Shown here: positions 1 through 64,000 of the stretch, piece after piece | Layout of the letters: each line of letters starts with the position of its first letter | How positions within the stretch are numbered: position 1 is the stretch's first letter | From: Cyclobacteriaceae bacterium | GTDB taxonomy: Bacteria > Bacteroidota > Bacteroidia > Cytophagales > Cyclobacteriaceae | DNA: 64,000 nucleotides | NCBI GenBank assembly: GCA_965278925.1 | Contig: OZ257123.1 | Coordinates: forward strand, 2,880,753 to 2,944,752 | Direction: 5' to 3' | The notes under the pieces: generated by a model | What the model saw: only the letters and a program-made list of their open reading frames with translations | Told to the model about the DNA's origin: nothing | Databases searched by the model: none | Position numbers and translations under genes: made by a program

Positions 1-2028
1 ATTCAGGGGGATCAAAAGACTGCTTTACTATTACCCAATTCAATAGTTATTACAAAAGAGCAAGCCTACAACTATTTTGGAATGGAAGATCCTATTAACA
101 AGCTCTTGGAATTTAAAGATTCAAAAGAGCAATATAAAGTCACCGGAGTTATTGAAAAGGTACCCGTCAATTCACATTTTCATTTTGATCTCTTTGCATC
201 GATGGAGGGATTGGCTCACTCAAAAGAGGATAAATGGTTAGAGTCAAATTATTACACGTATGTAGTGCTCGAAAAAGGAACGGACCACAAAGAGTTTGAA
301 TCAAAGTTGCCTGCCATAATTAAGAAATACATGGGGCCTCAAGTAGCGCAGTTGGGAATGACCTTCGAAAAATTCCGGGAAAGTGGTAACGAAATTGGTC
401 TTTTTATTCAGCCTCTTACAGAGATTCATCTATTTTCTGATTTTGCAGGGGCAAGCGAATTAGAAGCGGGCGGAGATATAAATACAGTTTACATTTTTGG
501 AGCTGTCGCATTATTTATGCTCCTGATTGCGTGTATCAATTTTATGAACCTTTCAACAGCCGGGGCAACCAAACGTAGCAAAGAGGTGGGCGTTAAAAAA
601 GTCCTGGGTTCTCAAAGAAATCAATTAGTACATCAGTTTCTAATTGAGTCATTCATCGCTACTGCCGTAGCAATGATATTGGGGGTGCTTATTGTGACGG
701 TTTGCTTATCTGCATTCAATCAACTTTCAGGTAAAGAATTAGAATCTGCTTTTCTCTTAAAACCCCAGGTAATTGCTTCCCTTATGGCATTACTGATTTC
801 CATCGGTTTGCTGGCAGGTGGCTATCCAGCCTTCTTTCTTTCTTCGATTAAACCTATTGCTGCTCTTAAAAATAAATTCTCAAATAACGGCAAGAGCAAA
901 GGCATTCGGAGTGCACTGGTTGTTTTTCAATTTGTAATTTCAGTAACACTCATTTTGGCAATTATAGTAGTGAGCCAGCAAATGAGTTACATACAGGATA
1001 AAAATATCGGCTACAACCGTGATCAGCGAATTGTGTTTAGAGAATCCCATTTATTAGGCTCCAGTGAAAACGCTTTTAAGAATCAGCTCTTAACAGATCC
1101 GCGAATTGAAAGTGTAACGAGATCTGCATTTATCCCTGCCGGCCCGACTGACGACAATATGACAAGTGTTTGGGTAGGTGAAAACAAAGAAGACTTCAGA
1201 AGAACGGTTATCTATGGAATTGACCCAGGTTACATCCCTACCATGGGGATGCAAATAATAACAGGGAGAAATTTTTTAGAAGGGCCTGAAAGCGAAAATG
1301 ATAAAGTTATTGTCAATGAAGCATTTATTAAAGCTTTTTCTTTGCAGGGAAATCCATTGGGTCAAGCTATTAATCAAAGAACCGATAACATTGGTGGCTA
1401 CAGTTCTTTAACCATTGTTGGGGTTATCAAAGATTTCCATTTCAGGTCATTGCATGAACCGATAGCGCCTTTAATGATGCTAAACAATTCTTATGGTGGA
1501 TTGATCATAAAAACAAAAACGGCTGAAATGGCTGACTTACTTGCCAGTATAAATGAAAAGTGGCAAGCGTTTCATGTCGAAGAACCTTTTACCTATGCCT
1601 TGCTTGACGAACTCTACAACGAAACCTATTTAGCTGAAAAGAACATGGGTAGTGTCTTAAAGATATTTGGGTTGTTAACCATTTTTGTAGCGTGCCTTGG
1701 TTTATTCGGACTCATCACTTTTACAGCAGAGCAACGCGTGAAGGAAATTGGTATTCGAAAAGTATTAGGAGCTGAAGTCTTTCAAATTATGTCAATGCTC
1801 TCAAAAGACCTGCTTTTACTCATTGTCATTTCATTCGTCATCGCCTTTCCATTAGGATATTATTTGATGGACAAGTGGCTTCAGGATTTTGCCTACAAAA
1901 TTGAAATACAATGGTGGACATTTATGGCTGCCGGAATAAGTACGTTGTTGATTGCACTTTTTACCGTGAGTTTCAAAACTGTAAAATCTGCTTTGGCTAA
2001 CCCGGTAGAGAGCCTGCGATCGGAATAA
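1..2028 (+). CDS. MacB/FtsX-type ABC transporter permease, 5'-truncated by window edge
   Basis: Frame 1 is open from base 1 (IQGDQKTALLLPNSIVITKEQ...) into the listed ORF. It has the ACINFMNLSTA...RSKEVGVKKVLG and ACLGLFGL...EQRVKEIGIRKVLGA motifs of duplicated FtsX domains and the NPVESLRSE end. Confidence 0.93.
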   Translation: MQGDQKTALLLPNSIVITKEQAYNYFGMEDPINKLLEFKDSKEQYKVTGVIEKVPVNSHFHFDLFASMEGLAHSKEDKWLESNYYTYVVLEKGTDHKEFESKLPAIIKKYMGPQVAQLGMTFEKFRESGNEIGLFIQPLTEIHLFSDFAGASELEAGGDINTVYIFGAVALFMLLIACINFMNLSTAGATKRSKEVGVKKVLGSQRNQLVHQFLIESFIATAVAMILGVLIVTVCLSAFNQLSGKELESAFLLKPQVIASLMALLISIGLLAGGYPAFFLSSIKPIAALKNKFSNNGKSKGIRSALVVFQFVISVTLILAIIVVSQQMSYIQDKNIGYNRDQRIVFRESHLLGSSENAFKNQLLTDPRIESVTRSAFIPAGPTDDNMTSVWVGENKEDFRRTVIYGIDPGYIPTMGMQIITGRNFLEGPESENDKVIVNEAFIKAFSLQGNPLGQAINQRTDNIGGYSSLTIVGVIKDFHFRSLHEPIAPLMMLNNSYGGLIIKTKTAEMADLLASINEKWQAFHVEEPFTYALLDELYNETYLAEKNMGSVLKIFGLLTIFVACLGLFGLITFTAEQRVKEIGIRKVLGAEVFQIMSMLSKDLLLLIVISFVIAFPLGYYLMDKWLQDFAYKIEIQWWTFMAAGISTLLIALFTVSFKTVKSALANPVESLRSE

Positions 2029-2032
2029 AATC

Positions 2033-4696
2033 ATGAAACAAAATCCACCAAAGCTTCCTCTCCGCTTCTTTCGCTGGTTCTGCCATCCGAAGTTGCGAGA
2101 TAATATTGAAGGTGATTTGATGGAGTTGTATGAAGAAAGAAAAGTTAGAAGTGGGAAGCTAAAAGCAGACTTAAAATTTATCAAAGATGTGTTGCTGCTT
2201 TTCAGACCGGGAATTATTAAACCCACAAATGGAACAGAAACACTAAACACCTACGGTATGTTAAAAAATTATTTTAAAATCAGTTGGCGCAATCTGGTGA
2301 AGCACAAAATGTATTCGGCTATCAAAATCGGAGGCTTTGCCGTTGGGGTAGCCGCTTGCTTGCTGATCGCATTATTCATTAAAGATGAACTCTCGTACGA
2401 TAAACATTATGCCAATCATAAACAGTTGTACAGAGTCTTGGGTGTGATTACCGAAAATGGTGATCCTAGAAAAGGCGTGGCCTTTCCAGCGCCAATGGCA
2501 TCAGCCATAAAGGAAGCGTTTCCTGAAATATTGAATGCCGGTCGATACAACAATAGTGAACTGTTTGGAGCGGGTGCCAGTGAAGTGCGTGCTGCAGACA
2601 ACGATGACAATGCCTACGATGAAGGTTTTGTCTATTTCGATCAATCCTTGATTGACATCTTTCAATTGAAGTTTGTGTATGGCCATCCCGCAAAAGCGCT
2701 TACTCAACCCGGTTCTATTGTTATCACAAAAAGAAAAGCCGATAAATATTTTCCCGGTGAAAATCCGGTTGGTAAAGCATTAGTGGTAAACAATAAGGCC
2801 GATAAACCCTACACCATCGGTGGCGTGATTGAAGATTTTAAAACAACTTCACACCTGCAGTTTGATTTTCTAATTGGAATGGAAGGCCTTGAATTTTGGA
2901 ATGGTGAACAGCAATCATGGGGCGCTAGTAACTATGCCACCTACTTTCAAGTGGAAGAAGGTGTGGATGTTAAATCGCTGGAATCCAAAATCTCGAAAGA
3001 GGTGATAGAAAAATACTTTATGCCAGGGATGATAGCAGGCGGGCAATCTGAAGAAAATGTGAAGAAATTTTTCAGCGAAAAACAAGCTCATTTAGAACTG
3101 CAGCCGATAGACAAGATTCACCTGTACTCAGAAGGTGTTGCTGATAACTTGGTTTATGGCGACATCCGGTTTGTCTGGTTGTTTGGAGGAGTAGCTCTGT
3201 TCATTTTAATGATTGCAGCTATCAACTTTATTAATCTTTCCACAGCCAAATCAGCCAATCGTGCAAAAGAGGTAGGTCTGAGGAAAGTGGTTGGTTCCCT
3301 TCGTGGCAACATCATCAATCAGTTTCTCAGCGAATCGGTCATGTTCAGTACAATCTCATTTGTGCTGGGGTTGGCCATTGCTTCGATTATACTGCAATAC
3401 TTCAACTCGATTTCAGGAAAATCAATTTCAATGCCATTGATGGAATGGTGGTTTGTTCCATCTCTTTTGGGATTATCGGTGGTGGTCGGTGTTATCGCTG
3501 GGATCTATCCGTCATTTTACTTGTCATCCTTCAAACCCATTCAGGTGTTGAAAGGTGCATTAACACAAGGCTCAAAAAGCTCACCACTCAGAAGTTCGTT
3601 AGTAATATTTCAATTCACCATCAGTATCATTCTGCTAATCGGCACAATGGTTATTCAAAAGCAAATGAATTTTATCCTGAACAAAAAAATCGGGTTCGAT
3701 AAAGAGCAGGTATTGTTGTTACAAGGAACAGACACGTTGGGGCCTCTGGTTGTTTCATTCGCCAATGAGTTGCGCGAGGTGTCTCAGGTAGTTGAGGTTT
3801 CTACTGGCGATTACTTACCGGTGCGCGGTTCGAAAAGAAATGGAAATGGTTTTTGGAACGAAGGCCGTAAAAGTATTGATCCAGCGGTATCGAGTCAATT
3901 CTGGCGCGTTGATCCATATTATGTAAACACACTCGGTCTTAAAATTGTAGAAGGTCGCGACTTCAACCGCGATCTCGCTTCAGACTCCAGCGCCATCATC
4001 ATCAATCAAAAAATGGCAAAAGAACTTGGCGGTAACATGCTGGGCAAAGGCATCACTAACTATGCCGGTCTATGGACTGTTATTGGTATTGTAGAAGATT
4101 TCCATTATGAATCGCTTCGCGAAGACATTCGTCCTCTTGGATTAGCCTTAGGCACAGAAGCTTCAGTTCTTGCTGTTAAACTGAAAGCCGGTGATATGAG
4201 TGAAAACATTCAAGCAATCACTACTGTGTGGGATAAGTTTGCTCCCCACCAACCAATCCGGTATTCATTCTTAGATGAACTTTATGCGGCCATGTATAGC
4301 GATGTGCAGCGCACAGGAAAAATATTTACAAGTTTCTCCATACTGGCTATAATAGTAGCTTGTTTGGGGTTGTTTGCCTTATCGGCTTTTATGGTAGAAC
4401 AGCGTAGCAAAGAAATCAGTGTTCGATTGGTTTTAGGAGCTTCCGTAAACAGCGTGTTCCAATTACTTACGTGGGATTTTCTAAGACTGGTTTTGACTTC
4501 TATTGTAATCGCAGCCCCCATAAGTTGGTACATGATGTCACGCTGGCTCGAAGATTATGCCTACAGAACAACAATAGGCTGGGATGTTTTTGTGGTATCA
4601 GGGATAATTTCTGTTTTGATTGCTCTTTTCACTATAAGCTTTCAATCTATTAAGGCTGCAGTAATGAATCCGGTGAAAGGGTTGAGAAGTGAGTGA
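2033..4696 (+). CDS. ABC permease (MacB_PCD/FtsX x2) with type-A N-terminal permease-prefix module
   Basis: 887 aa. N-terminal PPKLPLRFFRWFCHPKL..IEGDLMELYEER prefix, internal MLKNYFKI at 2258, INFINLSTAKS..RAKEVGLRK and C-terminal NPVKGLRSE. Confidence 0.93.
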   Translation: MKQNPPKLPLRFFRWFCHPKLRDNIEGDLMELYEERKVRSGKLKADLKFIKDVLLLFRPGIIKPTNGTETLNTYGMLKNYFKISWRNLVKHKMYSAIKIGGFAVGVAACLLIALFIKDELSYDKHYANHKQLYRVLGVITENGDPRKGVAFPAPMASAIKEAFPEILNAGRYNNSELFGAGASEVRAADNDDNAYDEGFVYFDQSLIDIFQLKFVYGHPAKALTQPGSIVITKRKADKYFPGENPVGKALVVNNKADKPYTIGGVIEDFKTTSHLQFDFLIGMEGLEFWNGEQQSWGASNYATYFQVEEGVDVKSLESKISKEVIEKYFMPGMIAGGQSEENVKKFFSEKQAHLELQPIDKIHLYSEGVADNLVYGDIRFVWLFGGVALFILMIAAINFINLSTAKSANRAKEVGLRKVVGSLRGNIINQFLSESVMFSTISFVLGLAIASIILQYFNSISGKSISMPLMEWWFVPSLLGLSVVVGVIAGIYPSFYLSSFKPIQVLKGALTQGSKSSPLRSSLVIFQFTISIILLIGTMVIQKQMNFILNKKIGFDKEQVLLLQGTDTLGPLVVSFANELREVSQVVEVSTGDYLPVRGSKRNGNGFWNEGRKSIDPAVSSQFWRVDPYYVNTLGLKIVEGRDFNRDLASDSSAIIINQKMAKELGGNMLGKGITNYAGLWTVIGIVEDFHYESLREDIRPLGLALGTEASVLAVKLKAGDMSENIQAITTVWDKFAPHQPIRYSFLDELYAAMYSDVQRTGKIFTSFSILAIIVACLGLFALSAFMVEQRSKEISVRLVLGASVNSVFQLLTWDFLRLVLTSIVIAAPISWYMMSRWLEDYAYRTTIGWDVFVVSGIISVLIALFTISFQSIKAAVMNPVKGLRSE

Positions 4697-4710
4697 AAAT
4701 ATAAGTAGTT

Positions 4711-4767
4711 AGACATAAGTATCAAGACATTAAGTCTGTCTAATATTTTATGTCTTGATACTTGTCT
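4711..4767. repeat. Intergenic inverted repeat / stem-loop
   Basis: AAGTATCAAGACAT (4717-4730) is the exact reverse complement of ATGTCTTGATACTT (4750-4763); AGAC/GTCT (4711-4714, 4764-4767) extends it. Confidence 0.85.
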
Positions 4768-4784
4768 CCAAGGTAAAATTGAAA

Positions 4785-7409
4785 ATGAAAAATCAGGCAC
4801 CCCAACTCCCCCTCCGCTTCTTCCGATGGTTCTGCCATCCGAAGTTGAGAAATAGTATTGAAGGGGATTTGATGGAATTGTATGAGGAAAGAAAGGTTAA
4901 AAATGGAAAGTTAAAAGCAGATTTAAGATTTATACTCGATGTAGTCTTGCTCTTCAGACCTAGTATAATAAAACCAGCAGAAGGATATCAAAATTTAAAC
5001 ACATACGGTATGTTCAAAAGTTATTTTAAAATTAGTCTTCGTCATCTGATCAAAAACAAAACGTTCGCATTTATCAATGTCTTTAGCTTAGCCGTTGGGC
5101 TGGCTGCTTGCGTGGTCATTTATTTGTTTGTATCGGACGAACGAAGTTTCGATACCTTCCATTCCAAAAATAAAAATATCTACAGGCTCGATGAAGTGCA
5201 AAAGTTTACCGGAACAAACGAGCAAAAGGTAGCGCTCTCCATGCCTGGAATGGCACCTGCCATGAAGCAGGATTTCCCTGAAGTTCAATCGTACGTGCGA
5301 TTGTGGTTGCGTGGCAAGGAGCTGATCACCAAAGAAGACACCAAACAATTGATCGAAAATGTAATGGTGGTGGACAGTACTTTTTTTGATGTGTTTGATT
5401 TTCCTTTGGTTCAGGGCGACATCAGTACATGTTTAAATCGACCACTAACTATTTTACTTACAGAGTCCACCGCATTGAAATTTTTCAAGACGCCAAGTGA
5501 AGCTCTCAACAATACAGTTTCATGGGATGGACGAGACTATCAGGTTACCGGAATTCTAAAAAACGTTCCTGAAAATTCACACATTCAATTTGATGCCTTG
5601 CTCTCCATGGTTACTTACACGAGTGGCGAAAATAATGTCAATGATTCATGGGGTGGCAATTGGATGACTACTTATTTACTATTGGAGCCCACTGTGGATA
5701 TCAAGTCTATGGAGGAAAAAATTCCGGCATTTCTCTCTCGCTACATGGATGACCCAGAAATCACCACAACCTATAAGTTATTTCTACAACCCCTCAATCA
5801 AGTACACCTGGCCTCTACAGATATCGAACATGACTACATTAACTATCGAAAATTTAATGGATCGTACCTGACTATATTTTATGTGATTGCCGCTTTTATT
5901 CTACTGATAGCAGCTGTCAATTTTATGAATCTGACTACGGCTCGTGCATCTCATCGCTGGAAAGAGATAGGAGTACGAAAAACAATCGGAGCAAAGAAAG
6001 TTCAATTATTTGGTCAGTTTATTTTTGAGTCGGTGATGTTAGCGGGCATTGCTTTGGTGGTCGCCTTATTGATCGATGCTCTCTTTGTTCCGATGATCAA
6101 TGACTTAATCGGGCGAAAACTTTCTCTCTTTCAGTTGTTTCAAAACGAGTGGCAATTGGCAGCGGTGCTGGTCGGTACGCTTTCATTGGGCATACTAACG
6201 GGTATCTATCCCTCATTTTATATGACTTCGTTTAATTTATCGCGTGTGCTAAAGGGTGGCAACAAGGGCGAAGGTAAGTCAGTACTACGAAGTACGTTAG
6301 TCGTGGTTCAATTTGGATTGGCCATCGCTATGATGGTAAGTACACTGATTGTTGTGCAGCAACTGTCGTTTATGAAAGAATCTGACATCGGCTTTGATAA
6401 AGACCAAATGCTACTGGTGAATATGAATTCTGAAGCCAATGAAAAATTTGAAACCATTAAAAAGGAATTACAACAGCGGTCCGTAATACGCGGGGTAACC
6501 GCCAGTGGCCAACGCCTAGGAAATAATTTTCATCAAGGTGGCTTCAAAGTAAAAGCTGATACAGGAGTGATGAGCATTACGCCCTCCAATATAAATGTGG
6601 ATTACGACTACCTGACAGTGTATGGTATAGAGATGAAGGAAGGCCGGGGATTCTCGAAAGATAATCCCACAAAGAATGGTTCTGCATTTATCATCAACGA
6701 ATCGCTTGCTAAAGAACTGAGGTTAAAAGAAACCATTGGTACAAAGGCTGGTCACGACTGGGATCATAATGACTCCCTTGGAACCATCATTGGCGTGGTA
6801 AAGGATTTTAATTTCAACTCTCTTCATTACAAAGTAAATACCTTGGCGCTATCACTTCATCCTGAATGGGGCTACAGCGAACTATCGGTAAAAATAGAGA
6901 AGGGCCACACCGAAGAAGGAATAGCTGCGGTAAAAAAAGTATGGGACGAATTAGTTCCCTCTTACCCCTTTGATTATACATTTCTGGATGCGCACTTTGA
7001 AGAAGTGTATCGTTCCGATAATCAAATGAGTTCCGTGGTGACAATTATGGCCGGGCTTTCCATTCTGATTTCCTGCATAGGATTATTTGGTCTGGCCGCT
7101 ATCACGATTGAGAAAAAGACAAAAGAAATTGGTGTGAGAAAAGCATTGGGGGCTACCGAAGGTCAGATTACTATACTGCTCTCACGCAAATTTGCTATGT
7201 TAATTATTATCGCATTTGTAATTGTAAGTCCTATAACCTACTACGCGCTTCATCACTGGTTAGAAAGTTTTGCCTACCGCATAAACATTAATTTACTCTT
7301 GTTTGTTTCAGGAGGTGTTCTTGCCTTGGTGATAGGATTACTCACCATTAGTTATCATACAATAACATCGGCACGTGCTAATCCTGTTAAGGCATTGAGA
7401 TACGAATAG
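4785..7409 (+). CDS. ABC permease (MacB/FtsX) with type-A prefix module
   Basis: ATG at 4785 chosen over TTG 4755 because it aligns with the paralog starts. Prefix PQLPLRFFRWFCHPKL, internal MFKSYFKI at 5010, FtsX motifs. Confidence 0.92.
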   Translation: MKNQAPQLPLRFFRWFCHPKLRNSIEGDLMELYEERKVKNGKLKADLRFILDVVLLFRPSIIKPAEGYQNLNTYGMFKSYFKISLRHLIKNKTFAFINVFSLAVGLAACVVIYLFVSDERSFDTFHSKNKNIYRLDEVQKFTGTNEQKVALSMPGMAPAMKQDFPEVQSYVRLWLRGKELITKEDTKQLIENVMVVDSTFFDVFDFPLVQGDISTCLNRPLTILLTESTALKFFKTPSEALNNTVSWDGRDYQVTGILKNVPENSHIQFDALLSMVTYTSGENNVNDSWGGNWMTTYLLLEPTVDIKSMEEKIPAFLSRYMDDPEITTTYKLFLQPLNQVHLASTDIEHDYINYRKFNGSYLTIFYVIAAFILLIAAVNFMNLTTARASHRWKEIGVRKTIGAKKVQLFGQFIFESVMLAGIALVVALLIDALFVPMINDLIGRKLSLFQLFQNEWQLAAVLVGTLSLGILTGIYPSFYMTSFNLSRVLKGGNKGEGKSVLRSTLVVVQFGLAIAMMVSTLIVVQQLSFMKESDIGFDKDQMLLVNMNSEANEKFETIKKELQQRSVIRGVTASGQRLGNNFHQGGFKVKADTGVMSITPSNINVDYDYLTVYGIEMKEGRGFSKDNPTKNGSAFIINESLAKELRLKETIGTKAGHDWDHNDSLGTIIGVVKDFNFNSLHYKVNTLALSLHPEWGYSELSVKIEKGHTEEGIAAVKKVWDELVPSYPFDYTFLDAHFEEVYRSDNQMSSVVTIMAGLSILISCIGLFGLAAITIEKKTKEIGVRKALGATEGQITILLSRKFAMLIIIAFVIVSPITYYALHHWLESFAYRININLLLFVSGGVLALVIGLLTISYHTITSARANPVKALRYE

Positions 7410-7540
7410 TTAATAAGTGACCACGTTAACAAATCTCAGCAATTATAATGCCTGATCGTTTCCGATAAGTAATCGTCCATAATCGGACTAGCTCGTGAGC
7501 GTAGATTGCATTTACAGTTCGTTTTCGAATCCTAAGTGAT

Positions 7541-7586
7541 TTGGCACAATTGTTATTCCTACATTTGGAGAATAATAATTTGCCAA
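7541..7586 (+). promoter_or_regulatory. Imperfect inverted repeat (candidate PadR operator) enclosing a TAnnTTTG -7 box
   Basis: TTGGCACAATTGTTATTC (7541-7558) pairs with GAATAATAATTTGCCAA (7570-7586) with one mismatch and one bulge. TACATTTG at 7560-7567 matches the Bacteroidota sigmaA -7 consensus. Confidence 0.55.
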
Positions 7587-7927
7587 TGAAAAATTATCAA
7601 CTGGGTGAGTTTGAAGAGATCGTGCTGCTTACGGTCGGCATCTTAAACAATGAAGCGTACAGTGTAGCCATTAAAGATGAAATTGAATCGCGGTTAGCGC
7701 GCACCGTAAGTATGGGGGCACTGCACACGGCATTAATTCGACTGGAAGATAAAGGTTATTTAAAATCCTATTCGGGAGAAAGCACCGAAGATCGTGCCGG
7801 CCGACCAAGACGTTATTTTGAAATAACAGCCCTCGGAAAAAAAGCCATGCATTACGCAAAAGAAACTCGGGAACAGTTGTGGAAAGCGATACCGAAGACA
7901 GTTTTTGAAATCAACTTGATAAAATAA
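7586..7927 (+). CDS. PadR-family transcriptional regulator (paralog 1)
   Basis: MKNYQLGEFEEIVLL...AY...GALHTALIRLEDKGYL..S...RAGRPRRYFEITALG is a PadR winged HTH. ATG 7586 preferred to TTG 7541. Confidence 0.9.
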   Translation: MKNYQLGEFEEIVLLTVGILNNEAYSVAIKDEIESRLARTVSMGALHTALIRLEDKGYLKSYSGESTEDRAGRPRRYFEITALGKKAMHYAKETREQLWKAIPKTVFEINLIK

Positions 7928-7930
7928 GTG

Positions 7931-7998
7931 GGCAGTAAGCAGGTGGCAATAGGCAGTTAATACATTCCTGCTGACTGCATCCTGCCGTCTGCCAACTG
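7931..7998. repeat. Heptamer-periodic inverted repeat (GGCAGTN x4 / CTGCCNN x4)
   Basis: GGCAGTA AGCAGGT GGCAATA GGCAGTT, 9-nt spacer, then CTGCTGA CTGCATC CTGCCGT CTGCCAA CTG. Confidence 0.75.
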
Positions 7999-8007
7999 AT
8001 TAACAAT

Positions 8008-10653
8008 ATGGACCATACTCCGCCCAAACTCTTTCTTCGCTTCTTCCGCTGGTACTGCCACCCGAAGTTGATCGATTATATCGAAGGCGACTTGTTAGAG
8101 GTTTATGAAAGGCGATTGGAAAAATCTGGCAAACGAAACGCAGACCTACATTTTATAAAAGACGTGCTGCTGCTCTTCCGGGCAGGAATTATCAAACCAA
8201 CAGAAGGATATAGAAATTTAAACAACTACGGTATGTTCAAAAGTTATTTTAAAATCGGATGGCGTAGTCTTCTCAAGAACAAAGGCTACTCCTACATCAA
8301 CGTTGTTGGCCTGGCCATGGGAATGGCCGTTACACTTTTAATCGGAATGTGGGTGGTTGATGAACTATCCTTTAATCGTTATCATAAAAATTATGATCGA
8401 ATTGCACAGGTGTTTCAACATCAAACCGTTTTTAATGAGGTGAAAACAAATACCGCTGTGCCCATGCCGCTGGCCATAGAATTAAAAAATAGTTACCCAC
8501 ACGATTTCAAACATGTGGTACAAATGTGGTGGGAACGCAGTCACGTTCTCACCATCGAAGAAAAAAAGATTCCGCGAAATGGAGTATTTATGGGAAAGGA
8601 AGGACTTGAAATGTTTTCATTTGAAATGGTGCAAGGTTCATGGAAAAGTCTGGATGACCCTTCTTCGATTGTTCTCTCAGAGTCTACAGCTCACATTCTT
8701 TTTGGTGATCAAGATCCTGTTAATCAAATGCTAACGATTGACAATTCCCTTGATGTGAAGGTGACCGGAGTTTTCATGGAACCTCCTTCCAATTCAAGGT
8801 TTCACGCGCTTCAATTCATCTCCAGTTGGGATTTATGGGTATCGACCAACCCGTGGATGAAAGATGATGAAAACAACTGGAACAGTGATGATATTAATTT
8901 TACAGATGTAATTACGTATGTGGAGATCGAGCCAACTACCAACTTTGAGACGGTCTCAAAAAAAATTGAGAAGGTAAAGTTTAACAAACTAACGCCCGTG
9001 CAAGCGGCACAGGAAAACCCGAAAGTATTTCTTCAGCCTATGAGCCGCTGGCATTTGTACTCGCAATGGAAAGATGCGCAAGAAAGCGGTGGGCGAATTC
9101 AATTCGTATGGCTGTTTGGGATGATCGGATTTTTTGTTTTGGTGCTTGCCTGCATCAACTTCATGAACCTGAGCACTGCCCAGTCGGAGATGCGCGCCAA
9201 AGAAGTGGGCATTCGCAAATCGATTGGCTCTGCGCGCTCTCAATTGATCAGTCAGTTTTACATTGAGACATCTTTAATTGTGTTATGCGCTTTTGTTTTT
9301 GCAATGGGTCTGGCGGGCATGGCCCTACCGTGGTTCAATCAATTGTCTGAAAAAGAAATGACTATGCCATGGACAAACCCGATCTTTCTTTTGATTGCGC
9401 TGGGTTTCATTTTTTTTACCAGTCTCCTTGCCGGTAGTTATCCCGCATTGTTTCTTTCTTCGTTTCAACCAGTAAATGTTTTGAAAGGTACGTTCCGGGT
9501 GGGTCGATTTGTAAACGTTCCGCGCAAAGTATTGGTCGTGATGCAATTTTCTGTATCTGTGGCTCTGATTATTGGCACCATCATCGTGTGGCAACAGATT
9601 CAATTCGCTAAAGACAGGCCGATAGGCTATACCCGTGAAGGGTTGATTATGGTACGGAAAACCGCGCCCGATTTTTGGAGGATAATTCGACCGTTAAAAA
9701 ATAAACTAAAAGAGTCGGATGCTATTGTTGAATTGGCCGAATCGTCAAGCCCGGCCACCGAAACGTGGTTTACATTTAACAACTTCAACTGGCAAGGCAA
9801 AAACCCTGACGAAAAAATCGGATTTACTTGTGCAGCGATAACTGTTGACTATGGCGCTACGATGGGTTGGAATTTTATTCAAGGTCGTGATCTCTCACGC
9901 GAGTTCTCTACGGATTCCTCTGCCGTTATTCTCAATGAAACTGCTGCGCGATTAATCGGGTGGCAGAATCCAATCAACGAAGAGATTACCTGGAATGGAA
10001 GAACGTTCAGGGTGATTGGAGTAATACAAGATATGATTGTGGATTCGCCTTACGAACCCGTTAAGCCAAGTGTGTATTTCATGCAAAACAATCTTCTGTT
10101 GAATACGCTTGGCAATGTATGGATTACCATGCGATTGAATCCCAATCTAAGTCCGCATGAAGCAATTGCACGCGTGGAGAATGTTTTTAAATCAGTACTG
10201 CCAGCCGTTCCCTTTGAATTCAAATTCATTGATCAGGAATACGAAAGTAAATTTGCAGCCGAAGAACGTATCGGTAAACTCGCAACCTTGTTTGCTGTAC
10301 TTGCTATTTTAATTTCGTGTCTTGGGCTGTTTGGCCTGTCATCGTTTGTGGCACATCAACGAACAAAAGAAATCGGCATCCGCAAAGTGATGGGCGCATC
10401 TGTGTTTAATCTCTGGAAAATGTTATCAAAAGATTTTGTGATACTGGTTTCTATTTCCATCCTCATCTCTATTCCCTTCGCCTATTATGTAGTAGAAAAA
10501 TGGTTAATGGCATATACATACCGGATTGAAATAACCTGGTGGATTTTTGCCGTCTCGGCATTAGGTGCTGTAACGATAACGCTTGCCACCGTTAGCTTCC
10601 AGGCTATAAAAGCCGCACTGATGAATCCGGTGAAAAGCCTTCGCTCGGAATAG
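8008..10653 (+). CDS. ABC permease (MacB/FtsX) with type-A prefix module
   Basis: 881 aa. PPKLFLRFFRWYCHPKLIDYIEGDLLEVYE prefix, internal MFKSYFKIGWR at 8233, FtsX motifs. Confidence 0.93.
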   Translation: MDHTPPKLFLRFFRWYCHPKLIDYIEGDLLEVYERRLEKSGKRNADLHFIKDVLLLFRAGIIKPTEGYRNLNNYGMFKSYFKIGWRSLLKNKGYSYINVVGLAMGMAVTLLIGMWVVDELSFNRYHKNYDRIAQVFQHQTVFNEVKTNTAVPMPLAIELKNSYPHDFKHVVQMWWERSHVLTIEEKKIPRNGVFMGKEGLEMFSFEMVQGSWKSLDDPSSIVLSESTAHILFGDQDPVNQMLTIDNSLDVKVTGVFMEPPSNSRFHALQFISSWDLWVSTNPWMKDDENNWNSDDINFTDVITYVEIEPTTNFETVSKKIEKVKFNKLTPVQAAQENPKVFLQPMSRWHLYSQWKDAQESGGRIQFVWLFGMIGFFVLVLACINFMNLSTAQSEMRAKEVGIRKSIGSARSQLISQFYIETSLIVLCAFVFAMGLAGMALPWFNQLSEKEMTMPWTNPIFLLIALGFIFFTSLLAGSYPALFLSSFQPVNVLKGTFRVGRFVNVPRKVLVVMQFSVSVALIIGTIIVWQQIQFAKDRPIGYTREGLIMVRKTAPDFWRIIRPLKNKLKESDAIVELAESSSPATETWFTFNNFNWQGKNPDEKIGFTCAAITVDYGATMGWNFIQGRDLSREFSTDSSAVILNETAARLIGWQNPINEEITWNGRTFRVIGVIQDMIVDSPYEPVKPSVYFMQNNLLLNTLGNVWITMRLNPNLSPHEAIARVENVFKSVLPAVPFEFKFIDQEYESKFAAEERIGKLATLFAVLAILISCLGLFGLSSFVAHQRTKEIGIRKVMGASVFNLWKMLSKDFVILVSISILISIPFAYYVVEKWLMAYTYRIEITWWIFAVSALGAVTITLATVSFQAIKAALMNPVKSLRSE

Positions 10654-10658
10654 TTGAG

Positions 10659-10697
10659 CAGATCACAGTCAAACTGTCGACAGTCGGCTGTGGTCTG
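10659..10697. repeat. Stem-loop with nested 12-bp palindrome
   Basis: CAGATCACAGTC (10659-10670) pairs with GGCTGTGGTCTG (10686-10697) using two G-U pairs. The loop contains the perfect palindrome ACTGTCGACAGT (10673-10684). Confidence 0.7.
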
Positions 10698-10744
10698 AGC
10701 ACAATAACAAAGCCACCTATTTTCGGGGCTAAAATTTTGCAGGG

Positions 10745-10796
10745 TTTACTTAACAAAAGTGAAACTAATGTATTATATTCACGTTTGTTAAGTAAA
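10745..10796 (+). promoter_or_regulatory. 19-bp inverted repeat, candidate PadR operator
   Basis: TTTACTTAACAAAAGTGAA (10745-10763) versus TTCACGTTTGTTAAGTAAA (10778-10796): 18/19 complementary, 14-nt spacer, ending 7 nt before the padR2 ATG. Confidence 0.65.
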
Positions 10797-10803
10797 TATC
10801 ATT

Positions 10804-11130
10804 ATGACACAACAATCTCTTGGTGAATTTGAGGAACTCGTTTTGCTTATGGTGGCTGCCCTGCATGACGAAGCCTACGGAGTAGTTATTCTGGAAGGTC
10901 TCGAGCAAAAACTAAAAAAGAAAGTAAACATCAGTGCGGTACATGTTGCCTTAAAACGCATTGAAGACAAAGGCTTTGTAAAATCCCGCTTTGGCGGAAT
11001 TACGGAAGACCGCGGAGGCAGACGCAAAAAGTTTTATGTCATTACTGCTTTGGGAAAAAGAATGCTCGATGCTCAGTATAATTTGCGAAACAGCATCTAT
11101 AAAGAGATTCCAAAAATATCATTCGGTTAA
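10804..11130 (+). CDS. PadR-family transcriptional regulator (paralog 2)
   Basis: MTQQSLGEFEELVLL...AYG...SAVHVALKRIEDKGFV.S...RGGRRKKFYVITALG; clear paralog of 7586-7927. Confidence 0.9.
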   Translation: MTQQSLGEFEELVLLMVAALHDEAYGVVILEGLEQKLKKKVNISAVHVALKRIEDKGFVKSRFGGITEDRGGRRKKFYVITALGKRMLDAQYNLRNSIYKEIPKISFG

Positions 11131-11156
11131 TGACCAAACTTGACATATGAGAAAAG

Positions 11157-11195
11157 GTAATCAGTAAGTGGAAATCGGTCGGGTTTACTGATTAC
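11157..11195. repeat. Intergenic inverted repeat with 7-nt periodicity
   Basis: GTAATCAGTAA (11157-11167) / TTACTGATTAC (11185-11195), perfect 11 bp; the right arm continues TTACTGA TTACTAT TCACTAC. Confidence 0.7.
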
Positions 11196-11216
11196 TATTC
11201 ACTACGCCAGTTAAAA

Positions 11217-11864
11217 ATGAAAAATAATCCTCCAAAACGTCCTCTTCAATTCCTCCGCTGGTTTTGCCGTGAAGATTATCTCGAAGAGATTGAGGGAGAC
11301 TTGACAGAGGTTTTTATAAAGCAAGCAGAAATCTCTCTCCGCAAAGCGAAGTGGAAATTTGTTTGGAGTGTGATCATGTATTTCAGGCCGCAGTTTATGA
11401 TTGTCGATATACAAAACTCAACTATTATGAAATCAATACTGAGCATCAAAGAAAGTCCTTATGTACTGTTTTTGTTTACAACCATCGCATTATTGCTTAC
11501 ACTCGCATTTCGCCCCATCGCTGAAATTGATATCCAAGACATAACTATGTTCAGCTTTCCACTAAGCAGCATAGTTTGGGTATTCCCTTTCCTGCTTCTA
11601 TCCTCCTGGCTGATTTATTTAGTTACCAATAAATTTCTCTACTCGATAGCTATCACCTGGATACACGTTCTCACAACAGTTATCACTACGCTCCTCATTG
11701 TCATTGTTCTATATATAGGCATAAATCCATCACAATTTACAAGCGACCAGCACGAGTTAATTGGCATCATCATTCAAATTTTATCCTTGCTATTTGTTTT
11801 TGGTCAACTCGCTTATGTAGTAAATATTTTAATTGGAATTTTTGGCAGGGCTAAAGCTCATTGA
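11217..11864 (+). CDS. Chimeric protein: type-B permease prefix fused to a small membrane protein (about 4 TM)
   Basis: Residues 1-61 are nearly identical to the N-terminus of 11893-14481. The remainder is hydrophobic, is not FtsX-like, and has its own ATG at 11427. Confidence 0.75.
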   Translation: MKNNPPKRPLQFLRWFCREDYLEEIEGDLTEVFIKQAEISLRKAKWKFVWSVIMYFRPQFMIVDIQNSTIMKSILSIKESPYVLFLFTTIALLLTLAFRPIAEIDIQDITMFSFPLSSIVWVFPFLLLSSWLIYLVTNKFLYSIAITWIHVLTTVITTLLIVIVLYIGINPSQFTSDQHELIGIIIQILSLLFVFGQLAYVVNILIGIFGRAKAH

Positions 11865-11892
11865 TTATAGAAGGAGCCTTTGAATAAAGAAA

Positions 11893-14481
11893 ATGCAACC
11901 ACCCAAGCGCCCTCTTCAATTTCTTCGCTGGTTTTGCCGCGAAGATTATCTCGAAGAGATTGAGGGAGACCTGACGGAGGTTTTTATAAAACAATCTGAA
12001 ATTTCTCCGCGCAAAGCAAAATGGAAATTTGGTTGGAGTGTAATCAAATATTTCAGGCCAGAGTTTATGAAGTCGTTTAAGTATCATCCTAATGGATACG
12101 GTATGTATAAAAGTTATTTTAAAATAGGATGGCGAAATCTGCTGAAAGAAAAAGGATATTCATTTATTAACATCGGAGGGTTTTCCCTTGGTATGGCCAT
12201 TGCCATATTGATTGGGTTGTGGGTATACGATGAGTTATCTTTTAACAAACATCAGGAAAATTATAATGAAGTTGCTGTAGTACTGCAAAACAATACCGTT
12301 GATGGCAAGATTGAAACATGGTCAAGCCAGTCGTATCAACTGGGATCCGAGCTTCGAAACAATTACGGAAATCATTTCAAACATGTGGTGATGTTGTCTT
12401 TCCCTGCAAGCTCCATTCTTACACAACAGGAAAAGACCTTTAGTGTAGTTGGAAGTTTTATGGAAGCGGATGGTCCGGAATTGTTGTCTCTGCAAATGAT
12501 GCATGGTTCACGCACTGCGCTAAAAGACCCAAGTTCTCTTTTATTATCAGCCACTGTGGCTAATACGTTTTTTGGTGACGAGAATCCCGTTGGCCAGGTA
12601 GTGAAACTCGACAATGGCATTGACTTGAAAGTAACAGGTGTATACCAGGACATTCCAGACAACTCTGACTTTAAAGGTGAGTTTGGTTTTATCGCACACC
12701 TTAACATACTGGTAAATCGCGGTGGTCGATCGTTCGGGTGGAGTAACAACTGGTTGGGGGTGTACGTTCAGGTGGCCGATCACGCAGACATGCAGCAGGC
12801 TTCTCTCGCTATCAAAGATGCCAAGATTAAAAATGTGCCTGAAGGTGATAATCGATTCAAGCCTGAACTTTTTCTACATCCTATGTCGAAGTGGCATTTA
12901 TATTCTGAGTTTAAAGATGGCGTGAACACAGGTGGCCGCATTGATTTCGTATGGCTATTTGGGGCGATTGGAATTTTTGTTCTTCTGTTAGCCTGCATCA
13001 ACTTTATGAATCTGAGTACTGCGCGTTCTCAGAAACGAGCCAAGGAAGTTGGTGTTCGTAAAGTAATCGGTTCAGCACGGGGTCAACTCATGCGTCAGTT
13101 TTTCAGCGAATCGTTGTTGGTCGTTATGCTCGCATTTATCTTCTCCATTTTATTAGTTATACTTTCTCTGCCCTGGTTTAACGAAATCGCCAACAAACAA
13201 ATTAACATCAACTTGGCAAGTCTGCCTCTTTTCTTAGCCGCGGTTTCATTTATCTTTCTGATCGCACTTCTTGCGGGTAGTTATCCTGCCTTTTATCTAT
13301 CTGGGTTTACTCCAGCCAAAGTATTGAAAGGAACATTTAAGCTGGGGGGTTCTGCTTCGCTTCCGCGAAAAGTATTGGTCACGGTACAATTTACTGTTTC
13401 TATTATATTAATTGTTGGAACTATTGTAGTATACCAACAGATTCAGTTTGCAAAAAATCGCCCGTTGGGATATGACTTAAATGGCCTGATCAACATCCCC
13501 ATCCGAACACCAGAGGTAAAGAGAAGTTACAATGCGTTGCGAAATGATTTGTTGAGTAGCGGTGTGATCTCAGACGTATCAAGTTCCGAAACAACTGTTA
13601 CAAATTTATGGTGGTCCGATTGGGGATTTAAGTGGAGAGGCAAAGACCCCAACTTTCAGGATAATATTTTCCGGGGCGCTATTGATTATGACTTTGGCAA
13701 AACCGTTGGCTGGAAAATAAAAGAAGGCCGCGATTTCTCGCGGGATTTTCCGTCAGACTCCACTGCAATGATACTCAATGAAGCTGCGGTAAAGTACATG
13801 GGCTTTGAAGATCCGATTGGTGAAACCATTCGCACCTACGGAAAAGAATATACGGTGATAGGTGTGGTGGAGGATATGGTAACCCAATCGCTTTATCGGT
13901 CGAACAAACAAACTGTTTTTGTGCTTAATCCTTTTGATCAGGTCAATTTTATTGGTGTTAGAATAAGTCCGCAGGCAAGTCCTGATGAGGCCCTGACTAA
14001 ATTGAGTCAGGTTTTTCTAAAACACAACCCAAGCACACCGTTTGAATATAAATTTGCTGACGATGAGTTTGCAGAGAAATTTGCTTTCGAAAAACGTGTA
14101 GGTAGTTTGGTGACCATCTTTGCTGTGCTGGCCATTTTTATCAGTTGCCTCGGACTTTTTGGGTTATCCTCTTTTGTCGCTGAACAACGTACCAAAGAGA
14201 TTGGCATCCGCAAGGTAATGGGCGCTTCTACCTCCAGTCTCTGGCGTATGTTATCCAAAGATTTTTTACTGCTTGTGATCATCGCTTGTTTTATTGCCAT
14301 GCCCGTTGCTAATTATTTAATGCGTGGCTGGCTGAGCTCATACGATTATCGCACAGAAATTTCGTGGTGGGTATTCCTGATCACGGGTGGTAGCGTGTTA
14401 CTCGTTACTCTGTTGACGGTAAGTTATCAAACTGTAAAGGCTGCCATGATGAACCCGGTTAATAGTTTGAAAGCGGAATGA
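11893..14481 (+). CDS. ABC permease (MacB/FtsX) with type-B prefix module
   Basis: 862 aa. PPKRPLQFLRWFCREDYLEEIEGDL prefix, internal MYKSYFKIGWR at 12103, FtsX motifs. Confidence 0.93.
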   Translation: MQPPKRPLQFLRWFCREDYLEEIEGDLTEVFIKQSEISPRKAKWKFGWSVIKYFRPEFMKSFKYHPNGYGMYKSYFKIGWRNLLKEKGYSFINIGGFSLGMAIAILIGLWVYDELSFNKHQENYNEVAVVLQNNTVDGKIETWSSQSYQLGSELRNNYGNHFKHVVMLSFPASSILTQQEKTFSVVGSFMEADGPELLSLQMMHGSRTALKDPSSLLLSATVANTFFGDENPVGQVVKLDNGIDLKVTGVYQDIPDNSDFKGEFGFIAHLNILVNRGGRSFGWSNNWLGVYVQVADHADMQQASLAIKDAKIKNVPEGDNRFKPELFLHPMSKWHLYSEFKDGVNTGGRIDFVWLFGAIGIFVLLLACINFMNLSTARSQKRAKEVGVRKVIGSARGQLMRQFFSESLLVVMLAFIFSILLVILSLPWFNEIANKQININLASLPLFLAAVSFIFLIALLAGSYPAFYLSGFTPAKVLKGTFKLGGSASLPRKVLVTVQFTVSIILIVGTIVVYQQIQFAKNRPLGYDLNGLINIPIRTPEVKRSYNALRNDLLSSGVISDVSSSETTVTNLWWSDWGFKWRGKDPNFQDNIFRGAIDYDFGKTVGWKIKEGRDFSRDFPSDSTAMILNEAAVKYMGFEDPIGETIRTYGKEYTVIGVVEDMVTQSLYRSNKQTVFVLNPFDQVNFIGVRISPQASPDEALTKLSQVFLKHNPSTPFEYKFADDEFAEKFAFEKRVGSLVTIFAVLAIFISCLGLFGLSSFVAEQRTKEIGIRKVMGASTSSLWRMLSKDFLLLVIIACFIAMPVANYLMRGWLSSYDYRTEISWWVFLITGGSVLLVTLLTVSYQTVKAAMMNPVNSLKAE

Positions 14482-14525
14482 AAAATAGACACAAGATATA
14501 AGGCTACTTAAGTCTTAACCAAGGA

Positions 14526-17159
14526 ATGATCATTAAGCCACCTCAACGACCCCTTCAATTCCTTCGCTGGTTTTGCCGCGAAGATTATCTCGATGAGATT
14601 GAGGGAGATCTGTTGGAGATTTATAAAAAGCAAGTTGAAAGCTCTCCGCGCACAGCGAAATGGAAATTTGCATTAAGTGTAATCAAATATTTAAGACCAG
14701 AGTTTATGAAGTCGTTTAGTAATCATCAACCAAATGCATATAGTATGTATAAAAGTTATTTTAAGATAGGCTGGCGAAATCTGTTGAAGAACAAAGGATT
14801 CTCTTTCATTAATATCGGAGGGCTGTCGGTAGGTGTCGCGGTGGCCATACTTATTGGTTTATGGATTTATGATGAATTAAGCTTTGATACGTATCATCAA
14901 AACTACGATCGCATTGCTCAGGTATTGACGCAAGAAACGGACGAAAAAGGGAGTGTGGGTATCAATACTTCTTTACCCTACCCATTGGCATTGGAATTAA
15001 AGTCGAACTATGCCGACAATTTCAAGCATGTTGTTATCGGCACATTTAGCATACGCGAATACATTTTATCTACCGATGATAAAAATCTGACACGAACAGG
15101 ACAATTTTTAGAACCGCCCGCTCCTGAAATGTTTTCTTTAAAAATGATCCACGGTTCGCACGCTGCACTGAACGATAGAAACTCCATTCTGCTATCGGCC
15201 TCTACAGCCACTGCATTTTTTGGAGATGCTGATCCTATCAATCAACTGATGAAAATAAATAGTCGGTTGGAAGTTAAAGTAACAGGAGTATATGAAGACT
15301 TACCTCAGAACACAGCTTTGTATGAATTAAAATTTATTGCTCCGTTTGATCTTTGGGTAAGCGATAATCCCTGGGTAAGCGAGCGAGCCACTACCGACTG
15401 GAATAATCATTTTCTTAAAGTTTATACGGAGATTCTTTCCACACATAATTTTGCAACGGTATCGGCTCAAATTATGGATGCCGAGTTAAAAAACTTAAAT
15501 CATCTGCCCGACCAGGCAGCAGAAAAACCAGAAGTGTTTTTGCATCCCATGAGCGACTGGCACCTGTATAGTTTTAAAAACAGCGAAGTGAATACGGAGC
15601 CAAGCAGAATGGTGATGCTTATTGGATTGATAGGAGCATTAGTGCTCGTGCTGGCTTGCATCAACTTTGTAAACTTAAGCACTGCTCGCAGTGAAACCCG
15701 AGCCAAAGAAGTGGGCATTCGAAAGGCGATAGGTTCTATGCGTAGGCAATTGATTGGTCAGTTTTTAAGTGAATCGTTTCTGGTTGTTTTCTTTTCGCTT
15801 GCCTTCTCCATTTTGTTGGCTGCACTCTTGTTGCCGTGGTTCAACGACCTTGCTGCAAAGCAAATGATTCTACCCGTTGGCAACTGGAGGTTTTGGTTAC
15901 TAATATTTTCACTTATGCTAATGACTGGTTTGCTGGCAGGCGGCTACCCGGCTGTTTATCTTTCTTCATTTAACCCGGTGAAAGCTTTGAAAGGTGTTTT
16001 GAGTGCCGGGCAAGGCGTGATCTCACATCGCAAGGTTTTAGTGGTTACACAATTCACCATTTCAGTTTCGTTAATCATCTCCACCATTATTATCTATTAC
16101 CAGATACAATTCGCAAAAGATCGCCCGGTAGGTTATAACCGAGAAGGATTGATTATGCTGGAGATGAAAAGCAATGACTTTAAGGGTAAGTACGATATGC
16201 TTCGAACCTTGTTAAAGAACACAGGCGCTGTTGCAGAAATTTCCGAGTCGATGGGAAAAATGACACAGGTTTGGTCAAGTAACGATGGCTGGGAATGGAA
16301 AGACCGAAACCCGGCTCTTACCAAAAGTTTCGGAACGCTTACGGTAACTCCCGAGCATGGAAATACTATTGGGTGGCAACTGCTACAAGGAAGAGATTTT
16401 TCTGAAAGAATGGCGAGCGATTCGTTAGCGATTGTTATTAATGAATCTGCTATGAATTATATGGAAATGAAAAATCCCGTAGGAGAAACGGTGAGCTGGA
16501 AGTTTCGCGACAAGACATTTCACTATGAGATAATAGGAGTGGTAAAAGATATGGTGATGGAATCGCCTTATCAACCTATAAAGCCAACTGCGTTTTTTAT
16601 CAAAGCCCCGAACGGTACTCCAAACTGGATAAACATTAGGCTTAATCCTTCCTTGAGTACAAGTGAAGCACTTTCAAAAATTGAAAGTGCACTTAAAAAA
16701 ATAGCTCCCAATATTCCATTTGATTATAAATTCGTGGATGACGAATATAACGCTAAATTTTTGGCAGAAGTACGCATTGGGAAGTTGGCCGGCTTCTTCT
16801 CTTTGTTGGCAATTTTTATTTCCTGCTTAGGATTGTTTGGAATGGCCAGCTTTATGGCCGAGCAACGCACCAAAGAAATTGGAATTAGAAAAGTGTTAGG
16901 TGCCAGTGTAACGAATCTTTGGGTCTTGTTATCAAAAGACTTTGTGGTATTGGTGATCCTTTCGTGTTGCATTGCTATACCAATTGCTTACTATTCTATG
17001 AACAGTTGGCTGTTGAAGTATCAATATCGTACCCAAATATCGATTTGGATATTTCTGTTTACTAGCATGGGCGCGTTGGCGATCACACTTTTAACAGTAA
17101 GTTTTCAGGCTATCAAAGCTGCCATGACGAACCCGGGTAATAGTTTAAAATCAGAATGA
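14526..17159 (+). CDS. ABC permease (MacB/FtsX) with type-B prefix module
   Basis: 877 aa. PPQRPLQFLRWFCREDYLDEIEGDL prefix, internal MYKSYFKIGWR at 14745. Confidence 0.93.
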   Translation: MIIKPPQRPLQFLRWFCREDYLDEIEGDLLEIYKKQVESSPRTAKWKFALSVIKYLRPEFMKSFSNHQPNAYSMYKSYFKIGWRNLLKNKGFSFINIGGLSVGVAVAILIGLWIYDELSFDTYHQNYDRIAQVLTQETDEKGSVGINTSLPYPLALELKSNYADNFKHVVIGTFSIREYILSTDDKNLTRTGQFLEPPAPEMFSLKMIHGSHAALNDRNSILLSASTATAFFGDADPINQLMKINSRLEVKVTGVYEDLPQNTALYELKFIAPFDLWVSDNPWVSERATTDWNNHFLKVYTEILSTHNFATVSAQIMDAELKNLNHLPDQAAEKPEVFLHPMSDWHLYSFKNSEVNTEPSRMVMLIGLIGALVLVLACINFVNLSTARSETRAKEVGIRKAIGSMRRQLIGQFLSESFLVVFFSLAFSILLAALLLPWFNDLAAKQMILPVGNWRFWLLIFSLMLMTGLLAGGYPAVYLSSFNPVKALKGVLSAGQGVISHRKVLVVTQFTISVSLIISTIIIYYQIQFAKDRPVGYNREGLIMLEMKSNDFKGKYDMLRTLLKNTGAVAEISESMGKMTQVWSSNDGWEWKDRNPALTKSFGTLTVTPEHGNTIGWQLLQGRDFSERMASDSLAIVINESAMNYMEMKNPVGETVSWKFRDKTFHYEIIGVVKDMVMESPYQPIKPTAFFIKAPNGTPNWINIRLNPSLSTSEALSKIESALKKIAPNIPFDYKFVDDEYNAKFLAEVRIGKLAGFFSLLAIFISCLGLFGMASFMAEQRTKEIGIRKVLGASVTNLWVLLSKDFVVLVILSCCIAIPIAYYSMNSWLLKYQYRTQISIWIFLFTSMGALAITLLTVSFQAIKAAMTNPGNSLKSE

Positions 17160-17262
17160 AACCAATCCTCCCAAACGCCCCCTCCAATTCCTCCGCTGGT
17201 TTTGCCGCGAAGATTATCTCGATGAGATTGAAGGCGATCTGTTGGAGATTTATATAAAATAA
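17156..17262 (+). pseudogene. Orphan, frameshifted and truncated type-B prefix remnant
   Basis: From 17161 the frame reads TNPPKRPLQFLRWFCREDYLDEIEGDLLEIYIK*. The ATG at 17156 (ATGA overlap with the upstream stop) is out of frame by one base, and a stop follows at 17260-17262. Confidence 0.85.
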
Positions 17263-17371
17263 AATGAAAAATGGTATTTTTCGATATCGGGAAATAAAGT
17301 CCGACTTTGAACGGTGTTTTACTAATCACTAAGAAAACATGTGAACGCAGGCTAAATTAGAAGATCGGTTA

Positions 17372-17386
17372 TGGCCGGATTGTTGA
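17372..17386 (+). promoter_or_regulatory. Candidate sigma54-type -24/-12 promoter
   Basis: TGGCCGGATTGTTGA has GG-N10-GA spacing with TT at -14/-13 (canonical TGGCACG-N4-TTGC); 25 nt before the ATG at 17412. Confidence 0.35.
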
Positions 17387-17411
17387 AATAGCCATACCTA
17401 TAAAACCAGCT

Positions 17412-19646
17412 ATGCTTCAGTCTCGATTGTTTGCCCGAATCATTTCTAAAAACCGGGAAGCCTACCTGCTAAAAGTTATTTCATTGGCGGTCGCTTTTGC
17501 CAGTTCAACCCTGATTGCATTATTTTCACTAAACGAATTTGGCTACGATCGATTTCACTCAGAATCTCAAGCCATCTTTCGCGTTCTGCAACGAAATAAT
17601 CACGAAGAATTTAGCGGCAACCGGCTTACCTCCAAAATTCCCGTTGGCGTTTACAATACTTTATCTTCCTTCCCTGATTCGCTTATTGTTGCGCGTGTAA
17701 AAGTTATGAACAGTGTAGGTGTTGTTGTCAATAAGCAACTACACCACGATCAAAAAATTCATACAGCCGACTCGTCACTGCTTTCAATATTTACATTTAA
17801 TGCTACGCAGGGGGCTTTGAAAAGTTTTGAAGGCAATAGTCCTGTTGTGATCTTATCTGAAAAGATGTCCGTTCAATATTTTGGCACCACACAAAGTGTA
17901 GGCGCTACTTTCAAACTGCATTCATTAGGCGACACACTTTACTGCAAGGTAGCGGCTGTCTTTCGCGATTTTCCTGCAAACTCGCATGAAGACTTTGGTG
18001 TGTTTTTGCGATTCGACCCGAAAAGTATTTCCACACTCAATTTTAATCCAGAAGATTTTAATCTCTATGGTCGTCTGCTGCAAGGATCGAAAACTATTTA
18101 TGCGGAAAGACTAAATAAAAATCCCGAGCTTACTTACTCATTACAACCCATTGAGTCAATCTACTTTGGTGCGCGGGTGGTTGGCGAAGAAGCACGGCAT
18201 GGTGATGAGTATAGTATCTGGATTTTGATTTGCATCACCGGCTTAATTCTTTTTTTAGCTCTCACCAGTTTTGTCAATCTCACCACCCTTACATTACCCC
18301 ATCGGTCAAAAGAGCTGGCCATAAAAAAATTTTCCGGCACCAGTAAAGGTGTGATTATGCTCGGTTTCGCCAAAGAGTCGTTTGCGTTAGTGGGTATTTC
18401 CTTTGCCCTCGGTCTTGTTATTCTGCTTAGTGCAAATACATTTATTGAGCCCATACTTTTAATTGATACGGGCAAACTTTTGCTTTCGGCTGATCAATCG
18501 CTGATTATGATTGCTTTGCTCTTGATAATCATTGGGGGAGTTGCTCCCTTGTTTATGGCTAATAAATTTGCCGGTGCCACCCCCACACGATTGCTGAGAA
18601 CAGAGACGATTACATTTCCAAAATTCAAGCGGGTTATCGCATTCATGCAGCTTGGCATTAGCATCTTTTTAATTGTGGCATCCCTTGTTATAAGGCGCCA
18701 GGTAAATCACTCCTTAGTAAAAGAACCAGGGCGCAATCATTATCAAGTTGTCTATTTAAACTATCCCGCAGACTATACGAATGAAGGGCTTTGGGATTTA
18801 CGAGCACACTGGAAAAGAAACAATCCTAACATTCAGGATGTAATGGCGACTTCACAACTCCCTAACCGTATTCAAAGTAAAGAGCTTGACTCTGATCTCT
18901 ATTTCATAACAGTCGATCGGGGCTTTCTTGATTTTTTTGATTTGAAAACAACGCAGGGAAGATGGTTTCAGGCCAACGATGAGGCTCCTCTGGCGGTTGT
19001 AAACAAAGCGGCACAATTAAAACCTAATAACGAAATCATTGGCGTAGTCGAAAATATGAGTGAGCAATTTAATCAGACCCAAAAACCAATTAAGTATCTG
19101 GTCAATAATCAGGTGAACTACAATTTCTTGTGTGTACGAATCCTGGAAGTAAATATCCGCAGAACAGTAACCTATCTCTCAACCTTTTTTACCTCACCCG
19201 CTGATCCGTTAAAGATAACATTCATGGATACTCATTTTGAAGAATGGCTTCATTATCAGGATCGGCTGAATAAACTCTCAGAAATGCTGGCTATCATTTC
19301 AGGTGTTTTGTCATGCTTCGCTATCTATGGGTTGAGCATAAGTTTAGTGCGCGATAAGCTAAAACAGATTGCCATTCACAAACTCTATGGCGCAAGCATC
19401 GTGCGGATAACAAGACTGCTGGCACGTGAATTTGCATTGCAGATGGGGCTGGCCATTTTAATCTTTGGCCCTTTCACCTATATTTTTCTCAAAGAATTTT
19501 TACGTAATTTTGTTTACACAACTCTTTTTCAATGGACCGATTCCATCTATCCACTTTCCTATTGTATACTGGTTATACTGGCGCTCTGTGGCTTTCAGGC
19601 ATACTGTCTTAACCGAGCAGACTTAACGGGAGCGTTGAAGGGATAA
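17412..19646 (+). CDS. Divergent MacB/FtsX-type ABC permease without prefix
   Basis: 744 aa. Degenerate motifs SFVNLTTL..HRSKELAIKKFSG and SCFAIYGLS...KLKQIAIHKLYGAS; same TM layout as the paralogs. Confidence 0.85.
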   Translation: MLQSRLFARIISKNREAYLLKVISLAVAFASSTLIALFSLNEFGYDRFHSESQAIFRVLQRNNHEEFSGNRLTSKIPVGVYNTLSSFPDSLIVARVKVMNSVGVVVNKQLHHDQKIHTADSSLLSIFTFNATQGALKSFEGNSPVVILSEKMSVQYFGTTQSVGATFKLHSLGDTLYCKVAAVFRDFPANSHEDFGVFLRFDPKSISTLNFNPEDFNLYGRLLQGSKTIYAERLNKNPELTYSLQPIESIYFGARVVGEEARHGDEYSIWILICITGLILFLALTSFVNLTTLTLPHRSKELAIKKFSGTSKGVIMLGFAKESFALVGISFALGLVILLSANTFIEPILLIDTGKLLLSADQSLIMIALLLIIIGGVAPLFMANKFAGATPTRLLRTETITFPKFKRVIAFMQLGISIFLIVASLVIRRQVNHSLVKEPGRNHYQVVYLNYPADYTNEGLWDLRAHWKRNNPNIQDVMATSQLPNRIQSKELDSDLYFITVDRGFLDFFDLKTTQGRWFQANDEAPLAVVNKAAQLKPNNEIIGVVENMSEQFNQTQKPIKYLVNNQVNYNFLCVRILEVNIRRTVTYLSTFFTSPADPLKITFMDTHFEEWLHYQDRLNKLSEMLAIISGVLSCFAIYGLSISLVRDKLKQIAIHKLYGASIVRITRLLAREFALQMGLAILIFGPFTYIFLKEFLRNFVYTTLFQWTDSIYPLSYCILVILALCGFQAYCLNRADLTGALKG

Positions 19647-19653
19647 TAGATTG

Positions 19654-20223
19654 TCACTTCAATCCGTCAGTAAAATGCTTGCGTGATTTTTCCTGATCAA
19701 ACTTACCCTTGTTGAATTCATTCGATTTTCCCTTAGGGATTGATAATGACCTAAAGTGCTCGCCCTTCAGAATTTTAGCTTGAAAAATAATCTGACCAAC
19801 GTGTGATGAGTAATGAGCCAGCTGTCGCTGGATTGCTTCGAGTACAGACTGACCCTCGTTGCGAATAAAAATAATTTGAGAAAGCTCTTCCGGTTTCAAA
19901 CTTTCGAGTGCCGTAAACAAACAGGTCCAACCTTTCTCCCAGGCTTCTATCATAGCTTGTTTGCTGGCGTATGTCTCTTCAAACTCTGCTTCGCGATCGC
20001 GCCATGTTTTCTCGCCATCCGAAGTTAAAAAGTCAGTCCATCGCGAAAGCATATTCCCACTCAGGTGATGAACAATTAATGCAATACTGTTGCTGGCTTC
20101 GTTGGGCTGACGCACTACTTCATCGTCAGTTAATTGTACGATTGCACCTTCACCCAATTTTTTGTAGTAGCGAAAAAGTTTTATTGCGCTTTCTAAAAAA
20201 GTCTGATCATTGGATTTATGCAT
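19654..20223 (-). CDS. DUF1572 family protein (DinB superfamily)
   Basis: SNSIALIVHHLSGNMLSRWTDFLTSDGEK.WRDREAEF and RQLAHYSSHVGQI. Confidence 0.85.
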   Translation of the reverse strand: MHKSNDQTFLESAIKLFRYYKKLGEGAIVQLTDDEVVRQPNEASNSIALIVHHLSGNMLSRWTDFLTSDGEKTWRDREAEFEETYASKQAMIEAWEKGWTCLFTALESLKPEELSQIIFIRNEGQSVLEAIQRQLAHYSSHVGQIIFQAKILKGEHFRSLSIPKGKSNEFNKGKFDQEKSRKHFTDGLK

Positions 20224-20284
20224 GGCGAGTCTTTTATAATGACCACAAGCTTTGAGACAGTCGCATCTTAAAATTTATTCCCTA

Positions 20285-21253
20285 TTATGCTTCAGTTGTT
20301 TCAGATTCCCTCGCAACAGGACCGCGTGGATTCTGTGCTTCATATTTTTTTCTTAGTTCAGCCGCATCCTTTTTATTTTTGGAATACAGAATGTGTTTGG
20401 GTACACCTTTCAAATCCCAAATCAACCCTACCGCTGCAAGGCCTCTGAGAATATAATAAGTAATATCAATCTCCCACCAGAAAAAACCTTGTCGTGCTGC
20501 CGTTTCATAATAATGATGATTGTTGTGCCAGCCTTCACCCATGGTTACCAAGGCCAATACTACACTATTCTTTGATTCATCTCCGGTTTCGTAACGCGGC
20601 TTACCAAATTTATGCATGATGGAGTTGATAGAAAACGTGCCATGATATAAAATCACGGTACTTAAAAAGAACCCGATAAATAGTGTGCTTAATCCTGCGG
20701 TGGTGAACATGGCAAGAATACTTCCTCCGTTAACGATTCCGCCCAGTGCGGTAACGATCACAGCAAGAATAGTAGGCGCCACCAGATAATGTTCGTTTAA
20801 CCACACCAGCTCAGGGTATTTGGCATAATCACCAATTACTTTATAATCTGTTTTTTTAAAGTCGGGGCCAACAATCCAGCCAATGTGCGAATACCAAAAG
20901 CCATAAATTTTCATCGAATGCGGATCGGCCGGAGTATCACTGTGGCGGTGATGATGACGGTGATGCGCTGCCCACCAGAGCGCTCCTTTCTGCGCAGTAG
21001 TTTGCGCCATAAAGGCAATTACAAACTGAAACCAACGTGACGTTTTATACGACTTGTGTGCGAAGTAGCGGTGATAGCCACCTGTAACCCAAAACATGCG
21101 GAAGAAGTATAAAAAGATACACACCATCCAGTCGAAAAAAGTTGCGCCCGTCCACAACGCACCTAAAGGCATAAGATGGATAAGTGCAAAGGCAATCTCT
21201 TGCTTTAATATCGGTTTACTTCGCGCCTCCGGAACAACAGCTTCTTGTGCCAT
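20285..21253 (-). CDS. Acyl-CoA (delta-9 type) fatty acid desaturase
   Basis: His boxes HRYFAH, HRHHHRHSD and HNNHH; GEGWHNNHH motif; WWEIDITY. Confidence 0.9.
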   Translation of the reverse strand: MAQEAVVPEARSKPILKQEIAFALIHLMPLGALWTGATFFDWMVCIFLYFFRMFWVTGGYHRYFAHKSYKTSRWFQFVIAFMAQTTAQKGALWWAAHHRHHHRHSDTPADPHSMKIYGFWYSHIGWIVGPDFKKTDYKVIGDYAKYPELVWLNEHYLVAPTILAVIVTALGGIVNGGSILAMFTTAGLSTLFIGFFLSTVILYHGTFSINSIMHKFGKPRYETGDESKNSVVLALVTMGEGWHNNHHYYETAARQGFFWWEIDITYYILRGLAAVGLIWDLKGVPKHILYSKNKKDAAELRKKYEAQNPRGPVARESETTEA

Positions 21254-21429
21254 CTCTTTTAGTTTGTCAATTGATTTTACAAAGAACGTGAATTGATAGC
21301 AATAATTCCATGCACTTTATACTATTGGTAAACTCACCTGCCAACAAACCCAAAAAGCAGAGTTAGTTGGAATAAACCTGACTTAAATCATGAAATGAGC
21401 CTCTTAATAAAAACCGGTAAAATCCTGAA

Positions 21430-22419
21430 TCAATCTAAGGGATATTTAATTCCGGCTTTCGCCCGGATACTATCCAGCGTTTGCATTAACAGTAATGTAA
21501 GGTTGTGTGTTAGGATCGGGCTTTCGGTAAGGTTTTTTTTCAAGCATTCATTTACATGCTGTGCCTCATATTCATATCCGGTACCGAATGTTTTATCAAA
21601 CGTAATCTCTTCGCGCGTGTCAACAATGCCCGGATAATACTCCAAGGTAGTAGTTGGCCCATGAAAGCGATGCGTTAGCCGGATGCGACCTGCATCACCA
21701 GCTATGTCGGCACCTGTGGCTAAGTTGGAGGCGAACGAGCAAAACAAGTTTACAATTGCTCCACTCTTATATTGAAACCGAATGGCACATTGTTCATCTA
21801 TACCTGTTGGTGCTGAAGTCATAATCGCATCAATGTGATCGGGCTTTCCCAAAATATCAAGAGCAAGAAAAATAGGATACACCCCAATGTCAAGTAAAGC
21901 TCCGCCACCCAAGGCCGGATCGTACAAGCGAGGTGGAATTGGTGGTGTGGGTTTAAATCCAAACTCAGCGTTTATGTATTTGATTGTGCCTACTTTATTC
22001 TGAGCCAGCAACTCTTTCATTTTTATATAATGTGGCAAAAAGCGGGTCCAGAAAGCTTCCATGATAAATGTATTCTGCGTTCTCGCAAAATCGATCATTT
22101 CTTTTGCCTGCTTATGGGTGATCGCAAAAGCTTTCTCACACAACACGGCTTTCTTATGTTTTAGACACAACATCACATGTTCGTGATGCAACGAATGTGG
22201 TGTAGCCACATAAATCACATCTACTTCCGGATTGCTCACCAAGGCCTCATAACTTCCATGAACATGCTTTGCAGGAAAATCTTTCGCAAAAGCATCAGCG
22301 GTAGACTGTTCGCGTGCACCTAATGCAACCAACTCGCCATCGGACACAAATGAAAGATCAGCTGCAAACTTGCGAGCAATACGTCCACATCCTAAAATAC
22401 CCCATCGGATTTTCTTCAT
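21430..22419 (-). CDS. Gfo/Idh/MocA family oxidoreductase
   Basis: WGILGCGRIA, VIYVATPHSLH, VLCEKAF, GGGALLDIGVYP. Confidence 0.92.
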   Translation of the reverse strand: MKKIRWGILGCGRIARKFAADLSFVSDGELVALGAREQSTADAFAKDFPAKHVHGSYEALVSNPEVDVIYVATPHSLHHEHVMLCLKHKKAVLCEKAFAITHKQAKEMIDFARTQNTFIMEAFWTRFLPHYIKMKELLAQNKVGTIKYINAEFGFKPTPPIPPRLYDPALGGGALLDIGVYPIFLALDILGKPDHIDAIMTSAPTGIDEQCAIRFQYKSGAIVNLFCSFASNLATGADIAGDAGRIRLTHRFHGPTTTLEYYPGIVDTREEITFDKTFGTGYEYEAQHVNECLKKNLTESPILTHNLTLLLMQTLDSIRAKAGIKYPLD

Positions 22420-22502
22420 TGCAAAAATTACTTAAGCAATAAAGTTATAAAAATTTGCGGGTCTTTGAGGTGGGAATTTTTCCAGAACGAAATCAGAATA
22501 AC

Positions 22503-23349
22503 TCAATAAACAATGCGTTGGTTTGTTTTTGTTAGCCGCTCTATCCGCACCGCATTTGTATCCGAACACTCCAATATCCATAGTTCGCCCGAAGGCGAAA
22601 CCAATCCTCCTGTAGGAGTCCACGGAGTGGTTGTGCGAAAAACAATTTCCTCTTTACCGGTAAGGTCAAATTTCTTGACCACGCGGTTACTGGAAACGGC
22701 TGTATAGATATTCCCCTGCGCATCGTCCCACACGCCAAAAACAGAATTTTTGATTTTCAGTTGTTGATTTGGCCATCCGTTTATCAGCAATCTGTTGCGC
22801 CACTTTCTTTACATTACCCTGCTTATCAATTTTTACCACGTCTTGAAAATCTATAAAGAGCAGATCGCCATTTTTATTGGTATACATCCAACGAATGTTT
22901 TCGAAACATGCATCGGTTACTAGTTTTTTAGTTTTACGAACATCCATTCGAACAACTTGTTGGCAATCTTTATCGCGATTGGCCCAAAACATAGTGCCAA
23001 CATGATCGCACACAAAACTGTAGTCTTCCAGAAAGCCTTTAGTAGTGGGTTTTATTTTTTCAAATCTGTCACCAGCCGAATAGCGCCACACATAATGACT
23101 CCATATATCAATTGCTCCATCGTACCACAAATGTTCTCCAAACAGGTTATCGTTCGCATCCAGAAATAATTCGTGCGTGTGTACATCTGGTATAACAACT
23201 GTCTTACGACCATTGATATCAATTTTTAATACTCGTTCGGTATCGGTATAGAATACATTGCCTTTGCTGTCCATAACAATGCCTACACCAGGGTGAGCAA
23301 AAAGCTGATGGCCTAGAAATAAACCGCTTAATAACGCGAGTGTTTTCAT
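22503..23349 (-). pseudogene. Secreted beta-propeller-like (NHL/SMP-30-like) protein split by a +1 frameshift
   Basis: ORFs 22687-23349 and 22503-22790 join into one protein of about 281 aa (..KSTTENQ/NSVFGVWDDAQGNIY..) if one base is removed from the T5 run at 22747-22751. Signal peptide and repeated DxxGNxY/F blades. Confidence 0.7.
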
Positions 23350-23498
23350 CTTGCTTCAGGATTACGTTCAATTTCAGTATATCACAAGTTCATCTTTAAT
23401 GCGTTATACGCAACTCCAAACTGTTGGCAGTCAAAGCAAATCTGCACCTGAGCCATGAACAGTTTGCCGGCTTGAGTGATGGATTAGTTAATCGCACT

Positions 23499-24122
23499 TC
23501 AATATCCAGCCACGTTCAAACCCAAAACTATATCACGTTTGCCTTCCCAAGTTCCTGCTGAATTTTTCTTGAGTTTAATAATCCCTGAACCGCCACGATT
23601 ATCTGCACGTGATCGTTCACTTACACCAAGTAGCGGATCATCATCAAAAACATATTCATCGATCCAGTAATATCCTTTGCCGGATTCATAAATGATGGGA
23701 TGTATGTGCTGTGGATTGCTGCTGTTGGGATATGATGCCGGTCGAATAGTTTTAATTTCATATTCACCTCTGGCATTAGATTTTACCCATCCCCGAATGT
23801 GGCCATGCCTAACGGCTCGCGTTTGATTTTCGCCTTTCGAGTACAAACCTTTATTGTCAGTTTGATACACATATAAGATCACATCAGGAGCTGGAGTTTT
23901 TCCATCCCTCTTAAAAATTGTTCCGCGAATTATAAGAGGCTCGCCCGGTTCAGAAGCGGTAACCAAAGAACTACTTGACTGAATAGATTCCGGGATCCCA
24001 TCAAACATCATCTGGCAATCTTCGCAAGGGCCTCCAATAGCCAAGGCTGTTTTACTCTTTTGAGAACAACCTGGCAACGCTGTGACAACAAAAAACACAA
24101 ATAGCAAAATTCGATTTTTCAT
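23499..24122 (-). CDS. Intradiol ring-cleavage dioxygenase-like lipoprotein
   Basis: GEPLIIRGTI, YVYQTDNKGLY, TIRPASYP, HIH motif. Start MKNRILL (24122) gives a signal peptide with a lipobox-like LPGC. Confidence 0.8.
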   Translation of the reverse strand: MKNRILLFVFFVVTALPGCSQKSKTALAIGGPCEDCQMMFDGIPESIQSSSSLVTASEPGEPLIIRGTIFKRDGKTPAPDVILYVYQTDNKGLYSKGENQTRAVRHGHIRGWVKSNARGEYEIKTIRPASYPNSSNPQHIHPIIYESGKGYYWIDEYVFDDDPLLGVSERSRADNRGGSGIIKLKKNSAGTWEGKRDIVLGLNVAGY

Positions 24123-24175
24123 ACCATCAACTTTGCTTCGATTTACGTACAATTTTGTGTCAGGTTTTATCTGTC

Positions 24176-24203
24176 TGACGAATTGCCATCTTTTCTTGAC
24201 GAA
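24176..24203. promoter_or_regulatory. Direct repeat TGACGAA x2 with 21-bp period (candidate LytTR binding site)
   Basis: TGACGAA at 24176-24182 and 24197-24203, in the divergent promoter between the dioxygenase-like gene and the LytS/LytTR pair. Confidence 0.6.
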
Positions 24204-24211
24204 ATGCTACC

Positions 24212-25276
24212 TTGAATGATGATTATAAAATTTTAATTCCCGTATTTTTAAGTGTGAACCGCTTTCTTACTTATAAACTCGATCACCTGCTCTTTTGGAT
24301 GCTTACTGTATTCTTTCATGGCTACACCCGGTTGCCGTGGATCAATAAAGTTGGCATCGGTCAGTTTATGCTGGAGTTAATTGTTCGTAATGGACTTCTT
24401 GCCTGCGCCATTTACCTTACCATTCTGTTTTCGATTCCACGGCTTACAAATGGCAAACAAACCAAAGGCATTTTTGGTCTCTTGATAGCTCTGATCATCT
24501 ATGTGCTTGGTAAAAATGCGCACGATGTATATTTCTATGGTTATGTAGTAGGCGACCCCGATCGACAGAATTTTTTCTACAACACGTTCTACAACCTTTC
24601 AATTGTAACCTTTTACCTGGCGTTTGCTACAACTTTATACCTGAGCAAACAATGGTACCTGCAGCGCGAACAGATGCGAAAAATTGAACTTGAAAAGTTG
24701 AATACTGAGTTGGAATATCTGCGTGCGCAAATCAACCCGCACTTTTTATTTAATTCTATCAACACCATTTATTTTCAAATTGACAAGCAAAATCAAGCTG
24801 CGCGTGAAACCCTGAATAAGTTTGCGGATATGCTCCGCTATCAGCTCTATGAATGTAACGGCAATGAAATTGCAATTGAAAAAGAGGTAGCCTACCTCGA
24901 CAATTATGTAAACCTTCAGCGGCTTCGTAAAAGCACTGACTATGAAATCAGGTTTAATTACGCAACCGACCTGATCAACTTTACCATCCCTCCGCTTCTG
25001 CTTATTCCGTTTGTTGAAAACGCATTCAAGCACGTTTCGAATTTTATTGATCGCAAAAACGAAATTACCATCGAACTAAAAAAAACTGATAATCTTTTTA
25101 CGTTAACAGTAACTAACACCTACGATAAAGAAAGCCTGGAGTCAGCCGAGCCGGGTGGCATTGGTTTGAAAAACGTAAAACGCAGATTGGATTTGTTGTA
25201 TGACGATACACATCGGTTGATCATTCAAAAATCAAAAACACTTTATTCAGTAACACTTGAGCTGCCTCTTTTATGA
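24212..25276 (+). CDS. LytS/YehU-type sensor histidine kinase
   Basis: TM N-terminus, ELEYLRAQINPHFLFNSIN H-box, IPPLLLIPFVENAFKH, GGIGLKNVKRRL. Start codon uncertain (TTG). Confidence 0.92.
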   Translation: MNDDYKILIPVFLSVNRFLTYKLDHLLFWMLTVFFHGYTRLPWINKVGIGQFMLELIVRNGLLACAIYLTILFSIPRLTNGKQTKGIFGLLIALIIYVLGKNAHDVYFYGYVVGDPDRQNFFYNTFYNLSIVTFYLAFATTLYLSKQWYLQREQMRKIELEKLNTELEYLRAQINPHFLFNSINTIYFQIDKQNQAARETLNKFADMLRYQLYECNGNEIAIEKEVAYLDNYVNLQRLRKSTDYEIRFNYATDLINFTIPPLLLIPFVENAFKHVSNFIDRKNEITIELKKTDNLFTLTVTNTYDKESLESAEPGGIGLKNVKRRLDLLYDDTHRLIIQKSKTLYSVTLELPLL

Positions 25277-25983
25277 AACTCAACTGCCTGATTGTTGATG
25301 ACGAGCCTCTGGCCCGAAAGGGGTTGGAAGAATACGTTCAGGAGATTTCATTCCTTCGGTTAAGCGGGTCTTGCGACAGCGCGATCAAAGCAAGCGCATT
25401 CCTTGAACAAAATCCAATCGATCTTATGTTGCTCGACATTCGCATGCCTAAACTATCCGGCATTGATTTTATTCGCACATTAAAAAATCCGCCTCTGGTA
25501 ATTTTTACAACGGCTTATTCTGAGTATGCAGTAGAAAGTTATTCGCTTGATGTGATTGATTATCTTTTAAAGCCCATCTCCCACGAACGTTTTTTGAAAG
25601 CAGCAGAAAAAGCTCTTGATTACTATTCTTTAAAACAAAAATCTGGTTCCGGTTCGCTCATTGATTATTTCTTTATCAAAAGTGATCACAAATTTGAGAA
25701 AATAAATTTTAGTGATATACGCTATGTAGAAGCCATGCAGAACTACTGTATTCTTCACATCCAATCCAGAAAACTGATCAGCTACATTACATTAACTCAC
25801 CTATTAGAAAAACTTCCTGCCGACCGTTTCATGAAGGTGCATAAATCGTTTATTGTTTCGCTGGAAAAAATTTCGACTCTGGATGGCAATACGCTGATTC
25901 TCGGCACGAGTAGGATTCCCGTAAGCCGAAGTTTAAAAACCGAAATAATGAATCGGATTAAGGAGAATCTTTTAAAGCGGTAA
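25273..25983 (+). CDS. LytTR-family response regulator
   Basis: CLIVDDEPLAR, LLDIRMP, IFTTAY, DYLLKP receiver; C-terminal FMKVHKSFIVS LytTR domain; ATGA overlap with the kinase. Confidence 0.95.
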   Translation: MKLNCLIVDDEPLARKGLEEYVQEISFLRLSGSCDSAIKASAFLEQNPIDLMLLDIRMPKLSGIDFIRTLKNPPLVIFTTAYSEYAVESYSLDVIDYLLKPISHERFLKAAEKALDYYSLKQKSGSGSLIDYFFIKSDHKFEKINFSDIRYVEAMQNYCILHIQSRKLISYITLTHLLEKLPADRFMKVHKSFIVSLEKISTLDGNTLILGTSRIPVSRSLKTEIMNRIKENLLKR

Positions 25984-26021
25984 GTATAATTCGTTTACAT
26001 TTTTTAAGTACTTTAGTAGCA

Positions 26022-29000
26022 ATGAGAATTCTGTTGCTATCAATCCTTCTACTTGCAAGCCAACTTGTAGTCGGTCAAGAGCCGGTATTTGTATTAAATC
26101 CGGAGGGTCACCATTCGGGCATCAGTAAACTATTAGTCACCAACGACAAATCAACAATCATTTCCATTGGCGATGATAAAAGCATTTGCTTTTGGGATTC
26201 CAACTCTGGCGAACTACTGAAAAAACGATGGTTTGATATCGGGCAAGGTGAAGCTGGGCGAATAATCGATGCTGATCTTGGTTTAAAAACCGGGCTCCTT
26301 GCCATTGCACGGATTAACTCACAAGGCAAGTTTGTTGTTAACATCGTTGATCTTAATAAAGAGAAAATTTTAGGAACGTTTAATGGATTTTCACAAGAGT
26401 TGGGCTTTGTGCGAATAGATCCGAACGAAAAATTTGTGATAACCGGAAGTTTTCAATTAGGCAATGAAAAAAGTGAACCCATTCGGCTTTGGAAAATTCC
26501 TTATGGAGCAACTTTTCCATTTAGTGTAAAAACACCTTCGGCAGAAGCTCCAGGCTTTCAATCACACGACTTGTGCTTGTATGATGATGGAAAGAAATTT
26601 TTTATGACTGGCTGGGGAAATGGTAAGGGGCTTTCTATTGAATATGACCCCAGTGCAATTCCTGAGTACAAATTAGTGAGCATTGAACCGCTTATCAAAC
26701 CTATAGGTCACGCTAAAGACATCCCTCAACTAAACAAAATTTTTTATGGCGATCACAAAGGCGATGCCTACCTTATAAATCCCGATGGCAATAAGCAACT
26801 CGTCTTCAAAAGAAAGCAAGGTGGAAAGTTGATGGGTGATTCTTTGATAAACGATGTTTTTGTTAGTAATTCTCTAGGTGTTGTTGTTGGGGCCACAAAA
26901 GATCAAAATGATTCTAACTTTCTTGAAGTTTTTAATCTGGAATCAAAAGTCAGAATTTATAAAGGGAAGTCACGATGGTATCAGGATGTTATTTTACTTT
27001 CTGATTCTGCCCTAATTGCTAACAGTGACCTTGGCCTTATTCGCATTAATTTTATAACTAACAAAAACCGTGTATTGTTTAAACCTGCTATTACAAAAAA
27101 TAACGAGTTGGTGCAGTATGGACCACACTCACAGGTTGCATTTGACAGCTTAAGGCAACTATTTGACTTTGAATCCTTGCAACTTAAAAAGGCAGAATCT
27201 ACACTCTACGGTTTCTCCCAACAAAAACTCTCGTATCATGCTAATAAATTATCCTACAGGGGCGTTCAGGTTCTTCTAAACGATGATCTGCTCTTTACAC
27301 ATCCGCCTGGCCACAACGACAAAAACGTGTCATATCTAAATACTGGAAAAATTCTAATACATCGAACCGAATACAGAACCAATCGGCAGTACTTATTAAC
27401 TTATGATCCAAATAAAAAAATGGGTAGCTATGTCTACACACCGGAAAAAGAATTCATAAGCATCCATCAGCAAATTGACGGCATTGCCCCATCGCCTGAT
27501 CTAAACTCAAGCAATTTTGTTACAGCAGATGCCTTTGGTGTAGTTTCCTTATGGGATGAAAATAGTGATGTATTTCGTTGGCAATATAAAACTCAGTTGT
27601 GCTATTGGCCTTTTGAAAAGGTTAATCTACTCATTAATGAAAAAGGAAAATACTTTGGCATTTTACCGCAGGAAGGCTATACCGGAATTCTGAAAAAGGG
27701 AGATCTGTTGTTATCCGTCAATAATTTTTCTTCAGAAAATCAGCATGAAATGTATCGTCACCTGGAAGGGCTCGATCCACTTGCACCACTAACCGTTAAA
27801 GTGCGCAGGGGCACAGAAGAAATAAGTACAGAACTTACACTCAGTAAAATAAAAGTACAGGAGCCGCTGGTATCATTTGCCGCTCTTGATAATAATGAAT
27901 GGCTCTGCTGGACTCCGCAAGGTTATTATGCTGCGTCCATGGGTGGGGAAAAAATGGGCGGCTGGGTAATCAACAATAGCGTAAATGAATTTGCTGAGTT
28001 TCACCCTATGTATGATTTTAAGAAACAGTTTTACCGACCTGAGTTATTGAAACTTATACCCAAGGAAGGCACGTTCAAGAAAGCGCTTGAGGTTTATAAT
28101 AGAACAAGTGAGAATCCTATTAAAGCAAGCTCAGAAATAAATGAACAATTGCCACCCAGTATTGCCTGGGTAAATCCAACATCGGCAGATACGCTACTAT
28201 CAAAAAATACGGTGCGTTTAACGGCTCGCGTTACTTCGTCATCAGCCTTACAAGGAGCTAAAATACTGCTCAATGGTCGCACGGTTTTAAGGCGCGATCA
28301 AATTAGTATACAACAAGAAAGGGATTTGCCAAACTACCTCGTGTCGTTTGATATTGATCTTGTGACATTAGAGAGCACCGTAAACCTCTACACCGAAAAT
28401 GAATTTGGTTCTACGGTTTCGGAAGAGCGGGTTCTGCGATTGAAGCAACTTGAAACCGGAATTGAAAAATATAAACCTAATTTATACCTGCTAAGTGTAG
28501 GCGTGTCCAATCATACGATACCCACCTATAGATTGAACTTTGCAGACAAAGATGCCTCGGCTATCAGTAAAATGTATGAATCTCAAAACGGACTGCTTTT
28601 CAAAAATGTATTCGCGCGCACCCTACTCAATGAACAAGCCACGCGTGTCAATATTCTTGATGCCTTTTATTGGTTAGAGCAAAACGCAACTCAAAAAGAT
28701 GTAGTAGTCATTTTTATGGCTTCGCATGGGCTCAATGAAAAAGATAAATTTTATATCCTCCCGTATGATGGCGATCCGGAACGCATAAGGATTACCGGTG
28801 TGGATTGGTTTAATTTTTCAGATGTGTTAGGAAACCTACCCTCCAAAGTGCTGGTCTTTATTGATGCCTGCCACAGTGGAAAGTTAGGAACAAACATTCT
28901 TGCCAAACGTGGAGATACCGATTTAATGGAAGCCATCCGATCGTTAGCAACTGAAGAAAATGGCGTTGTTATTATGGCTGCCTCAACCGGAAAAGAATCT

Positions 29001-29228
29001 TCATTGGAAAGTTCAGATTGGAAACACGGTGCATTTACACTGGCACTGATTGAAGGAATGAATCAAGGCAAAGCCGATTTAAATGAAGATGGAATCATCA
29101 ACATTCGTGAAATAGATTATTACGTAGCCGAACGCGTAAAAGAATTAACGAACGGCAAGCAACACCCAACAACTCAAAAACCAAGTGTTGTTAGCGAGTT
29201 TCCACTACTGCAGATTATAAAGAAATGA
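26022..29228 (+). CDS. Exported WD40-repeat / PDZ / caspase (peptidase C14) protein
   Basis: Signal peptide; WD40-like GHHSGISKLLV..SIGDDKSICFWD; PDZ-like LKKGDLLLSVN..TVKVRRG; C14 domain with ASHG (His) and DACHSG (Cys), HGAFTLALIEG and EF-hand-like DLNEDGII. Confidence 0.85.
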   Translation: MRILLLSILLLASQLVVGQEPVFVLNPEGHHSGISKLLVTNDKSTIISIGDDKSICFWDSNSGELLKKRWFDIGQGEAGRIIDADLGLKTGLLAIARINSQGKFVVNIVDLNKEKILGTFNGFSQELGFVRIDPNEKFVITGSFQLGNEKSEPIRLWKIPYGATFPFSVKTPSAEAPGFQSHDLCLYDDGKKFFMTGWGNGKGLSIEYDPSAIPEYKLVSIEPLIKPIGHAKDIPQLNKIFYGDHKGDAYLINPDGNKQLVFKRKQGGKLMGDSLINDVFVSNSLGVVVGATKDQNDSNFLEVFNLESKVRIYKGKSRWYQDVILLSDSALIANSDLGLIRINFITNKNRVLFKPAITKNNELVQYGPHSQVAFDSLRQLFDFESLQLKKAESTLYGFSQQKLSYHANKLSYRGVQVLLNDDLLFTHPPGHNDKNVSYLNTGKILIHRTEYRTNRQYLLTYDPNKKMGSYVYTPEKEFISIHQQIDGIAPSPDLNSSNFVTADAFGVVSLWDENSDVFRWQYKTQLCYWPFEKVNLLINEKGKYFGILPQEGYTGILKKGDLLLSVNNFSSENQHEMYRHLEGLDPLAPLTVKVRRGTEEISTELTLSKIKVQEPLVSFAALDNNEWLCWTPQGYYAASMGGEKMGGWVINNSVNEFAEFHPMYDFKKQFYRPELLKLIPKEGTFKKALEVYNRTSENPIKASSEINEQLPPSIAWVNPTSADTLLSKNTVRLTARVTSSSALQGAKILLNGRTVLRRDQISIQQERDLPNYLVSFDIDLVTLESTVNLYTENEFGSTVSEERVLRLKQLETGIEKYKPNLYLLSVGVSNHTIPTYRLNFADKDASAISKMYESQNGLLFKNVFARTLLNEQATRVNILDAFYWLEQNATQKDVVVIFMASHGLNEKDKFYILPYDGDPERIRITGVDWFNFSDVLGNLPSKVLVFIDACHSGKLGTNILAKRGDTDLMEAIRSLATEENGVVIMAASTGKESSLESSDWKHGAFTLALIEGMNQGKADLNEDGIINIREIDYYVAERVKELTNGKQHPTTQKPSVVSEFPLLQIIKK

Positions 29229-29276
29229 AGTGATTAGTCTATTAACTAAGTCAGTCACCCACTCATTTAGTAATCA

Positions 29277-29310
29277 TTTCACCCCAAAATCAATCCTTTC
29301 ACCACTCAAA
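29277..29310 (+). promoter_or_regulatory. TTTCACC direct repeat, 20-bp period, upstream of membrane LytTR gene
   Basis: TTTCACCCCAAA at 29277 and TTTCACCACTCAAA at 29297. Confidence 0.45.
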
Positions 29311-29357
29311 TTGCAGATTTTTTGCAACCTAAGCAGAGGTTTTTAAGTTTGTGGTGT

Positions 29358-30317
29358 ATGGCTCAACCGCAGGTAATTGCCCCAACCAGAATTTCGTTTT
29401 GGAACACCTCAAGCACACGTTTGACCGACTGGTTAAACACCCCATTCCCTTTTTATCTGAATGACGACCGAAAGAATTTTGTTCTGGTTACCGTATTAAG
29501 CGGGTTTGTCACCCTGTTTCTTTATCTATTTAAAACCGAGTCGGAGTTTGGCTTTGCTAATCAGTTGGAGTGGCTACACGGGCTTGTAACGTTTGGAGTC
29601 TTGCTGTTCAATATTTTATTGCTGCCGCGGGTTTTTCCTGCCTGGATGGATTCAATAAACTGGTCGGTAAAAAAATATATTCTGTTAAACATTCTACACT
29701 TAACACTGATCTGGATTATCTGCACGATTCTTGAAAAATTATACTTTTGTCCGCTCGATATGACCTGGGGTGTTGTGGCTTCTCATGCCAGCGTGCAAGT
29801 AGTTATTAAAGGTGTGATTCCGATTGCGCTTACCACGTTATTTCTGAATGCACATCTGTTACAACAAAATTTGCGCGAAGCCATTAAAACCAATCAGGAG
29901 TTACAGAAAATTCAAACCCTGAAGCGAGAATCGAAAGAGTCTGTTAAAACGGCTACCCTCGTTACACTCTACTCTGATACCAGCGAGAGTTTAACCTTTA
30001 ATTTACCCGATTTGCTTTTTATTGAAGCTGACGATAATTACTCTACCATTATTTGGAAAGAAGCGGATGTGCTGCACAAAAAATTACTCCGCGTAAATTT
30101 GAAAAACCTCGAAGTGCAGCTCAACAACTCATTTACTCTTCGCTGTCATCGGTCGTTCATTGTCAATGTTAATGCGATCAGCGCTGTATCGGGCAATACA
30201 AATGGGTACAAACTAAAAATCAATGGGTCAGATTTTTCCATTCCAGTTTCGCGCCCGAAAGGGAAAGAAGTAATGGATAAGATTAGTCAGCTAAGGAACA
30301 TGATGGAACTGAGCTAG
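29358..30317 (+). CDS. Membrane-anchored LytTR DNA-binding domain protein
   Basis: About 4 hydrophobic segments, then LLFIEADDNYS and LRCHRSFIVNV...IPVSR LytTR domain; no receiver domain. Start uncertain (TTG 29322 or ATG 29358). Confidence 0.85.
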   Translation: MAQPQVIAPTRISFWNTSSTRLTDWLNTPFPFYLNDDRKNFVLVTVLSGFVTLFLYLFKTESEFGFANQLEWLHGLVTFGVLLFNILLLPRVFPAWMDSINWSVKKYILLNILHLTLIWIICTILEKLYFCPLDMTWGVVASHASVQVVIKGVIPIALTTLFLNAHLLQQNLREAIKTNQELQKIQTLKRESKESVKTATLVTLYSDTSESLTFNLPDLLFIEADDNYSTIIWKEADVLHKKLLRVNLKNLEVQLNNSFTLRCHRSFIVNVNAISAVSGNTNGYKLKINGSDFSIPVSRPKGKEVMDKISQLRNMMELS

Positions 30318-30320
30318 TCG

Positions 30321-30390
30321 GTTGCCCCAAGCAGATACAGTTCGCCCCAATTATTCTCTATTGCCCTCAAACTCTTTGTAGTTTACCCCT
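30321..30390 (+). promoter_or_regulatory. GCCCCAA-type direct repeats, about 20-bp period (candidate LytTR sites)
   Basis: GTTGCCCCAA (30321), TTCGCCCCAA (30341), TTGCCCTCAA (30361), TTTACCCC (30382). Confidence 0.5.
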
Positions 30391-30455
30391 TTGTACTTTT
30401 TTGTTTGGCTTCAAAAATTGGTTGTGCGTTTGTTTGAAGAAACAAACTATACCAA

Positions 30456-30860
30456 ATGAAAACATTATTTACAGGTTTCCTTCTCGCAATTTCTGTAGCT
30501 GTTACTTCCGCTCAGTCCACTGCCGCTTTGCCACGCTCTGAGTTTTTAATTGATCTTTCTGAAAGCAGTTTGTCTTTGAAACCCGGAGAAACTAAAACTG
30601 TTAGCGTTTCCATCCTCCGGTCAAAAAGTTTTTCATCACGCAAGGTTGTTCTTTCCACATCCAATTCTCTGCCGAAAGGAATTGTTATCTCATTCGAACC
30701 AACAGAAGGAGACTTTGAAAATAGTGTTGCAACCATTGCAGTTGCATCCGATGCGGCTACCGGAACCTATCAGTTGGTGCTGAGTGGCACCATAAGCGGA
30801 AAAAAGAAGGGTTCAATTTTAAAATTGATCGTTAGTGAAGGTGAGGTAGCTAAGAAATAA
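30456..30860 (+). CDS. Small secreted protein, probable Ig-like beta-sandwich
   Basis: Signal peptide MKTLFTGFLLAISVAVTSA; LSLKPGETKTVSV, LPKGIVISFEP, AATGTYQLVLSG pattern. Confidence 0.7.
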   Translation: MKTLFTGFLLAISVAVTSAQSTAALPRSEFLIDLSESSLSLKPGETKTVSVSILRSKSFSSRKVVLSTSNSLPKGIVISFEPTEGDFENSVATIAVASDAATGTYQLVLSGTISGKKKGSILKLIVSEGEVAKK

Positions 30861-30879
30861 CAAACAGGTTAATTGCTTT

Positions 30880-30917
30880 AATGCATCGTCTCTGCGGTGG
30901 GTACGATGCATTTTTTC
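30880..30917 (+). terminator. Rho-independent terminator
   Basis: AATGCATCGT / ACGATGCATT stem followed by a T-run, between convergent genes. Confidence 0.7.
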
Positions 30918-30965
30918 GTATCATTCTCTGGAGGAGAGGATACTCGACATGATGCAAACGACCAA

Positions 30966-33563
30966 TTACTTCTTTAATACACTCAAAATCTCATTCAACT
31001 TCAGCAAGGCCTCCACCGGACTAATGGTATTGATGTCAATCTGCGAAAGCATCTCGTGGATAGCTTTGGATTTGGGATCAATTTCAAACAAACTCATTTG
31101 CGCGGCTTTGGGCAGCTCATCAAACTTTTTTGCCTTCTCCTGATGTTTATCTTTCTCTAGAAAATGTAAAATCTCATTGGCTCGCAGCACCACCTTGTTA
31201 GGCATGCCGGCAATCTGTGCCACATGAATACCAAAACTGTGTTCGCTGCCGCCCTCTTTAAGCGTGCGCATAAAGATGATTTTATCGCCCACCTCTTTTA
31301 CGCTCACATTAAAATTTTTCACGCGCACTAAATCTTCTGTGAGTTGATTCAATTCATGGTAGTGGGTGGCGAATAACGTTTTTGGTTTGAAGTTCTTATG
31401 GGTATGAAGATACTCAACAATCGCCCAGGCAATAGATACCCCATCGTAGGCAGAAGTTCCGCGGCCAATCTCATCCATTAAAATCAAACTGCGATCACTC
31501 AGGTTGTTGAGAATACTGGCTGTCTCCGTCATCTCCACCATAAAGGTGGATTCGCCTCGCGATAAATTATCGGAGGCCCCCACTCGTGTAAACACTTTAT
31601 CGATGATGCCGATTGTGGCCGCTTCGGCTGGCACGTAACTTCCCATCTGTGCCATCAGTACAATCAAGGCAGTTTGTCTGAGCAAGGCAGATTTACCAGC
31701 CATGTTCGGACCGGTAATTACTAAAATTTGTTGCGTTTCGTTATCGAGATAAATATCGTTGGGCACATAATTCTCGCCAACAGGTAACTGTTTTTCAATA
31801 ACAGGATGCCGTCCCGCTTTTATAGCTAATCGTTTCGATTCACTGATCTCGGGCTTATTGTATTTGTTTGTCTTTGCCGTTACTGCAAATGAAAGCAAAC
31901 AATCCAACACCGCTACCACGCGTGCATTTTGTTGAATCTGCGAAATGTAATCAGCTGTGTGATGCACCAATTCCAGAAAGAGTCGCTGCTCGATTACCAG
32001 CAATTTATCTTCCGCATTCAGAATTTTTTCTTCGTATACTTTTAATTCTTCAGTAATGTAGCGTTCGGCATTCACCAGGGTTTGTTTGCGAATCCAATCG
32101 GTGGGTACTTTATCTTTGTTGGCATTACTTACTTCCAGGTAATAGCCAAACACTTTATTATATGAAATCTTCAAAGAATTGATACTCGTGCGCTCTATCT
32201 CACGTTTCTGTATCTGCAATAGATAATCCTTTCCCGAAAAGGCAATGGCCCGCAGTTCATCCAACTCTGCATTTACCCCTTCTTTAATGATACCTCCCTG
32301 ATGAAGCAGCATAGGAGCATCATCTTTTAGTTCGTTCTCAATCTTCTCTAAAAGAAATTCACATTTGTTTAGCTGATCACCCAACTTGTTTAATTCTAGG
32401 GAAGCAGATTTCTCCAACAATTCCTTTACGGGAAGAATCGCTTTCAATGATCGCTTCAATTGAATCAGTTCTCTGGGATTAATCCGGCTCACGGCTACTT
32501 TTGAAATCAATCGTTCAAGATCAGATACCTGCCGCAGGTGATCCAGAATTTTTTCGGTGAGGTTGTTGTCAGAATAAAATTGTTCTACTACCTGCAGCCG
32601 CTCGTCAATGCTTTGTTTCTCCTTTAAGGGAAGAATCATCCACTTGCGCAGGTTGCGCGAACCCATGGGCGTTACTGTTTGATCCAATATCTGAAGTAAG
32701 GGCACTCCGCCTTCGTTGGGCGAACTGACAATTTCAAGATTGCGAACAGTAAACTTATCCAACCACACATACTTGTCTTCGTCAATGCGTGCAATGGCCG
32801 AAATATGTTGTGTGTCTTTGTGTTCCGTAGCTTCGAGATAGTGCAAAATCGCCCCGGCTGCAATAATCGCTTCCTGCATGCCATCTATTCCAAAACCTTT
32901 GAGTGAATTGGTTTTAAATTGTTTTATCAACTTCTCATTTGCAAAGTCGAATGCATATACCCAATCATCGAGAGTGAACGTAGCGTATTCTTCGCTAAAC
33001 TGGTTTTCAAATTTTTCACGACTTGCCTTGCTGTAAATAATTTCGGCTGGTCCAAAACTCTGAATCAGTTTGTAGATGTAATTCTCAGGGCCTTGGGCTG
33101 TATAAAACTCGCCCGTACTGATATCGAGAAAAGAAACCCCCAGTGCATTTTTTCCAACAAAAACGGAAGCAAGAAAATTATTCTGTCTGCGCTCAAGCAC
33201 ATTATCATTAAATGAAACGCCCGGTGTTACCAACTCTGTCACACCCCGCTTTACTATTCCTTTTACAAATCGTGGATCTTCTAACTGGTCACAAATAGCC
33301 ACACGGTTTCCGGCTCGCACTAATTTAGGTAAGTAGGTATCCAGTGCATGATGCGGGAAGCCCGCCAGTTCAATTTCGGAAGCCGAACCATTACCCCGCT
33401 TGGTAAGTGTGATGTCGAGCACTTTGGCTGCGCGAATGGCATCTTCGCCAAACGTTTCATAAAAATCACCCACTCTGAAAAGCAAAAGCGCACCCGGATA
33501 CTTCGCCTTGATAGCGTTGTATTGTTTCATTAACGGGGTATCCATTGCTGCTGCTCCGGCCAT
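30966..33563 (-). CDS. mutS: DNA mismatch repair protein MutS
   Basis: TPLMKQY, FRVGDFYETF, ITGPNMAGKS Walker A, STFMVEM, MDEIGRGTS, FATHYHEL, SFGIHVA. ATG at 33563 follows a TATATTTG -7 box on the minus strand (33595-33602). Confidence 0.98.
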   Translation of the reverse strand: MAGAAAMDTPLMKQYNAIKAKYPGALLLFRVGDFYETFGEDAIRAAKVLDITLTKRGNGSASEIELAGFPHHALDTYLPKLVRAGNRVAICDQLEDPRFVKGIVKRGVTELVTPGVSFNDNVLERRQNNFLASVFVGKNALGVSFLDISTGEFYTAQGPENYIYKLIQSFGPAEIIYSKASREKFENQFSEEYATFTLDDWVYAFDFANEKLIKQFKTNSLKGFGIDGMQEAIIAAGAILHYLEATEHKDTQHISAIARIDEDKYVWLDKFTVRNLEIVSSPNEGGVPLLQILDQTVTPMGSRNLRKWMILPLKEKQSIDERLQVVEQFYSDNNLTEKILDHLRQVSDLERLISKVAVSRINPRELIQLKRSLKAILPVKELLEKSASLELNKLGDQLNKCEFLLEKIENELKDDAPMLLHQGGIIKEGVNAELDELRAIAFSGKDYLLQIQKREIERTSINSLKISYNKVFGYYLEVSNANKDKVPTDWIRKQTLVNAERYITEELKVYEEKILNAEDKLLVIEQRLFLELVHHTADYISQIQQNARVVAVLDCLLSFAVTAKTNKYNKPEISESKRLAIKAGRHPVIEKQLPVGENYVPNDIYLDNETQQILVITGPNMAGKSALLRQTALIVLMAQMGSYVPAEAATIGIIDKVFTRVGASDNLSRGESTFMVEMTETASILNNLSDRSLILMDEIGRGTSAYDGVSIAWAIVEYLHTHKNFKPKTLFATHYHELNQLTEDLVRVKNFNVSVKEVGDKIIFMRTLKEGGSEHSFGIHVAQIAGMPNKVVLRANEILHFLEKDKHQEKAKKFDELPKAAQMSLFEIDPKSKAIHEMLSQIDINTISPVEALLKLNEILSVLKK

Positions 33564-33770
33564 ACTGCTTGGCGTATTTAATTTGAATTGTGGGCAAATA
33601 TAGGGAGTTGGTAAGAAGTTAAGGGCAGACTGCATAAACTCATAGGAAATAATTCTTGCTGCATTTTTTCACCTTTACCGAGTTGGGATTAACATCTTAT
33701 TGACAATCATTTAGGAAACAGTTAACACGCTCTGGATGATGGGCTGAATAAGTTTGTTAAAAAATAACTC

Positions 33771-34634
33771 ATGAAAAAAATTATCTTGACTGTTGCCCTT
33801 CTCTTTATTTGTTGTGTGGCATTTACCCAACAGAAGGAGAAAAGTTTGCTCGGTGCCTGCTCTTCTTATGCGTTAGAGCAAGAGCCTTATAAGGCCTGGT
33901 TTCAACCTAATTATACAAACTACATTCCTCAACCGCAGGTAATCGACCAACTAAAAAAAAGTATTCACAAATTTTCCTTCAAAATAGTTTTTGGGAGTTG
34001 GTGTGGAGACAGTAAACGAGAGTTGCCTCGTATGATAAAAATTCTACGAATAACCGGAGTATCCGAAAATCAACTTCAGTTATTGGGTGTTTCTGATTCT
34101 ATGGCTGTGTATAAGCAAGCGCCCCATCGCGAAGAAAAAGATTTGCACGTGTATCGGGTGCCTACATTTATTGTGTATCACAAAGGAAAAGAAGTAGGAA
34201 GAATTGTTGAATACGCAGTTGAAACACTGGAGCGAGACCTGCTCAAAATTATCAAAGGCGAAGCATACGCACCCAACTATAAAAGCTATCCGCAAGTTAA
34301 TGCGTGGCTTGCACAGGGTGTTCTAACCGATGTCAATGCAAATCCACGAGGATTGGCTGAACAAATCCGTTCGTTGGTAAGTCGCGAATCAGATCTTAAT
34401 GCCTGTGGTTATGTATTGCTGATGCGGGGTGAGGTGCAAGAAGCTATTACTGTATTTCGTATAAATGTTAATCTGTTTCCTCAATCGTCAAACTGCTTTG
34501 ATAGTCTGGGCGAGGCGTATCTGATGGCCGGATTAAAAGCAAATTCAATAGCTAGCTACGAACGCGCTGTGGAGCTTGACAGCAAGAACGAAAATGCGAG
34601 TAAACAACTGGCTATGTTGAAAGGAGAAAAGTAA
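33771..34634 (+). CDS. Exported thioredoxin-like protein (WCGDS) with C-terminal TPR
   Basis: Signal peptide, FGSWCGDSKRELP, YRVPTFIVY..GKEVGRIVE; TPR-like SNCFDSLGEAY...YERAVELD. Confidence 0.8.
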   Translation: MKKIILTVALLFICCVAFTQQKEKSLLGACSSYALEQEPYKAWFQPNYTNYIPQPQVIDQLKKSIHKFSFKIVFGSWCGDSKRELPRMIKILRITGVSENQLQLLGVSDSMAVYKQAPHREEKDLHVYRVPTFIVYHKGKEVGRIVEYAVETLERDLLKIIKGEAYAPNYKSYPQVNAWLAQGVLTDVNANPRGLAEQIRSLVSRESDLNACGYVLLMRGEVQEAITVFRINVNLFPQSSNCFDSLGEAYLMAGLKANSIASYERAVELDSKNENASKQLAMLKGEK

Positions 34635-34637
34635 GAA

Positions 34638-35300
34638 TCATTTCTTTAACGCAACAATCAACCACATCTTATCTCCTTTTTCTTTCGAGCGATCAACAAA
34701 GGGGTCTTGTTTCAAGACAATCTGAAACCCGGCTTTGTGCAAATCCTCGAGTGCGAAGTTCATCCCCAGCTCATGTTTTCCTTCCTGAACTTCGCGCGTG
34801 GAACTGCGCCTTGCTTCCGCGATTGCTTCGCAAAGAACAAGCCGGCCACCGGGTTTTAATGAACTCTTTATGTGTTGAAGAATTTTATCGTGATCGTCCA
34901 TTTCGTGGTACGTGTCCAAAATGATAACTGCATCTAATTCGTTTGGTGGAAGTTTGGGATTATCATAGTCACCTTTAACAACTTGAACATTGTTGATTAT
35001 TCGCTTTGTGAGAATAACCTGAAGTTTATCCAGTTTAGATTGCTCCACATCCACAGCATACACCTTACCAGAAGGCCCAATAACAGTGGCTAGTTTTATG
35101 GTCATGTATCCTTCGTGGCACCCGACATCGGCCACCTTACTTCCCGGTTTCAGGTTAAGATTATGAATCAAGTCATCTGCTTTTTGCCAGCTATCACGCT
35201 CTGCCCAGGCGCTTTCTGTGTACACATTCTTCCATGGGTCTTGAGAATTTGAAAGACTAAGCTTACAGAGCAGGGAGAAAAGTAGTGCGATTCTTATCAT
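34638..35300 (-). CDS. Class I SAM-dependent methyltransferase (signal peptide)
   Basis: VADVGCHEGY, VYAVDV, DAVIILDTYHE, LKPGGRLV. Confidence 0.88.
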   Translation of the reverse strand: MIRIALLFSLLCKLSLSNSQDPWKNVYTESAWAERDSWQKADDLIHNLNLKPGSKVADVGCHEGYMTIKLATVIGPSGKVYAVDVEQSKLDKLQVILTKRIINNVQVVKGDYDNPKLPPNELDAVIILDTYHEMDDHDKILQHIKSSLKPGGRLVLCEAIAEARRSSTREVQEGKHELGMNFALEDLHKAGFQIVLKQDPFVDRSKEKGDKMWLIVALKK

Positions 35301-35465
35301 AAGGCTAAAACGGACTAGCTTGCTTCAGGATTGTTAAATTATTCACAATATCTGAGTAAAATAATTTGGCGGATGTAATTATATGCACACTCAGGCAACT
35401 AATTGTTTCAAATGGGTTTAAAACCTTTGGGGCCTTAAAAGGTTATTTGTAGTAAGCTCATTTTG

Positions 35466-35945
35466 ATGGTCAGCGAAAAAGAATTTACTGAACTGGTAAA
35501 TCAAAACCGGGGCATCATCTTCAAGGTGATACGCCTGTATGTGCGGCATGAAGAAGACGAACGCGATCTATTTCAGGAAATTCTTTTTCAGGCGTGGCGA
35601 TCGTACCCAAATTTTAAAGGACAATCAAAATTTTCTACGTGGCTCTATCGCGTTGGGTTAAACACTGTACTTACGTTTAAACGCAGACCGCAGATAGTAA
35701 TGCCCCACGAAGACTTATCAATGTTAAAAGTTTCTTCGGGCGACAAAATTCCTGCCGAAGAAACAGAAGCCTTGTATATCGCTATTCGCGAGCTAAATGA
35801 AATTGACCGGATGATTATTACGCTGCATTTGGATGGTTATGAGAATGAGGAGATTGCTGAAATATCAGGCCTAACTAAAAATAATATAGCGGTAAAACTT
35901 TACCGCATAAAGGAAAGCCTAACTAAAAAATTAAAACCATTGTAA
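35466..35945 (+). CDS. ECF sigma-70 factor
   Basis: DLFQEILFQAWRSY..FKGQSKFSTWLYRV region 2; region 4 EIAEISGLTKNNIAVKLYRIKE. Confidence 0.92.
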   Translation: MVSEKEFTELVNQNRGIIFKVIRLYVRHEEDERDLFQEILFQAWRSYPNFKGQSKFSTWLYRVGLNTVLTFKRRPQIVMPHEDLSMLKVSSGDKIPAEETEALYIAIRELNEIDRMIITLHLDGYENEEIAEISGLTKNNIAVKLYRIKESLTKKLKPL

Positions 35946-35947
35946 CG

Positions 35948-36550
35948 ATGGATTTACAGAAAGTTTGGAAACAATTGGATACCGATAAACTCAGCAAGCC
36001 TGTTGAGGGGTCGGTGCGCATTCAAAAAAAATCCAAACATCCCGTGCAGAAACTAAAGAATGCCTATTTACAAACAACAAGTTTTGCCTTTGTTTTTCTG
36101 ATTGGCTTTATTGTACTCTACTTTGTATTTCATGAGCCCATTGTAAAGGCAGGATTGTTGCTGGTTATTATCGGCTACATCTTTTTTTTCGTAGTCAATT
36201 TTTCAATGTACAGAAAGATCAACGTAGTGTTGCCTGTAGATAGTAGCCTTAAAACAGTTCTTGAGCACACCTATAATTTTATTACCGATAACATTCGGTT
36301 TCAGGAGCGTGTTGCAATCTTTATTTATCCCATTGCCGCATCGGCTGGCTTTTTGATGGGCGGCTCGGTAGGCAGTGGCAATGTGGAGAAAATGTTGGAA
36401 GAAAAGTTTGTAGTTATTTCTCTTATTGTCACAGCCATCGTGCTTACTCCACTGGCCTTTTATCTTACCCGCTGGCTTTACAAAGTTTCGTATGGCAAAT
36501 GCTTAATCGAATTAAAGGCCCGGATTGATGAGTTGAAGAGGCCTGATTAA
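35948..36550 (+). CDS. Membrane protein, probable anti-sigma factor
   Basis: Directly coupled to the ECF gene; MDLQKVW N-terminus and about 4 TM segments, a typical arrangement. Confidence 0.65.
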   Translation: MDLQKVWKQLDTDKLSKPVEGSVRIQKKSKHPVQKLKNAYLQTTSFAFVFLIGFIVLYFVFHEPIVKAGLLLVIIGYIFFFVVNFSMYRKINVVLPVDSSLKTVLEHTYNFITDNIRFQERVAIFIYPIAASAGFLMGGSVGSGNVEKMLEEKFVVISLIVTAIVLTPLAFYLTRWLYKVSYGKCLIELKARIDELKRPD

Positions 36551-36645
36551 TCAGGAGACTTCAACAAAAAAACAATCTTTTCTTACGCCATCTAAAAAAC
36601 TTGGGTTTTAAAGGAAGAGTGTTACTTTAGTACAAACTCCTAAAA

Positions 36646-37590
36646 ATGAACCCTCCCGAAAACAAAAACACCAAACTCTTTTACGGAATCCTGGTTGCCA
36701 ATATTATTTCAATTGTGCTGGTTGGTTGCAGCAAGTTGTTGGTTAGCCGTCTCGAGGGTGACAATGCCGGCAACAGCTCCGGAGTATTTATTTTCTCGAG
36801 CTTTGTTATAGTGCCTTTGTTAATGGGGTTGGTAAGCGCCTGGTTTTGGCGTTCGTTGCAACTCAAAACATCAGGCTACATCGGTTGGTCGGCTGTAAGC
36901 TCATTGGTTGCAATCCTTGCCAGTTTTCTTTTTCTAAGCGAAGGCGCAATTTGCCTCATCATTGTGTCGCCTCTCATTTTTGGTTTCGTGGTGGCGGGCG
37001 CCCTGATTGGTCGGGTTATCTATCGTAGAAAAAACAATACCCTCAACTCAAGTATAATCGGCATCCTCCTCGCAGTTGTTGTTGCCGATACGTTCTCTAA
37101 GCATGAAAATATCGGGCTTGTAACTGATACCATGATTGTTAATGCACCCATTGAAAAAGTTTGGCCACACGTGGTAGAATATAAGCCAATCGCACTGGAG
37201 GAAAAGTATTGGTTATTTAAAGTCGGCATGCCAAGCCCGGTAGAAAGCACGGTGGATGGCCACGAAGCAGGCGCAGGCCGCAAGTGCATTTTCTCAAACG
37301 GATATGTGTTTGATGAGAAGATGATAGTCTATAAACCCAATGATGAGTTGACATTCGATATAATCAGTCAGCCGCACGATCCTGAAATTATGGGACATAT
37401 TGATATTTTGCGAGGGCAATTTTTATTAAAAGACAATGGCGATGGCACTACCACTCTCATTGGAAATTCGTGGTATAAACTGTATGTTTTTCCACGGTGG
37501 TATTTCAATATCTGGTCGGAGAGCATCACCCGCAATGTTCATCTTCGGGTGATGGAGCACATAAAAATTCTTAGCGAAGAAAGTGTTTAA
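36646..37590 (+). CDS. Membrane protein with C-terminal SRPBCC/START-like domain
   Basis: TM N-half; VNAPIEKVWPHV, GAGRKCIF, LYVFPRWYFNIW..ITRNVHLRVMEHIK. Confidence 0.75.
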   Translation: MNPPENKNTKLFYGILVANIISIVLVGCSKLLVSRLEGDNAGNSSGVFIFSSFVIVPLLMGLVSAWFWRSLQLKTSGYIGWSAVSSLVAILASFLFLSEGAICLIIVSPLIFGFVVAGALIGRVIYRRKNNTLNSSIIGILLAVVVADTFSKHENIGLVTDTMIVNAPIEKVWPHVVEYKPIALEEKYWLFKVGMPSPVESTVDGHEAGAGRKCIFSNGYVFDEKMIVYKPNDELTFDIISQPHDPEIMGHIDILRGQFLLKDNGDGTTTLIGNSWYKLYVFPRWYFNIWSESITRNVHLRVMEHIKILSEESV

Positions 37591-38017
37591 CTGGGTTGTC
37601 AAATATTTTGGCCTGCTCAAGCATGTGCCTGTTTTGCCGCAACTGTTCGATTCGCTGATGAAGATCGGAACTCTGTTTTACAACAGAAAACTACTTGATT
37701 ACATGGATGACATTGAGAATGAGGTGTTGTCGTGGCCAAACACAACCATACAGGTGCATAAATTTGGTGGCACACAATTTAATTTTCAGACTAAAGAGTT
37801 GGGGCATATCCATGGCAATGGACTGCTCGATGTTTTATTCAGCAGAAAAATGAAATCGGAGCTTACCAAACAATATAAGGTTCAGGATCATCACATTTTT
37901 AAAAATTCGGGGTGGATATCGTTTCAAATAAAAACCGAAGCCGATAAACTAATAGCGATTACACTTTTGCGGCACTCTCACAAAGCTTGTTGCGAAAACC
38001 TGAACACTCCAAAATGA
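37583..38017 (+). CDS. DUF5519/luciferase-family-like small protein
   Basis: HKFGGTQF...ELGHIHGNGLLDV...HH..SGWISF motif recalled from this family; GTG start overlapping the upstream stop. Confidence 0.65.
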   Translation: MFNWVVKYFGLLKHVPVLPQLFDSLMKIGTLFYNRKLLDYMDDIENEVLSWPNTTIQVHKFGGTQFNFQTKELGHIHGNGLLDVLFSRKMKSELTKQYKVQDHHIFKNSGWISFQIKTEADKLIAITLLRHSHKACCENLNTPK

Positions 38018-38544
38018 AAAAATTGTCGCTGGACGAACTAGGCCGCATTTCTGTAGATCAATTTAAAAATGCAGAAAAAATTTCTGTCTCATTACTATTG
38101 GACAATATCCGCAGCCTGCACAATGTAGGCTCTGCGTTTCGCACAGCCGATGCTTTTCGTATCGAAAAAATTTATCTGACAGGCATTACAGGCACCCCAC
38201 CCCATCGCGAAATTCAAAAGACTGCTCTAGGAGCAACTGAATCTGTTGCGTGGGAATATTCAGAAAGCACCTCTGAAGCTATTCAAAAATTGAAAGCGAA
38301 TGGCTATGTGATTGTGATTGTTGAGCAAACAACAGACAGCTTACCCTTGCAAACTTTTTTCGCGGAAAAAGAAAAAAAGTATTGTCTTGTTTTTGGCAAT
38401 GAAGTGCATGGTGTAAGTGAAGAGGCTATTGCCCTTGGAGACTTGGCGCTTGAGATTCCTCAAACCGGAACAAAGCACTCACTTAATATCTCTGTTTGTC
38501 TTGGAATTGTTGTGTGGGAGATGTTTAAGAATTTGCGAATGTAA
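38014..38544 (+). CDS. TrmH/SpoU-family RNA methyltransferase
   Basis: LDNIRSLHNVGSAFRTADAF, VFGNEVHGVS, IPQTGTKHSLNISV; ATGA overlap. Confidence 0.92.
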   Translation: MKKLSLDELGRISVDQFKNAEKISVSLLLDNIRSLHNVGSAFRTADAFRIEKIYLTGITGTPPHREIQKTALGATESVAWEYSESTSEAIQKLKANGYVIVIVEQTTDSLPLQTFFAEKEKKYCLVFGNEVHGVSEEAIALGDLALEIPQTGTKHSLNISVCLGIVVWEMFKNLRM

Positions 38545-38550
38545 CTGACG

Positions 38551-38597
38551 AGGTACGAATTCAATAGCCCGAATTCTGCTATTCGTATTTCGTACTT
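38551..38597. terminator. Stem-loop between convergent genes, built from TTCGTAN/NTACGAA heptamers
   Basis: AGGTACGAA (38551-38559) / TTCGTACTT (38589-38597) with inner AATAGC/GCTATT pairing. Confidence 0.55.
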
Positions 38598-38614
38598 ATA
38601 AAATTCGTAATTCT

Positions 38615-39745
38615 TTACTTCACTGGCACCAACCTCGAAACTGTTCCCGGGTTTTCAGTAGTCACATATATATATCCATCCGGACTTTGTGCCACCGCAC
38701 GCACCCGGCCAATTTTTTCAAGAAGTCTTTCTTCGGCTACAAACTTTCCATTCGCCAATTCCACACGTGCTACAAGTTGAAAGGCCAGCGCCCCCACCAA
38801 CAAATTGCCTTTCCAGTTTGGATACTTATCGCTCGTAACCATCGTCATCCCGCAAGGTGCAATGGATGGAACCCAGTACCGCACAGGTTGCTCCATACCT
38901 TCTTTTTCAGAAATGTCGGATATGGGTTTCCCATTATAATCAATCCCCCAGGTAATTGCAGGCCAGCCATAGTTTTTTCCCTTCTCTACTTTGTTCAATT
39001 CATCTCCACCCTTAGGCCCATGTTCATGATCCCAAAGTGTGTTGGTTTCTTTATCATAATAGAGTCCTTGTGGATTACGGTGACCGTACGACCAGATTTC
39101 AGGTTTTGCACTGGCCTTGTCAACGAACGGATTATCTTTTGGAATCCGACCATCTTCATGCAAGCGCAGAATTTTTCCTAAATGGTTGCTGAGGTCTTGA
39201 GCATTTTCCTTTTTACCCCGCTCGCCTGACGAAAAGAAAATATACCCCTTGCCATCAAACACAATGCGAGAACCGAAGTGCACACCGGAAGTTGAGCTCG
39301 GAGTTGCTTTAAATAGTTCTTCCAGATTTACCAATGCATTTCCTTGCAGTTTAGCCCGTGCTACTACTGTGCCTCCGCCCTTCGTGCCATCTGGTTTTGC
39401 ATAGGTTAAATAGATCCAACCGTTTTTTGCATAGTCAGGATGAAGCTGAATATCCATAAGGCCACCCTGGCCAGCATCAAATACTTTAGGAACTCCGGTT
39501 ATTTTATCAACTAACAATTTTCCGTCTTTAATGATCCGAATCTCACCGCCCTTTTCATTCAACAATATTCTTCCATCAGGCAGAAAAGCAATACCCCAAA
39601 CACTTTGAAGATCGGTAGTTATTGTCTCCAGAATAAATTTTTGTTTCTGAGATGTAATGGTAGAGCCCGCCACAGGCTGGGCGTTTGAGATTGCAACCAT
39701 GCCCACTGCGACTAAAAAAACCAGAATTCTTATCATTGCCTTCAC
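38615..39745 (-). CDS. PQQ-dependent sugar dehydrogenase (glucose/sorbosone dehydrogenase family)
   Basis: GQGGLMDI, HFGSRI, GKILRL, IWSYGHRNPQG, HEHGPKGGDELN, NYGWP. Confidence 0.92.
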   Translation of the reverse strand: MKAMIRILVFLVAVGMVAISNAQPVAGSTITSQKQKFILETITTDLQSVWGIAFLPDGRILLNEKGGEIRIIKDGKLLVDKITGVPKVFDAGQGGLMDIQLHPDYAKNGWIYLTYAKPDGTKGGGTVVARAKLQGNALVNLEELFKATPSSTSGVHFGSRIVFDGKGYIFFSSGERGKKENAQDLSNHLGKILRLHEDGRIPKDNPFVDKASAKPEIWSYGHRNPQGLYYDKETNTLWDHEHGPKGGDELNKVEKGKNYGWPAITWGIDYNGKPISDISEKEGMEQPVRYWVPSIAPCGMTMVTSDKYPNWKGNLLVGALAFQLVARVELANGKFVAEERLLEKIGRVRAVAQSPDGYIYVTTENPGTVSRLVPVK

Positions 39746-39801
39746 TTTAATGCTGGCAAAGATACAGTTATAAATTCCGGTTGAGTTGATTTTCAGAATG
39801 T

Positions 39802-42198
39802 TTATTCATTCCGCAACGTCTCGCTCGGATTGATAACAGCTGCCTTCAGGGCCTGATAAAAAACCGAAAGAAAAGCAATAGCCACCACAATCAAGCCTGC
39901 TCCTACAAATACAAACGGATTGATTGTTACCTGATAGGCAAAATCTGAAAGCCACTGGCTCATGGCATACCACGCGAGCGGCACAACCAATACAAATGCA
40001 ATTATGATCAGGCGCGAAAAATCTTTCGATAACAAAAATACAATCCCGGAAACGGAAGCGCCCAATACTTTACGCACTCCGATTTCTTTCTTTCGCTGCT
40101 CGGTCATAAATGCAGTGAGCCCAAGCAGTCCTAAGCAAGCAATAAGAATAGCCAGCATGGCAAATGAGCCAATCAACACGCCCGTGTTTTGCTCGGCTTT
40201 ATACTGTCGTTCAATAGTTTCATCAACAAACTGATAGGTGAACGGATAATCGGGTGCTAATTTCTTCCACTCCTGTTCAACAAGGGCCAGATGATCTTTC
40301 AAATTACCCGTTGAAAGCTTTACAGACATACACCACATATTACCTGGATCAATTCGCAACACAAGCGGTTCAATTTTTCTGTGCAGCGATCGATAATGAA
40401 AATCTTTTACTACTCCAACTACACGACCAATAGGGTGGCCATCCAACGCCCGGATGGGAGTACCCAGTGGTTTTTCTAGCATGAGATCAGCCACAGCCGC
40501 TTCATTAATCAAATAAGACTCCGTGGAGTCTGTCGCGAACTCTATCGATAGATCGCGCCCTTCTATTATTTCCAATCCAAATGTTTTAAGATAATCATAA
40601 TCTACGATCATGGTGTTCATGCTGCGTTTGGGTATATCCAGGCCAGGGAAATCATATTGCCAGGTGGATGTACTCATGCCCGGAGTGCCATTCGAAAACG
40701 TTACGGACTTGATGGATGAATTGGCTAATAAACTTTCTTTAAACACTTCTTTCTTATCCCACAAAGGCGAGGGTGGATTCATGTACACAATACTCTCCTT
40801 ATCAAAACCAAGATTTTTATTTTGAATGAAACTCATCTGTTGATAAACGATCAGGGTGCCAATCATCAGAAAAGCGGCAACCCCAAACTGCATCACGGTA
40901 AGTATTTTTCTTAATCCTGCATTTCCGGAAGGCCCCACCTGACCTTTTAAAACTTGCGCGGGCACGAAGGAGCTAAGGTAAAATGCAGGATAGCTGCCAG
41001 CCAATATCCCTGTGAACAAACCTGCCAACAGAATGTAAATCAATACACTGTTTTCGCCCAAATAACTGACTTCTAATTGCTGACCTACTAAGGAATTGAA
41101 CATCGGCACCAGCATTTCAAGTAGAATAATTCCAATCACCAGCGAAATAGAGACCAGCATAATCGTTTCCCCTAAAAACTGTTTTATCAATTGATGACGA
41201 AACGCGCCCATCACTTTACGCAAGCCTACTTCTTTGGCACGTTTCATGGCGCGGGCCGTAGAGAGATTCATAAAATTGAAACAGGCAACGATGAGAATAA
41301 GCAAAGCAACCACAGAAAAAATGTAGACATAATTCATGTCTCCGTTGGCCGTGTCTGCTTTTATACCCTGGGTAAAATGAATTTCAGATAAAGGCTGCAG
41401 CCAGTCGCCAAGTGCCTGATTGTTGAACGTCTCTTTTCGGGCTTCGGTAAACTTTTTATCGATGCGCTTTGCCAACCCATCAAGGTCTTTTTCATTGGGG
41501 ATATAAAAATAAGCTGAGTAATTCCATGCATCCAGACTGTTCAAAAATCGATCGGCTGGAAATCCATACTGATCCTCGACCATTTTAGCAATGGTTTCGA
41601 AGGTGGTGAGGTAGGTGAACTGCAAATGCGAATTGGCCGGCACATCTTCAAACACACCCGTGATCTCGTAATCGTATGCGTTATCATACCGAATAACCTG
41701 ACCCACGGCATCACCCGCTGGGAAATACTTATCGGCCACTGATTTTGCTATTGCTATCGTGCCTGGCCGGCTCAATACTGTATTGGCATCGCCCTGCACC
41801 AACCGAAAACTAAACATCTTAAAGAAATCTTTATCAGCAATGGAAAGTGTTTTAGCATCCAGAAACGTATCTCCTTTCCGGATCAACGGACGTTCATTCA
41901 CATCACTAAAACGAGTAAACATTTCTACCTCGCGAAAACTTTCTCCAATCAAAGGCGCAAAGCCTGCGGGCAACATCGTCTGCATGCTTACATTGCCATC
42001 GCGCTCGCCCCGCGGTATATATCGATAAATCGATTCCTTATTTTCGTGGAAGTTTTCGTAGCTCAGTTCAAACCGAACATACAAGGTTACCAGCAGGCAG
42101 CAGGCAAGCCCGATAGCCAGGCCAAAGATGTTGATGGCTGTGTACCCCAGATTTTTATACAAACTTCGGGTGGCAATGAGTAGGTAGCTTTTTAACAT
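39802..42198 (-). CDS. MacB/FtsX-type ABC permease without prefix
   Basis: 798 aa starting MLKSYLLIATRSL; CFNFMNLSTARAMKRAKEVGLRK; EQRKKEIGVRKVLGAS. Confidence 0.93.
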   Translation of the reverse strand: MLKSYLLIATRSLYKNLGYTAINIFGLAIGLACCLLVTLYVRFELSYENFHENKESIYRYIPRGERDGNVSMQTMLPAGFAPLIGESFREVEMFTRFSDVNERPLIRKGDTFLDAKTLSIADKDFFKMFSFRLVQGDANTVLSRPGTIAIAKSVADKYFPAGDAVGQVIRYDNAYDYEITGVFEDVPANSHLQFTYLTTFETIAKMVEDQYGFPADRFLNSLDAWNYSAYFYIPNEKDLDGLAKRIDKKFTEARKETFNNQALGDWLQPLSEIHFTQGIKADTANGDMNYVYIFSVVALLILIVACFNFMNLSTARAMKRAKEVGLRKVMGAFRHQLIKQFLGETIMLVSISLVIGIILLEMLVPMFNSLVGQQLEVSYLGENSVLIYILLAGLFTGILAGSYPAFYLSSFVPAQVLKGQVGPSGNAGLRKILTVMQFGVAAFLMIGTLIVYQQMSFIQNKNLGFDKESIVYMNPPSPLWDKKEVFKESLLANSSIKSVTFSNGTPGMSTSTWQYDFPGLDIPKRSMNTMIVDYDYLKTFGLEIIEGRDLSIEFATDSTESYLINEAAVADLMLEKPLGTPIRALDGHPIGRVVGVVKDFHYRSLHRKIEPLVLRIDPGNMWCMSVKLSTGNLKDHLALVEQEWKKLAPDYPFTYQFVDETIERQYKAEQNTGVLIGSFAMLAILIACLGLLGLTAFMTEQRKKEIGVRKVLGASVSGIVFLLSKDFSRLIIIAFVLVVPLAWYAMSQWLSDFAYQVTINPFVFVGAGLIVVAIAFLSVFYQALKAAVINPSETLRNE

Positions 42199-42346
42199 TT
42201 GGAATTGGGATTTGCTCTATAGACGCAAGATAACAAGGGAGGTTGCACAAAAAAGTATCTCGTTGCTGGTTGGTTGCCATTGGGCCCTTGACCAGTAGCC
42301 AGATTCAATTAAATCTTTGCACCTTTGCGAATAATCTATTCATCCC

Positions 42347-43516
42347 TTGAGTTCTGATCGTTACAATCAACGTGGTGTTTCTGCCAGCAAAGAAGATGTG
42401 CACCTGGCTATTAAAAATCTGGAAAAGGGATTGTTTCCTCAGGCATTCTGCAAAATTGTACCCGACTGGCTGGCTGGCGATCCTGAGTTTTGCACCGTGA
42501 TGCATGCTGATGGAGCTGGCACAAAATCCTCTCTTGCCTACCTGTACTGGAAAGAAACCGGAGACCTGTCGGTATGGAAAGGCATTGCGCAAGATGCCAT
42601 CATCATGAACATTGATGATTTATTATGCGTGGGTGCAACAGGGCCAATCTTACTCTCCTCCACGATAGGCAGAAACAAAAATCTTATTCCTGGCGAAGTA
42701 ATTTCAACAATTATCAACGGCACCGAAGAAGTGCTGGCTATGTTGCGCCTGCATGGCATGGAAATCTATAGTACCGGTGGCGAGACGGCCGATGTGGGCG
42801 ACCTCGTGCGCACCATTATCGTGGATAGCACCGTTACTGCGCGTATGAAACGTAGCGATGTAATCGATAATAAGAATATTCAGGCGGGCGATGTGATTGT
42901 GGGTTTGGCCTCTTACGGAAAAGCTACTTACGAAAGTGAATACAATGGTGGCATGGGCAGCAACGGACTTACCTCAGCCCGGCACGATGTGTTTGCCCAT
43001 GAGTATTCAGCAAAATATCCGGAGACTTTTGATAAGGCCGTACCTGATAATCTGGTTTACTCGGGAAAATATAAAGTGACGGATGAAGTTCCGGATGTAC
43101 CTCTAAATATCGGAAAGCTGGTGTTATCACCTACACGCACCTATGCGCCAGTTATCTTAAAAGTATTGGAAGAACTTCGTGCGCACATTCATGGCATTGT
43201 ACATTGCAGCGGAGGAGCCCAAACCAAGGTGCTGCACTTTATTGAAAACCTGCACGTAGTTAAGGACAATCTGTTTGATGTGCCCCCGCTTTTTAAGTTG
43301 ATACACGAATGCTCGGGCACCGACTGGAAAGAGATGTACAAAGTGTTTAACATGGGGCACCGTATGGAGATTTATTTGCCGGAAAAGTTTGCCGAACAAG
43401 TAATCGACATTTCACAATCGTTCGGAATTGAGGCGCAGGTGGTTGGCAGGGTTGAGGCTAGTTCTGCAAAAAAAGTTACACTCAAAACCCATCACGATGA
43501 GTTTGTTTATCCGTAG
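42347..43516 (+). CDS. purM: Phosphoribosylformylglycinamidine cyclo-ligase (AIR synthase, Bacteroidota type)
   Basis: RYNQRGVSASKEDVH, HADGAGTKS, GGETADVGD, GMGSNGLTSARHD, HCSGGAQTK, VFNMGHRMEIY. Confidence 0.88.
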   Translation: MSSDRYNQRGVSASKEDVHLAIKNLEKGLFPQAFCKIVPDWLAGDPEFCTVMHADGAGTKSSLAYLYWKETGDLSVWKGIAQDAIIMNIDDLLCVGATGPILLSSTIGRNKNLIPGEVISTIINGTEEVLAMLRLHGMEIYSTGGETADVGDLVRTIIVDSTVTARMKRSDVIDNKNIQAGDVIVGLASYGKATYESEYNGGMGSNGLTSARHDVFAHEYSAKYPETFDKAVPDNLVYSGKYKVTDEVPDVPLNIGKLVLSPTRTYAPVILKVLEELRAHIHGIVHCSGGAQTKVLHFIENLHVVKDNLFDVPPLFKLIHECSGTDWKEMYKVFNMGHRMEIYLPEKFAEQVIDISQSFGIEAQVVGRVEASSAKKVTLKTHHDEFVYP

Positions 43517-43621
43517 ATTTTAAAAAAGTTAAGTCAAGTAAGATTATCTAGCTGATTTATTCTTATCTTTCCTATCAGACGGATATGTGGGGAGAATCAA
43601 CACTGCTAATCAAGGCTCCTT

Positions 43622-43915
43622 ATGAAATCAGATACCAATAAGTTCGGTCCCTTTTTCGATCTTCCTCTGATTGTTGGCAATGCCCTCCCGGTAACAATTG
43701 AACCTAACGGAAAACTGACGCTAGATACAGATTTGTGCGAAGGAGCGAATTATTGGATAATACTTTATACTGAAGGTAAAGAAGAGTTTTTACGGATTTT
43801 AGCTACAGAGCCACAGATTGTGGAATATACCAGTATAAGTGGGATTGATTTGCTGGTTACCCATTGGAAGGAAGTGGAAGGGCAAATTGTTCAGTGTGAC
43901 TTAACGATTGATTAA
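43622..43915 (+). CDS. Hypothetical protein, 97 aa, no signal peptide
   Basis: ORF track; first gene of a tightly packed four-gene unit. Confidence 0.65.
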   Translation: MKSDTNKFGPFFDLPLIVGNALPVTIEPNGKLTLDTDLCEGANYWIILYTEGKEEFLRILATEPQIVEYTSISGIDLLVTHWKEVEGQIVQCDLTID

Positions 43916-43921
43916 ATAAGT

Positions 43922-43996
43922 ATGGCAATAAGGACACGGGTAACGACTACTTCAGCTGGAGGAACTGCAACCACTACTACTGTAAATTCCGCATAA
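43922..43996 (+). CDS. 24-aa Thr-rich peptide MAIRTRVTTTSAGGTATTTTVNSA (not in ORF track)
   Basis: ATG 43922 to TAA 43996. It matches the C-terminus of 43998-44411 at 13/21 residues without gaps, and 8 of those 13 use different synonymous codons. A at -3 of the start. Confidence 0.7.
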   Translation: MAIRTRVTTTSAGGTATTTTVNSA

Positions 43997-43997
43997 A

Positions 43998-44411
43998 ATG
44001 AAACAGCTGGTTTTAATTTTCATTTTTATACTCAATGCCCTTTTTGCACATAGTCAAGGTGAATTTCAACATGAGGTTTCAAAAAGAAAATTAGTTCTTC
44101 ATGATTTTACCGGCACAAATCTCAATTTTGAAATTGACTTGGGCGAGAGCAAGCACACATCAGTATCTATTTATATAACATATAACGATGGCTCCGAGCA
44201 GGAAACCATTTTTATTAAAGATGATCTGGCTCTTCAAAAAGCAACATCTAACATTAAATCAATTGTCATCCGGCATAAGAAACGGTTTGGTCTAAGATTC
44301 AACCAAAAACTAAACGATAATGAAAAAGCTAAACGGAAGATCAATCGGGTAAGGGTTTCTTCAGAAACAGCCGGAGGTAGCTCAACAACTACCACAATAA
44401 ATTCCGCATGA
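43998..44411 (+). CDS. Secreted hypothetical protein, 137 aa, with RVRVSSETAGGSSTTTTINSA tail
   Basis: Signal peptide MKQLVLIFIFILNALFAHS; ATGA overlap with the downstream CHAT gene. Confidence 0.75.
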   Translation: MKQLVLIFIFILNALFAHSQGEFQHEVSKRKLVLHDFTGTNLNFEIDLGESKHTSVSIYITYNDGSEQETIFIKDDLALQKATSNIKSIVIRHKKRFGLRFNQKLNDNEKAKRKINRVRVSSETAGGSSTTTTINSA

Positions 44412-47400
44412 TCTCAAGGCTTAAATACGCGAGTTTTTCACTGCTGTTTATTAGCAGTTTAGGACAAGCACAAATTGAGCAATTAGAAAGAAACTTCGAA
44501 ACAGAAAATACAGCGGCCGCTGCGTTTTATCTCAAATCCTTAACAAATCCAATCGAGCACGCACTGTTTGAGGCTGAGCTTTTCTTTCTTGAAGGAAATT
44601 ATAAAAAATCCCGAGAAATACTGCTCCTCCATAAAAATCAGTTTACTTCAAATCGTGAAAAAGGTAAGTTTCACCTTTTGATGGCCATGCTGGATCATAA
44701 GCAGCAGAATTATCCAGAATCAATTAAAGGATTTGAACTGGCCGAGAAACTTTTTGAAATCTGCAAACCAAAAGATAATCTTCTCGCGCAACTAAATTAT
44801 TGGCGCGGGTATGCGCTTCTTGAACAAAAGAAGTTAGAACTATCAGAACAAAACCTACTTAGCGCTTTGAAATTTTATCAACAAGATTCACTTCGCTTTT
44901 TTACAAAAAATGCAAAATTATATTTCTGGTTAGGGACTGTCAAGAACGAAGAACAAGACTTCGATTCTTCAATTTACTTCCTTAAAAGGGCTCTCCGTAC
45001 TTTTGAAAACACTCCACTTGACAAGACCAGGGAGATTGTAAAAATTCATAACAATTTAGGTAATTCTTATGCAGCTATATGGAGCTATAACGAGGCCGTA
45101 AATAATTATCAGAAGGCAATTCAATTAAATAAGGATAAAATCGGAGACCCTATAGAGTTAGCGAATGCATGTTCAAACCTAGGATTATTCTATAATACCT
45201 TCGAAAATCACTTGCAATCTGAGTACTGGTTTAATCAAGCATTTCTATGGATGCAAAAAAGTAACATCGACCCCATAAGGAGAACAATGATACTTCAGAA
45301 CTATGGCGCTTGCTTAGCTAATCGGTATGAGTTTCAAGAAGCGCTTTCAACCTACTTTCAAGCGCTACAAATCGTTACTCAGTATAAAGAAGACCGTGGC
45401 GATATCTATACTCAACTCCTACTCAATATTGCTACAGCCTACAGTAACCTTGACTTGGCATCCAAAGCCGAACCGTATAAGGCTATGGCCAATGAATTTT
45501 TTATTAAGAATAAGGGAAAGTGGCCTAACGAGTATAATGCCTGGCGGCTGTGGGAGGCAATTAGTTTGCGGCAAAATGGAAATTTGGAGACCTCATTGAA
45601 AATCTTACAAGAACTTGAAATTTATTATTCGAAAATTAATACTGATAAATTTTTTGAAGTTGAAAAGCAAAAGGCGATTTGTTTTAATAATCTCAAGCAA
45701 TACGCAGAAAGTAGAAAATACTATGATCAATTGTTGATTCATTTCAAGAAGTTATTTCCAGACTCCCACCCTCAAATAATTTATCTTCTAAATGATCTTG
45801 GTTCATTGTTCGTAAAAGAAAAACAATATGATTCAGCTGGCTATTATTTTCGGTTGGCTAAACAAAATAATCAATTAGCTTCTACGGAAATTAAATCTAA
45901 TCAACTATACGCCTCAAAAATCGAATGGATCGTATCTAACTACTATTTACACATGATTGACCAAAAGAAGTTCACTACCGGTCAGTTATCAGTTGAAGAA
46001 TTACAACAATCTGAAGGCTTGATCTACTCCACTTTATCTGTAATAGAATCCAAACGCATTGAGTTTCGGAACGACCAGGACATCACCAACCTGTATCGTA
46101 TGACGCGCGATTTTTTTGACGAAGCCATGAAGTATTATTTTACACTCTACAACCATACGGGAGACAAACAATACATCGACAAAGCCTTTTTTATTTCCGA
46201 AAAATCAAAATACCAAACTCTGCAAAATGCTATAAAGTTAGATCGGGTCAATGCCTTTGCCGGAGTGACTTCAAAAATAATGGCCGAAGAGCAAAAGCTG
46301 GTAAAGCAAGTGGCGCAATTGGAGTATCAGTACTCACAAGAATTGGCGAAGCAGGAGGAACCTTTGCCCGAACTTGTGCAAGAGTATATCACACAATGGC
46401 GCACCAATTCAAATCGCCACAACGAACTTGTGGATTCTATTAAAAACAACTTGCCGGATTATTATAACCTCAAGTTTAATCGGTCAACTACCGAAATACA
46501 TCAGATACAAAACAGCTTTCTTTCCAACAACCAGGATATGGCCTGGGTCTCTTATTATGTGGGCGAATCTGAAAGCTATGCGATTGCTATCACCCACAAC
46601 GACAAATATTTTATTAAACTTGATGGTGCTGAAAAAATTACGCGACAATTAAAATCATTCAATAATTATGTAAGTCATCAAATGAATAGGGAATTGCAGC
46701 AAGCTTCTTTTGAACTTTACAAAGGGTTGTTTCAAGCTGTGGATAGCTGCTTTCGATTACATTCAAAAAAAATAAAAAAGGTTGTTATTATACCCGATGG
46801 GCCATTGAATTATCTCAACTTCGAACTACTTGGTAAACCCGTTAATAAATCGTGGCATTACGCACTTTACGATTATCAGTTTTCGTATGGATATTCTTCT
46901 ACTTTGTTATGGACAGAGTTTTCAGATCAGCAGAAATGGAATGTGAACACAACCAGTATGGTTGGTTTCGCACCTGAGTTTGTGCGCGGCTCGGGTCCGC
47001 TGATGAACGAATCCACCCGCGAAGGTTCAGAAAAACCCGGATACGATTCATTTGATTTCAGTCCGCTCCAAAAAAACCAGGATGAAGTTGTTCAGGTGGC
47101 TGAGATTCTAAAGCAGAAAAAAATCAAGACGGCTGTTTTTTTAGGGCCACAAGCCGATGAGGCTTCATTCAAAAAAGCTAATCTTGGGTCGTATAATATT
47201 ATACACCTTGCCACACATGGTTTTGTTTCAAACCAATCACAAAATGTGGCGGGTATCGCCTTTGCAAAAAATCAAAACTCATCCGATGATGGCATTCTTT
47301 ACATGGACGAGATTTTCTCATTAAAAAACAAAGCTAATCTTGTTTGCTTGTCGGCATGCGAAACAGGAAGCGGAATATTTCAAGAAGGAGAAGGACTTGT

Positions 47401-47629
47401 TGGACTAACCCGGGCGTTTATTTATTCGGGAGCACAAAATCTTGTGGTGTCTTTATGGAAAGTACAAGATGAAAGCACCGCGCAATTAATGACTCATTTT
47501 TACTCTGCCTTAGTAAAAAATCATTCTGTTTCGCAATCCCTGCATGATGCTAAAATTGCGATGATTAAAAAAAATCCAACTCTACCACCTTATCATTGGT
47601 CGGCTTTTGTTCATGTTGGCTTAAACTAG
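44408..47629 (+). CDS. Exported TPR-CHAT domain protease (caspase/separase-like clan CD)
   Basis: Signal peptide; multiple TPRs (IHNNLGNSY..A...YQKAI); CHAT motifs IIPDGPLNYLNFELL, IIHLATHG (His), LSACETG (Cys), EGLVGLTRAFIYSGA, VVSLWKVQD, PYHWSAF. Confidence 0.92.
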   Translation: MISRLKYASFSLLFISSLGQAQIEQLERNFETENTAAAAFYLKSLTNPIEHALFEAELFFLEGNYKKSREILLLHKNQFTSNREKGKFHLLMAMLDHKQQNYPESIKGFELAEKLFEICKPKDNLLAQLNYWRGYALLEQKKLELSEQNLLSALKFYQQDSLRFFTKNAKLYFWLGTVKNEEQDFDSSIYFLKRALRTFENTPLDKTREIVKIHNNLGNSYAAIWSYNEAVNNYQKAIQLNKDKIGDPIELANACSNLGLFYNTFENHLQSEYWFNQAFLWMQKSNIDPIRRTMILQNYGACLANRYEFQEALSTYFQALQIVTQYKEDRGDIYTQLLLNIATAYSNLDLASKAEPYKAMANEFFIKNKGKWPNEYNAWRLWEAISLRQNGNLETSLKILQELEIYYSKINTDKFFEVEKQKAICFNNLKQYAESRKYYDQLLIHFKKLFPDSHPQIIYLLNDLGSLFVKEKQYDSAGYYFRLAKQNNQLASTEIKSNQLYASKIEWIVSNYYLHMIDQKKFTTGQLSVEELQQSEGLIYSTLSVIESKRIEFRNDQDITNLYRMTRDFFDEAMKYYFTLYNHTGDKQYIDKAFFISEKSKYQTLQNAIKLDRVNAFAGVTSKIMAEEQKLVKQVAQLEYQYSQELAKQEEPLPELVQEYITQWRTNSNRHNELVDSIKNNLPDYYNLKFNRSTTEIHQIQNSFLSNNQDMAWVSYYVGESESYAIAITHNDKYFIKLDGAEKITRQLKSFNNYVSHQMNRELQQASFELYKGLFQAVDSCFRLHSKKIKKVVIIPDGPLNYLNFELLGKPVNKSWHYALYDYQFSYGYSSTLLWTEFSDQQKWNVNTTSMVGFAPEFVRGSGPLMNESTREGSEKPGYDSFDFSPLQKNQDEVVQVAEILKQKKIKTAVFLGPQADEASFKKANLGSYNIIHLATHGFVSNQSQNVAGIAFAKNQNSSDDGILYMDEIFSLKNKANLVCLSACETGSGIFQEGEGLVGLTRAFIYSGAQNLVVSLWKVQDESTAQLMTHFYSALVKNHSVSQSLHDAKIAMIKKNPTLPPYHWSAFVHVGLN

Positions 47630-47638
47630 TCTTATAAA

Positions 47639-48040
47639 TTACAACTTCACATCATCGGCAATATCACTAAGTTGAATTGAAAGTGCACGGGTTGAGATTT
47701 GTATTTCGCGCAACGACATCCCCAAAGAAATCAACAAAAAAATCAGTGCCGCCCCAAAAATATATTTTGCCACTTGTTCTTCGCCATAAAAAAGAGAAAA
47801 CATGCACAGCACACTAAGAAAAAGTGAGAAGATACTTAGCATTTGCATATTGCGGATAAGTATTACACGTAGTTTCAAATTGCGAATCTGATCAGCAAGT
47901 CTTTTGTCGGCTTTGGTGGTATAGTCATTGGCCAGTTTGCGGATGAGGGCGGCAATGGCAAGAAAGCGATTGGTATACGCCAACAGAATCAACGAAACAG
48001 TTGGAAACAGCAGAGCGGGTGTAGTAAGAGTGAGTTCCAT
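47639..48040 (-). CDS. DUF2721 family membrane protein
   Basis: LTTPALLFPTVSLILLAYTNRFLA..LIR, EIQISTRAL; TATCTTTG -7 box on the minus strand at 48061-48068. Confidence 0.8.
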   Translation of the reverse strand: MELTLTTPALLFPTVSLILLAYTNRFLAIAALIRKLANDYTTKADKRLADQIRNLKLRVILIRNMQMLSIFSLFLSVLCMFSLFYGEEQVAKYIFGAALIFLLISLGMSLREIQISTRALSIQLSDIADDVKL

Positions 48041-48138
48041 AAAGTAGCAATTTAGCGCACCAAAGATAGTCTGTTGCCATTGATAAAAATTATTAATCTG
48101 AATCTCAAACGGTATGTATCTTCACAAAAAAAACTAAT

Positions 48139-50955
48139 ATGAAATCATTTCTGGTGTTTCCGTTTCTTCTGATATGTTGCCTCTGCTATAGCCAGAAAAA
48201 AGCAGCGCCCGTTGCCCCTGCAAAAAAACCACTTAGTCACACCATGTACGATAGCTGGAAAGAAATCCCCTACAAAGGCTTAACTCCGGATGGAAATTTT
48301 GCTGCCTTTACGGTAAACCCGCAGGATGGGGATGGCAAAGTGATTTTCTACAACATTAAAACAGCCGTATACGATTCCGTAAAACGAGCTGCAGAAATAG
48401 CACTTACTTTCGACAGTCGTTATGCTGTTTTTAAAATCAAACCTCAGCAAAAATTGATGAAAGACCTGCGCAGGCAGAAAAAGAAAAAAGAAGATCTGCC
48501 AAAAGATACGCTGGGTATCTTTTCATTCCTCGCGCGCAAAACCGAAAAGATTGCCGATGTAAAGTCATACAAGATTCCTGAAAAGGCAGGCGGCATTGTT
48601 GTGTATCAGCTTGAGGCAAAAAAAGAATCTAAACCTGCGCCAAAAACGGATGATAAAAAACCTGCTCCGGTTAAAAAGAAAAAAACAAACAGTGACGACA
48701 ATGGCTACACCCTTGTAGTAAAAAAACTTGCGGATGGAAAAGAAGCCTCTTTTGGTTATGTGAAAGATTATACGGTTGCCAAACACGGACAGGGTTTATT
48801 ATTCTCATCCAGTGGCAACGACTCAACCCTGAAAGCGGGCATCTATTGGTACGATCTGCAAAAAGAGGAATTAAAATCTCTGCATCAGGGAAAATCAAAA
48901 TTCAAATACAAGGGACTATCCATCAGTGAAGACGGCACGCAAGCAGCCTTTTTGGTAGATGTTGATACAACCAAAGCCTTGGTGCGACATTTTAATCTTT
49001 ACCATTGGAAAAAAGAAAATGCAGCTGCGCAGCTACTTGATGTTGAAACGTCACTCGGCATTCCACAAAACTGGATTGTGAGCGAACATTATTCGCCCAC
49101 GTTTTCAAAAGATGGTGCAAAGCTATTTTTTGGTTCGGCCCCTAAGCCCATTGTTCAGGATACTACCCTGCTTGCAGAGGAAATTGTAAGTGTAGAAATC
49201 TGGCATGGCGAAGATGAGTATATCTATCCACAACAAAACAAACAATTGGATGCTGACCGAAAACGCTCTTACCTGGTAAGTCTTGATCTCAACACAAAAA
49301 CTGTGCTGCAAGTAGGCGATGCCTCTATTCCGTCTGTTGAGTTGGGTAATGAAGGGAATGCCGCAGTGTTTTTAGGTGAGAGTAATGTTCCTTATCGAAA
49401 ACAGATAACGTGGGAAGGTGGTGGCACCAATGATTTTTATGTGTTTGATGTAACTGCTCGCTCGAAGAAACAAATTGCCACTGGGGTAAAAGGAAATGCC
49501 AGTCTCTCGCCCAAAGCAAAATATGTGTATTGGTTCAGCCTGGCCGATACAGCCTGGTTTTCATATTCTATCGCTACGGACAAAACTCAAAAAATTAGTC
49601 AGGGTGCAAAAGTAAAATTTGCTGATGAAGAAGATGATCATCCCGATTATCCGAGTCCGTATGGTGCAGCTGGCTGGACAACCGATGACCAGCAGTTTAT
49701 TGTGTACGATCGCCATGATCTCTGGGCTCTTGATCCTGCAAACAACAGACCACCTGTAAATCTCACGAAGGTTGGCCGGCAGGAAAAAATTGTATTCCGT
49801 TATGTAAAGCTAGATACCGAAGAACGTTTCATTGATCCTTCAAAAGAAATGTTGCTTTCTGCATTTAACGAAACCACGAAAGCTTCCGGCTACTATAAAC
49901 TTTCGTTGAAAGATGGCAAACTCACCAAACTGCTGATGGACAACTATCGCTTTGGCGGAACAGTGAAAGCCAAACAAACTAATCAGATTTTATTTACGCG
50001 CGAAAATTTTCGCGAGTTTCCGGATGTCTGGACGGCCGATTTGAATTTATCAACACCAAAAAAAATCAGCGATGCCAATCCGCAGATGAAAAATTACTCT
50101 TGGGGCAATGTGGAATTAGTTACCTGGACATCACTCGATAATATTCCACTTACCGGATTACTATACAAACCCGAAAACTTCGATCCGAAAAAGAAGTACC
50201 CGATGATTGTGTATTTCTATGAACGTGAAAGCGATAACCTTCATGGGCATATAACTCCCAACCCACTTCGCTCGGCTATTAACAGAACAACGTATGTCAG
50301 TGATGGGTACATCGTATTTGTTCCAGACATCATTTATAAAATCGGGTTCCCTGGTGAAAGTGCTCACAACTGCATTATGCCTGGCATCACTCAGCTAATC
50401 TCAAAAGGATTTGTTGATGAAAAAAATATCGGCATACAAGGACACAGTTGGGGTGGTTATCAAACTGCTTATTTAATCACACGTACCGATATGTTTAAAG
50501 CTGCCGAGGCTGGTGCGCCCGTAGCTAACATGATAAGCGCCTATGGTGGCATCCGATGGGAAAGTGGGCTAAGTCGCATGTTTCAATACGAAAAATCGCA
50601 AACCCGTTTGGGTGGAAGCCTATGGGACAAACCGATGCTTTACATTGAGAACTCGCCCATCTTCTTTGCTGATAAAATAAAAACGCCTCTCTTACTTTTG
50701 CACAATGATGCCGATGGTGCAGTGCCTTGGTATCAGGGTATTGAAATGTACATGGCCATGCGAAGGTTAGATAAACCCGTGTGGATGTTGAATTATAATG
50801 GTGAACCGCATTGGCCCGTGAAGCGCGAAAACCGTATGGACTTTCAAATTCGCATGAAGCAATTCTTTGATCATTATCTGAAAGGCACAACATTACCTCC
50901 GTGGATGAAAGAGGGCGTGCCAGCGATTGAGAAAGGGATTACAAAGGGATATTAA
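48139..50955 (+). CDS. S9 family (prolyl oligopeptidase/acylaminoacyl-type) peptidase
   Basis: Signal peptide; GIQGHSWGGY nucleophile elbow, HNDADGAVP (Asp), GEPH (His). Confidence 0.92.
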   Translation: MKSFLVFPFLLICCLCYSQKKAAPVAPAKKPLSHTMYDSWKEIPYKGLTPDGNFAAFTVNPQDGDGKVIFYNIKTAVYDSVKRAAEIALTFDSRYAVFKIKPQQKLMKDLRRQKKKKEDLPKDTLGIFSFLARKTEKIADVKSYKIPEKAGGIVVYQLEAKKESKPAPKTDDKKPAPVKKKKTNSDDNGYTLVVKKLADGKEASFGYVKDYTVAKHGQGLLFSSSGNDSTLKAGIYWYDLQKEELKSLHQGKSKFKYKGLSISEDGTQAAFLVDVDTTKALVRHFNLYHWKKENAAAQLLDVETSLGIPQNWIVSEHYSPTFSKDGAKLFFGSAPKPIVQDTTLLAEEIVSVEIWHGEDEYIYPQQNKQLDADRKRSYLVSLDLNTKTVLQVGDASIPSVELGNEGNAAVFLGESNVPYRKQITWEGGGTNDFYVFDVTARSKKQIATGVKGNASLSPKAKYVYWFSLADTAWFSYSIATDKTQKISQGAKVKFADEEDDHPDYPSPYGAAGWTTDDQQFIVYDRHDLWALDPANNRPPVNLTKVGRQEKIVFRYVKLDTEERFIDPSKEMLLSAFNETTKASGYYKLSLKDGKLTKLLMDNYRFGGTVKAKQTNQILFTRENFREFPDVWTADLNLSTPKKISDANPQMKNYSWGNVELVTWTSLDNIPLTGLLYKPENFDPKKKYPMIVYFYERESDNLHGHITPNPLRSAINRTTYVSDGYIVFVPDIIYKIGFPGESAHNCIMPGITQLISKGFVDEKNIGIQGHSWGGYQTAYLITRTDMFKAAEAGAPVANMISAYGGIRWESGLSRMFQYEKSQTRLGGSLWDKPMLYIENSPIFFADKIKTPLLLLHNDADGAVPWYQGIEMYMAMRRLDKPVWMLNYNGEPHWPVKRENRMDFQIRMKQFFDHYLKGTTLPPWMKEGVPAIEKGITKGY

Positions 50956-50959
50956 AAAT

Positions 50960-51002
50960 TTAGCCACAGATTCATAAACTAAATCAGTGAATCTGTGGCT
51001 AA
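50960..51002. repeat. REP-like palindrome copy 1 / bidirectional terminator
   Basis: TTAGCCACAGATTCA / TGAATCTGTGGCTAA, perfect 15-bp inverted repeat with 13-nt loop. Confidence 0.8.
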
Positions 51003-51019
51003 TATCATTTCGTTATCTA

Positions 51020-53374
51020 TTATTCTGTCTTTAGCGCATCAACCGGATTTCGTTGCGCAGCATGAATAGATTGATACGCTACGGTTACCAGAGCAAGTAC
51101 AAGTAAGACTAATCCTGTAATAATGAATGCACTGAATGTAATTTGTGTATGATATTGGTACATCGTTAAGAAATCAGTCATGATAAAATAGGCCACAGGC
51201 AGGGCAAGTATCAGGGCGATAATAATGGGTCGTGAGAAATCTTTGCACAACATGACAACAACTTCTGTTATCGTTGCGCCCAATACTTTTCGAACACCAA
51301 TCTCTTTTGTGCGCCTTTGTGTGTTGAACAATGTTAATCCGAACAATCCAAGACAAGCGACCACTATAGCAATTATGGTGAAGAAGACAGAAAGCGATCC
51401 GATCCGAAGGTCCTCCGAAAACTGATACTCGAAATCCTGATCTACAAACCGAAATTCATACGGCATGCCAGGTGTAAGTTTTTGAGTAACGCTTTTAAGG
51501 TAATCCATCACCTCGGCCTGAGTGCCTGGCTTATATCGAATAAAAATTCTTTTCCATCGGCCAAACGTTTCCTCATTTCCGAGATAAAACACTACTGGTG
51601 CGATAGCGGTATGAATGTCAGCATTGTGAAAATCTTTGACCACGCCAATTATCTTAGCCTCAAAACCAAAATCGATAACCTGACCGATAGGATCCTCAAA
51701 GCCCATTAATTCTGCTGCCGTTTCGGTAATAATCACAGATGTGGAATCAGTTAGCATAGCCGCAGAAAAATTCCTTCCTTTTATTAATTCAAAGCCTAGC
51801 GTTGGCAAGTAATCATAATCACAAGGGTTATTGTTTATCAGCATGGTTTGCGTGCTACCGTTGACTTTCCAATACACTTCACCAACTCCATTTATTTCCA
51901 TGGGGCTGGCAGCCGCCTGGCTCACATGTTCAATGTTAGGATTTCGCAAAGCCTCGGCTTTAAAAACTTCTGCAGGTAGTGCAGTCTCACGACCCGGCTC
52001 AAAGTACATTACATTGTCTTTATCAAAACCCAGATTTTTATTTTTCAAAAATTCTACCTGTTGCTGAATAATAATCGCACTAAAAATCAGGATAACGGAT
52101 AGGCTAAATTGAAAAACTACCAGACCCCTTCGCAGACCCGCACCCGTAAATACTGAATTGAGGTTGCCTTTTAGTATTGTAGCTGGCTTAAGTGAAGAAA
52201 GCAAAAATGCCGGATACCCACCAGCCAGCATTCCAGTAAAGAGCAGGATTGCTAACGTACCCAAAATAGTTTTAGGATCGGTTACTGATAGGGTAAGTTC
52301 TTTACCTGTTATTGCATTAAATAATGGCATCGATAAGTAGACCAACAATAAGGAGAAAATCACGGCTATACTAGTGATGAGTAAACTCTCTGTCATAAAC
52401 TGACGGATAAGTACTGGTCGTGTCGCTCCAGACATTTTTCTTACCCCAATTTCGCGAGCACGAATGCCTGCGCGTGCCGTAGCTAGGTTAATGAAGTTTA
52501 TGCAAGCCATCACCAGAATAAAAAAACCAGTCAGGCTAAAAGCGATCACATAAACAATCCCGCCACCAGGTTGTCGATTCACAATTTCATTATAATAGAG
52601 ATGCCAATCTGTAAAACCGAACAAAAACAGAGTGGTTTCTTTAGTGCCACGCATCACATCTATTTTATCCTTTATCTTCTCCTCTACCACTTGCTTTGCA
52701 GAAGGACTATTCAGCTCTACGTACGTGTAAACGTTACTGTCATCCCAGGTCGATAATTCCTGTTGTGCATGATATTCAAATGGCAAAACATACTCACTAG
52801 ACAGGCTTGAGTTAGTTAGATGATCCGCAAAGACACCTGTTACCCGAAATTCCATTTGGTTATTAACCAATACAGTCTTACCTAAAATAGCCGTGTCGTC
52901 AAATAGTGTCTTTGCCAATTTTTCGGAGATAACGATAGAATTGTTATCGGGAAGTGGATTCGTTCTGTTCCCAAGTAGAACAGGGATATTGAACACTTCA
53001 AAATAGGAGGACTCGGCAAAAACTCCATCTGCATTGATTGCCTTATCACCATTAGCAACTAAAACTCGCTGACCAAACCCTACCCGGCAAACTGATTCTA
53101 TCTCCGGGATTTCACTTTTCAAATAATCAGCAAGCGGAGCGGGTGTTGTCTCTCCTGTAACTAATTGACCATCTGCCAATTTTTTCTCTCGAAGCACCAT
53201 GAAAACACGCTCGTTGTCCGGATGTTGTCTGTCGTAGTTTAACTCATCAACCACCCACATAAACAGTAGCATAGTAGCCGTGATACCAATAATGAGCCCC
53301 CCAAGACTTAGTGAAGAATAAACCTGATTGCGTGTAAAATGTCGTAGAACTGTTGTGAGGGTGGAACGAAACAT
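51020..53374 (-). CDS. MacB/FtsX-type ABC permease without prefix
   Basis: ACINFINLATARAGIRAREIGVRKMSGA; TQRRTKEIGVRKVLGA; ATG 53374 (alternative TTG 53380). Confidence 0.92.
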   Translation of the reverse strand: MFRSTLTTVLRHFTRNQVYSSLSLGGLIIGITATMLLFMWVVDELNYDRQHPDNERVFMVLREKKLADGQLVTGETTPAPLADYLKSEIPEIESVCRVGFGQRVLVANGDKAINADGVFAESSYFEVFNIPVLLGNRTNPLPDNNSIVISEKLAKTLFDDTAILGKTVLVNNQMEFRVTGVFADHLTNSSLSSEYVLPFEYHAQQELSTWDDSNVYTYVELNSPSAKQVVEEKIKDKIDVMRGTKETTLFLFGFTDWHLYYNEIVNRQPGGGIVYVIAFSLTGFFILVMACINFINLATARAGIRAREIGVRKMSGATRPVLIRQFMTESLLITSIAVIFSLLLVYLSMPLFNAITGKELTLSVTDPKTILGTLAILLFTGMLAGGYPAFLLSSLKPATILKGNLNSVFTGAGLRRGLVVFQFSLSVILIFSAIIIQQQVEFLKNKNLGFDKDNVMYFEPGRETALPAEVFKAEALRNPNIEHVSQAAASPMEINGVGEVYWKVNGSTQTMLINNNPCDYDYLPTLGFELIKGRNFSAAMLTDSTSVIITETAAELMGFEDPIGQVIDFGFEAKIIGVVKDFHNADIHTAIAPVVFYLGNEETFGRWKRIFIRYKPGTQAEVMDYLKSVTQKLTPGMPYEFRFVDQDFEYQFSEDLRIGSLSVFFTIIAIVVACLGLFGLTLFNTQRRTKEIGVRKVLGATITEVVVMLCKDFSRPIIIALILALPVAYFIMTDFLTMYQYHTQITFSAFIITGLVLLVLALVTVAYQSIHAAQRNPVDALKTE

Positions 53375-53505
53375 AAGCAAAAATTTAAAGCTGTAAAAGA
53401 TACTGGTTATACCTCAATACTGAAAGTTATCTTTGATTCTAGTTCAGCAGCTAACCCTACTCGCACCAACTATTTTTTCAACTCCTGACTAGTTGAAAAT
53501 TTAAG

Positions 53506-53543
53506 GCCACAGATTCATTGATTAAATTCTGTGTATCTGTGGC
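53506..53543. repeat. REP-like palindrome copy 2
   Basis: GCCACAGATTCA...TGTATCTGTGGC has the same core as 50960-51002; a second hairpin TTTTCAACT/AGTTGAAAA lies adjacent (53475-53499). Confidence 0.75.
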
Positions 53544-53563
53544 TTTGGCTGAGCTACCTTAAG

Positions 53564-54913
53564 CTATCTAAAAATCTGCATGAACCCAAATACACCCACC
53601 CAGGCAATCGACAGCAGGCTCACCCAAAAGAGAATGTTGTAAAAGGTGCCGGTTGCTATTTCCTGTTTTCGTTTATACTTAAAAATCCAGGCAGCATAAA
53701 TCACCACTAAAAGCATAACCGAACCAACGATGCCGCCCGACAGAACCATCAGCACTGGCAGTTGGATGTAGAGAAACAAGCTTGCCCAAATAAATGGAAA
53801 AATTATTCCTAAAAAGAAAATCAGCTTTTTCCTTTTTGTCTGATCAGAGAAATCAAACCATCCAATTTGGCCAGAAAGATCAGTGAATACGCGTGTCCAA
53901 TACGCAAGCGTTGCATACACACTTGAAAACAAAACAAAAAATGCTCCTACGAGATAAATTGTCTTTACTCCATTACCGAGCGACTGCGTGTAAATGAGTG
54001 CAAGTGTTTCAATAACTTGATTGCCTTGAGGAATTGCTCCGTTACCATGCAAAATGGCGGCACCCAACAAATAAAACGCTACGGTTACGAGCGTATAAAT
54101 AATCATGGCCACCACTGCATCTATGTACATCACTTGAATCCAACCCTGGGCTCTTTTCTTCCACGCAGGTGTATTGGTTGGCAAACCTGCATAACTGGCA
54201 TATCCCTTTTCTATACACCAATAGTTATATGCAATAATTTCATCGCTGGCAACTCCGGTAATCCCAAAAGCAGCAAGGGCAATGGCAATTTCTTCAGTTG
54301 TAAGTTTAAACCGTTGCCCATTTACCAGATCTGAAAAAGAAAATGCAAACGCAGTAAATTGAATGGAAAATAAAGAAGCCAACGTAAGCACTGTAAAAAG
54401 TAAAATCATAAATAACGATACTTTCTCGATCATGGCATAGCGCCCATTATAAATTAGTGCTGCCGCCAACGCTGCAATAAGGTACACCCAAACCATTATA
54501 CTTATGGAAGGAAAAAGTAAATGCATCACCACAGAAGCACTGCCGATAATTCCGCCAATCTGAACAACCTTAAGGAGCTGGAGAATCAACAACATCCACA
54601 CGGCCCAGTTAGCCTTTCCTAGGCGAAGACCTGATAGTTTATTAAAAGATTGACCAGAGGTTTCTCCGGTAAGAATTGCGTGCCTGCCAAACTCAAGTTG
54701 CACGGCTACTTTGGCAAGGCAACTAACTATGATGATCCATAATGCAGCAAACCCTGCGCTGGCGCCCAATACGGTTGTTGCAATTAACTCACCTGATCCA
54801 ACAATTGAAGCTGAGAGTATAAAACCCGGACCTAAAAATTTAAGGCTCGCCAAAATGGAATTTGGCGGTTCCTTTATGTTTTGGTGGCTTACAGTGTAGG
54901 GATCCGAGTTCAA
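53564..54913 (-). CDS. Nramp-like (APC superfamily) transporter
   Basis: GPGFILSASIVGSGELIATT, AAFGITGVASDE; about 11 TM segments; TTG start. Confidence 0.8.
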   Translation of the reverse strand: MNSDPYTVSHQNIKEPPNSILASLKFLGPGFILSASIVGSGELIATTVLGASAGFAALWIIIVSCLAKVAVQLEFGRHAILTGETSGQSFNKLSGLRLGKANWAVWMLLILQLLKVVQIGGIIGSASVVMHLLFPSISIMVWVYLIAALAAALIYNGRYAMIEKVSLFMILLFTVLTLASLFSIQFTAFAFSFSDLVNGQRFKLTTEEIAIALAAFGITGVASDEIIAYNYWCIEKGYASYAGLPTNTPAWKKRAQGWIQVMYIDAVVAMIIYTLVTVAFYLLGAAILHGNGAIPQGNQVIETLALIYTQSLGNGVKTIYLVGAFFVLFSSVYATLAYWTRVFTDLSGQIGWFDFSDQTKRKKLIFFLGIIFPFIWASLFLYIQLPVLMVLSGGIVGSVMLLVVIYAAWIFKYKRKQEIATGTFYNILFWVSLLSIAWVGVFGFMQIFR

Positions 54914-55007
54914 GTTTTATAATGTTGATTCCGGCTGAAATAGATTATATGTCCGTTAGCCTTAAACCACACAACTAACAGATTCAACAATGATAGGCAA
55001 GCACTAA

Positions 55008-57011
55008 TCAGTCATTATCTTTCTTCAACTCATTGCGGAAATATCGTTCGTCATCGTCTTCACCCTCTTTCTTGATCAGGGCTCCTATTTCCAGAATCTT
55101 AAATTCAGTTCTGCGATTTCGTTGGCGGCCCATTGGATTATCGGTGCCATCGGGGTTGGTGTTGCGGGCAATTGGTTTCGATTCACCATACCCTTTCGCT
55201 ACGAGGCGAGCCGGATCAATTCCTTTTCGAATAAGATAACTTACCGTTGATTCGGCTCTACGTTGCGAAAGTTGGATGTTGTATGCCTCCGAAGCCACGC
55301 TATCTGTGTGCGAACCCATTTCAATCTTCAAATCAGAATTGTCATTCAGTAAAGCAACAAGCTTGTCAAGTTCTCGTGCTGCTTCTCTCCGAATGTCAGC
55401 TGAGTCATATCCAAAATATATATTTTCCAAAACAAAAATTTTGTTACGCTCTTTACGATCCAATACTAAAAGAGTGTCAAGGGTTATGTTGGTGATAAGT
55501 TCTTTCAACGATTCCAATGGCACTGATTTTCCAATGGTGGTATACTCTTGCCGTTTGGTTATAAACCCGTCTGTTTCACCCAGCAAGGTGTAATTTTCGT
55601 TTTCATACACTCTAAATAAAAACTTACCATCATTACCAGTTACAAAATCTTGCATTACTTCTCCCTCCGGATCAAGGAGAGATACTTTTGTGTTGGGTAA
55701 AATTTCACGGGTGCTGTCTTTACGTGTCATGTACGTAATACCTTGCAAATAATAATTAACCACGCGCAGGTTGGGGTCTTCATTTACGAATGTGTAGATA
55801 TCATCATCGCCCTTGCCCCCTTCACGATTAGAAGTAAAAAAACCGCGATCGGCTTTAAATAGAAACATTCCAAAATCATCGGCTGGAGAGTTTACGGGTT
55901 GTCCTAAATTCTCAACAACTGTTTTTCCATTGGCCCGGTTTACCACAAACAGATCCAGCATGCCATAGCCTGGGTGCGCGTCCGAAGAAAAATACAATTT
56001 CCCATTCTCTGAAACGTAAGGGAACAATTCGGCTCCTGCCGAATTAATCTCCGGCCCCATGTTTTTCACTTTTCCAAAACGACCGCGGCCATCCATCTGA
56101 GCAGAGTAAATATCCAGCCCACCAAAACCTCCTTTGCGATTCGAAGAAAAATAAAGCGTTCTTCCGTCCGGGCTCATGGCCGGGGTTGACTCCCACGCAT
56201 CGGGTTGATTAATATTTATGGGTGTCGGCTCGGCCCACTCACCATTTCGAAAGCGGGATAAATATAAATCCACATCAATAGCTCCTTTGCGTTTACCACT
56301 ATTTCCTTTGGCAAAGATCATGGTCTTTCCATCGGGCGTAAACGTTATGCATCCTTCATTGATGTTTGATTCGTTGATAAAACTTGGCAGCGGAGTTATT
56401 GTGCTGGCATTAACATTCGCACCGTTCGTCTCTGCTTTATACAGATCGGTGAAGGGCGTTCCGGTCGCTTCGTAAATTCTTACATTGCTTCGTGACGATG
56501 TAAAGTACAATTCGTTGTTTGAATAAACAGGGGCATACTCGGTGAAGGGTGTGTTGATTGCTTCCAGATTTTTTATTTTGTAATAACTTTTCTTTTGCGA
56601 CAGTTTGTCGAGATAGTTAATACCGTCCAAGCCTTTGCGGGCACGGTCTTTCATCTTTTCGTCTTTTGTATCGCTTTCCAATTCTTCAAGTATGGTGCGA
56701 GCCTCTTCATATTTAGAGTTGGCCTGAAGCGCTTTCGAATAGTATAATTTCACGGAATCAGGATTCACGCCTTTGCCTCCGGCTTTGGCATAGAAAGGTT
56801 CTGCTTCTTTAATACGATTAGACAACCTGTAAGACTCGGCTATAAAATAGTTGGCTTTTCCGTTGTTTGGATCTTTGCGCGTAACTCCTTTATAATAATC
56901 AATTACACTTTCGTACTTCCCATACCGAAAAGACTTCATTGCCTTTTTTTCTGCACTGCATGCAGCCAGTAATATCAAACCAATTAAAACAATCGTAACT
57001 CTCACACGCAT
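55008..57011 (-). CDS. OmpA-family lipoprotein with TPR and PD40 repeats (PorE-like architecture)
   Basis: Lipobox LLAAC; TPR; PD40 repeats (TPAMSPDGRTLYFSSNRKGGFGGLDIY); OmpA_C NIYF..D.A.I, SHTDS, LSQRRAES, NRRTEF. Confidence 0.9.
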   Translation of the reverse strand: MRVRVTIVLIGLILLAACSAEKKAMKSFRYGKYESVIDYYKGVTRKDPNNGKANYFIAESYRLSNRIKEAEPFYAKAGGKGVNPDSVKLYYSKALQANSKYEEARTILEELESDTKDEKMKDRARKGLDGINYLDKLSQKKSYYKIKNLEAINTPFTEYAPVYSNNELYFTSSRSNVRIYEATGTPFTDLYKAETNGANVNASTITPLPSFINESNINEGCITFTPDGKTMIFAKGNSGKRKGAIDVDLYLSRFRNGEWAEPTPININQPDAWESTPAMSPDGRTLYFSSNRKGGFGGLDIYSAQMDGRGRFGKVKNMGPEINSAGAELFPYVSENGKLYFSSDAHPGYGMLDLFVVNRANGKTVVENLGQPVNSPADDFGMFLFKADRGFFTSNREGGKGDDDIYTFVNEDPNLRVVNYYLQGITYMTRKDSTREILPNTKVSLLDPEGEVMQDFVTGNDGKFLFRVYENENYTLLGETDGFITKRQEYTTIGKSVPLESLKELITNITLDTLLVLDRKERNKIFVLENIYFGYDSADIRREAARELDKLVALLNDNSDLKIEMGSHTDSVASEAYNIQLSQRRAESTVSYLIRKGIDPARLVAKGYGESKPIARNTNPDGTDNPMGRQRNRRTEFKILEIGALIKKEGEDDDERYFRNELKKDND

Positions 57012-57050
57012 GGTATCTTACAAGCCTCTAAAATTACAAAAAATTAAATG

Positions 57051-57554
57051 CTATTGAGTTAACGTAGTTTTCGGTAAATATTTTGCCAACCACGACTTTT
57101 CTGCAGCAATTTGCCAACGTACCTGCCATTCGCCCTTGGTGGCAGCTAGTGTGTTGAATGTTATCGTATCGGATTGAAGTCGGCCCGAAGCAAAACCTGC
57201 CTTGATTTCAATAAGCGGTATTAACTCTACTTTATCATCCAAAAAAAATGACACTACCGACCGATCTAAAAAATCGACATCTATTGCTGATTGTATCTGG
57301 CGCAACACGGCTACTGAACTATCAATTGAGCAACCACTCGGGTTATGGAAATCTTCATCCAGTGCCATAATAATAAACTGACCCCGTTCAATCTTGTAAG
57401 ATGTTTTCAATGGATGGCCGTGAGCAACCCATTGGGCACAAAATGATTGAAGCAACTTCGTAACTGTTTCTTCTTCCGCAGCAGACAAGGCCCGCTTGCC
57501 CTGATAGATCCACACTCTGCTTTCATCTCTTAACTCTTCAAAAGGAATATACAT
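57051..57554 (-). CDS. Conserved Bacteroidota hypothetical protein
   Basis: SRVWIYQ..R, W.AHG..L, PSGCSIDSSV motif; no Walker motifs. Confidence 0.75.
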   Translation of the reverse strand: MYIPFEELRDESRVWIYQGKRALSAAEEETVTKLLQSFCAQWVAHGHPLKTSYKIERGQFIIMALDEDFHNPSGCSIDSSVAVLRQIQSAIDVDFLDRSVVSFFLDDKVELIPLIEIKAGFASGRLQSDTITFNTLAATKGEWQVRWQIAAEKSWLAKYLPKTTLTQ

Positions 57555-57595
57555 TATGCTCGATTTAATTCTGATCTCTGAACCTATTCGTCATT

Positions 57596-58378
57596 CTATA
57601 AACCTTGCGCCTCTGCAATAAGTTCGGCCAGGTCTTTCACTTTTACCTCAGCTTCTTTCTCCTTGTTCTTAACTCCATCAGTAATCATCGTCATACAAAA
57701 CGGGCAAGCCACAGCAATGGTAGTTGCTCCGGTTGATAATGCCTCCTCGGCACGCTCAACATTAATATCTTTATTTCCCTTCTCTGGTTCTTTAAACATT
57801 TGTGCCCCGCCTGCCCCGCAACATAAGCCTGTAGTGCGGCAACGTTTCATCTCAACCAAATCTGCATCAAGCGCCTGAAGCACTTCGCGTGGAGCTTCGT
57901 AAATATTATTGGCGCGCCCCAAATAACATGAATCGTGATACGTGATCTTCTTCCCTTTAAAAGCTCCGCCATCTGCCAGTTTTATTTTCCCCTCGTTAAT
58001 CAATTGCTGAAGGTATGTAGCGTGATGAATCACTTCATAACTTCCTCCTAATTCGGGATACTCATTCTTAATCGTATTAAAACAATGCGGACATGCGGTA
58101 ACAATTTTTTTTATGTTATACCCATTCAATACCTGAATGTTGCTCATGGCCTGCATTTGAAAGAGGAACTCATTACCTGCTCTGCGGGCAGGGTCGCCTG
58201 TGCAGCTTTCTTCAGTACCCAGCACAGCAAATTTAATCTCTACAGCATTCAAAATTTTTACAAAGGCTTTTGTTACCCGCTTGGCGCGATCGTCAAACGA
58301 TCCGGAACATCCTACCCAAAAAAGTATTTCGGGAGATTCACCTTTAGCGGCAAGTTCGGCCATGGTAGATACAGTCAT
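57596..58378 (-). CDS. (Fe-S)-binding protein with two CCG domains (FadF C-terminal-like)
   Basis: WVGCSGSFD, ESCTGDPARR, TACPHC, YHDSCYLGR, CCGAGG, ACPFC. Confidence 0.9.
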   Translation of the reverse strand: MTVSTMAELAAKGESPEILFWVGCSGSFDDRAKRVTKAFVKILNAVEIKFAVLGTEESCTGDPARRAGNEFLFQMQAMSNIQVLNGYNIKKIVTACPHCFNTIKNEYPELGGSYEVIHHATYLQQLINEGKIKLADGGAFKGKKITYHDSCYLGRANNIYEAPREVLQALDADLVEMKRCRTTGLCCGAGGAQMFKEPEKGNKDINVERAEEALSTGATTIAVACPFCMTMITDGVKNKEKEAEVKVKDLAELIAEAQGL

Positions 58379-58415
58379 TCGTTAATCGTTATTGTTCGTT
58401 CTTTAAGAAATTGTG

Positions 58416-59726
58416 CTATTGATCCTTGGCCCAATTAAATCTATCTGAAGAAGGAAATTTCCAAGGCGCAAAACTCGTTTCAATATTCTGAAACATGCTG
58501 TTCCACTGCGCTGGCGAACCGGATTCTTCCATCGCTACATATCGCCTCAGTTCCAAAATAATTTCCAGCGGATTAATCAGTACGGGGCATGCTTCCACAC
58601 ACGCATTGCAACTGGTGCATGCATTAATCTCTTCTTTGGTGATGTAATCATTCAGCAATGTTTTTCCGTCATTCAATCCCGGGCCACCGGCCTGTATACT
58701 GGTGCCCACTTCTTCCATGCGGTCGCGGGTATCCATCATAATCTTGCGTGGCGAAAGTTTTTTGCCTGTAAAGTTAGCCGGGCATTCAGCTGTGCATCGG
58801 CCGCACTCCGTACACGAGTAAGCAGCCATTAAATTATTCCAGGTCAAATCATTGATATCTTTCGCTCCAAATCGTTCGGGCACGGCTGGTGTTGTCGGAG
58901 GCGTTGTAGTAAGACCTAACATCGACTTCACTTCGTTGGTTACCACAGGCATGTTATTGATATGCCCTTTGGGTTCTTGTTTAGCAAAATACGTATTGGG
59001 AAAGGCCATAAAAATATGCAAGTGCTTTGAATAGGTTACATACAAAGCAAAGCCCAGAATGCCGATGATGTGAAACCACCATGCAAAGCGCTCTATAAAC
59101 ACCAACGTGGTTGTATTGATATTTTGAAAAAGTGGAAGTAAAAAAGAACTTAAGAATAAACTTCCCGTAGCCACGTAGTGATTATCACGGGTTTGCAAAA
59201 CCTGATCGCTCGCATTCATTGCAAGAATAGCTGTCATTAGAATAATCTCAGTTACAAGAATAAGGTTTGCGTCAAGGCGAGGCCACTTGGTCATCTCGGC
59301 CGACTGGAAACGGGCCACCTTCAATACATTTCTGCGGAGCAAAAAGATGACACACGCCAACAACACAGCCAGCGCCAGAAACTCAAATAAATTCATCAAC
59401 ACCGTATAGAATCCACCGAGGAAAGGCGCAAAAATCCGATGGGTTCCAAGAACTCCATCAATCACAAACTCCAGCACCTCAATATTGATGACCAAAAAAC
59501 CCACATAAATAAAAAAGTGTAAGAAGGCTGGAATAAATTTCTTGAACATCTTCTGTTGACCAAACGCTACCAATACCATATTTTGAATACGTTGGCCAGC
59601 ATTGCCTTTGGATTCGAAGGGTTTACCCAGATTGATATTACTTCGAATGCGTACCACACGCTTCCGAATAAGAAAGACGGAAACCGCTAAGGTGATGATG
59701 AAAACAATTTGCTGTATAACAGCCAT
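58416..59726 (-). CDS. Membrane Fe-S oxidoreductase (4Fe-4S dicluster; FadF N-terminal-like)
   Basis: TM region; CTECGRCTAECP and CTSCNACVEACP ferredoxin motifs. Confidence 0.9.
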   Translation of the reverse strand: MAVIQQIVFIITLAVSVFLIRKRVVRIRSNINLGKPFESKGNAGQRIQNMVLVAFGQQKMFKKFIPAFLHFFIYVGFLVINIEVLEFVIDGVLGTHRIFAPFLGGFYTVLMNLFEFLALAVLLACVIFLLRRNVLKVARFQSAEMTKWPRLDANLILVTEIILMTAILAMNASDQVLQTRDNHYVATGSLFLSSFLLPLFQNINTTTLVFIERFAWWFHIIGILGFALYVTYSKHLHIFMAFPNTYFAKQEPKGHINNMPVVTNEVKSMLGLTTTPPTTPAVPERFGAKDINDLTWNNLMAAYSCTECGRCTAECPANFTGKKLSPRKIMMDTRDRMEEVGTSIQAGGPGLNDGKTLLNDYITKEEINACTSCNACVEACPVLINPLEIILELRRYVAMEESGSPAQWNSMFQNIETSFAPWKFPSSDRFNWAKDQ

Positions 59727-59808
59727 AACAGGGAATTTAGGGGGAAGTTAGTTTACGCTATCGGTTGAACCAATATTTTAATACAAAACCCGAAAAATTG
59801 AGGCCTTG

Positions 59809-59839
59809 TTTGCTGCAAATCGAAATTTCCATACTTTTG
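59809..59839 (+). promoter_or_regulatory. Bacteroidota sigmaA promoter of tRNA-Phe
   Basis: TTTG (59809-59812), N19, TACTTTTG (59832-59839): matches the -33/-7 consensus. Confidence 0.8.
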
Positions 59840-59871
59840 TGGCCCGCCTTAAATAAAAAGGCTGTTTTAAC

Positions 59872-59944
59872 GGTGACGTAGCTCAGTTGGTAGAGCAAAG
59901 GACTGAAAATCCTTGTGTCGGGGGTTCAATTCCCTCCGTCACCA
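59872..59944 (+). tRNA. tRNA-Phe (GAA)
   Basis: GGTGACG/CGTCACC acceptor stem, AGCTCAGTTGGTAGAGC D-arm, AAGGA-CTGAAAA-TCCTT anticodon arm, GGTTCAATTCC T-arm; CCA not fully encoded. Confidence 0.97.
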
Positions 59945-59954
59945 CAGAAGAAAC

Positions 59955-59983
59955 AAAATGCTGACCTAATGGTTGGCATTTTT
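59955..59983. terminator. Bidirectional intrinsic terminator
   Basis: AAAATGCTGACC-TAAT-GGTTGGCATTTT stem with A/T tails, between the tRNA and a convergent gene. Confidence 0.75.
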
Positions 59984-61256
59984 AATTTATACCACCTATG
60001 CTTCGCGCAGCAATCCATGCTGTAGTCCAGGCAGACTGAAAATTAAATCCACCTGTCTCACCATCAAGGTCTAACACCTCCCCGGCAAAGAACAATCCCG
60101 GCACGTTCTTGCTCTGCATCGACTGAAGGTCAATCTCGGTGAGTGCAAGTCCGCCACAGGTAACAAACTCTTCTTTAAAAGTAGTTTTACCTTTTATATG
60201 AAAAGGGCATGCATATAATAATTCAATCAGTTTGTTGATCTGTTTATGCGGCAACTCAGCCCAGATTTTTCGATCTTCAATTCCAGACTTGATACAAAGA
60301 AACTCCCAAAGTCGCTTAGGCAATCCGAACATTGAATTTGCCAACGCTATTTTCTTGCTTTGATTCTTAAGTTGCATGAGTTCATCGCGCACCTCTGTTT
60401 CTGCCAACCCTATCCAGTTGACTAAGGTTGTAAATGTGTAGTTCCGTTCATTCAAATAGATGGCTGCCCAGGCAGAAAGTTTTATAACAGCCGGTCCACT
60501 CAGACCCCAGTGCGTTATCAATACTGCGCCTTGTTGAGAAAACCTGGTTCCTGCAATTCTCACTTCTGCATTGGGTACAGCCACGCCCATTAAGTTTGTA
60601 AACTCTTTTTCAGAATCATTAAAGGTGAAGAGCGAGGGGATTGGCTTAATGATTTCATGTCCCAAATCTGCTAACCATTGATAGCTTTCAGGTTTGTTAT
60701 ACCCTCCTGTTGCAATCAGAATTTTAGAAGTAACAAATGTCTCTTTTCCATGAACAATAAAAATGTCTTCTTTCTTTTCAATACGCTCCACTTCGCAATT
60801 GAGTTTTATTCCGATCCCCAGGTTTTCACTTGCTCGTAAAAAACAATCGATAATGGTTTGTGAATTGTCTGTTGTCGGAAACATGCGACCGTCTTCTTCG
60901 GTCTTTAACTCGACTCCATGCTTTTGAAACCAGGTTACTGTATCCGATGCCTGAAAGTGGTGAAAGACATTTTTAAGTTGTCGTTGGCCACGTGGATAAT
61001 GTTGCGACAAAGCCGCAGGGCTAAAACAATTGTTCGTTACATTACATCGGCTACCACCAGATACTTTTACTTTCGATAAGAGTTTGGTTGATTTCTCGAG
61101 TATAACAATGCGGAGATTTCTATTTATTTCTGCGGCATTGATGGCTCCAAAAAAACCAGCCGCACCTCCACCCACCACCACAAGATCGTAGTTGAGTGAG
61201 TGGGTATTATTCTCCAGCTGCTTTGGCAATATCTGCTTCTGATTTCTTTCTGACAT
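59982..61256 (-). CDS. HI0933/BaiN-family NAD(P)/FAD-dependent oxidoreductase
   Basis: VVGGGAAG, KVKVSGGSRCNVTN, EEDGRMFP, ITHWGLSGPA, VTCGG, FFAGEVLDLDGETGGFNFQ. Start uncertain (overlaps the MFS stop). Confidence 0.9.
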   Translation of the reverse strand: MSERNQKQILPKQLENNTHSLNYDLVVVGGGAAGFFGAINAAEINRNLRIVILEKSTKLLSKVKVSGGSRCNVTNNCFSPAALSQHYPRGQRQLKNVFHHFQASDTVTWFQKHGVELKTEEDGRMFPTTDNSQTIIDCFLRASENLGIGIKLNCEVERIEKKEDIFIVHGKETFVTSKILIATGGYNKPESYQWLADLGHEIIKPIPSLFTFNDSEKEFTNLMGVAVPNAEVRIAGTRFSQQGAVLITHWGLSGPAVIKLSAWAAIYLNERNYTFTTLVNWIGLAETEVRDELMQLKNQSKKIALANSMFGLPKRLWEFLCIKSGIEDRKIWAELPHKQINKLIELLYACPFHIKGKTTFKEEFVTCGGLALTEIDLQSMQSKNVPGLFFAGEVLDLDGETGGFNFQSAWTTAWIAARSIGGIN

Positions 61257-62454
61257 ATTGATCCAGGAACCAAATCAAAATTATGGTTATCACAATACTT
61301 CCGGAAACCACATAGCCCAACGTATCATAATGTTCCAACTCACCCGTTGTTGTTTGCACTACTATAAGACCTGCTATATAGGCCGCAACGCCTCCCGAAA
61401 TTTGTTGAACAGATGAGTTGATACTCATAAAAGCACCCCGATCCGCTGGATCTGGAACGGCTGAGATAAGAGCTGAAGTAGAAATCATTCTCGAAGAAAT
61501 GCCCATAAACATAATAATGTTTATCATGATCACCACCCACAATGGGGTTGGCCCCAGGTTAGTATAAAGCACTACTGTGCCAATCATAATTACTGACCCG
61601 ATAAAAAAGATTCGATACTTACCCCAACTGTCGCTCAGCTTTCCTATTAACGGACCAGCAAGCATTGAGAAGGCTCCCGTTACCATATAGAGCAGCGGCA
61701 ATTGACCGAGTGTAAGTTTCAGGTTATTAACACCAAAGGCTGTTCCAAACGGCATCATCATAAAGCCTCCGGTAGCGAGCAGGGTTGTGGCCAAAAATGT
61801 TTTCAAATAAACATTATGCGAAATCGTTTTCCATAAATGGGTAAATGCATTTCGGTCGGATTTTATTTTTAGGTGTTCGTCAATGGGTTTCAGATAAACT
61901 ACAATCAACACGGCAATCACTACACTCACCAGCACGATCATAATAAACGGTGCGTGCCAACCCCAGAGATTAGCAAAGTATAATCCGATTGGCAACCCAA
62001 GCACCTGACTTGATGCAAATGCCATTTGAACAAACCCCATCACACGACCACGTTGTTCTAACCGAAACAGATCGGTGATAATTGCAAATGAAATGGATCC
62101 TATTACACCCCCAAAAATTCCGGTAACGATGCGCGCCACCAACAGCCAATTGTATGTTTGCGCCAATCCACAAAACAAGGTGCCGCCAATAAAACCAAAA
62201 TAGAAGAAGAGTAATATTTTCTTGCGATCAAACTTATCTGCAAACCCCGCAGCCAGAAACCCGGAAACACCCGCGCTGAATGCATATGCTGATACAACCA
62301 TTCCGAATTGGCTCGTTGAAATCTTTAACGCAGGCATGAGTATCGCGCCCAATGGCGAAAGCACCATGAAGTCGAGAATTAACGTAAACTGTAAAATGGT
62401 AAGTATGGCGATAACGAAAATATCATACCTGGAGAAACTATTTTTCTTTTGCAT
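61207..62454 (-). CDS. MFS transporter
   Basis: GFADKFDRKKILL motif A, ARIVTGIFGG, EQRGRVMG; about 12 TM segments. Confidence 0.92.
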   Translation of the reverse strand: MQKKNSFSRYDIFVIAILTILQFTLILDFMVLSPLGAILMPALKISTSQFGMVVSAYAFSAGVSGFLAAGFADKFDRKKILLFFYFGFIGGTLFCGLAQTYNWLLVARIVTGIFGGVIGSISFAIITDLFRLEQRGRVMGFVQMAFASSQVLGLPIGLYFANLWGWHAPFIMIVLVSVVIAVLIVVYLKPIDEHLKIKSDRNAFTHLWKTISHNVYLKTFLATTLLATGGFMMMPFGTAFGVNNLKLTLGQLPLLYMVTGAFSMLAGPLIGKLSDSWGKYRIFFIGSVIMIGTVVLYTNLGPTPLWVVIMINIIMFMGISSRMISTSALISAVPDPADRGAFMSINSSVQQISGGVAAYIAGLIVVQTTTGELEHYDTLGYVVSGSIVITIILIWFLDQYVRKKSEADIAKAAGE

Positions 62455-62488
62455 AGAGGGTGTGGGTCAGATGTGGTTTGGAAGAATC

Positions 62489-63718
62489 TTAAATCACATC
62501 TATCTGACCTCGTAAAATATCTTCCAGGGTGTCGCGTCTGCGAATGAGTTTAGCTTCCTTATTGTAGATCAATACTTCGGCTGGCCGAGGGCGGGAGTTA
62601 TAATTAGAAGCCATGGAGTAACCATACGCTCCTGCATTTTTAATGGCAAGTAAATCGCCTTCGCGTACTTCGTTTAACTTTCTATCAGCACCCAGTGTGT
62701 CTGTTTCGCAAATATTGCCTACTACAGTATACACTTTTTGCGAACCCTTGGGATTAGAGACATTCACAATTTCATGATATGAATCGTACATCATGGGGCG
62801 AATGAGATGATTCAACCCCGAGTTGACGCCCGCAAACGTAATGGAGGGTGTGGGTTTCACAACATTAGTTGATACAAATAAGTAGCCTGCTTCACTCACC
62901 AAATATTTTCCAGGTTCAATCCAGAGTTCAAGCTTGCGACCATAACTGTGATGAAATTCGGCAAACGCCTTACTTACCTTAAGACCCAGATCATATACAT
63001 TCGTAACCAGATCACCTTCTTTGTATGCAACTTTAAAGCCTCCGCCAAAGTCAATAAACTTAAGCGATGTAAAATCACGAGCAATGCCAAAGAGTATTTC
63101 AGCCATCTTAAGAAACACATCCGTTTCCGTTATCTCTGAGCCAGTATGAATGTGCAATCCGTTGATTTCAATTTGATGCTGCTGCGCCAGTTGCATGATC
63201 TGCGGAAGCTGGTACACAGAAATGCCAAACTTGGAGTTGCTATGACCGGTAGAAATTTTGTAGTTTCCTCCGGCCATGATGTGTGGATTTAACCGTACAC
63301 AGCATGGGTATGTGTTGCCATATTTCTTTCCGAATTTTTCAAGCACAGAAAGATTATCAAGATTGATATTAAGACCCAGGTCTACACCTTCAACAATTTC
63401 ATCGAAGTGAACGCAATTTGGGGTAAACATGATTTCGTCTGGTGTAAAGCCAGCTCCCAGCGCCAATTGGGCTTCCTGAATAGAGACAACATCTACTCCG
63501 GCACCATGCTTCTTCAAAAGTTTTAAAATGGAAATATTAGTGAGCGCTTTTGCTGCATACTTAATCCGTACGTCCGCACCTGAAAAAGCATTTTTCAGGG
63601 TTTTCAACTGATGGATTATCTTGTCGCCATCATATACATACAACGGAGTACCAAACTCTTTGCAGATCTCCGCTACGTCCAGACCTTGGATTGTATAAAC
63701 TCCGTTAGTAAGTTCCAT
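62489..63718 (-). CDS. lysA: Diaminopimelate decarboxylase
   Basis: YAAKALTN (PLP Lys), GHSNSKFG, HIHTGSE, DFGGGF, EPGKYLV, GNICETD, GAYGYSMASNYNSRPRPAEV. Confidence 0.97.
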   Translation of the reverse strand: MELTNGVYTIQGLDVAEICKEFGTPLYVYDGDKIIHQLKTLKNAFSGADVRIKYAAKALTNISILKLLKKHGAGVDVVSIQEAQLALGAGFTPDEIMFTPNCVHFDEIVEGVDLGLNINLDNLSVLEKFGKKYGNTYPCCVRLNPHIMAGGNYKISTGHSNSKFGISVYQLPQIMQLAQQHQIEINGLHIHTGSEITETDVFLKMAEILFGIARDFTSLKFIDFGGGFKVAYKEGDLVTNVYDLGLKVSKAFAEFHHSYGRKLELWIEPGKYLVSEAGYLFVSTNVVKPTPSITFAGVNSGLNHLIRPMMYDSYHEIVNVSNPKGSQKVYTVVGNICETDTLGADRKLNEVREGDLLAIKNAGAYGYSMASNYNSRPRPAEVLIYNKEAKLIRRRDTLEDILRGQIDVI

Positions 63719-63804
63719 AGAAATAAAAGTTCAAATATATCGGTTGGGAATTTACCCCGAGTCCTGTTGGCCGCACTTTATTTGGCTTTGGTTATCTTCG
63801 CGCA

Positions 63805-64000
63805 ATGAAATTGTTTTATCGTCAAGCCGGGCAAGGCAAACCTTTGATTATTCTTCATGGGCTGTTTGGCTCATCCGACAACTGGTTTTCGCTAGCAAAA
63901 GTTTTTGCCGAACAATACTCGGTGTATCTGGTCGATCAGCGAAATCATGGGCAGTCGCCCCAAAGCGATGATTTTAACTATTCTTTGTTAACCGAAGATT
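63805..64000 (+). CDS. Alpha/beta fold hydrolase (YbfF-like esterase), 3'-truncated by window edge (not in ORF track)
   Basis: MKLFYRQAGQGKPLIILHGLFGSSDNWFSLAKVFAEQYSVYLVDQRNHGQSP. Confidence 0.88.
   Translation, partial: MKLFYRQAGQGKPLIILHGLFGSSDNWFSLAKVFAEQYSVYLVDQRNHGQSPQSDDFNYSLLTED

Follow-up and report, generated by a model that had tools for sequence, protein, structure and literature searches.

The window (the whole 64,000-nucleotide stretch of Cyclobacteriaceae DNA that was analysed) begins within the first of three tandem operons, each of which is led by a PadR-family regulator gene and contains one to four orphan permease genes. The regulator gene of the first operon, padR0, is found 4.4 kb before the window begins (L178:10383–10721). 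The features of the locus within the window are as follows, and genes are referred to below by their start coordinates.

1..2028, + strand: permease P2, 3′ part; second member of the padR0 operon
2033..4696, + strand: permease P3 of the padR0 operon; A0 prefix (2033–2257), then a duplicated MacB_PCD+FtsX body
4785..7409, + strand: permease P4 of the padR0 operon; A0 prefix (4785–5009); body 34% identical to that of P3
7548..7580, no strand: inverted repeat with 11-nt arms and an 11-nt spacer; candidate PadR1 operator
7586..7927, + strand: padR1, single-domain PadR-family regulator of 113 aa
8008..10653, + strand: permease of the padR1 operon; A1 prefix (8008–8232)
10746..10795, no strand: inverted repeat with 15-nt arms and a 20-nt spacer; candidate PadR2 operator
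10804..11130, + strand: padR2, PadR-family regulator of 108 aa, 47% identical to PadR1
11217..11864, + strand: 215-aa protein of the padR2 operon; type B prefix and a small hydrophobic body
11893..14481, + strand: permease of the padR2 operon; type B prefix (11893–12102)
14526..17159, + strand: permease of the padR2 operon; type B prefix (14526–14744)
17156..17262, + strand: broken type B prefix remnant
17412..19646, + strand: divergent ADOP-like permease without a prefix, last of the array

The padR0 operon contains four permeases, all with a type A prefix; 2033 and 4785 are its third and fourth members, and the start and type A0 prefix of P2 are located just outside the window on its upstream side (genome 2880126). 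The padR1 operon has 8008 as its sole permease, and the padR2 operon contains 11217, 11893, 14526 and the prefix remnant 17156, in which a single-base frame shift follows the ATG and the reading frame ends after 33 codons (DNA ~90% identical to the 14526 prefix). The body of 11217 has several apparent membrane-spanning stretches and no FtsX domain, and the same fusion is retained in another genome (G023). No ATPase gene is present in the cluster or adjoining it. A conserved, type-specific inverted repeat is found upstream of each PadR type: the padR1-side repeat is just upstream of the start codon and is kept before padR1 orthologues, and the padR2-side repeat is unrelated to it and is kept in three other genomes. 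A scan for sigma-70 promoters and terminators is uninformative for this phylum.

An original prediction from this DNA had described two swappable N-terminal prefix types, A and B, each matched to one of two PadRs. The motifs and coordinates of the prefixes are as it described, including the 75 residues preceding Met 76 in 2033, 4785 and 8008, and its four type B genes do all belong to the padR2 operon. Its placement of type A around padR1 holds for 8008 and fails for 2033 and 4785, which are part of the padR0 operon. Two types for two PadRs is also too simple, as type A consists of two subtypes, A0 with padR0 and A1 with padR1, and the locus contains three operons and three subtypes.

The permease bodies are orphan FtsX/MacB-type proteins with two MacB_PCD+FtsX halves. 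Such duplicated permeases without an ATPase gene are known from the acidobacterial duplicated orphan permeases (ADOP; TIGR03434), which form large paralogous families and have a PadR gene alongside (TIGR03433). The cluster shares these features but differs in having prefix type 2, not type 1, and in scoring far under the curated cut-offs: the permeases match TIGR03434 at 270–304 bits (cut-off 622 bits) and are not members, and the PadRs match TIGR03433 at 39.3 and 35.0 bits (cut-off 101.8). All three regulators exceed the gathering cut-off of 27 bits for PF03551 (PadR), with 46.6, 45.6 and 33.0 bits for padR0, padR1 and padR2 respectively. As originally proposed, the body of 8008 is nearest to those of 11893 and 14526 (48–51% identity vs 29–34% to 2033 and 4785), and its body clade comprises these two and the permease at genome position 2869721. 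The body of 11893 is sister (support 100) to an A1-prefixed permease (G012), and that of 14526 is sister (support 100) to an A0-prefixed permease (G023).

The prefix itself is a helical segment of 70–75 residues ahead of the first membrane helix, and presumably faces the cytoplasm. All six prefixes in the window match NCBIfam NF038404 (permease prefix domain 2; perm_prefix_2) at 48–56 bits with E-values of 1e-13 to 5e-15, and genome-wide 16/16 prefixes exceed its curated cut-off of 35 bits (best E-value 1e-23). Chance resemblance or mis-called reading frames are ruled out by these matches, the six in the window being so far over the cut-off. The match covers residues 3–64, with an invariant G-D and conserved helices, and is followed by MacB_PCD+FtsX in all but 11217, whose body is small and lacks FtsX. 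The prefixes are thus plain members of NF038404, but in the searchable literature the annotation only names the domain, without subtypes, PadR pairing or mosaic genes; literature searches on 'permease prefix domain' and on PadR+FtsX in Bacteroidetes found nothing specific. An internal methionine is located at residue 76 in 2033, 4785 (ATG start) and 8008, 71 in 11893 and 74 in 14526. Identity among prefixes is 65–77% within type A and 65–83% within type B, and 36–43% between types. The 8008 prefix forms the separate A1 subtype (RWYC...DYIEGDLLEVYERR), which is found again beside padR1 orthologues in five other genomes, and many more such operons and prefix subtypes are present elsewhere in the genome and genus.

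Kinship of the prefix to better-studied domains is not apparent in sequence searches. Five prefixes give no match to Pfam at E≤10, HAAS-type models (DUF1700/HAAS_TM, DUF1129, DUF1048) included, PF08006 is absent from the genome search, and the prefixes give no match to perm_prefix_1; membership of HAAS, DUF1700 or perm_prefix_1 is rejected at the level of sequence. A prefix profile has no match to any solved structure among PDB sequences. Two AlphaFold prefix models (runs with 16 and 39 sequences), at a low-confidence pLDDT of 61–63, predict helices at residues 4–13, 16–37 and 39–53, the third ending in a conserved R-P(G/S/E). With this confidence, and with a Foldseek search against PDB giving no match with E<3, the fold assignment is unusable.

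The distribution of prefix types follows the regulators rather than the bodies. Identity matrices for 97 operons from about 20 related genomes show a correlation of prefix with PadR identity at the operon level of r=0.71, which is 0.66 as a partial correlation given the body, compared to 0.24 for prefix and body given PadR (Mantel p≤5e-4). Where bodies are 50–65% identical and PadRs less than 55%, prefixes are only 26–29% identical (n=111), and where bodies are less than 30% identical and PadRs more than 85%, prefixes are 58% identical (n=71); medians for same-operon pairs are 66% for prefix and 33% for body. The local example pointed out originally, the likeness of 2033 and 4785 in their prefixes on dissimilar bodies, extends to DNA (77–89% identity over the first ~50 codons, ~45–49% in the body). 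PadR-type labels require five changes on the prefix tree, the minimum possible and fully congruent, vs 14 on the body tree, near the shuffled mean of 16.5. Prefix/body tree congruence is rejected in both directions (AU p 1e-98 to 7e-4), six body sister pairs (support 98–100) bear different prefix types, and near-orthologous bodies (67–86% identical) do so between species. The shift in identity is located within ~10 codons of the prefix/body junction. The tree comparison proposed with the original prediction thus yields both prefix–PadR congruence and prefix–body incongruence. Each prefix type thus evolves together with its PadR gene as a unit, and recombination at the conserved junction (..YGMYKSYFKIGWRNL..) has moved bodies from one operon to another. 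Within-operon duplication with fast body divergence is ruled out by the body data, which reject operon-mate clades.

The pairing is not confined to this locus. The genome encodes 14 permeases with a prefix, every one of them (14/14) within the 10 operons led by the PadR subfamily of padR0, padR1 and padR2, whereas 25 of the 29 prefix-less paralogues are far from any PadR of that subfamily. A stand-alone PadR is beside the prefix in 10/10 operons of the genome and at 101/106 PadR loci of relatives, and is directly upstream of the prefix gene at 30/30 loci sampled across the phylum. The pairing of PadR motif with prefix motif recurs in 76 Cytophagales loci sampled independently, which were retrieved by an A/B prefix alignment and are mostly type A.

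Because the same regulator types keep the same tag while bodies are exchanged, the tag is likely to be the regulator-facing part. We favour, with a probability of roughly 60%, the explanation that the prefix is a docking surface for the PadR of its own operon and the body a signal sensor. The cytoplasmic prefix would dock this PadR; the variable periplasmic and membrane body would sense a signal that alters prefix–PadR binding, and repression of the operon would be relieved or imposed, through either release or sequestration of the regulator. Several different sensor or transporter bodies could then feed one regulator, with adjoining operons remaining insulated from one another. This resembles the dyad of HAAS and PadR-like wHTH proteins proposed computationally by Ravi et al. 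(2024, mSystems, PMC11237479), which includes fusions to FtsX-like/MacB-PCD permeases. There, multi-TM proteins begin with HAAS, a short cytoplasmic domain of three consecutive helices, the third kinked at a conserved GxP motif. A stand-alone PadR-type wHTH is always encoded beside it, and the domain is proposed to relay signals from the membrane by binding this regulator or letting it go (PMC11237479). The prefixes are alike in position, PadR neighbour and three predicted helices (from the low-confidence models), but have no detectable sequence kinship to DUF1700/HAAS_TM and no fold match, and neither type-specific PadR co-variation nor body swapping is reported for the dyad (PMC11237479). 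A related arrangement is Listeria LltR-lmo0600, in which an autoregulated PadR repressor is followed by a multi-spanning DUF1700 membrane protein (Hauf et al. 2019, PMC6624303). It similarly places a PadR directly before a membrane protein with an N-terminal helical domain, but it has another partner domain and another membrane body, with a single partner per operon, and the study shows neither binding nor modular exchange (PMC6624303).

The co-variation of prefix and PadR is weakened as an argument for partnership by the position of the first-gene prefix, which adjoins padR, so that linkage alone gives co-variation. The prefix could have a generic role such as membrane insertion or stability, and match its PadR through adjacency and neutral concerted evolution by gene conversion. 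Prefix copies of one operon have in fact been partly homogenised by gene conversion: same-operon pS (0.46–0.62) is lower than pS between genomes (0.64–0.80), paralogues group by genome on the prefix tree, and prefix DNA has moved recently between unrelated bodies (91–97% identity on two bodies of operon G021_op011, and 81–88% between 11893 and 14526). Such conversion could make operon mates alike even if the prefix never touched PadR. Against an origin in linkage and conversion, operons only 0.1–3 kb apart keep distinct types, with the same type/PadR pairing in many genomes, and bodies moved between A and B operons bear a wholly different prefix (32–35% identical), which conversion seeded by similarity cannot supply. 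Type-specific residues also outlast near-saturated synonymous change: within a type, comparisons across genomes give pN of 0.11–0.14 at the above near-saturated pS (pN/pS 0.14–0.18), and selection maintains the amino-acid sequence of each prefix type. Finally, a generic role is not needed, since the 29 prefix-less paralogues insert and persist. We therefore regard linkage with neutral concerted evolution as unlikely.

The same pN/pS values and near-saturated synonymous sites largely rule out a conserved DNA or RNA element, for example an operator or promoter within the permease genes, or an RNA structure, at their 5′ ends. A ~55-nt stretch is nearly invariant across the four type B copies of the window, but the candidate operators are conserved palindromes that precede the padR genes and lie outside the prefixes, and the prefix belongs to a recognised protein domain family with its own invariant residues; an element of this kind is very improbable. 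A different cytoplasmic partner is conceivable, either the missing ABC ATPase or a second permease encoded in the same operon. In MacB a fused nucleotide-binding (ATPase) domain is N-terminal of the first membrane helix, the site occupied here by the prefix in a cluster without an ATPase gene, and a prefix common to operon mates would also suit assembly of hetero-oligomers. However, an ATPase whose gene lies elsewhere would serve all operons alike and does not account for operon-specific types, and the prefix-less paralogues would also require one; moreover, prefix presence correlates with PadR operons and not with permease function, and the prefix is also found on the small non-FtsX membrane protein. 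Such a partner is thus improbable.

If the prefix does dock its PadR, a candidate contact is that between residue 31 of PadR1, in helix 2, and residue 35 of the prefix. These two are the top pair in column mutual information between PadR and prefix, a noisy measure in which conserved columns are inflated. In the 107 operons where both residues are charged they are charge-complementary in 104 and never both basic, although only three well-supported (at most seven) independent changes underlie this pattern and a sign test is not significant; the phylum sample, which added mostly uncharged clades, has one acid-acid exception. We consider this charge pair a lead. More tentatively, and somewhat short of an even chance, the PadR/prefix pairs may be mutually insulated channels with a readable specificity code, in which residues 31 and 35 would be one determinant and the junction a cassette site. 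Two-component systems and sigma/anti-sigma factors likewise occur as many paralogous regulator/partner pairs within a single genome, and their co-varying residues are specific to each pair. They differ in that here the sensor bodies are exchanged while the small adaptor stays with the regulator, and in that the pair is a PadR and a helical tag rather than a kinase and a receiver.

Pairings of a PadR regulator with a membrane protein are very frequent, and this locus with its relatives constitutes a natural experiment on the regulator-facing part of the membrane partner. As the prefix tracks PadR while bodies swap, the predicted signalling pair of PadR and membrane partner is testable, with three cognate pairs (PadR0/A0, PadR1/A1 and PadR2/B) within 20 kb, from which non-cognate combinations follow as well, and one candidate contact pair. 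The locus also provides clear domain-level mosaicism, kept by recombination at the junction, in a large and poorly understood Bacteroidota permease family. If the more tentative reading of insulated channels is correct, new periplasmic sensor or transporter bodies would be plugged into an existing regulatory channel at the junction, a recombination-driven diversification of one-component-like membrane signalling, and an otherwise hypothetical HAAS-type mechanism would gain experimental footing.

The first 19,646 nt of the window contain two padR genes and eight other genes transcribed rightwards, seven of which encode two MacB_PCD+FtsX halves (Pfam domains). The window permeases are ADOP-like (acidobacterial duplicated orphan permease, TIGR03434) but score only 270–304 bits against a family cut-off of 622, and no ATPase gene lies within or adjoining the cluster. 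A third regulator gene, padR0, is located in the DNA upstream of the window (locus L178) and heads an operon of four permeases (P1–P4) preceded by a 243-aa GIFT/ABC_transp_aux-like ORF. The genes at 2033 and 4785, originally placed around padR1, are P3 and P4 and thus belong to padR0. In the source genome (G000; 4.42 Mb, one contig, with the window at C1:2880753–2944752), this PadR subfamily numbers 10 genes, each with prefix-bearing genes directly downstream.

Features of the PadR/permease array (window coordinates unless stated)
L178:10383–10721, padR0, third regulator, 71% identical to PadR1
1–2028, +, permease P2, two MacB_PCD+FtsX halves, cut by the window start
2033–4696, +, permease P3, two MacB_PCD+FtsX halves
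4785–7409, +, permease P4, two MacB_PCD+FtsX halves
7548–7580, candidate operator, inverted repeat just upstream of padR1
7586–7927, +, padR1, PadR gene
8008–10653, +, permease, two MacB_PCD+FtsX halves, A1 prefix
10746–10795, candidate operator, inverted repeat just upstream of padR2
10804–11130, +, padR2, PadR gene
11217–11864, +, B-prefix small protein without a Pfam domain
11893–14481, +, permease, two MacB_PCD+FtsX halves
14526–17159, +, permease, two MacB_PCD+FtsX halves
17156–17262, prefix remnant at or near PadR operon end
17412–19646, +, permease, two MacB_PCD+FtsX halves
genome 2548862–2549038, prefix remnant at or near PadR operon end
genome 3335472–3335693, prefix remnant at or near PadR operon end

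The 243-aa ORF (L178:10753–11484; genome 2876753–2877484) separates padR0 from P1, its GIFT/ABC_transp_aux match is weak, and it has an N-terminal hydrophobic segment, an apparent signal peptide; a similar gap follows padR0-type genes in some relatives (e.g. ~850 bp in G023). A further PadR/prefix-permease pair (genome 2869384–2872330) has a body of the 8008/11893/14526 clade, yet with another prefix type; immediately upstream of this pair are genes for a HAMP-PAS histidine kinase and a protein with a KdpD sensor domain (L178:434–3267; genome 2866434–2869267).

In 2033, 4785, 8008, 11217, 11893, and 14526 (6/6), the N-terminal 70–75 residues score above the threshold of NCBIfam NF038404 ('permease prefix domain 2'), and types A and B are therefore subtypes of one known domain. 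Prefixes are 65–77% identical within A, 65–83% within B, and 36–43% between types. Bodies, the permease remainders, are 29–35% identical in the window set, except for 8008, 11893, and 14526 (48–51%), so that 8008 does have its nearest bodies in the latter two as proposed. The like prefixes on unlike bodies noted for 2033 and 4785 extend to all of P1–P4 (prefixes 73–90% identical, bodies 33–38%). Gene 8008 does carry an A-type prefix, but of a distinct subtype, A1, which recurs behind padR1 orthologues in five related genomes (G021, G023, G011, G012, and G006). The copy at 17156, listed as type B, shares ~90% of its nucleotides with the 14526 prefix but is a remnant, with a one-base shift after the ATG and a stop after 33 codons. 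Broken remnants, truncated or frame-shifted, occur at or near the end of three G000 PadR operons; a prefix-less permease follows the remnant in two of the three, and similar short remnants are present in G006, G012, G014, and G022. In gene 11217 (215 aa) the B prefix is followed by a small hydrophobic membrane protein with several apparent membrane-spanning stretches and no FtsX domain. The G023 padR2-type operon has the same fusion (225 aa; body match 240 bits), which is therefore retained rather than transient; no prefix-less copy of the small protein was found in G000.

Prefix type follows PadR much more closely than the fused permease, as the original prediction held. Ninety loci around PadR matches in about 20 related genomes yielded 106 PadR operons and 143 full-length prefix-permeases. 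Among different-operon pairs, the correlation of prefix identity is r=0.75 with PadR identity and r=0.33 with body identity. Controlling for body leaves a partial correlation of 0.73 between prefix and PadR, controlling for PadR leaves 0.20 between prefix and body, and controlling for prefix leaves 0.03 between body and PadR. Pairs with bodies 50–65% identical and PadRs below 55% have prefixes only 26–29% identical (n=111), whereas prefix identity is 58% in pairs with bodies below 30% and PadRs above 85% (n=71). Within operons, median pairwise identity is 66% for the prefix and 33% for the body. When each of 97 operons contributes a single permease, prefix–PadR r is 0.71 and partial r 0.66 (Mantel p≤5e-4), and the nearest prefix neighbour has a median rank of 2nd by PadR and 11th by body. 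The motif pairing recurs in 76 independent Cytophagales loci (names including Cyclobacteriaceae, Ohtaekwangia, Chryseolinea, and Ekhidna): PadR 'AYGVSIKK' with prefix 'GDLxELY' (54/61), 'AYSVxIK' with 'GDLxEVY' (17/19), and 'AYGVxILE' with type B.

Trees likewise give the anticipated prefix–PadR congruence and prefix–body incongruence. PadR-type labels change 14 times on a tree of 32 permease bodies (minimum possible 5, shuffled mean 16.5) and 5 times, the minimum, on the prefix tree. Six body sister pairs with support of 98–100 carry different prefix types (e.g. 14526 (B) with a G023 A0 permease; 11893 (B) with a G012 A1 permease), and AU tests with the prefixes reject these pairings (p 5e-5 to 6e-4). 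With the bodies, the AU test rejects a single clade of all B copies (1e-98) and the groupings of 11893 with 14526 (1e-37), of P1–P4 (2e-5), and of 2033 with 4785 (7e-4), values that are somewhat optimistic because the groups were named after the identity matrices had been seen. In sliding windows the switch in identity falls no more than about 10 codons from where prefix and body join: G023/G021 body orthologues are 59–67% identical in nucleotides within the prefix and 80–92% just past it, and two operon mates in G021 (op011) are 91–97% identical in the prefix and 39–49% beyond.

On an ungapped 32-codon prefix core, copies of the same type from different genomes have near-saturated pS (0.64–0.80) but pN of only 0.11–0.14 (pN/pS 0.14–0.18), which shows purifying selection on the type-specific protein sequence and excludes a DNA- or RNA-level element in the prefix. 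Same-operon copies have lower pS (0.46–0.62) and prefix paralogues group by genome on the prefix tree, so gene conversion acts as well.

Fourteen of the 43 ADOP-like permeases in G000 have a prefix, all 14 within PadR operons, whereas 25 of the 29 without one are far from any PadR of this subfamily. Two prefix-less examples with no PadR nearby are on the − strand of the window (about 39805–42216 and 51023–53413). NF038404 is patchy: of 301 genomes sampled across the phylum, 23 have it, mostly from the family of the window itself and from one family outside its class (17/49); a PadR gene is upstream in 30/30 loci of this sample.

The prefix precedes the first membrane helix and a K/R-rich stretch, and should be cytoplasmic by analogy with MacB topology. 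AlphaFold predicts three helices (4–13, 16–37, and 39–53) at low confidence (pLDDT 61–63). Searches with Foldseek, against Pfam and NCBIfam perm_prefix_1, and against PDB sequences gave no link to HAAS, a helical domain proposed as a PadR partner. The arrangement matches that proposal, which lists HAAS fusions to FtsX/MacB-PCD permeases (PMC11237479), and also the autoregulated Listeria PadR operons with membrane partners (PMC6624303). The candidate padR1 and padR2 operators are type-specific, each kept upstream of the orthologous PadR in 3–4 other genomes; the padR0-type repeat is similar to the padR1-type one, and the padR2 repeat is unrelated to either. No padR0-type repeat was seen in the 110 nt extracted from G000.

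The top mutual-information pair is PadR1 residue 31, which general PadR architecture would place in the first HTH helix, and residue 35 of the prefix (g8008 numbering), which lies in helix 2. Among 107 operons with a charge at both positions, the pair is basic/acidic in 54, acidic/basic in 50, acid/acid in 3, and basic/basic in none, and at least four PadR clades show the basic/acidic state. Only 3 independent contrasts are well supported (at most 7), so a sign test is not significant, and the phylum sample contributes mostly clades uncharged at this pair, together with one acid/acid exception to the complementarity. The pair is a candidate contact, a lead and not a result.

The original observation holds and extends beyond the window: the prefix is modular and tracks its PadR, and docking to PadR is the most likely, though still predicted, mechanism (probability about 0.6). 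Prior work covers the domain family, the association of PadR genes with permeases, and the dyad idea; new, judged by the searchable literature, are the prefix's co-variation with PadR, the swapping of bodies at a fixed junction, and the candidate contact. In these genomes padR and its prefix type behave as one heritable unit, with bodies exchanged at the junction and operon mates kept alike.

Follow-up and report, generated by a model that had tools for sequence, protein, structure and literature searches.

A 215-residue protein encoded in a Cyclobacteriaceae genome joins a small permease-prefix domain, in frame, to a membrane-protein body of a different family. Profile comparisons identify this body as a degenerate relative of helices IX-XII of cytochrome oxidase subunit I, which is the new element reported here. 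The fusion is best read as a single two-module membrane protein and a putative partner or sensor of PadR2, the PadR-family regulator encoded next to it, by analogy with the HAAS-PadR dyad; a probability of about 0.65 is assigned to this reading. The gene lies in a Cyclobacteriaceae bacterium (assembly GCA_965278925.1, contig OZ257123.1, positions 2,880,753-2,944,752 of the forward strand). This whole stretch of 64,000 nt is called the window below, and coordinates refer to it unless a locus or contig is named. The genes concerned and the parts of the fusion are as follows:

10804-11130, + strand: padR2, first gene of the operon, encoding a PadR-family winged-helix regulator of 108 aa (PF03551, 33 bits)
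11217-11864, + strand: fusion gene (215 aa: prefix, linker and four-TM body), frame open throughout
11229-11399, + strand: permease-prefix-2 domain of subtype B, residues 5-61 (NF038404, 54.5 bits), predicted to form a three-helix bundle in the cytoplasm
11400-11426, + strand: linker, residues 62-70 (IVDIQNSTI), which probably originated as the 5' leader of a stand-alone gene
11427-11861, + strand: four-TM body, residues 71-215 (145 aa), a degenerate relative of COX1 helices IX-XII, predicted N-in, C-in
11893-14481, + strand: next operon gene, an ADOP/MacB-FtsX duplicated permease with a subtype-B prefix (NF038404 55 bits, MacB_PCD, FtsX)

The fusion gene and its junction

According to the initial annotation, an autonomous prefix had been joined in frame to a small membrane protein unrelated to FtsX, and this is confirmed down to the nucleotide: the likeness to the prefix DNA of the next gene (11893) stops at 11400 with CAGTTTATGA (11391-11400), which is followed by a stretch of 26 nt (11401-11426) and an ATG at 11427. 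The two prefixes are 85% identical over 177 nt and differ in 15 synonymous and 7 non-synonymous codons; past 11400, the identity is 26-34% in every register, i.e., at random level. At the protein level, the N-terminus of the fusion matches NF038404 (perm_prefix_2) with 54.5 bits against a cut-off of 35 (E = 1e-14), as do the flanking ADOP/MacB-FtsX permeases (8008, 11893 and 14526) at their own N-termini, all three being typical NF038404 transporters. Beyond the prefix, the open reading frame has no match in Pfam or NCBIfam, FtsX and MacB_PCD included. These two domains score 97-117 bits in the neighboring genes and give no score for the fusion, so that the full architecture of NF038404 transporters (prefix plus MacB_PCD/FtsX body) is absent from it.

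The AlphaFold2 model of the fusion (53 sequences, pLDDT 90) comprises three helices (residues 7-16, 19-37, and 41-54), a low-confidence linker (55-70) and four long TM helices, which agrees with the earlier proposal of a four-TM protein starting at ATG 11427. The N-terminus, loop 2 and the C-terminus together carry five Lys/Arg residues, while the other side carries one; because of this charge distribution, an N-in, C-in topology is predicted, which is compatible with a cytoplasmic N-terminal head.

The junction is not peculiar to the window. As a check proposed in the initial annotation, recurrence in related genomes was examined, and the sequence RPQF-x-N-[IV]-D-I-Q-N-S-T-I-M-K-S-I-L was found to be common to at least 11 fusion orthologs that are 67-86% identical (ten further full-length proteins), one of them from a Cyclobacteriaceae MAG. 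The assemblies carrying it come independently from JGI, ENA, Logan, and NCBI, so that an assembly chimera at 11400 is ruled out in practice. In the four orthologs for which DNA is available, dN/dS amounts to 0.08-0.20 for the prefix and to 0.10-0.21 for the body. Given the conserved junction and the low dN/dS in both parts, the fusion behaves as a real, translated and selected protein, neither a chimera nor a dead remnant.

The junction had also been taken for a snapshot of recombination in progress. This view holds for the interior of the prefix, where recombination is visible in the window copy (see below), and fails for the fusion event itself, which is not recent: dS is approximately 0.9 between the fusion prefix and the adjacent 11893 prefix and 0.5-1.4 between fusion orthologs. 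Judging from these distances, the fusion is old and has been kept, both halves under purifying selection, within a small Bacteroidota clade. Neither is the joined architecture shared by all homologs, as stand-alone relatives lack the N-terminal prefix; the result thus lies between the fresh recombinant and the ancient architecture that had been envisaged. Recent gene conversion from the 11893 prefix was considered and rejected because the dS of 0.9 is no lower than that against orthologs.

A search for same-genus synteny or an empty site returned no DNA match, and a scan of 300 genomes of the order, four of them from the same genus, gave no homolog of the body. Among 135 prefix-2 matches in 61 genomes of the order, only two are followed by genuine non-permease bodies, both in this genome. 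A 242-aa prefix frame in genome G193, which had been a candidate for a further architecture, turned out to be a permease with a frameshift. When fusion orthologs are compared, the conservation of synonymous sites peaks at 11247-11291 (codons 11-25, prefix core) and at 11412-11471 (codons 66-85); the second peak, around the internal ATG, would fit a retained internal start.

Ancestry of the four-helix body

Body homologs without the prefix, which the initial annotation had advised looking for, do exist in numerous Bacteroidota as stand-alone genes that lie away from PadR. About 20 of them (135-155 aa) were found in the first search, starting exactly at the internal Met of the fusion, and an exhaustive profile search extended the family to 526 clusters at 50% identity, most of which are stand-alone and begin at the same Met. 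In eight stand-alone loci (from Saprospirales, Cyclobacteriaceae, Parafilimonas, Runella, Draconibacterium, and metagenome contigs), the upstream DNA is non-coding and contains in-frame stops; no prefix remnant was detected there (best HMM E = 0.06), and none of the eight has a PadR neighbor. In the body tree, the 11 fusions cluster together within the stand-alone sequences, and the sister of this group is the stand-alone protein P0012. A long-branch stand-alone sequence, P0017, falls inside the fusion group, and fusion monophyly is not rejected by the AU test (p = 0.158). No prefix remnant lies upstream of P0017, for which loss of the prefix and a tree artefact are indistinguishable.

The ancestry of the family can be traced through its distant four-TM members (set A8), which retain a DIHLHDTYFV motif at the outer end of TM2 and a GMPRRY-DY motif in the TM3-TM4 loop. 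Searched against the PDB, the A8 profile retrieves subunit 1 of cytochrome c oxidase only (29 distinct chains, best E = 2.1e-6) and aligns to subunit I residues ~355-490, corresponding to helices IX-XII. Pfam COX1 (PF00115) is matched by 10 of the 43 A8 members (best E = 5e-8), and no other family recurs. The subfamily of the fusion itself (A6) aligns with A8 at 99.9% probability in hhalign (E = 1.5e-34). The A6 profile alone has no COX1 match, and the link of the fusion subfamily to COX1 is thus transitive, via A8.

Compared with heme-copper oxidase subunit I (PF00115), the wider family keeps both motifs in matching places and shares the N-in, C-in topology; unlike subunit I, it has four helices rather than twelve and no copper/heme ligand set (six His). 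In the fusion subfamily, both the HDTY...H.H and the GMPRRY motifs are replaced (QDITMF... and INPSQF..., respectively). Owing to the loss of the heme-ligand motif and of GMPRRY, the body cannot be an oxidase and is instead classified, from these sequence comparisons, as a non-catalytic protein derived from the four C-terminal helices of oxidase subunit I. Three polar residues are invariant inside its TM helices (His150, Gln197, and Asn203), which suggests a specific function. A Foldseek search with the full fusion model yielded no PDB relative, only non-significant MAPEG-type four-helix bundles.

A sizeable uncharacterized family of stand-alone relatives of helices IX-XII is thereby uncovered (the 526 clusters). 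It also takes part in other fusions, such as P0222 (387 aa, metagenome), an oxidase-like four-TM member with a C-terminal DUF4253.

The segment that connects prefix and body had been proposed to derive from an AT-rich 5' leader. In the AlphaFold2 model, pLDDT drops below 50 at residues 62-65, and dN/dS over ten linker codons is 0.2-1.2 (four orthologs with DNA), indicating relaxed constraint. The leader of the closest stand-alone gene (L026) reads TAG-GAT-TTA-CAA-AAA-ATA-AAC-GTT-ATG, the window linker GTC-GAT-ATA-CAA-AAC-TCA-ACT-ATT-ATG; the two agree in 14 of 21 bases, with a GAT-TACAAAA core, and the fusions have GTC where L026 has TAG. This comparison, a single one over about 21 AT-rich bases, makes a former leader read through in frame plausible and is only suggestive of it. 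The fusion arose when the prefix became linked in frame to the start Met of the body, by way of a segment that resembles a 5' leader of the body gene. In a search for an internal promoter, a sigma-70-like match at 11401-11428 was uninformative for Bacteroidota, and no TAnnTTTG motif was found on the + strand of 10650-11450.

The same body family also carries prefixes of a second subtype (C). Six proteins (P0101, P0109, P0117, P0118, P0132, and P0133) share a linker of the form ...KPNLIFNL-xxxx-M... that leads to the same Met; five of them exceed the cut-off of NF038404, while P0118, with 35.3 bits, is a marginal case. On one metagenome contig, a subtype-C fusion lies 4 nt behind a PadR gene. 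In the prefix tree, the two sets of fusion prefixes occupy separate well-supported clades, subtype C grouping with the head of an unrelated multi-TM protein of this genome (locus L005, a 362-aa frame directly behind a PadR gene), and a single clade of all fusion prefixes is rejected by the AU test (p = 0.0003). Because prefixes of both subtypes lead into the body at one and the same Met and a single prefix clade is rejected, the body family was either tagged twice or re-tagged. Within subtype B, the 60 residues of the prefix are too few for the tree to resolve the origin of the graft.

The prefix domain and its proposed PadR partner

HAAS-PadR dyads combine a three-helix head on multi-TM proteins with a PadR-like wHTH regulator (Ravi et al., mSystems 2024; PMC11237479). 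HAAS heads sit on FtsX/MacB_PCD and on 'uncharacterized 6TM, 4TM and 2TM domains', their genes always adjoin a PadR-like wHTH gene, and the head was proposed to relay a membrane signal to PadR (PMC11237479). The fusion resembles this design in carrying a small N-terminal three-helix head (here a predicted structure) on a multi-TM protein and in having a stand-alone PadR in its neighborhood, with padR2 ending 86 nt upstream. It differs in several respects. The head is an NF038404 perm_prefix_2 domain that escapes the HAAS models and has a conserved [F/L]-[R/K]-P at its end instead of the G-x-P of HAAS (helix 3 kink), and the body belongs to a specific oxidase-derived family that PMC11237479 does not name. 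The fusion prefix has no Pfam match to the HAAS superfamily (PF22564, PF08006, DUF1129, and DUF1048) at E values up to 10, and genome scans found neither PF22564 HAAS nor PF08006 HAAS_TM in this genome. In hhalign, the prefix and HAAS align with 0.8% probability, a weak negative given the small set of eight Bacteroidota HAAS domains; Foldseek with the prefix-only model found no PDB relative. These searches lend no support to HAAS membership by sequence; the head is therefore filed as NF038404 and is HAAS-like by architecture and context.

Within its own family, the fusion prefix clusters with the prefixes of 11893, 14526 and PadR2-linked permeases elsewhere (subtype B). The fusion shares its prefix domain and its PadR neighborhood with the NF038404 transporters, which go together with the ADOP duplicated orphan permeases (TIGR03434) and PadR (TIGR03433); unlike those transporters, its body is not a transporter and lacks FtsX/MacB_PCD.

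A PadR gene is present in the same operon in 7/7 fusion loci having upstream sequence, and it directly adjoins the fusion in the window, L055, L027, and L052. Each fusion locus with upstream sequence is headed by a PadR2 ortholog; these are 81-93% identical to the window PadR2 (up to 95% in a local alignment) and 92-98% identical among five permease-bearing loci. PadR2 shares about 45% identity with the second PadR type of the array. The genome has 13 PadR genes, and all 19 prefix-2 matches fall into ten clusters, each of them headed by a PadR gene (10 of the 13). Across 14 PadR/first-permease pairs, the more similar two PadR proteins are, the more similar are the prefixes beside them (Mantel r = 0.86, p = 2e-4), and PadR identity does not predict that of the permease body (r = 0.25). 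In the PadR2 group, the prefixes are 66-89% identical and the permease bodies only 31-38%; the first ~90 residues of its permeases are 80-93% identical, and a sharp drop occurs at TM1. Prefix type, as judged from these identities, tracks PadR type rather than the permease body. A further head type may occur in the same genome: in L030 (C1:3200044-3200551), behind the PadR gene with the highest score in the genome, lies a frame of 903 aa that is weakly similar to permease prefix domain 1 at its N-terminus (E = 0.015).

Two inverted repeats flank padR2:

10745-10796, strand not assigned: inverted repeat with arms 10745-10769 and 10772-10796 (25 nt), 88% complementary; likely PadR2 operator
11156-11196, + strand: 12-bp stem-loop in the spacer between padR2 and the fusion, present in the MFE and centroid folds, with a z-score of only -1.2

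The first lies directly upstream of padR2, overlapping the promoter region. In six PadR2-ortholog loci from different metagenomes, it is kept almost base for base and nothing else upstream is conserved; it is likely the PadR2 operator. The spacer after padR2 always contains a long inverted repeat, the sequence of which differs by lineage (L023:3293-3397, L041:1249-1347, L055:3001-3087); it may act as an attenuator or processing site.

Taken as a partner of PadR2, the fusion would work as follows. The subtype-B prefix head always travels with a PadR2-type repressor encoded directly upstream, which would repress its own operon at the 10745-10796 palindrome. In line with the proposal for HAAS-PadR dyads, PadR2 would be held at the membrane by binding to the prefix heads of the membrane proteins of the operon, and a signal sensed by the body would alter this binding and hence operon transcription. 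The fusion could in this way add a small extra input to PadR2 beside the large orphan permeases. The earlier suggestion of a dedicated anti-PadR sensor fits the gene contexts and is plausible, its general form being the published HAAS-PadR hypothesis (PMC11237479); the fusion is a rare new example of a signaling design already proposed from genome comparisons. Related logic is found in BlaR1/BlaI and in anti-sigma factors, membrane sensors holding a winged-helix repressor or an ECF sigma factor: there, as proposed here, a small cytoplasmic domain of a membrane protein controls a DNA-binding protein that is autoregulated and encoded next to it. Unlike them, the fusion has no protease and no zinc-binding anti-sigma domain.

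The combination of PadR with a prefixed membrane protein is very common in soil and water bacteria, and the usual partners of PadR are duplicated permeases of 880 aa, which are hard to handle; to our knowledge, the design has never been tested at the bench. The 215-aa fusion, and above all the two-gene PadR-fusion units L027 and L052, constitute a minimal version of the system: a single repressor, a single conserved candidate operator, and a single small membrane partner whose head, linker, and body can be taken apart. Being small and cleanly separable, this version makes the hypothesis of PadR-prefix binding directly testable.

Several other explanations have to be weighed against a two-module partner of PadR2. 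The prefix could be the dead remnant of a permease, with an accidentally open frame, and the real protein could be the 145-aa body translated from ATG 11427, the 26 nt serving as its leader. Of 17 fusions of both types, 16 retain the Met of the former start, which is where the stand-alone homologs begin, and the synonymous sites around it are unusually conserved (five of 7-8 invariant codons are identical, compared with 0-3 elsewhere). The prefix, however, has a dN/dS in the fusion clade as low as that of the body, the frame is open in 17/17 representatives, the sole linker indel is in frame, and the second prefix subtype shows the same architecture; in L027, moreover, the ATG of the fusion and the stop of padR overlap, an arrangement typically seen with translated partners. 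We regard two separate products as very unlikely. The prefix could instead be functional in another capacity (oligomerization, docking of an ATPase or membrane targeting), PadR merely regulating the operon. The lack of any sequence or fold link to HAAS in Pfam, hhalign, and Foldseek speaks for this view, which is nevertheless unlikely: the prefix subtype follows the PadR subtype across non-orthologous bodies, the prefix occurs on three or more unrelated bodies that share only the PadR neighbor, and minimal units of PadR and fusion exist without a downstream permease.

A third possibility concerns the body, which might sense nothing and simply anchor an extra copy of the prefix, a decoy or tether titrating PadR2 and setting the threshold of the circuit. 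Its small size and short outside loops, the missing motifs of the oxidase ancestor, and the variable operon position of the fusion would all be in keeping with such a role. Purifying selection on the body is nonetheless as strong as on the prefix, the invariant polar residues of the TM helices (His150, Gln197, and Asn203) are kept, and recruitment of the same body family by two prefix subtypes suggests that the body matters; a mere tether is accordingly highly improbable. A more elaborate scenario, unlikely as a whole, has the oxidase-derived body sensing the state of the respiratory chain or docking onto it (at the terminal oxidase or the quinone or heme pool) and reporting to PadR2 via the head, so that ATPase-less MacB-type permeases would be switched by respiratory or envelope status. 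The retained Met and leader might, in addition, supply a head-less competitor for ratio control, and the prefix DNA might act as a recombination socket by which N-in membrane proteins are plugged into PadR circuits. Of all these, the two-module partner of PadR2 remains the preferred reading.

Recombination and other prefix-bearing proteins

The prefix had been described as an autonomous tag, and its distribution bears this out: besides permeases, a one-TM family and a further multi-TM protein of this genome carry it, as does, with two subtypes, the four-TM family. The gene order around the fusion varies, being PadR-fusion-permease in the window and L055, PadR-permease-fusion-permease in L023, L041, and L054, and PadR-fusion alone in L027.

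Recombination was examined with informative sites among four sequences: the window fusion and the permease next to it and, from L023, the fusion and the first permease. In its leader and nt 1-60, the window fusion is 83% and 93% identical to the first L023 permease versus 28% and 77% to the L023 fusion; over nt 136-200, the values are 92% and 88% for the L023 fusion versus 83% and 29% for the first L023 permease. The informative sites place the change in the following interval:

11349-11376, + strand: recombination breakpoint interval in the prefix coding sequence; 11/11 'positional' sites located at or before ORF nt 132, 10/11 'body' sites located at or after nt 161 (Fisher p = 3.4e-5)

Judged by this shift, the window copy has itself recombined, with the breakpoint lying within the prefix. 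Its leader and first ~45 codons stem from the slot directly behind padR2, and the remainder from the ancestral fusion; the coding DNA of the prefix thus acts as a site of homologous recombination. The simplest explanation would be a crossover between two direct prefix repeats that deleted the intervening permease body. The locus records how such circuits gain inputs, namely by probable read-through of a 5' leader and by homologous recombination within the DNA of the head.

Several minor observations concern the prefix copies of this and other genomes. In the prefix core (nt 61-135; 11217-11400, 11893-12070, and L023/L054), identity within a genome is 87-92%, compared with 81% for orthologs between genomes; five informative sites that group by genome hint at gene conversion among the prefix copies of the operon. 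At 17167-17262 lies a broken prefix copy (32/62 model positions, one TAA), followed by a 744-aa permease (17412-19646) that has no prefix and is only ~22% identical to its neighbors; together, the two look like a recombination footprint at the end of the array. Prefix-only frames occur at the ends of permease arrays in L007 (C1:3335472-3335693, 74 aa) and L016 (C1:2548862-2549038, 59 aa) and may be recombination remnants or free prefix peptides. In L005:670-1755 (C1:905687-906986, minus strand), a PadR gene is followed by the 362-aa frame with a subtype-C prefix, which has about five TM helices and a C-terminal domain of ~100 aa with no Pfam match and represents the second non-permease architecture of the genome. 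A third body type is carried by the subtype-B prefix in four metagenome proteins of 202-208 aa (P0042, P0038, P0051, and P0076): it consists of one TM helix and an outside domain of ~110 aa (...VKQGGL.DIVFSL...IQITEL.L..EVIFSEF) with no Pfam match.

Follow-up and report, generated by a model that had tools for sequence, protein, structure and literature searches.

The 97-codon reading frame studied here and the 24-codon peptide that follows it in the same frame are very probably two separate, translated and conserved genes, which form the first two members of a tight operon of the form A / peptide / B / TPR-CHAT. The operon lies in the window, i.e. the whole stretch of 64,000 nucleotides of Cyclobacteriaceae DNA that was analysed, and all of its genes are encoded on the forward strand. 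ORF A (43622..43915, 97 residues) ends in QCDLTID and stops at a TAA (43913-43915), which is followed by a spacer of six nucleotides, ATAAGT (43913..43921 with the TAA included), preceding the ATG of the peptide gene (43922..43996). The 24 codons of the latter specify an Arg-Thr-Arg-Val head and a Ser/Thr-rich tail ending in VNSA. ORF B (43998..44411, 137 residues) combines a signal peptide, a predicted seven-strand beta body, a basic disordered linker and a tail of the same type as the peptide, namely Arg-x-Arg-Val plus a Ser/Thr-rich stretch ending in INSA. The start of the TPR-CHAT protease gene (44408..47629, 1073 residues with an N-terminal signal peptide) overlaps the stop codon of B (ATGA), and 5' of the four-gene cassette lies a purM-like gene (42347-43516). 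When the N-termini were read by eye, signal-peptide-like segments were recognized in B and the CHAT protein of all lineages and in A of none, and the peptide shows neither such a segment nor an export signal. An earlier sequence-only reading had described A, a single TAA, ATA AGT and ATG as succeeding each other in one frame, and this layout was confirmed from the sequence and its open reading frames; read jointly, A, spacer and peptide amount to 124 codons. Genome annotation should record two genes at 43622-43996, and the puzzle of the single in-frame TAA itself turns out to be ordinary.

Evidence on this point comes from relatives carrying the same arrangement. The order A / peptide / B / TPR-CHAT protease is found in eight lineages of one Cytophagales genus, and the DNA was read in each of them: G000 (the present genome), G651 (L009/L046), G701 (L050), the OLB12 group (L010/L011/L013/L049), G650 (L053), G572 (L014/L052), G021 (L012) and G600 (L048). 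Every one of these has A first, then an ORF of 23-25 codons that opens with an ATG of its own, next a B homologue bearing a signal peptide, and lastly a TPR-CHAT gene. The spacers between the stop of A and the ATG of the peptide measure 3, 3, 5, 6, 8, 10, 16 and 28 nt, and the peptide is in frame with A in three lineages (G000, G572 and G021) and out of frame in the other five. Each of the three subclades has in-frame and out-of-frame members. As three in eight is about the rate expected by chance, the shared frame in this genome is coincidental.

These observations bear directly on programmed read-through of the stop codon, or a selenocysteine-like recoding, either of which would yield a 124-residue fusion of A and peptide. 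Although the frame shared here and in two further lineages is what such a mechanism would predict, it is absent from the remaining five, among them the genomes most closely related to this one, G651 (78% identity in A) and G701 (about 72% identity in A); in addition, the stop after A is TAA in seven lineages and TGA in one, is doubled in G651 (TAA TAA), and an ATG stands at the head of the peptide in all eight. Read-through, which the sequence-only reading had listed among its options, is thus highly unlikely. Instead, the peptide starts at its own ATG, probably via translational coupling over the spacer of 3-28 nt.

The family of A gives the same answer from another direction. Only one close homologue of A was found among 5.8 billion clustered proteins, and a profile search of 1.84 billion cluster representatives returned 13 matches, 11 of which are true family representatives; the other two are long repeat proteins and were rejected as spurious. 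All 11 remote homologues are 97-114 residues long and none carries a Ser/Thr-rich tail, which is also missing from the A copies of the other cassette lineages. The motifs GPF, YW(I/V)I(L/I/V)Y, THW and QC(D/N)L are conserved in a 13-sequence family alignment, and all full-length homologues stop a few residues past the last of these. A search of the ESM Atlas with A gave no usable match, and in scans that also covered the read-through product, neither A nor the peptide matched any entry in Pfam or NCBIfam. Across the cassette, scans with Pfam, NCBIfam and PADLOC yielded only TPR and CHAT above threshold, with B hitting Rib and A hitting PADLOC RT_I-B below it. One divergent ending was seen in P0009, the 99-residue database copy of an A homologue (L011:6001-6318, CP058703, MAG SSA6), which departs from the family after residue 79; the gene in this assembly contains an undetermined base, and the divergence is probably an artefact of assembly or gene calling.

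A recent nonsense mutation that cut a formerly fused gene and left the peptide behind as a pseudogene fragment can, for these reasons, be practically discounted: the shared frame, and nothing else, speaks for it, but no fused homologue occurs among the relatives of A that were found, and the peptide itself is under purifying selection. Judged from five pairwise comparisons, its dN/dS is 0.12-0.26 at dS 0.8-2.1. The sequence-only reading had offered such a mutation as one option, and had proposed that, were the homologues always fused, the free peptide would just be a pseudogene fragment; the homologues checked proved to be always split and never fused. The data can accommodate its further idea, that the tail of a duplicated gene now forms a gene of its own, if this state is taken to be old and stable; the paralogy of the A and B bodies on which the idea was built could not be demonstrated.

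What the peptide has demonstrably in common with B is the tail. In a BLASTP comparison of the read-through product with B, 13 of 21 residues of the peptide are identical to the end of B, and the two share a head of the form Arg-x-(Arg/Lys/Thr/Ser)-(Val/Ile), behind which comes a Ser/Thr-rich stretch whose ending is of a fixed kind. Within the 4.42-Mb single-contig genome, the tail motif occurs in the peptide and B only, with no third site. In every genome the peptide end is closer to the B end of the same genome than to the B of other genomes, as is apparent from the paired endings (peptide/B) VNSA/INSA, ITST/VTST, VNSA/VNSA, VVSA/VVAT, VVST/VVAT, VTST/VTST, ITST/ITST and VTST/VTST. When the pairing was permuted, only 2 of 40320 arrangements reached the observed identity over the last 12 residues, a figure that overstates independence since the lineages are related. 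Even in the closest pair, G000 and G651, the tail type differs in both genes at once. At positions where peptide and B tail have the same residue, the codons differ in 53 cases and agree in 26; being written mostly in different codons, the likeness is maintained at the protein level and bears no trace of recent gene conversion. Taken together, these comparisons show that, genome by genome, selection acting on the amino-acid sequence preserves the likeness of the peptide to the B tail.

The same data dispose of the notion that the peptide ORF is an attenuator leader of the thrL type. The leader of the E. coli thr operon is rich in Thr, and the peptide resembles it in composition, but the distance from the peptide stop to the B start is only -1 to 15 nt across lineages, leaving no room for alternative hairpins, and what is conserved is the amino-acid sequence matching the B tail rather than the codon content; this possibility is therefore negligible. 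A second option is that the peptide and the B tail give rise, in the manner of RiPPs, to a ribosomally made natural product or a signal peptide, which the CHAT protease would release by cutting at the basic head and whose Ser/Thr residues might be modified. A short Ser/Thr-rich core behind a conserved basic site, often with Gly-Gly, and an adjoining protease gene would suit it, but the cassette, in which the domain scans recognized only TPR and CHAT, contains no modifying enzyme and no transporter or exporter, the flanks are syntenic housekeeping genes that are adjacent also where the cassette is missing, and the Gly-Gly that is frequent near the tail head is not conserved in G021, G600 and G572. 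A RiPP-like role is consequently considered quite unlikely. No entry for the peptide turned up in protein databases, although homologues of A and B are present there; as far as these databases show, the 24-codon gene has been systematically missed in the public records of related MAGs.

When considered at the level of whole genomes, the four genes behave as a unit. The region 43517-47638 of the window is a presence/absence block of about 4 kb at a syntenic site: in G000, G651, the OLB12 group and G572 the cassette sits between the purM-like gene and a DUF2721 gene, an S9 peptidase gene or both, and in five cassette-free genomes of the same genus (L054-L058) a DUF2721 or S9-peptidase gene follows the purM-like gene within about 600 bases, directly abutting it in three and separated from it by one small unrelated ORF in two. 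The junction between B and the CHAT gene is an ATGA overlap in four of the five loci examined and a 2-nt gap in the fifth. A was detected in 9 of 177 genomes of the genus but not in any of 400 genomes from elsewhere in the order, and it is restricted to exactly those genomes that carry the cassette; moreover, in the eight lineages none of A, peptide and B occurs without the other two. Given this confinement, A must be regarded as at least functionally tied to the cassette.

Whether A is also related to B by descent is a harder question. The sequence-only reading had seen the bodies of the two proteins as roughly colinear, and parts of this picture held, i.e. the shared tail and the position of the best local alignment, which falls on the very stretch proposed, while statistical support for the bodies was missing. 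BLASTP of the read-through product against B aligned the tail alone, with no match in the body. Comparison of the two families with hhalign, in which the B family had 6-8 members, gave a probability of 0.1% with alignments of 4 and 3 sequences and of 0.3% (E 0.23) with 13 and 8, with E-values of 0.2-0.5 overall, and the profile search of 1.84 billion sequences with A retrieved no B-like protein. The best local hhalign alignment joins A 22-56 to B 32-72, within the proposed register; when only the mature body of B is used, the local score of 12.1 lies slightly above those of 28 nulls made by reversing and cyclically shifting the B alignments (mean 9.4, sd 0.7, max 11.3), and the global score of 2.3 lies inside the null range.

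Structural predictions hint at a relationship, though weakly. The AlphaFold2 model of A alone (pLDDT 87.2) is a beta-sandwich of seven strands (22-26, 30-35, 44-50, 55-61, 66-71, 75-85 and 88-91). The model of B alone is of low confidence (pLDDT 58.4, about 40 in the tail) and places strands at 24-28, 31-35, 41-47, 54-62, 69-73, 77-82 and 86-95, followed by the disordered basic linker and by a terminal strand (131-136), likewise of low confidence, that is paired according to DSSP, so that in the model the tail appears as a docked strand. In the register of the sequence-only reading (offsets of +10, then +13), the first six strands of A coincide with strands 2-7 of B, the low confidence of the B model applying to this comparison as well. 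Searches of the PDB with both models by means of Foldseek and VIA-align 2 returned generic beta-sandwich matches (FlgD, pilin, GOLD, cupin, CBM), all below the noise level of the tool.

On this basis, paralogy of the A and B bodies is conceivable, and we rate it somewhat below an even chance. Two histories can be distinguished. In the first, an ancient gene fission, A and the peptide go back to a B-like duplicate from which the signal peptide disappeared and whose disordered linker became the point of division. This would agree with both bodies being predicted seven-strand beta-sandwiches whose strands coincide under the proposed alignment (A 22-26, 30-35, 44-50, 55-61, 66-71 and 75-85 with B 31-35, 41-47, 54-62, 69-73, 77-82 and 86-95), with the local hhalign match in that register slightly exceeding the 28 nulls, with a His kept in the same late strand (THWK in A, RHKK in B) and with four weak entries shared by the VIA-align 2 lists of A and B (5azw_B, 1gzt_A, 6b8w_B and 3kls_A). 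The product of such a fission would be a naturally split beta-sandwich with a free last strand; the proposal concerns the origin only, is compatible with the explanation favoured below, and is regarded as possible without being quite probable. In the second, only the 3' end of B, encoding the tail, was copied in front of B, with A being an unrelated protein that is either a chance neighbour or a later recruit. This partial duplication fits the lack of significant sequence similarity between the bodies and the fact that the tail is the only demonstrably common element, but it does not readily account for A, peptide and B never being apart in eight lineages, nor for A being limited to cassette genomes (9/177 in the genus, 0/400 elsewhere in the order); its probability comes close to one half.

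The fourth gene of the operon encodes a member of the CHAT family, which matches Pfam CHAT (PF12770) at 195.4 bits (cut-off 24, E 1.9e-57) as well as TPR_12 (2.2e-22) and several other TPR families. Read by eye, its N-terminus consists of a signal-peptide-like segment of roughly 20 residues that leads directly into the TPRs. The motifs HLATHG (His) and LSACET (Cys), which we take to be the caspase-type catalytic His and Cys motifs of the CHAT family, are conserved in six full-length orthologues, and on account of this conservation the protease is probably active. A sequence search of the PDB with the protease retrieved only TPR designs and no solved CHAT relative. TPR-CHAT proteins have undergone a large expansion in the bacterial family, with matches, often several each, in 124 of 151 genomes (a tally that includes the unpublished G533, to which no conclusion is tied). 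The present genome has four TPR-CHAT places, i.e. three paralogs beyond the cassette, one of them at G000:C1:1356320-1358167; these paralogs are about 30% identical over the CHAT half. No Ser/Thr-rich tails were found near 30 other TPR-CHAT paralog loci in the family; thus, the tails belong to this single orthologue group.

How the four products might work together can be proposed in outline. The peptide and B tails co-vary within genomes, which is most simply understood if a single co-evolving partner is addressed by both. In the case of B this partner would most obviously be the TPR-CHAT protease, as the two proteins are exported alike; in the case of the free peptide it would be A, which is cytoplasmic and always adjacent. 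The explanation that we favour as a whole, with a separate peptide gene, the tail as a tag for the protease and A as the partner of the peptide, stands just on the probable side of even. In more specific terms, the tail, composed of a basic Arg-x-(Arg/Lys)-Val head and a Ser/Thr-rich strand ending in a small residue, would serve the exported CHAT protease, by way of its TPR half, as the handle for recognising partners; cleavage would take place in or beside the basic head of the tail or the linker; and A, a predicted cytoplasmic beta-sandwich, would bind the free peptide, A and peptide together being a two-piece cytoplasmic counterpart of the B body with its tethered tail. Extended peptides and C-termini are common ligands of TPR domains, and cleavage next to basic or small residues is frequent among clan-CD proteases. 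This detailed version, with the tail as handle, cleavage at its head or in the linker and binding of the free peptide by A, is put forward tentatively and is, in our estimation, rather more likely to be wrong than right. As the peptide lacks an export signal that the protease and B possess, direct contact between peptide and protease requires an extra step, and this mismatch of compartments weighs most heavily against every model in which the two meet. An origin of the cytoplasmic counterpart by the splitting of a duplicated gene of the B type, as opposed to the copying of the B 3' end beside an unrelated gene, is held to be a fair way from certain, falling a little under even. Finally, A and the peptide might constitute a split beta-sandwich, a cytoplasmic receptor with its strand-like ligand, mirroring B with its strand held on by the basic linker; the protease would cut this linker, so that the tail is released or exposed outside the cell, and A would read the tail or its cytoplasmic twin. 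This is unlikely; if true, it would represent a new protease-gated circuit for peptide signalling or self-recognition in Bacteroidota.

The cassette is an uncharacterised variant on the theme of a TPR-CHAT protease accompanied by partner proteins. To our knowledge, almost no substrates or ligands of bacterial TPR-CHAT proteases are known outside CRISPR systems, and a literature search on CHAT proteases in connection with peptides or precursors found nothing relevant. Within CRISPR systems, the closest parallel is Craspase (type III-E), in which the TPR-CHAT protease Csx29 has its substrate Csx30 encoded nearby; similarly, the cassette places a TPR-CHAT protein with intact His/Cys motifs beside small candidate substrates. 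In contrast to Craspase, however, there is no adjacent Cas7-11/gRAMP, CRISPR array or sigma factor, the neighbours being purM-like, DUF2721 and S9 peptidase genes, and no Cas protein is present in the cassette of any lineage; furthermore, the cassette protease has a signal peptide, its partners are unrelated in sequence, and cleavage is in this case only predicted.

Another instructive comparison is the process of heterocyst-forming cyanobacteria that involves PatS and HetN, where a tiny peptide gene and a larger protein have a short active motif in common and HetF, a protease of the CHAT family, takes part. The likeness is one of analogy only, as the genes of PatS, HetN and HetF form no operon, their motif RGSGR is unrelated and the receptor HetR binds DNA. 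From a structural point of view, the pairing of a small beta-sandwich with a separate strand-like peptide recalls SpyTag/SpyCatcher (CnaB2 domain) and the strand complementation of pilins, and pilin and SpyCatcher entries are among the weak fold matches of A. A TPR-CHAT architecture outside the cytoplasm is also found in DdvA of Myxococcus xanthus, an anti-sigma factor with a periplasmic TPR-CHAT domain (PMC11506125). DdvA spans the membrane, has a zinc-binding domain in the cytoplasm and lacks a complete active site, whereas the cassette protease is made up of nothing but a signal peptide, TPRs and a CHAT domain in which both catalytic motifs are present, has no anti-sigma domain or transmembrane helix before the TPRs, and is encoded beside no sigma factor gene.

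Taken as a genetic object, the locus provides a real 24-codon gene, missed by automated annotation, whose product is under selection for matching the tail of a secreted neighbour. It is always located between the gene of a predicted cytoplasmic beta-sandwich protein and that of an exported, caspase-like protease. The cassette of four genes, two of whose products are candidate tagged partners, is compact and lends itself to direct testing.

Two minor observations concern individual genes. In G600 the B homologue (L048:1100-1150, minus strand) is broken at a run of 8-9 A, and its Ser/Thr-rich tail goes on in another frame, in which it still matches the G600 peptide; the break reflects either a homopolymer error in the assembly of the MAG or a frameshift of recent date. 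The purM-like gene upstream encodes a 389-residue protein of the AIR-synthase type that scores 114.6 bits against an NCBIfam purM cut-off of 236 and is 73-81% identical across the genus, and it gives the impression of a divergent Bacteroidota PurM that does not belong to the cassette.

What the first reader, a model, noticed from the sequence alone, without database searches (positions are those of the whole stretch)
43922..47629. Unannotated 24-aa peptide repeats the C-terminal tail of a secreted protein, both coupled to a TPR-CHAT protease
Seen: peptide R-T-R-V-T-T-T-S-A-G-G-T-A-T-T-T-T-V-N-S-A-stop aligns without gaps to the end of 43998-44411, R-V-R-V-S-S-E-T-A-G-G-S-S-T-T-T-T-I-N-S-A-stop. 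There are 13/21 identities, most other changes are conservative, and 8 of the 13 identical residues use different codons, which points to selection on the amino-acid sequence. Both end at the same register, and the genes are coupled (1-nt gap, ATGA overlap) to a TPR-CHAT protease with intact His/Cys motifs. Known: TPR arrays often bind free C-terminal peptides, RRNPP regulators are controlled by adjacent small peptides, and CHAT proteases are activated through TPR-linked partners. Inference: a peptide-gated protease system in which the AGG-(S/T)n-(V/I)NSA-COOH motif is ligand, substrate or inhibitor, present in one secreted form and one signal-less form.
Basis: partly seen in the sequence, partly recalled or inferred. 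Interest (0 to 1): 0.88.

Follow-up and report, generated by a model that had tools for sequence, protein, structure and literature searches.

The report
Conserved micro-gene beside secreted CHAT protease
A 24-codon gene that gene-callers skip is real: it encodes the same threonine-rich hairpin that ends a neighbouring secreted protein, the two change together, and both always sit with an exported caspase-like (TPR-CHAT) protease in a four-gene cassette known only from a few uncultured Cytophagales, which gives this poorly understood protease class a candidate ligand or substrate.

Summary
The 24-codon ORF (43922-43996) is a real gene. All 13 related cassettes examined carry it with its own ATG, and its substitutions fall mainly at third codon positions.

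- A, 97 aa, no signal peptide
- the 24-aa peptide
- B, 137 aa, exported
- an exported TPR-CHAT protease with its His/Cys pair intact

The cassette was found in 8 of 177 genomes of one Cytophagales genus and in a few metagenome contigs. A close relative has an empty site at the same position.

The peptide and the B tail vary together within genomes at the protein level but not at silent sites. AlphaFold models both as beta-hairpins, and the peptide docks confidently on A.

My best reading is inferred, not shown. The hairpin is the recognition element of the protease. The protease cuts B at the invariant Arg in its basic linker. A plus peptide is a two-piece cytoplasmic counterpart of B.

Earlier notes of this scan describe other small peptides beside TPR-CHAT genes on other DNA. 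No expression data could be obtained.

The parts
43622..43915 (+). Gene A: 97-aa protein without a signal peptide, predicted seven-strand beta-sandwich; invariant G9-P10, W45, T80-H81-W82, E84, Q91-C92
   Evidence: ORF; 14 family members among 5.8 billion proteins and 11 clusters among 1.8 billion representatives; no Pfam, NCBIfam or PDB match; alignments; AF2 model
43922..43996 (+). 24-codon peptide gene with its own ATG, 6 nt after the stop of A; the product is a Thr-rich beta-hairpin
   Evidence: Present in 13 of 13 cassettes, and 10 of the 13 copies are exactly 24 codons. Its frame relative to A varies (in frame in 3 of the 10 where frame was determined). Differences at codon positions 1/2/3 are 0.39/0.15/0.63; pS 0.68, pN 0.26. 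AF2 strands 103-110 and 116-123 of the fusion, pLDDT 82-87
43998..44411 (+). Gene B: 137-aa exported protein, made of signal peptide, beta-sandwich body, basic linker and hairpin tail
   Evidence: ORF; only 7 family members among 5.8 billion proteins; alignment; AF2 pLDDT 71
43998..44054 (+). Signal peptide of B (residues 1-19; Gln at +1, the Bacteroidota Q-rule)
   Evidence: Read from the sequence and from the alignment, where all orthologues end in A/S-x-A/S/G-Q; modelled as a helix over residues 3-16; Q-rule from PMC5837995. No signal-peptide predictor was available
44307..44345 (+). Basic, length-variable linker of B (residues 104-116), predicted disordered
   Evidence: Lys/Arg-rich and variable in length in all orthologues; pLDDT below 50 at residues 110-113
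44346..44408 (+). Hairpin tail of B (residues 117-137), beginning with the invariant Arg117; G126, G127 and T130 are invariant
   Evidence: AF2 strands 117-123 and 129-136, pLDDT 58-71; 13/21 identical to the peptide
44408..47629 (+). Exported TPR-CHAT protease, 1073 aa; its start overlaps the stop of B (ATGA)
   Evidence: Pfam CHAT 1.9e-57 and TPR_12 2.2e-22; hydrophobic N-terminus followed by AQ
46712..47620 (+). CHAT (clan CD caspase-like) domain, residues 769-1071; catalytic His937 (codon 47216) and Cys984 (codon 47357)
   Evidence: the same motifs occur in the cassette orthologues L036, L069 and L070

Best explanation
SHOWN. Window 43622-47629 is one four-gene operon: A, the 24-aa peptide, B and TPR-CHAT. 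It is a lineage-specific cassette of a few uncultured Cytophagales. The 24-codon ORF is a real protein-coding gene. Its product and the last 21 residues of B are two copies of one module: a basic residue at the base (Arg in nearly all copies), a Thr-rich strand, a turn (GG in nearly all tails), then exactly 10 residues to the free C-terminus. The C-terminal halves of the two copies change together within genomes. B and the protease have signal peptides; A and the peptide do not. PREDICTED (AlphaFold). Both copies form beta-hairpins. The free peptide docks on the sandwich of A in a model made by reading A's stop codon as glycine. The B copy is tethered to the B sandwich by a disordered, Lys/Arg-rich linker. 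INFERRED MECHANISM. In the periplasm the TPR array of the protease recognises the hairpin, above all its C-terminal half. The CHAT domain then cuts at the invariant Arg at the base of the hairpin or in the basic linker, as Arg-specific clan CD proteases do. This detaches the hairpin from B and so matures or switches B. A plus peptide is the cytoplasmic two-piece counterpart of B, probably a split paralogue, in which the hairpin is already a separate chain. The two hairpins stay matched because they answer to a shared partner. The biological output of the system is unknown.
For: Cassette and micro-ORF conserved in 13 of 13 loci, with tight spacing: A-peptide 3-28 nt, peptide-B -1 to 15 nt, B-CHAT ATGA overlap in most. 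Coding-type substitution pattern. The peptide is the only match to the B tail in the genome. A degenerate pattern for the peptide hits only 4 stretches in 596 Gb of genomes, all of them cassette-bearing MAGs. Same-genome peptide/tail pairs are more alike than cross-genome pairs: 0 of 200,000 permutations reach the observed value for 13 loci, and 3 of 40,320 for 8 non-redundant loci. The excess is in pN (0.26 against 0.38), not in pS (0.65 against 0.70). In L029, B is highly divergent (35% to the window's B, while A is 79%), and the peptide has changed at exactly positions -3 and -1 to match the new tail. Five columns of the TPR N-terminal region follow the tail type in L029; none does in A, in B or in the control comparisons (Fisher p 0.019). 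The CHAT His/Cys pair is intact in all four orthologues checked. Invariant Arg, basic linker and low pLDDT in the linker. Hairpin predictions. Signal peptides on B and CHAT in all orthologues, consistent with the Q-rule (PMC5837995).
Against: The P1 preference of this CHAT is unknown. CHAT relatives cut after Arg (separase) but also after Met or Leu (craspases), as summarised in PMC11506125. AlphaFold places the free peptide on A, not on the TPR. That model rests on an artificial fusion, and only 3 sequences cover the peptide. Docking of the B tail is of low confidence (pLDDT 58-71; four of five models have a mean of 60-64). The TPR co-variation is post hoc, involves few columns, and could reflect recombination in L029. 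Ancient gene conversion followed by silent-site saturation cannot be excluded as the cause of the concerted pattern. The reading does not explain why a cytoplasmic copy (A plus peptide) is kept.
Confidence: 0.45

Rival explanations
1. Structural complement only. The hairpin is simply the last two strands of two small beta-sandwiches, supplied in trans for A and in cis for B. A plus peptide is a split paralogue of B. The protease acts on something else, and the peptide/tail resemblance reflects common descent plus old gene conversion or recombination rather than a shared partner.
For: AF2 docks the peptide on A at pLDDT 82-87, pTM 0.77. Global profile alignment of A-peptide against mature B is colinear over 118 columns (probability 77%, E 2.4e-6) and pairs the invariant His81 of A with the invariant His93 of B. 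Both models draw the same weak fold hits: LecB 1ous, p24 GOLD 5azy and 5azx, YPM 1pm4. L029 looks mosaic, so recombination does occur in the cassette.
Against: Body-only profile comparison is not significant (E 0.11 to 0.77), so most of the score comes from the hairpin itself. If each hairpin only fitted its own, very different body, there would be no reason for their C-terminal halves to change together. pS between same-genome copies is as high as between genomes. The tight, invariant linkage to TPR-CHAT (13 of 13) is left unexplained.
Confidence: 0.25
2. The free 24-mer is a diffusible ligand that binds the TPR array and switches the protease on or off, with the B tail as a competing tethered copy (RRNPP-like peptide gating).
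For: The peptide always accompanies the TPR-CHAT gene. It co-varies with the tail. Five TPR columns track the tail type. TPR domains commonly bind short peptides (general knowledge).
Against: The peptide has no signal peptide or leader, and the cassette has no exporter, whereas the protease is exported. No HTH or other output domain was found. AF2 gives the peptide a confident site on A.
Confidence: 0.12
3. Precursor-peptide system. GG marks a leader/core boundary, the CHAT protease is the maturation protease, and the product is a 10-residue Thr-rich peptide, or a 20-mer released after the Arg, made from two precursors (a minimal one and a carrier-protein one).
For: GG is invariant in the 12 aligned B tails and present in 12 of 13 overall (8 of 13 peptides), and it always lies exactly 10 residues from the C-terminus. 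Cleavage after the conserved Arg would give the same 20-mer from both precursors (read from the sequences).
Against: GG is missing in 5 of 13 peptides. There is no modifying enzyme, C39 peptidase or ABC exporter in the cassette. No RiPP or bacteriocin family matched. The 14-residue 'leader' of the peptide is very short.
Confidence: 0.08
4. Not a gene. The 24 codons are the stranded tail of A after a nonsense mutation, or are read by stop-codon read-through, or the stretch is a conserved non-coding element.
For: In this genome A and the peptide are in the same frame, separated by TAA and two codons. The same is true in L035 and L036.
Against: In 7 of the 10 loci where frame was determined, the peptide ORF is in a different frame from A, yet it keeps its ATG, its length and its stop. 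No fused A-peptide protein exists among the 14 family members, which are all 96-117 aa. The substitution pattern is that of a coding sequence. No Rfam family matched and there is no terminator-like signal above chance.
Confidence: 0.03

Closest known systems
[quoted passage not shown]
   Same: The TPR-CHAT module lies outside the cytoplasm and keeps the His-Cys pair. It is proposed to cut a flexible linker after sensing a signal through its TPR/CHAT region.
   Different: DdvA has an N-terminal zinc anti-sigma domain, a TM helix and an ECF sigma partner. Here the protein has only a cleavable signal peptide, no sigma factor is adjacent, and the partners are two small ORFan proteins and a micro-peptide.
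Craspase: Csx29 (TPR-CHAT) with its substrate Csx30 in type III-E CRISPR (PMC9729208, PMC10028731)
   Same: A TPR-CHAT protease is encoded next to its dedicated protein substrate, and cleavage in a linker separates two parts of the substrate.
   Different: Craspase is cytoplasmic, RNA-guided and Cas7-11-dependent. There are no cas genes here, and both protease and candidate substrate are exported.
Separase-securin (as summarised in PMC11506125)
   Same: A TPR-like superhelix plus a caspase-fold domain, cutting after Arg, and held by a pseudosubstrate polypeptide that lies along the protease.
   Different: Eukaryotic and cytoplasmic/nuclear, with no sequence relation to A, B or the peptide. A pseudosubstrate role for the hairpin is only an analogy.
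Bacterial gasdermins with adjacent caspase-like/CHAT proteases (10.1101/2021.06.07.447441)
   Same: A short C-terminal peptide of about 20 residues holds a protein in one state, and a neighbouring protease removes it.
   Different: B has no gasdermin match, is about half the size, and is exported. Gasdermin systems act in the cytoplasm, and there is no free-peptide gene in them.
Type V pili of Bacteroidota (FimA/Mfa1; PMC5954841, PMC13655056)
   Same: In the same phylum, an Arg-specific clan CD protease (gingipain) cuts an exported beta-sandwich subunit, after which C-terminal strands of another subunit fill the groove (strand exchange).
   Different: Pilins are lipoproteins of 300-500 aa with two domains. 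B has a type I signal peptide with no lipobox Cys and is 117 aa when mature. Polymerisation of B is pure conjecture.
RRNPP peptide-sensing regulators of Firmicutes
   Same: A TPR protein is encoded beside a small peptide gene.
   Different: In RRNPP systems the receptors are cytoplasmic with HTH or phosphatase outputs, and the peptides are exported pro-peptides that are re-imported. Here the topology is the reverse and there is no output domain.

Membership tests
CHAT (PF12770), clan CD caspase-like cysteine proteases | Domain match above the curated cut-off | tested here: met
   195.4 bits against a cut-off of 24, covering profile positions 6-288 of 289
CHAT (PF12770), clan CD caspase-like cysteine proteases | Catalytic His-Gly and Ala-Cys motifs present | tested here: met
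   H937 in HLATHG and C984 in SACETG; conserved in L036, L069 and L070
CHAT (PF12770), clan CD caspase-like cysteine proteases | Proteolytic activity and P1 specificity | not testable with these tools
   Needs an enzyme assay
RRNPP peptide-receptor systems | Cytoplasmic TPR receptor with an HTH or phosphatase output domain | tested here: not met
   The TPR protein has a signal peptide, and its only other domain is CHAT
RRNPP peptide-receptor systems | Peptide made as an exported pro-peptide | tested here: not met
   The 24-mer has no hydrophobic leader in any of 13 orthologues
Type III-E Craspase (Csx29/Csx30) | Linked Cas7-11/gRAMP and a CRISPR array | tested here: not met
   The neighbours are an AIR-synthase-like gene, DUF2721 and peptidase S9, in the window and in L036; PADLOC matched only a generic TPR model
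DdvA-type anti-sigma TPR-CHAT | N-terminal zinc anti-sigma domain, TM helix and an adjacent ECF sigma factor | tested here: not met
   The N-terminus is a 21-residue signal peptide followed directly by TPR, and no sigma gene is in the cassette
Bacterial gasdermin-protease pairs | Gasdermin fold/family in the protease's neighbour | tested here: not met
   No Pfam or NCBIfam match for B; the B model gives only generic beta-sandwich hits
Double-glycine leader peptides / RiPP precursors | GG cleavage motif at the end of a leader | tested here: inconclusive
   GG in 12 of 13 tails but only 8 of 13 peptides; the 'leader' of the peptide would be 14 residues
Double-glycine leader peptides / RiPP precursors | Linked C39-peptidase ABC exporter or modifying enzyme | tested here: not met
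   None in the cassette in any locus
Type V pilins | Lipoprotein signal (lipobox Cys) and a two-domain pilin fold | tested here: not met
   Type I signal peptide ending A-x-S/Q with no Cys; single sandwich of about 75 residues

The most novel reading that the evidence does not exclude
The cassette is a protease-controlled hairpin-exchange device. The exported CHAT protease cuts the linker of B so that its beta-hairpin becomes a free, swappable strand pair. This would allow donor-strand exchange between B molecules (polymer or surface assembly), or release of a 20-residue signal. The separately encoded cytoplasmic hairpin, bound to the split paralogue A, would act as the matched intracellular reference or regulator. 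This would be an undescribed principle in which one co-evolving hairpin is used both free and tethered on the two sides of the inner membrane.
Probability: 0.15. Interest if true: 0.85.

Novelty: new variant of a known kind. Interest (0 to 1): 0.6.

Why it matters
Exported TPR-CHAT proteases are common in Bacteroidota; this genome alone has seven, all with signal peptides. No substrate or ligand is known for any of them. This cassette offers an unusually clean entry point. It has a 137-aa candidate substrate whose recognition element is also encoded as a free 24-mer. It shows natural co-variation in three tail types, which predicts the specificity-determining residues. All four parts are small enough to express and assay. 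It is also a clear example of a functional micro-ORF that gene-callers miss. Earlier notes of this scan report other small peptides beside TPR-CHAT genes in other phyla, so the pairing may be general. The limits are a very narrow distribution, uncultured hosts, and an unknown physiological output.

Tried and rejected
1. Nonsense-mutated tail or read-through of A. I raised this when one search showed the same frame. I rejected it because 7 of the 10 loci where frame was determined have the peptide in another frame with its own ATG, and no fused form exists.
2. A and B as clear paralogues. Body-only hhalign is not significant, so I keep this only as a possibility.
3. Recent gene conversion between peptide and tail. 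Of 90 identical residues, 62 use different codons, and pS is the same within and between genomes.
4. The same peptide at the six other CHAT loci of the genome: none found.
5. The cassette outside the genus. There were no orthologues of the CHAT N-terminal region in 300 genomes of the order, and the peptide DNA pattern hits only cassette MAGs in 596 Gb.
6. Known families for A, B and the peptide: nothing significant in Pfam, NCBIfam, PADLOC or PDB sequence searches.
7. Fold searches gave only generic sandwiches, best E 2.6e-3 and all TM scores at or below 0.57.
8. Rfam found nothing, and the promoter/terminator scan found nothing above chance.
9. The search for related loci with alignment A1 failed because no stretch was conserved enough.
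11. P0017, a 2166-aa protein that matched the A profile 20 times, is a low-complexity repeat protein and was dropped.


Full report
WHAT IS THERE. Between an AIR-synthase-like gene (42347-43516) and a convergent DUF2721 gene (47639-48040) lie four tightly packed genes on the + strand:
- A, 43622-43915, 97 aa
- a 24-codon ORF, 43922-43996
- B, 43998-44411, 137 aa
- a TPR-CHAT protein, 44408-47629, 1073 aa

The spacings are 6 nt, 1 nt and an ATGA overlap. The last 21 residues of the peptide and of B match at 13 positions without gaps, and 8 of the 13 identical residues use different codons. The CHAT domain scores 195 bits and keeps His937 and Cys984.

IS IT MORE THAN CHANCE? Yes. I compared the 21 residues before every stop codon in all six frames of the 4.42-Mb genome (121,661 frames) with the B tail. 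The peptide is the only match (13/21), and the next best is 8/21. None of 200,000 composition-preserving shuffles reaches 13.

THE SMALL ORF IS A GENE.
- The A protein has relatives in 8 of 177 genomes of the same genus. The family has 14 members among 5.8 billion proteins, and the B family has 7.
- I examined 13 distinct cassettes: eight genomes (L028-L035) and metagenome contigs L036, L038, L073, L074 and L075. Every one has a 23-25-codon ORF with its own ATG between A and B, followed by B and a TPR-CHAT gene.
- Gene-callers did not call this ORF on those contigs.
- Its frame relative to A is the same in 3 of the 10 loci where frame was determined and different in 7. This is what chance predicts, so the same-frame arrangement in this window is not evidence of read-through or a broken gene.
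- No fused A-peptide protein exists in the family.
- Among the eight 24-codon copies, pairwise differences at codon positions 1, 2 and 3 are 0.39, 0.15 and 0.63. Mean pS is 0.68 and mean pN 0.26. This is a coding signature.
- No Rfam family matches the region.

WHERE IT OCCURS.
- Source names for relatives are 'Cyclobacteriaceae bacterium', 'Bacteroidetes bacterium OLB12' and 'CHB5', and 'uncultured Ohtaekwangia sp.'.
- A degenerate DNA pattern for the peptide's first 14 codons hit only four stretches in 596 Gb of species-representative genomes. All four are cassette-bearing MAGs.
- No orthologue of the protease's N-terminal 400 residues was found in 300 other genomes of the order.
- L036 has the same flanking genes as the window.
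- In a close relative, G012, the AIR-synthase-like gene (84% identical) and DUF2721 (83% identical) are convergent and only 59 nt apart. The 4-kb cassette is therefore a discrete presence/absence unit.

THE MODULE SHARED BY PEPTIDE AND TAIL. Counted from the C-terminus over 13 loci, both copies have:
- T at -8 (13/13 in each)
- V or I at -4 (13/13 in each)
- S at -2 (13/13 peptides; 9 S and 4 A in tails)
- T, A or S at -1

GG at -12/-11 is found in 12 of 13 tails and 8 of 13 peptides, always exactly 10 residues from the end. The hairpin base carries Arg: it is invariant in the 12 aligned B tails, and in the peptides it is Arg in all but one copy, which has Lys. The 'NSA' ending is specific to two genomes.

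CONCERTED CHANGE.
- The last 10 residues of peptide and tail are more alike within a genome (6.9 identities) than across genomes (5.0).
- No random pairing in 200,000 reaches the observed sum for 13 loci. For eight non-redundant loci, 3 of 40,320 permutations do. Related genomes are not independent, so I count roughly three or four independent co-changes.
- The excess similarity is at the protein level only. pN is 0.26 within genomes and 0.38 across, while pS is 0.65 and 0.70. Of 90 identical residues, 62 use different codons. Recent gene conversion is therefore excluded. An ancient conversion followed by saturation of silent sites is not.
- The most telling case is L029. Its A is 79% identical to the window's A, but its B is only 35% identical and is closest to L038's B. 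Its peptide keeps the window-like first half but has changed at -3 and -1 to match its own tail.

TOPOLOGY.
- B and the protease begin with a basic residue, a hydrophobic stretch and A/S-x-A/S followed by Gln in all orthologues. This is the Bacteroidota 'Q-rule' for signal peptidase I substrates (PMC5837995, PMC10653852).
- A and the peptide have no such N-terminus in any orthologue.
- This is read from the sequences. No signal-peptide predictor was available.
- All seven CHAT proteins of this genome have such N-termini, and none of the other six has this peptide cassette.

STRUCTURE PREDICTIONS.
- For A and the peptide I used a fusion made by reading A's TAA as Gly, with an alignment of 16 rows of which 3 cover the peptide. 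It gave mean pLDDT 81.6 and pTM 0.77. The model is a seven-strand sandwich plus the peptide as a hairpin (strands 103-110 and 116-123) at pLDDT 82-87.
- B gave mean pLDDT 71 (the other four models 60-64). The model has a sandwich body (pLDDT 74-88), a linker below 50, and a tail hairpin (117-123, 129-136) at 58-71.
- Foldseek against the PDB found nothing significant for either model. Both drew the same weak generic sandwich hits: LecB, p24 GOLD domain and YPM.
- A global profile alignment of A-peptide against mature B is colinear (probability 77%) and pairs the invariant His81 of A with the invariant His93 of B. However, the bodies alone are not significantly similar (E 0.11 to 0.77). 'A plus peptide is a split paralogue of B' is therefore plausible but unproven.

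WHICH PARTNER? I looked for alignment columns in which L029 departs from its two close relatives and instead matches the distant genomes that share its tail type, while its relatives match the third type. Five such columns exist in the first 320 residues of the protease (positions 60, 91, 156, 164 and 235). None exists in A or in B, and none appears when L028 or L030 is used as the odd one out. That is 5 of 78 against 0 of 92, Fisher p 0.019. The test is post hoc and could reflect recombination, so I treat it as a lead that the TPR array reads the hairpin's C-terminal half.

MECHANISM I COMMIT TO (confidence 0.45; inferred). In the periplasm the TPR array of the protease binds the hairpin of B. 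The CHAT domain then cuts at the invariant Arg at the hairpin base or in the Lys/Arg-rich disordered linker, and this detaches the hairpin and changes the state of B. A plus peptide is the cytoplasmic counterpart in which the hairpin is already a separate chain. The two hairpins stay matched because they answer to a common partner. Cleavage after the conserved Arg would yield the same 20-mer from both. This model does not explain what the cytoplasmic pair does or what the system is for.

RIVALS.
- A purely structural role for the hairpin, with the protease acting on something else (0.25).
It is weakened because the peptide lacks any export signal.
- A GG-leader precursor system (0.08).
- Not a gene (0.03).

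COMPARISON WITH KNOWN SYSTEMS.
- The only characterised extracytoplasmic TPR-CHAT is the anti-sigma factor DdvA (PMC11506125). The present protein lacks DdvA's anti-sigma domain, TM helix and sigma partner.
- Craspase (PMC9729208), separase-securin, bacterial gasdermin-protease pairs (10.1101/2021.06.07.447441) and type V pilus maturation by Arg-gingipain (PMC5954841, PMC13655056) are functional analogies. Each fails its membership tests here.
- Earlier notes of this scan describe other small peptides beside TPR-CHAT genes in Bacteroidota and Acidobacteria. I did not test those, and they are not independent evidence.

VERDICT. It is part of a previously undescribed, narrowly distributed four-gene cassette, and the mechanism remains open.

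Noticed in passing
L051:1-939 and L052:1-1158 (own genome G000:C1:1354524-1355462 and 3620723-3621880): Two other exported TPR-CHAT genes of this genome (starting at 1355468 and 3621886) are each preceded, 5 nt upstream, by an exported ORFan protein (313 and 386 aa) with no Pfam match. 'Exported partner protein directly upstream' may be a general layout for these proteases.
   Followed up: partly
window 43622-43915: Protein A has invariant His81, Trp82, Glu84, Gln91 and Cys92 on neighbouring predicted strands, next to where the peptide hairpin is modelled. A metal site or a catalytic Cys-His pair acting on the peptide is conceivable.
   Followed up: no
L029 (G145:C102:14084-17371): Mosaic cassette. 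A is 79% identical to the window's A, but B is only 35% identical (closest to L038's B at 45%) and the CHAT N-terminal region is 59% identical. This points to recombination or fast evolution of B within the cassette.
   Followed up: partly
L033 (G092:C2:645581-648886), reverse strand: Gene B is split over two frames. The body ends early and the tail continues in another frame. This is either a frameshifted pseudogene or an assembly error. The peptide of this locus is 23 aa and lacks GG.
   Followed up: no
L036:9135-9785: This metagenome cassette has an extra 216-aa ORF with no Pfam match between the CHAT gene and DUF2721. It is absent from the window.
   Followed up: no
L054 (G012:C1:744745-748143): Empty site. 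In this close relative, the AIR-synthase-like gene and DUF2721 are convergent and 59 nt apart, with no cassette.
   Followed up: yes
own genome, seven CHAT loci (L003-L009): All seven CHAT-domain proteins of the genome (798-1875 aa) start with signal-peptide-like N-termini. This organism appears to use CHAT proteases only outside the cytoplasm.
   Followed up: partly
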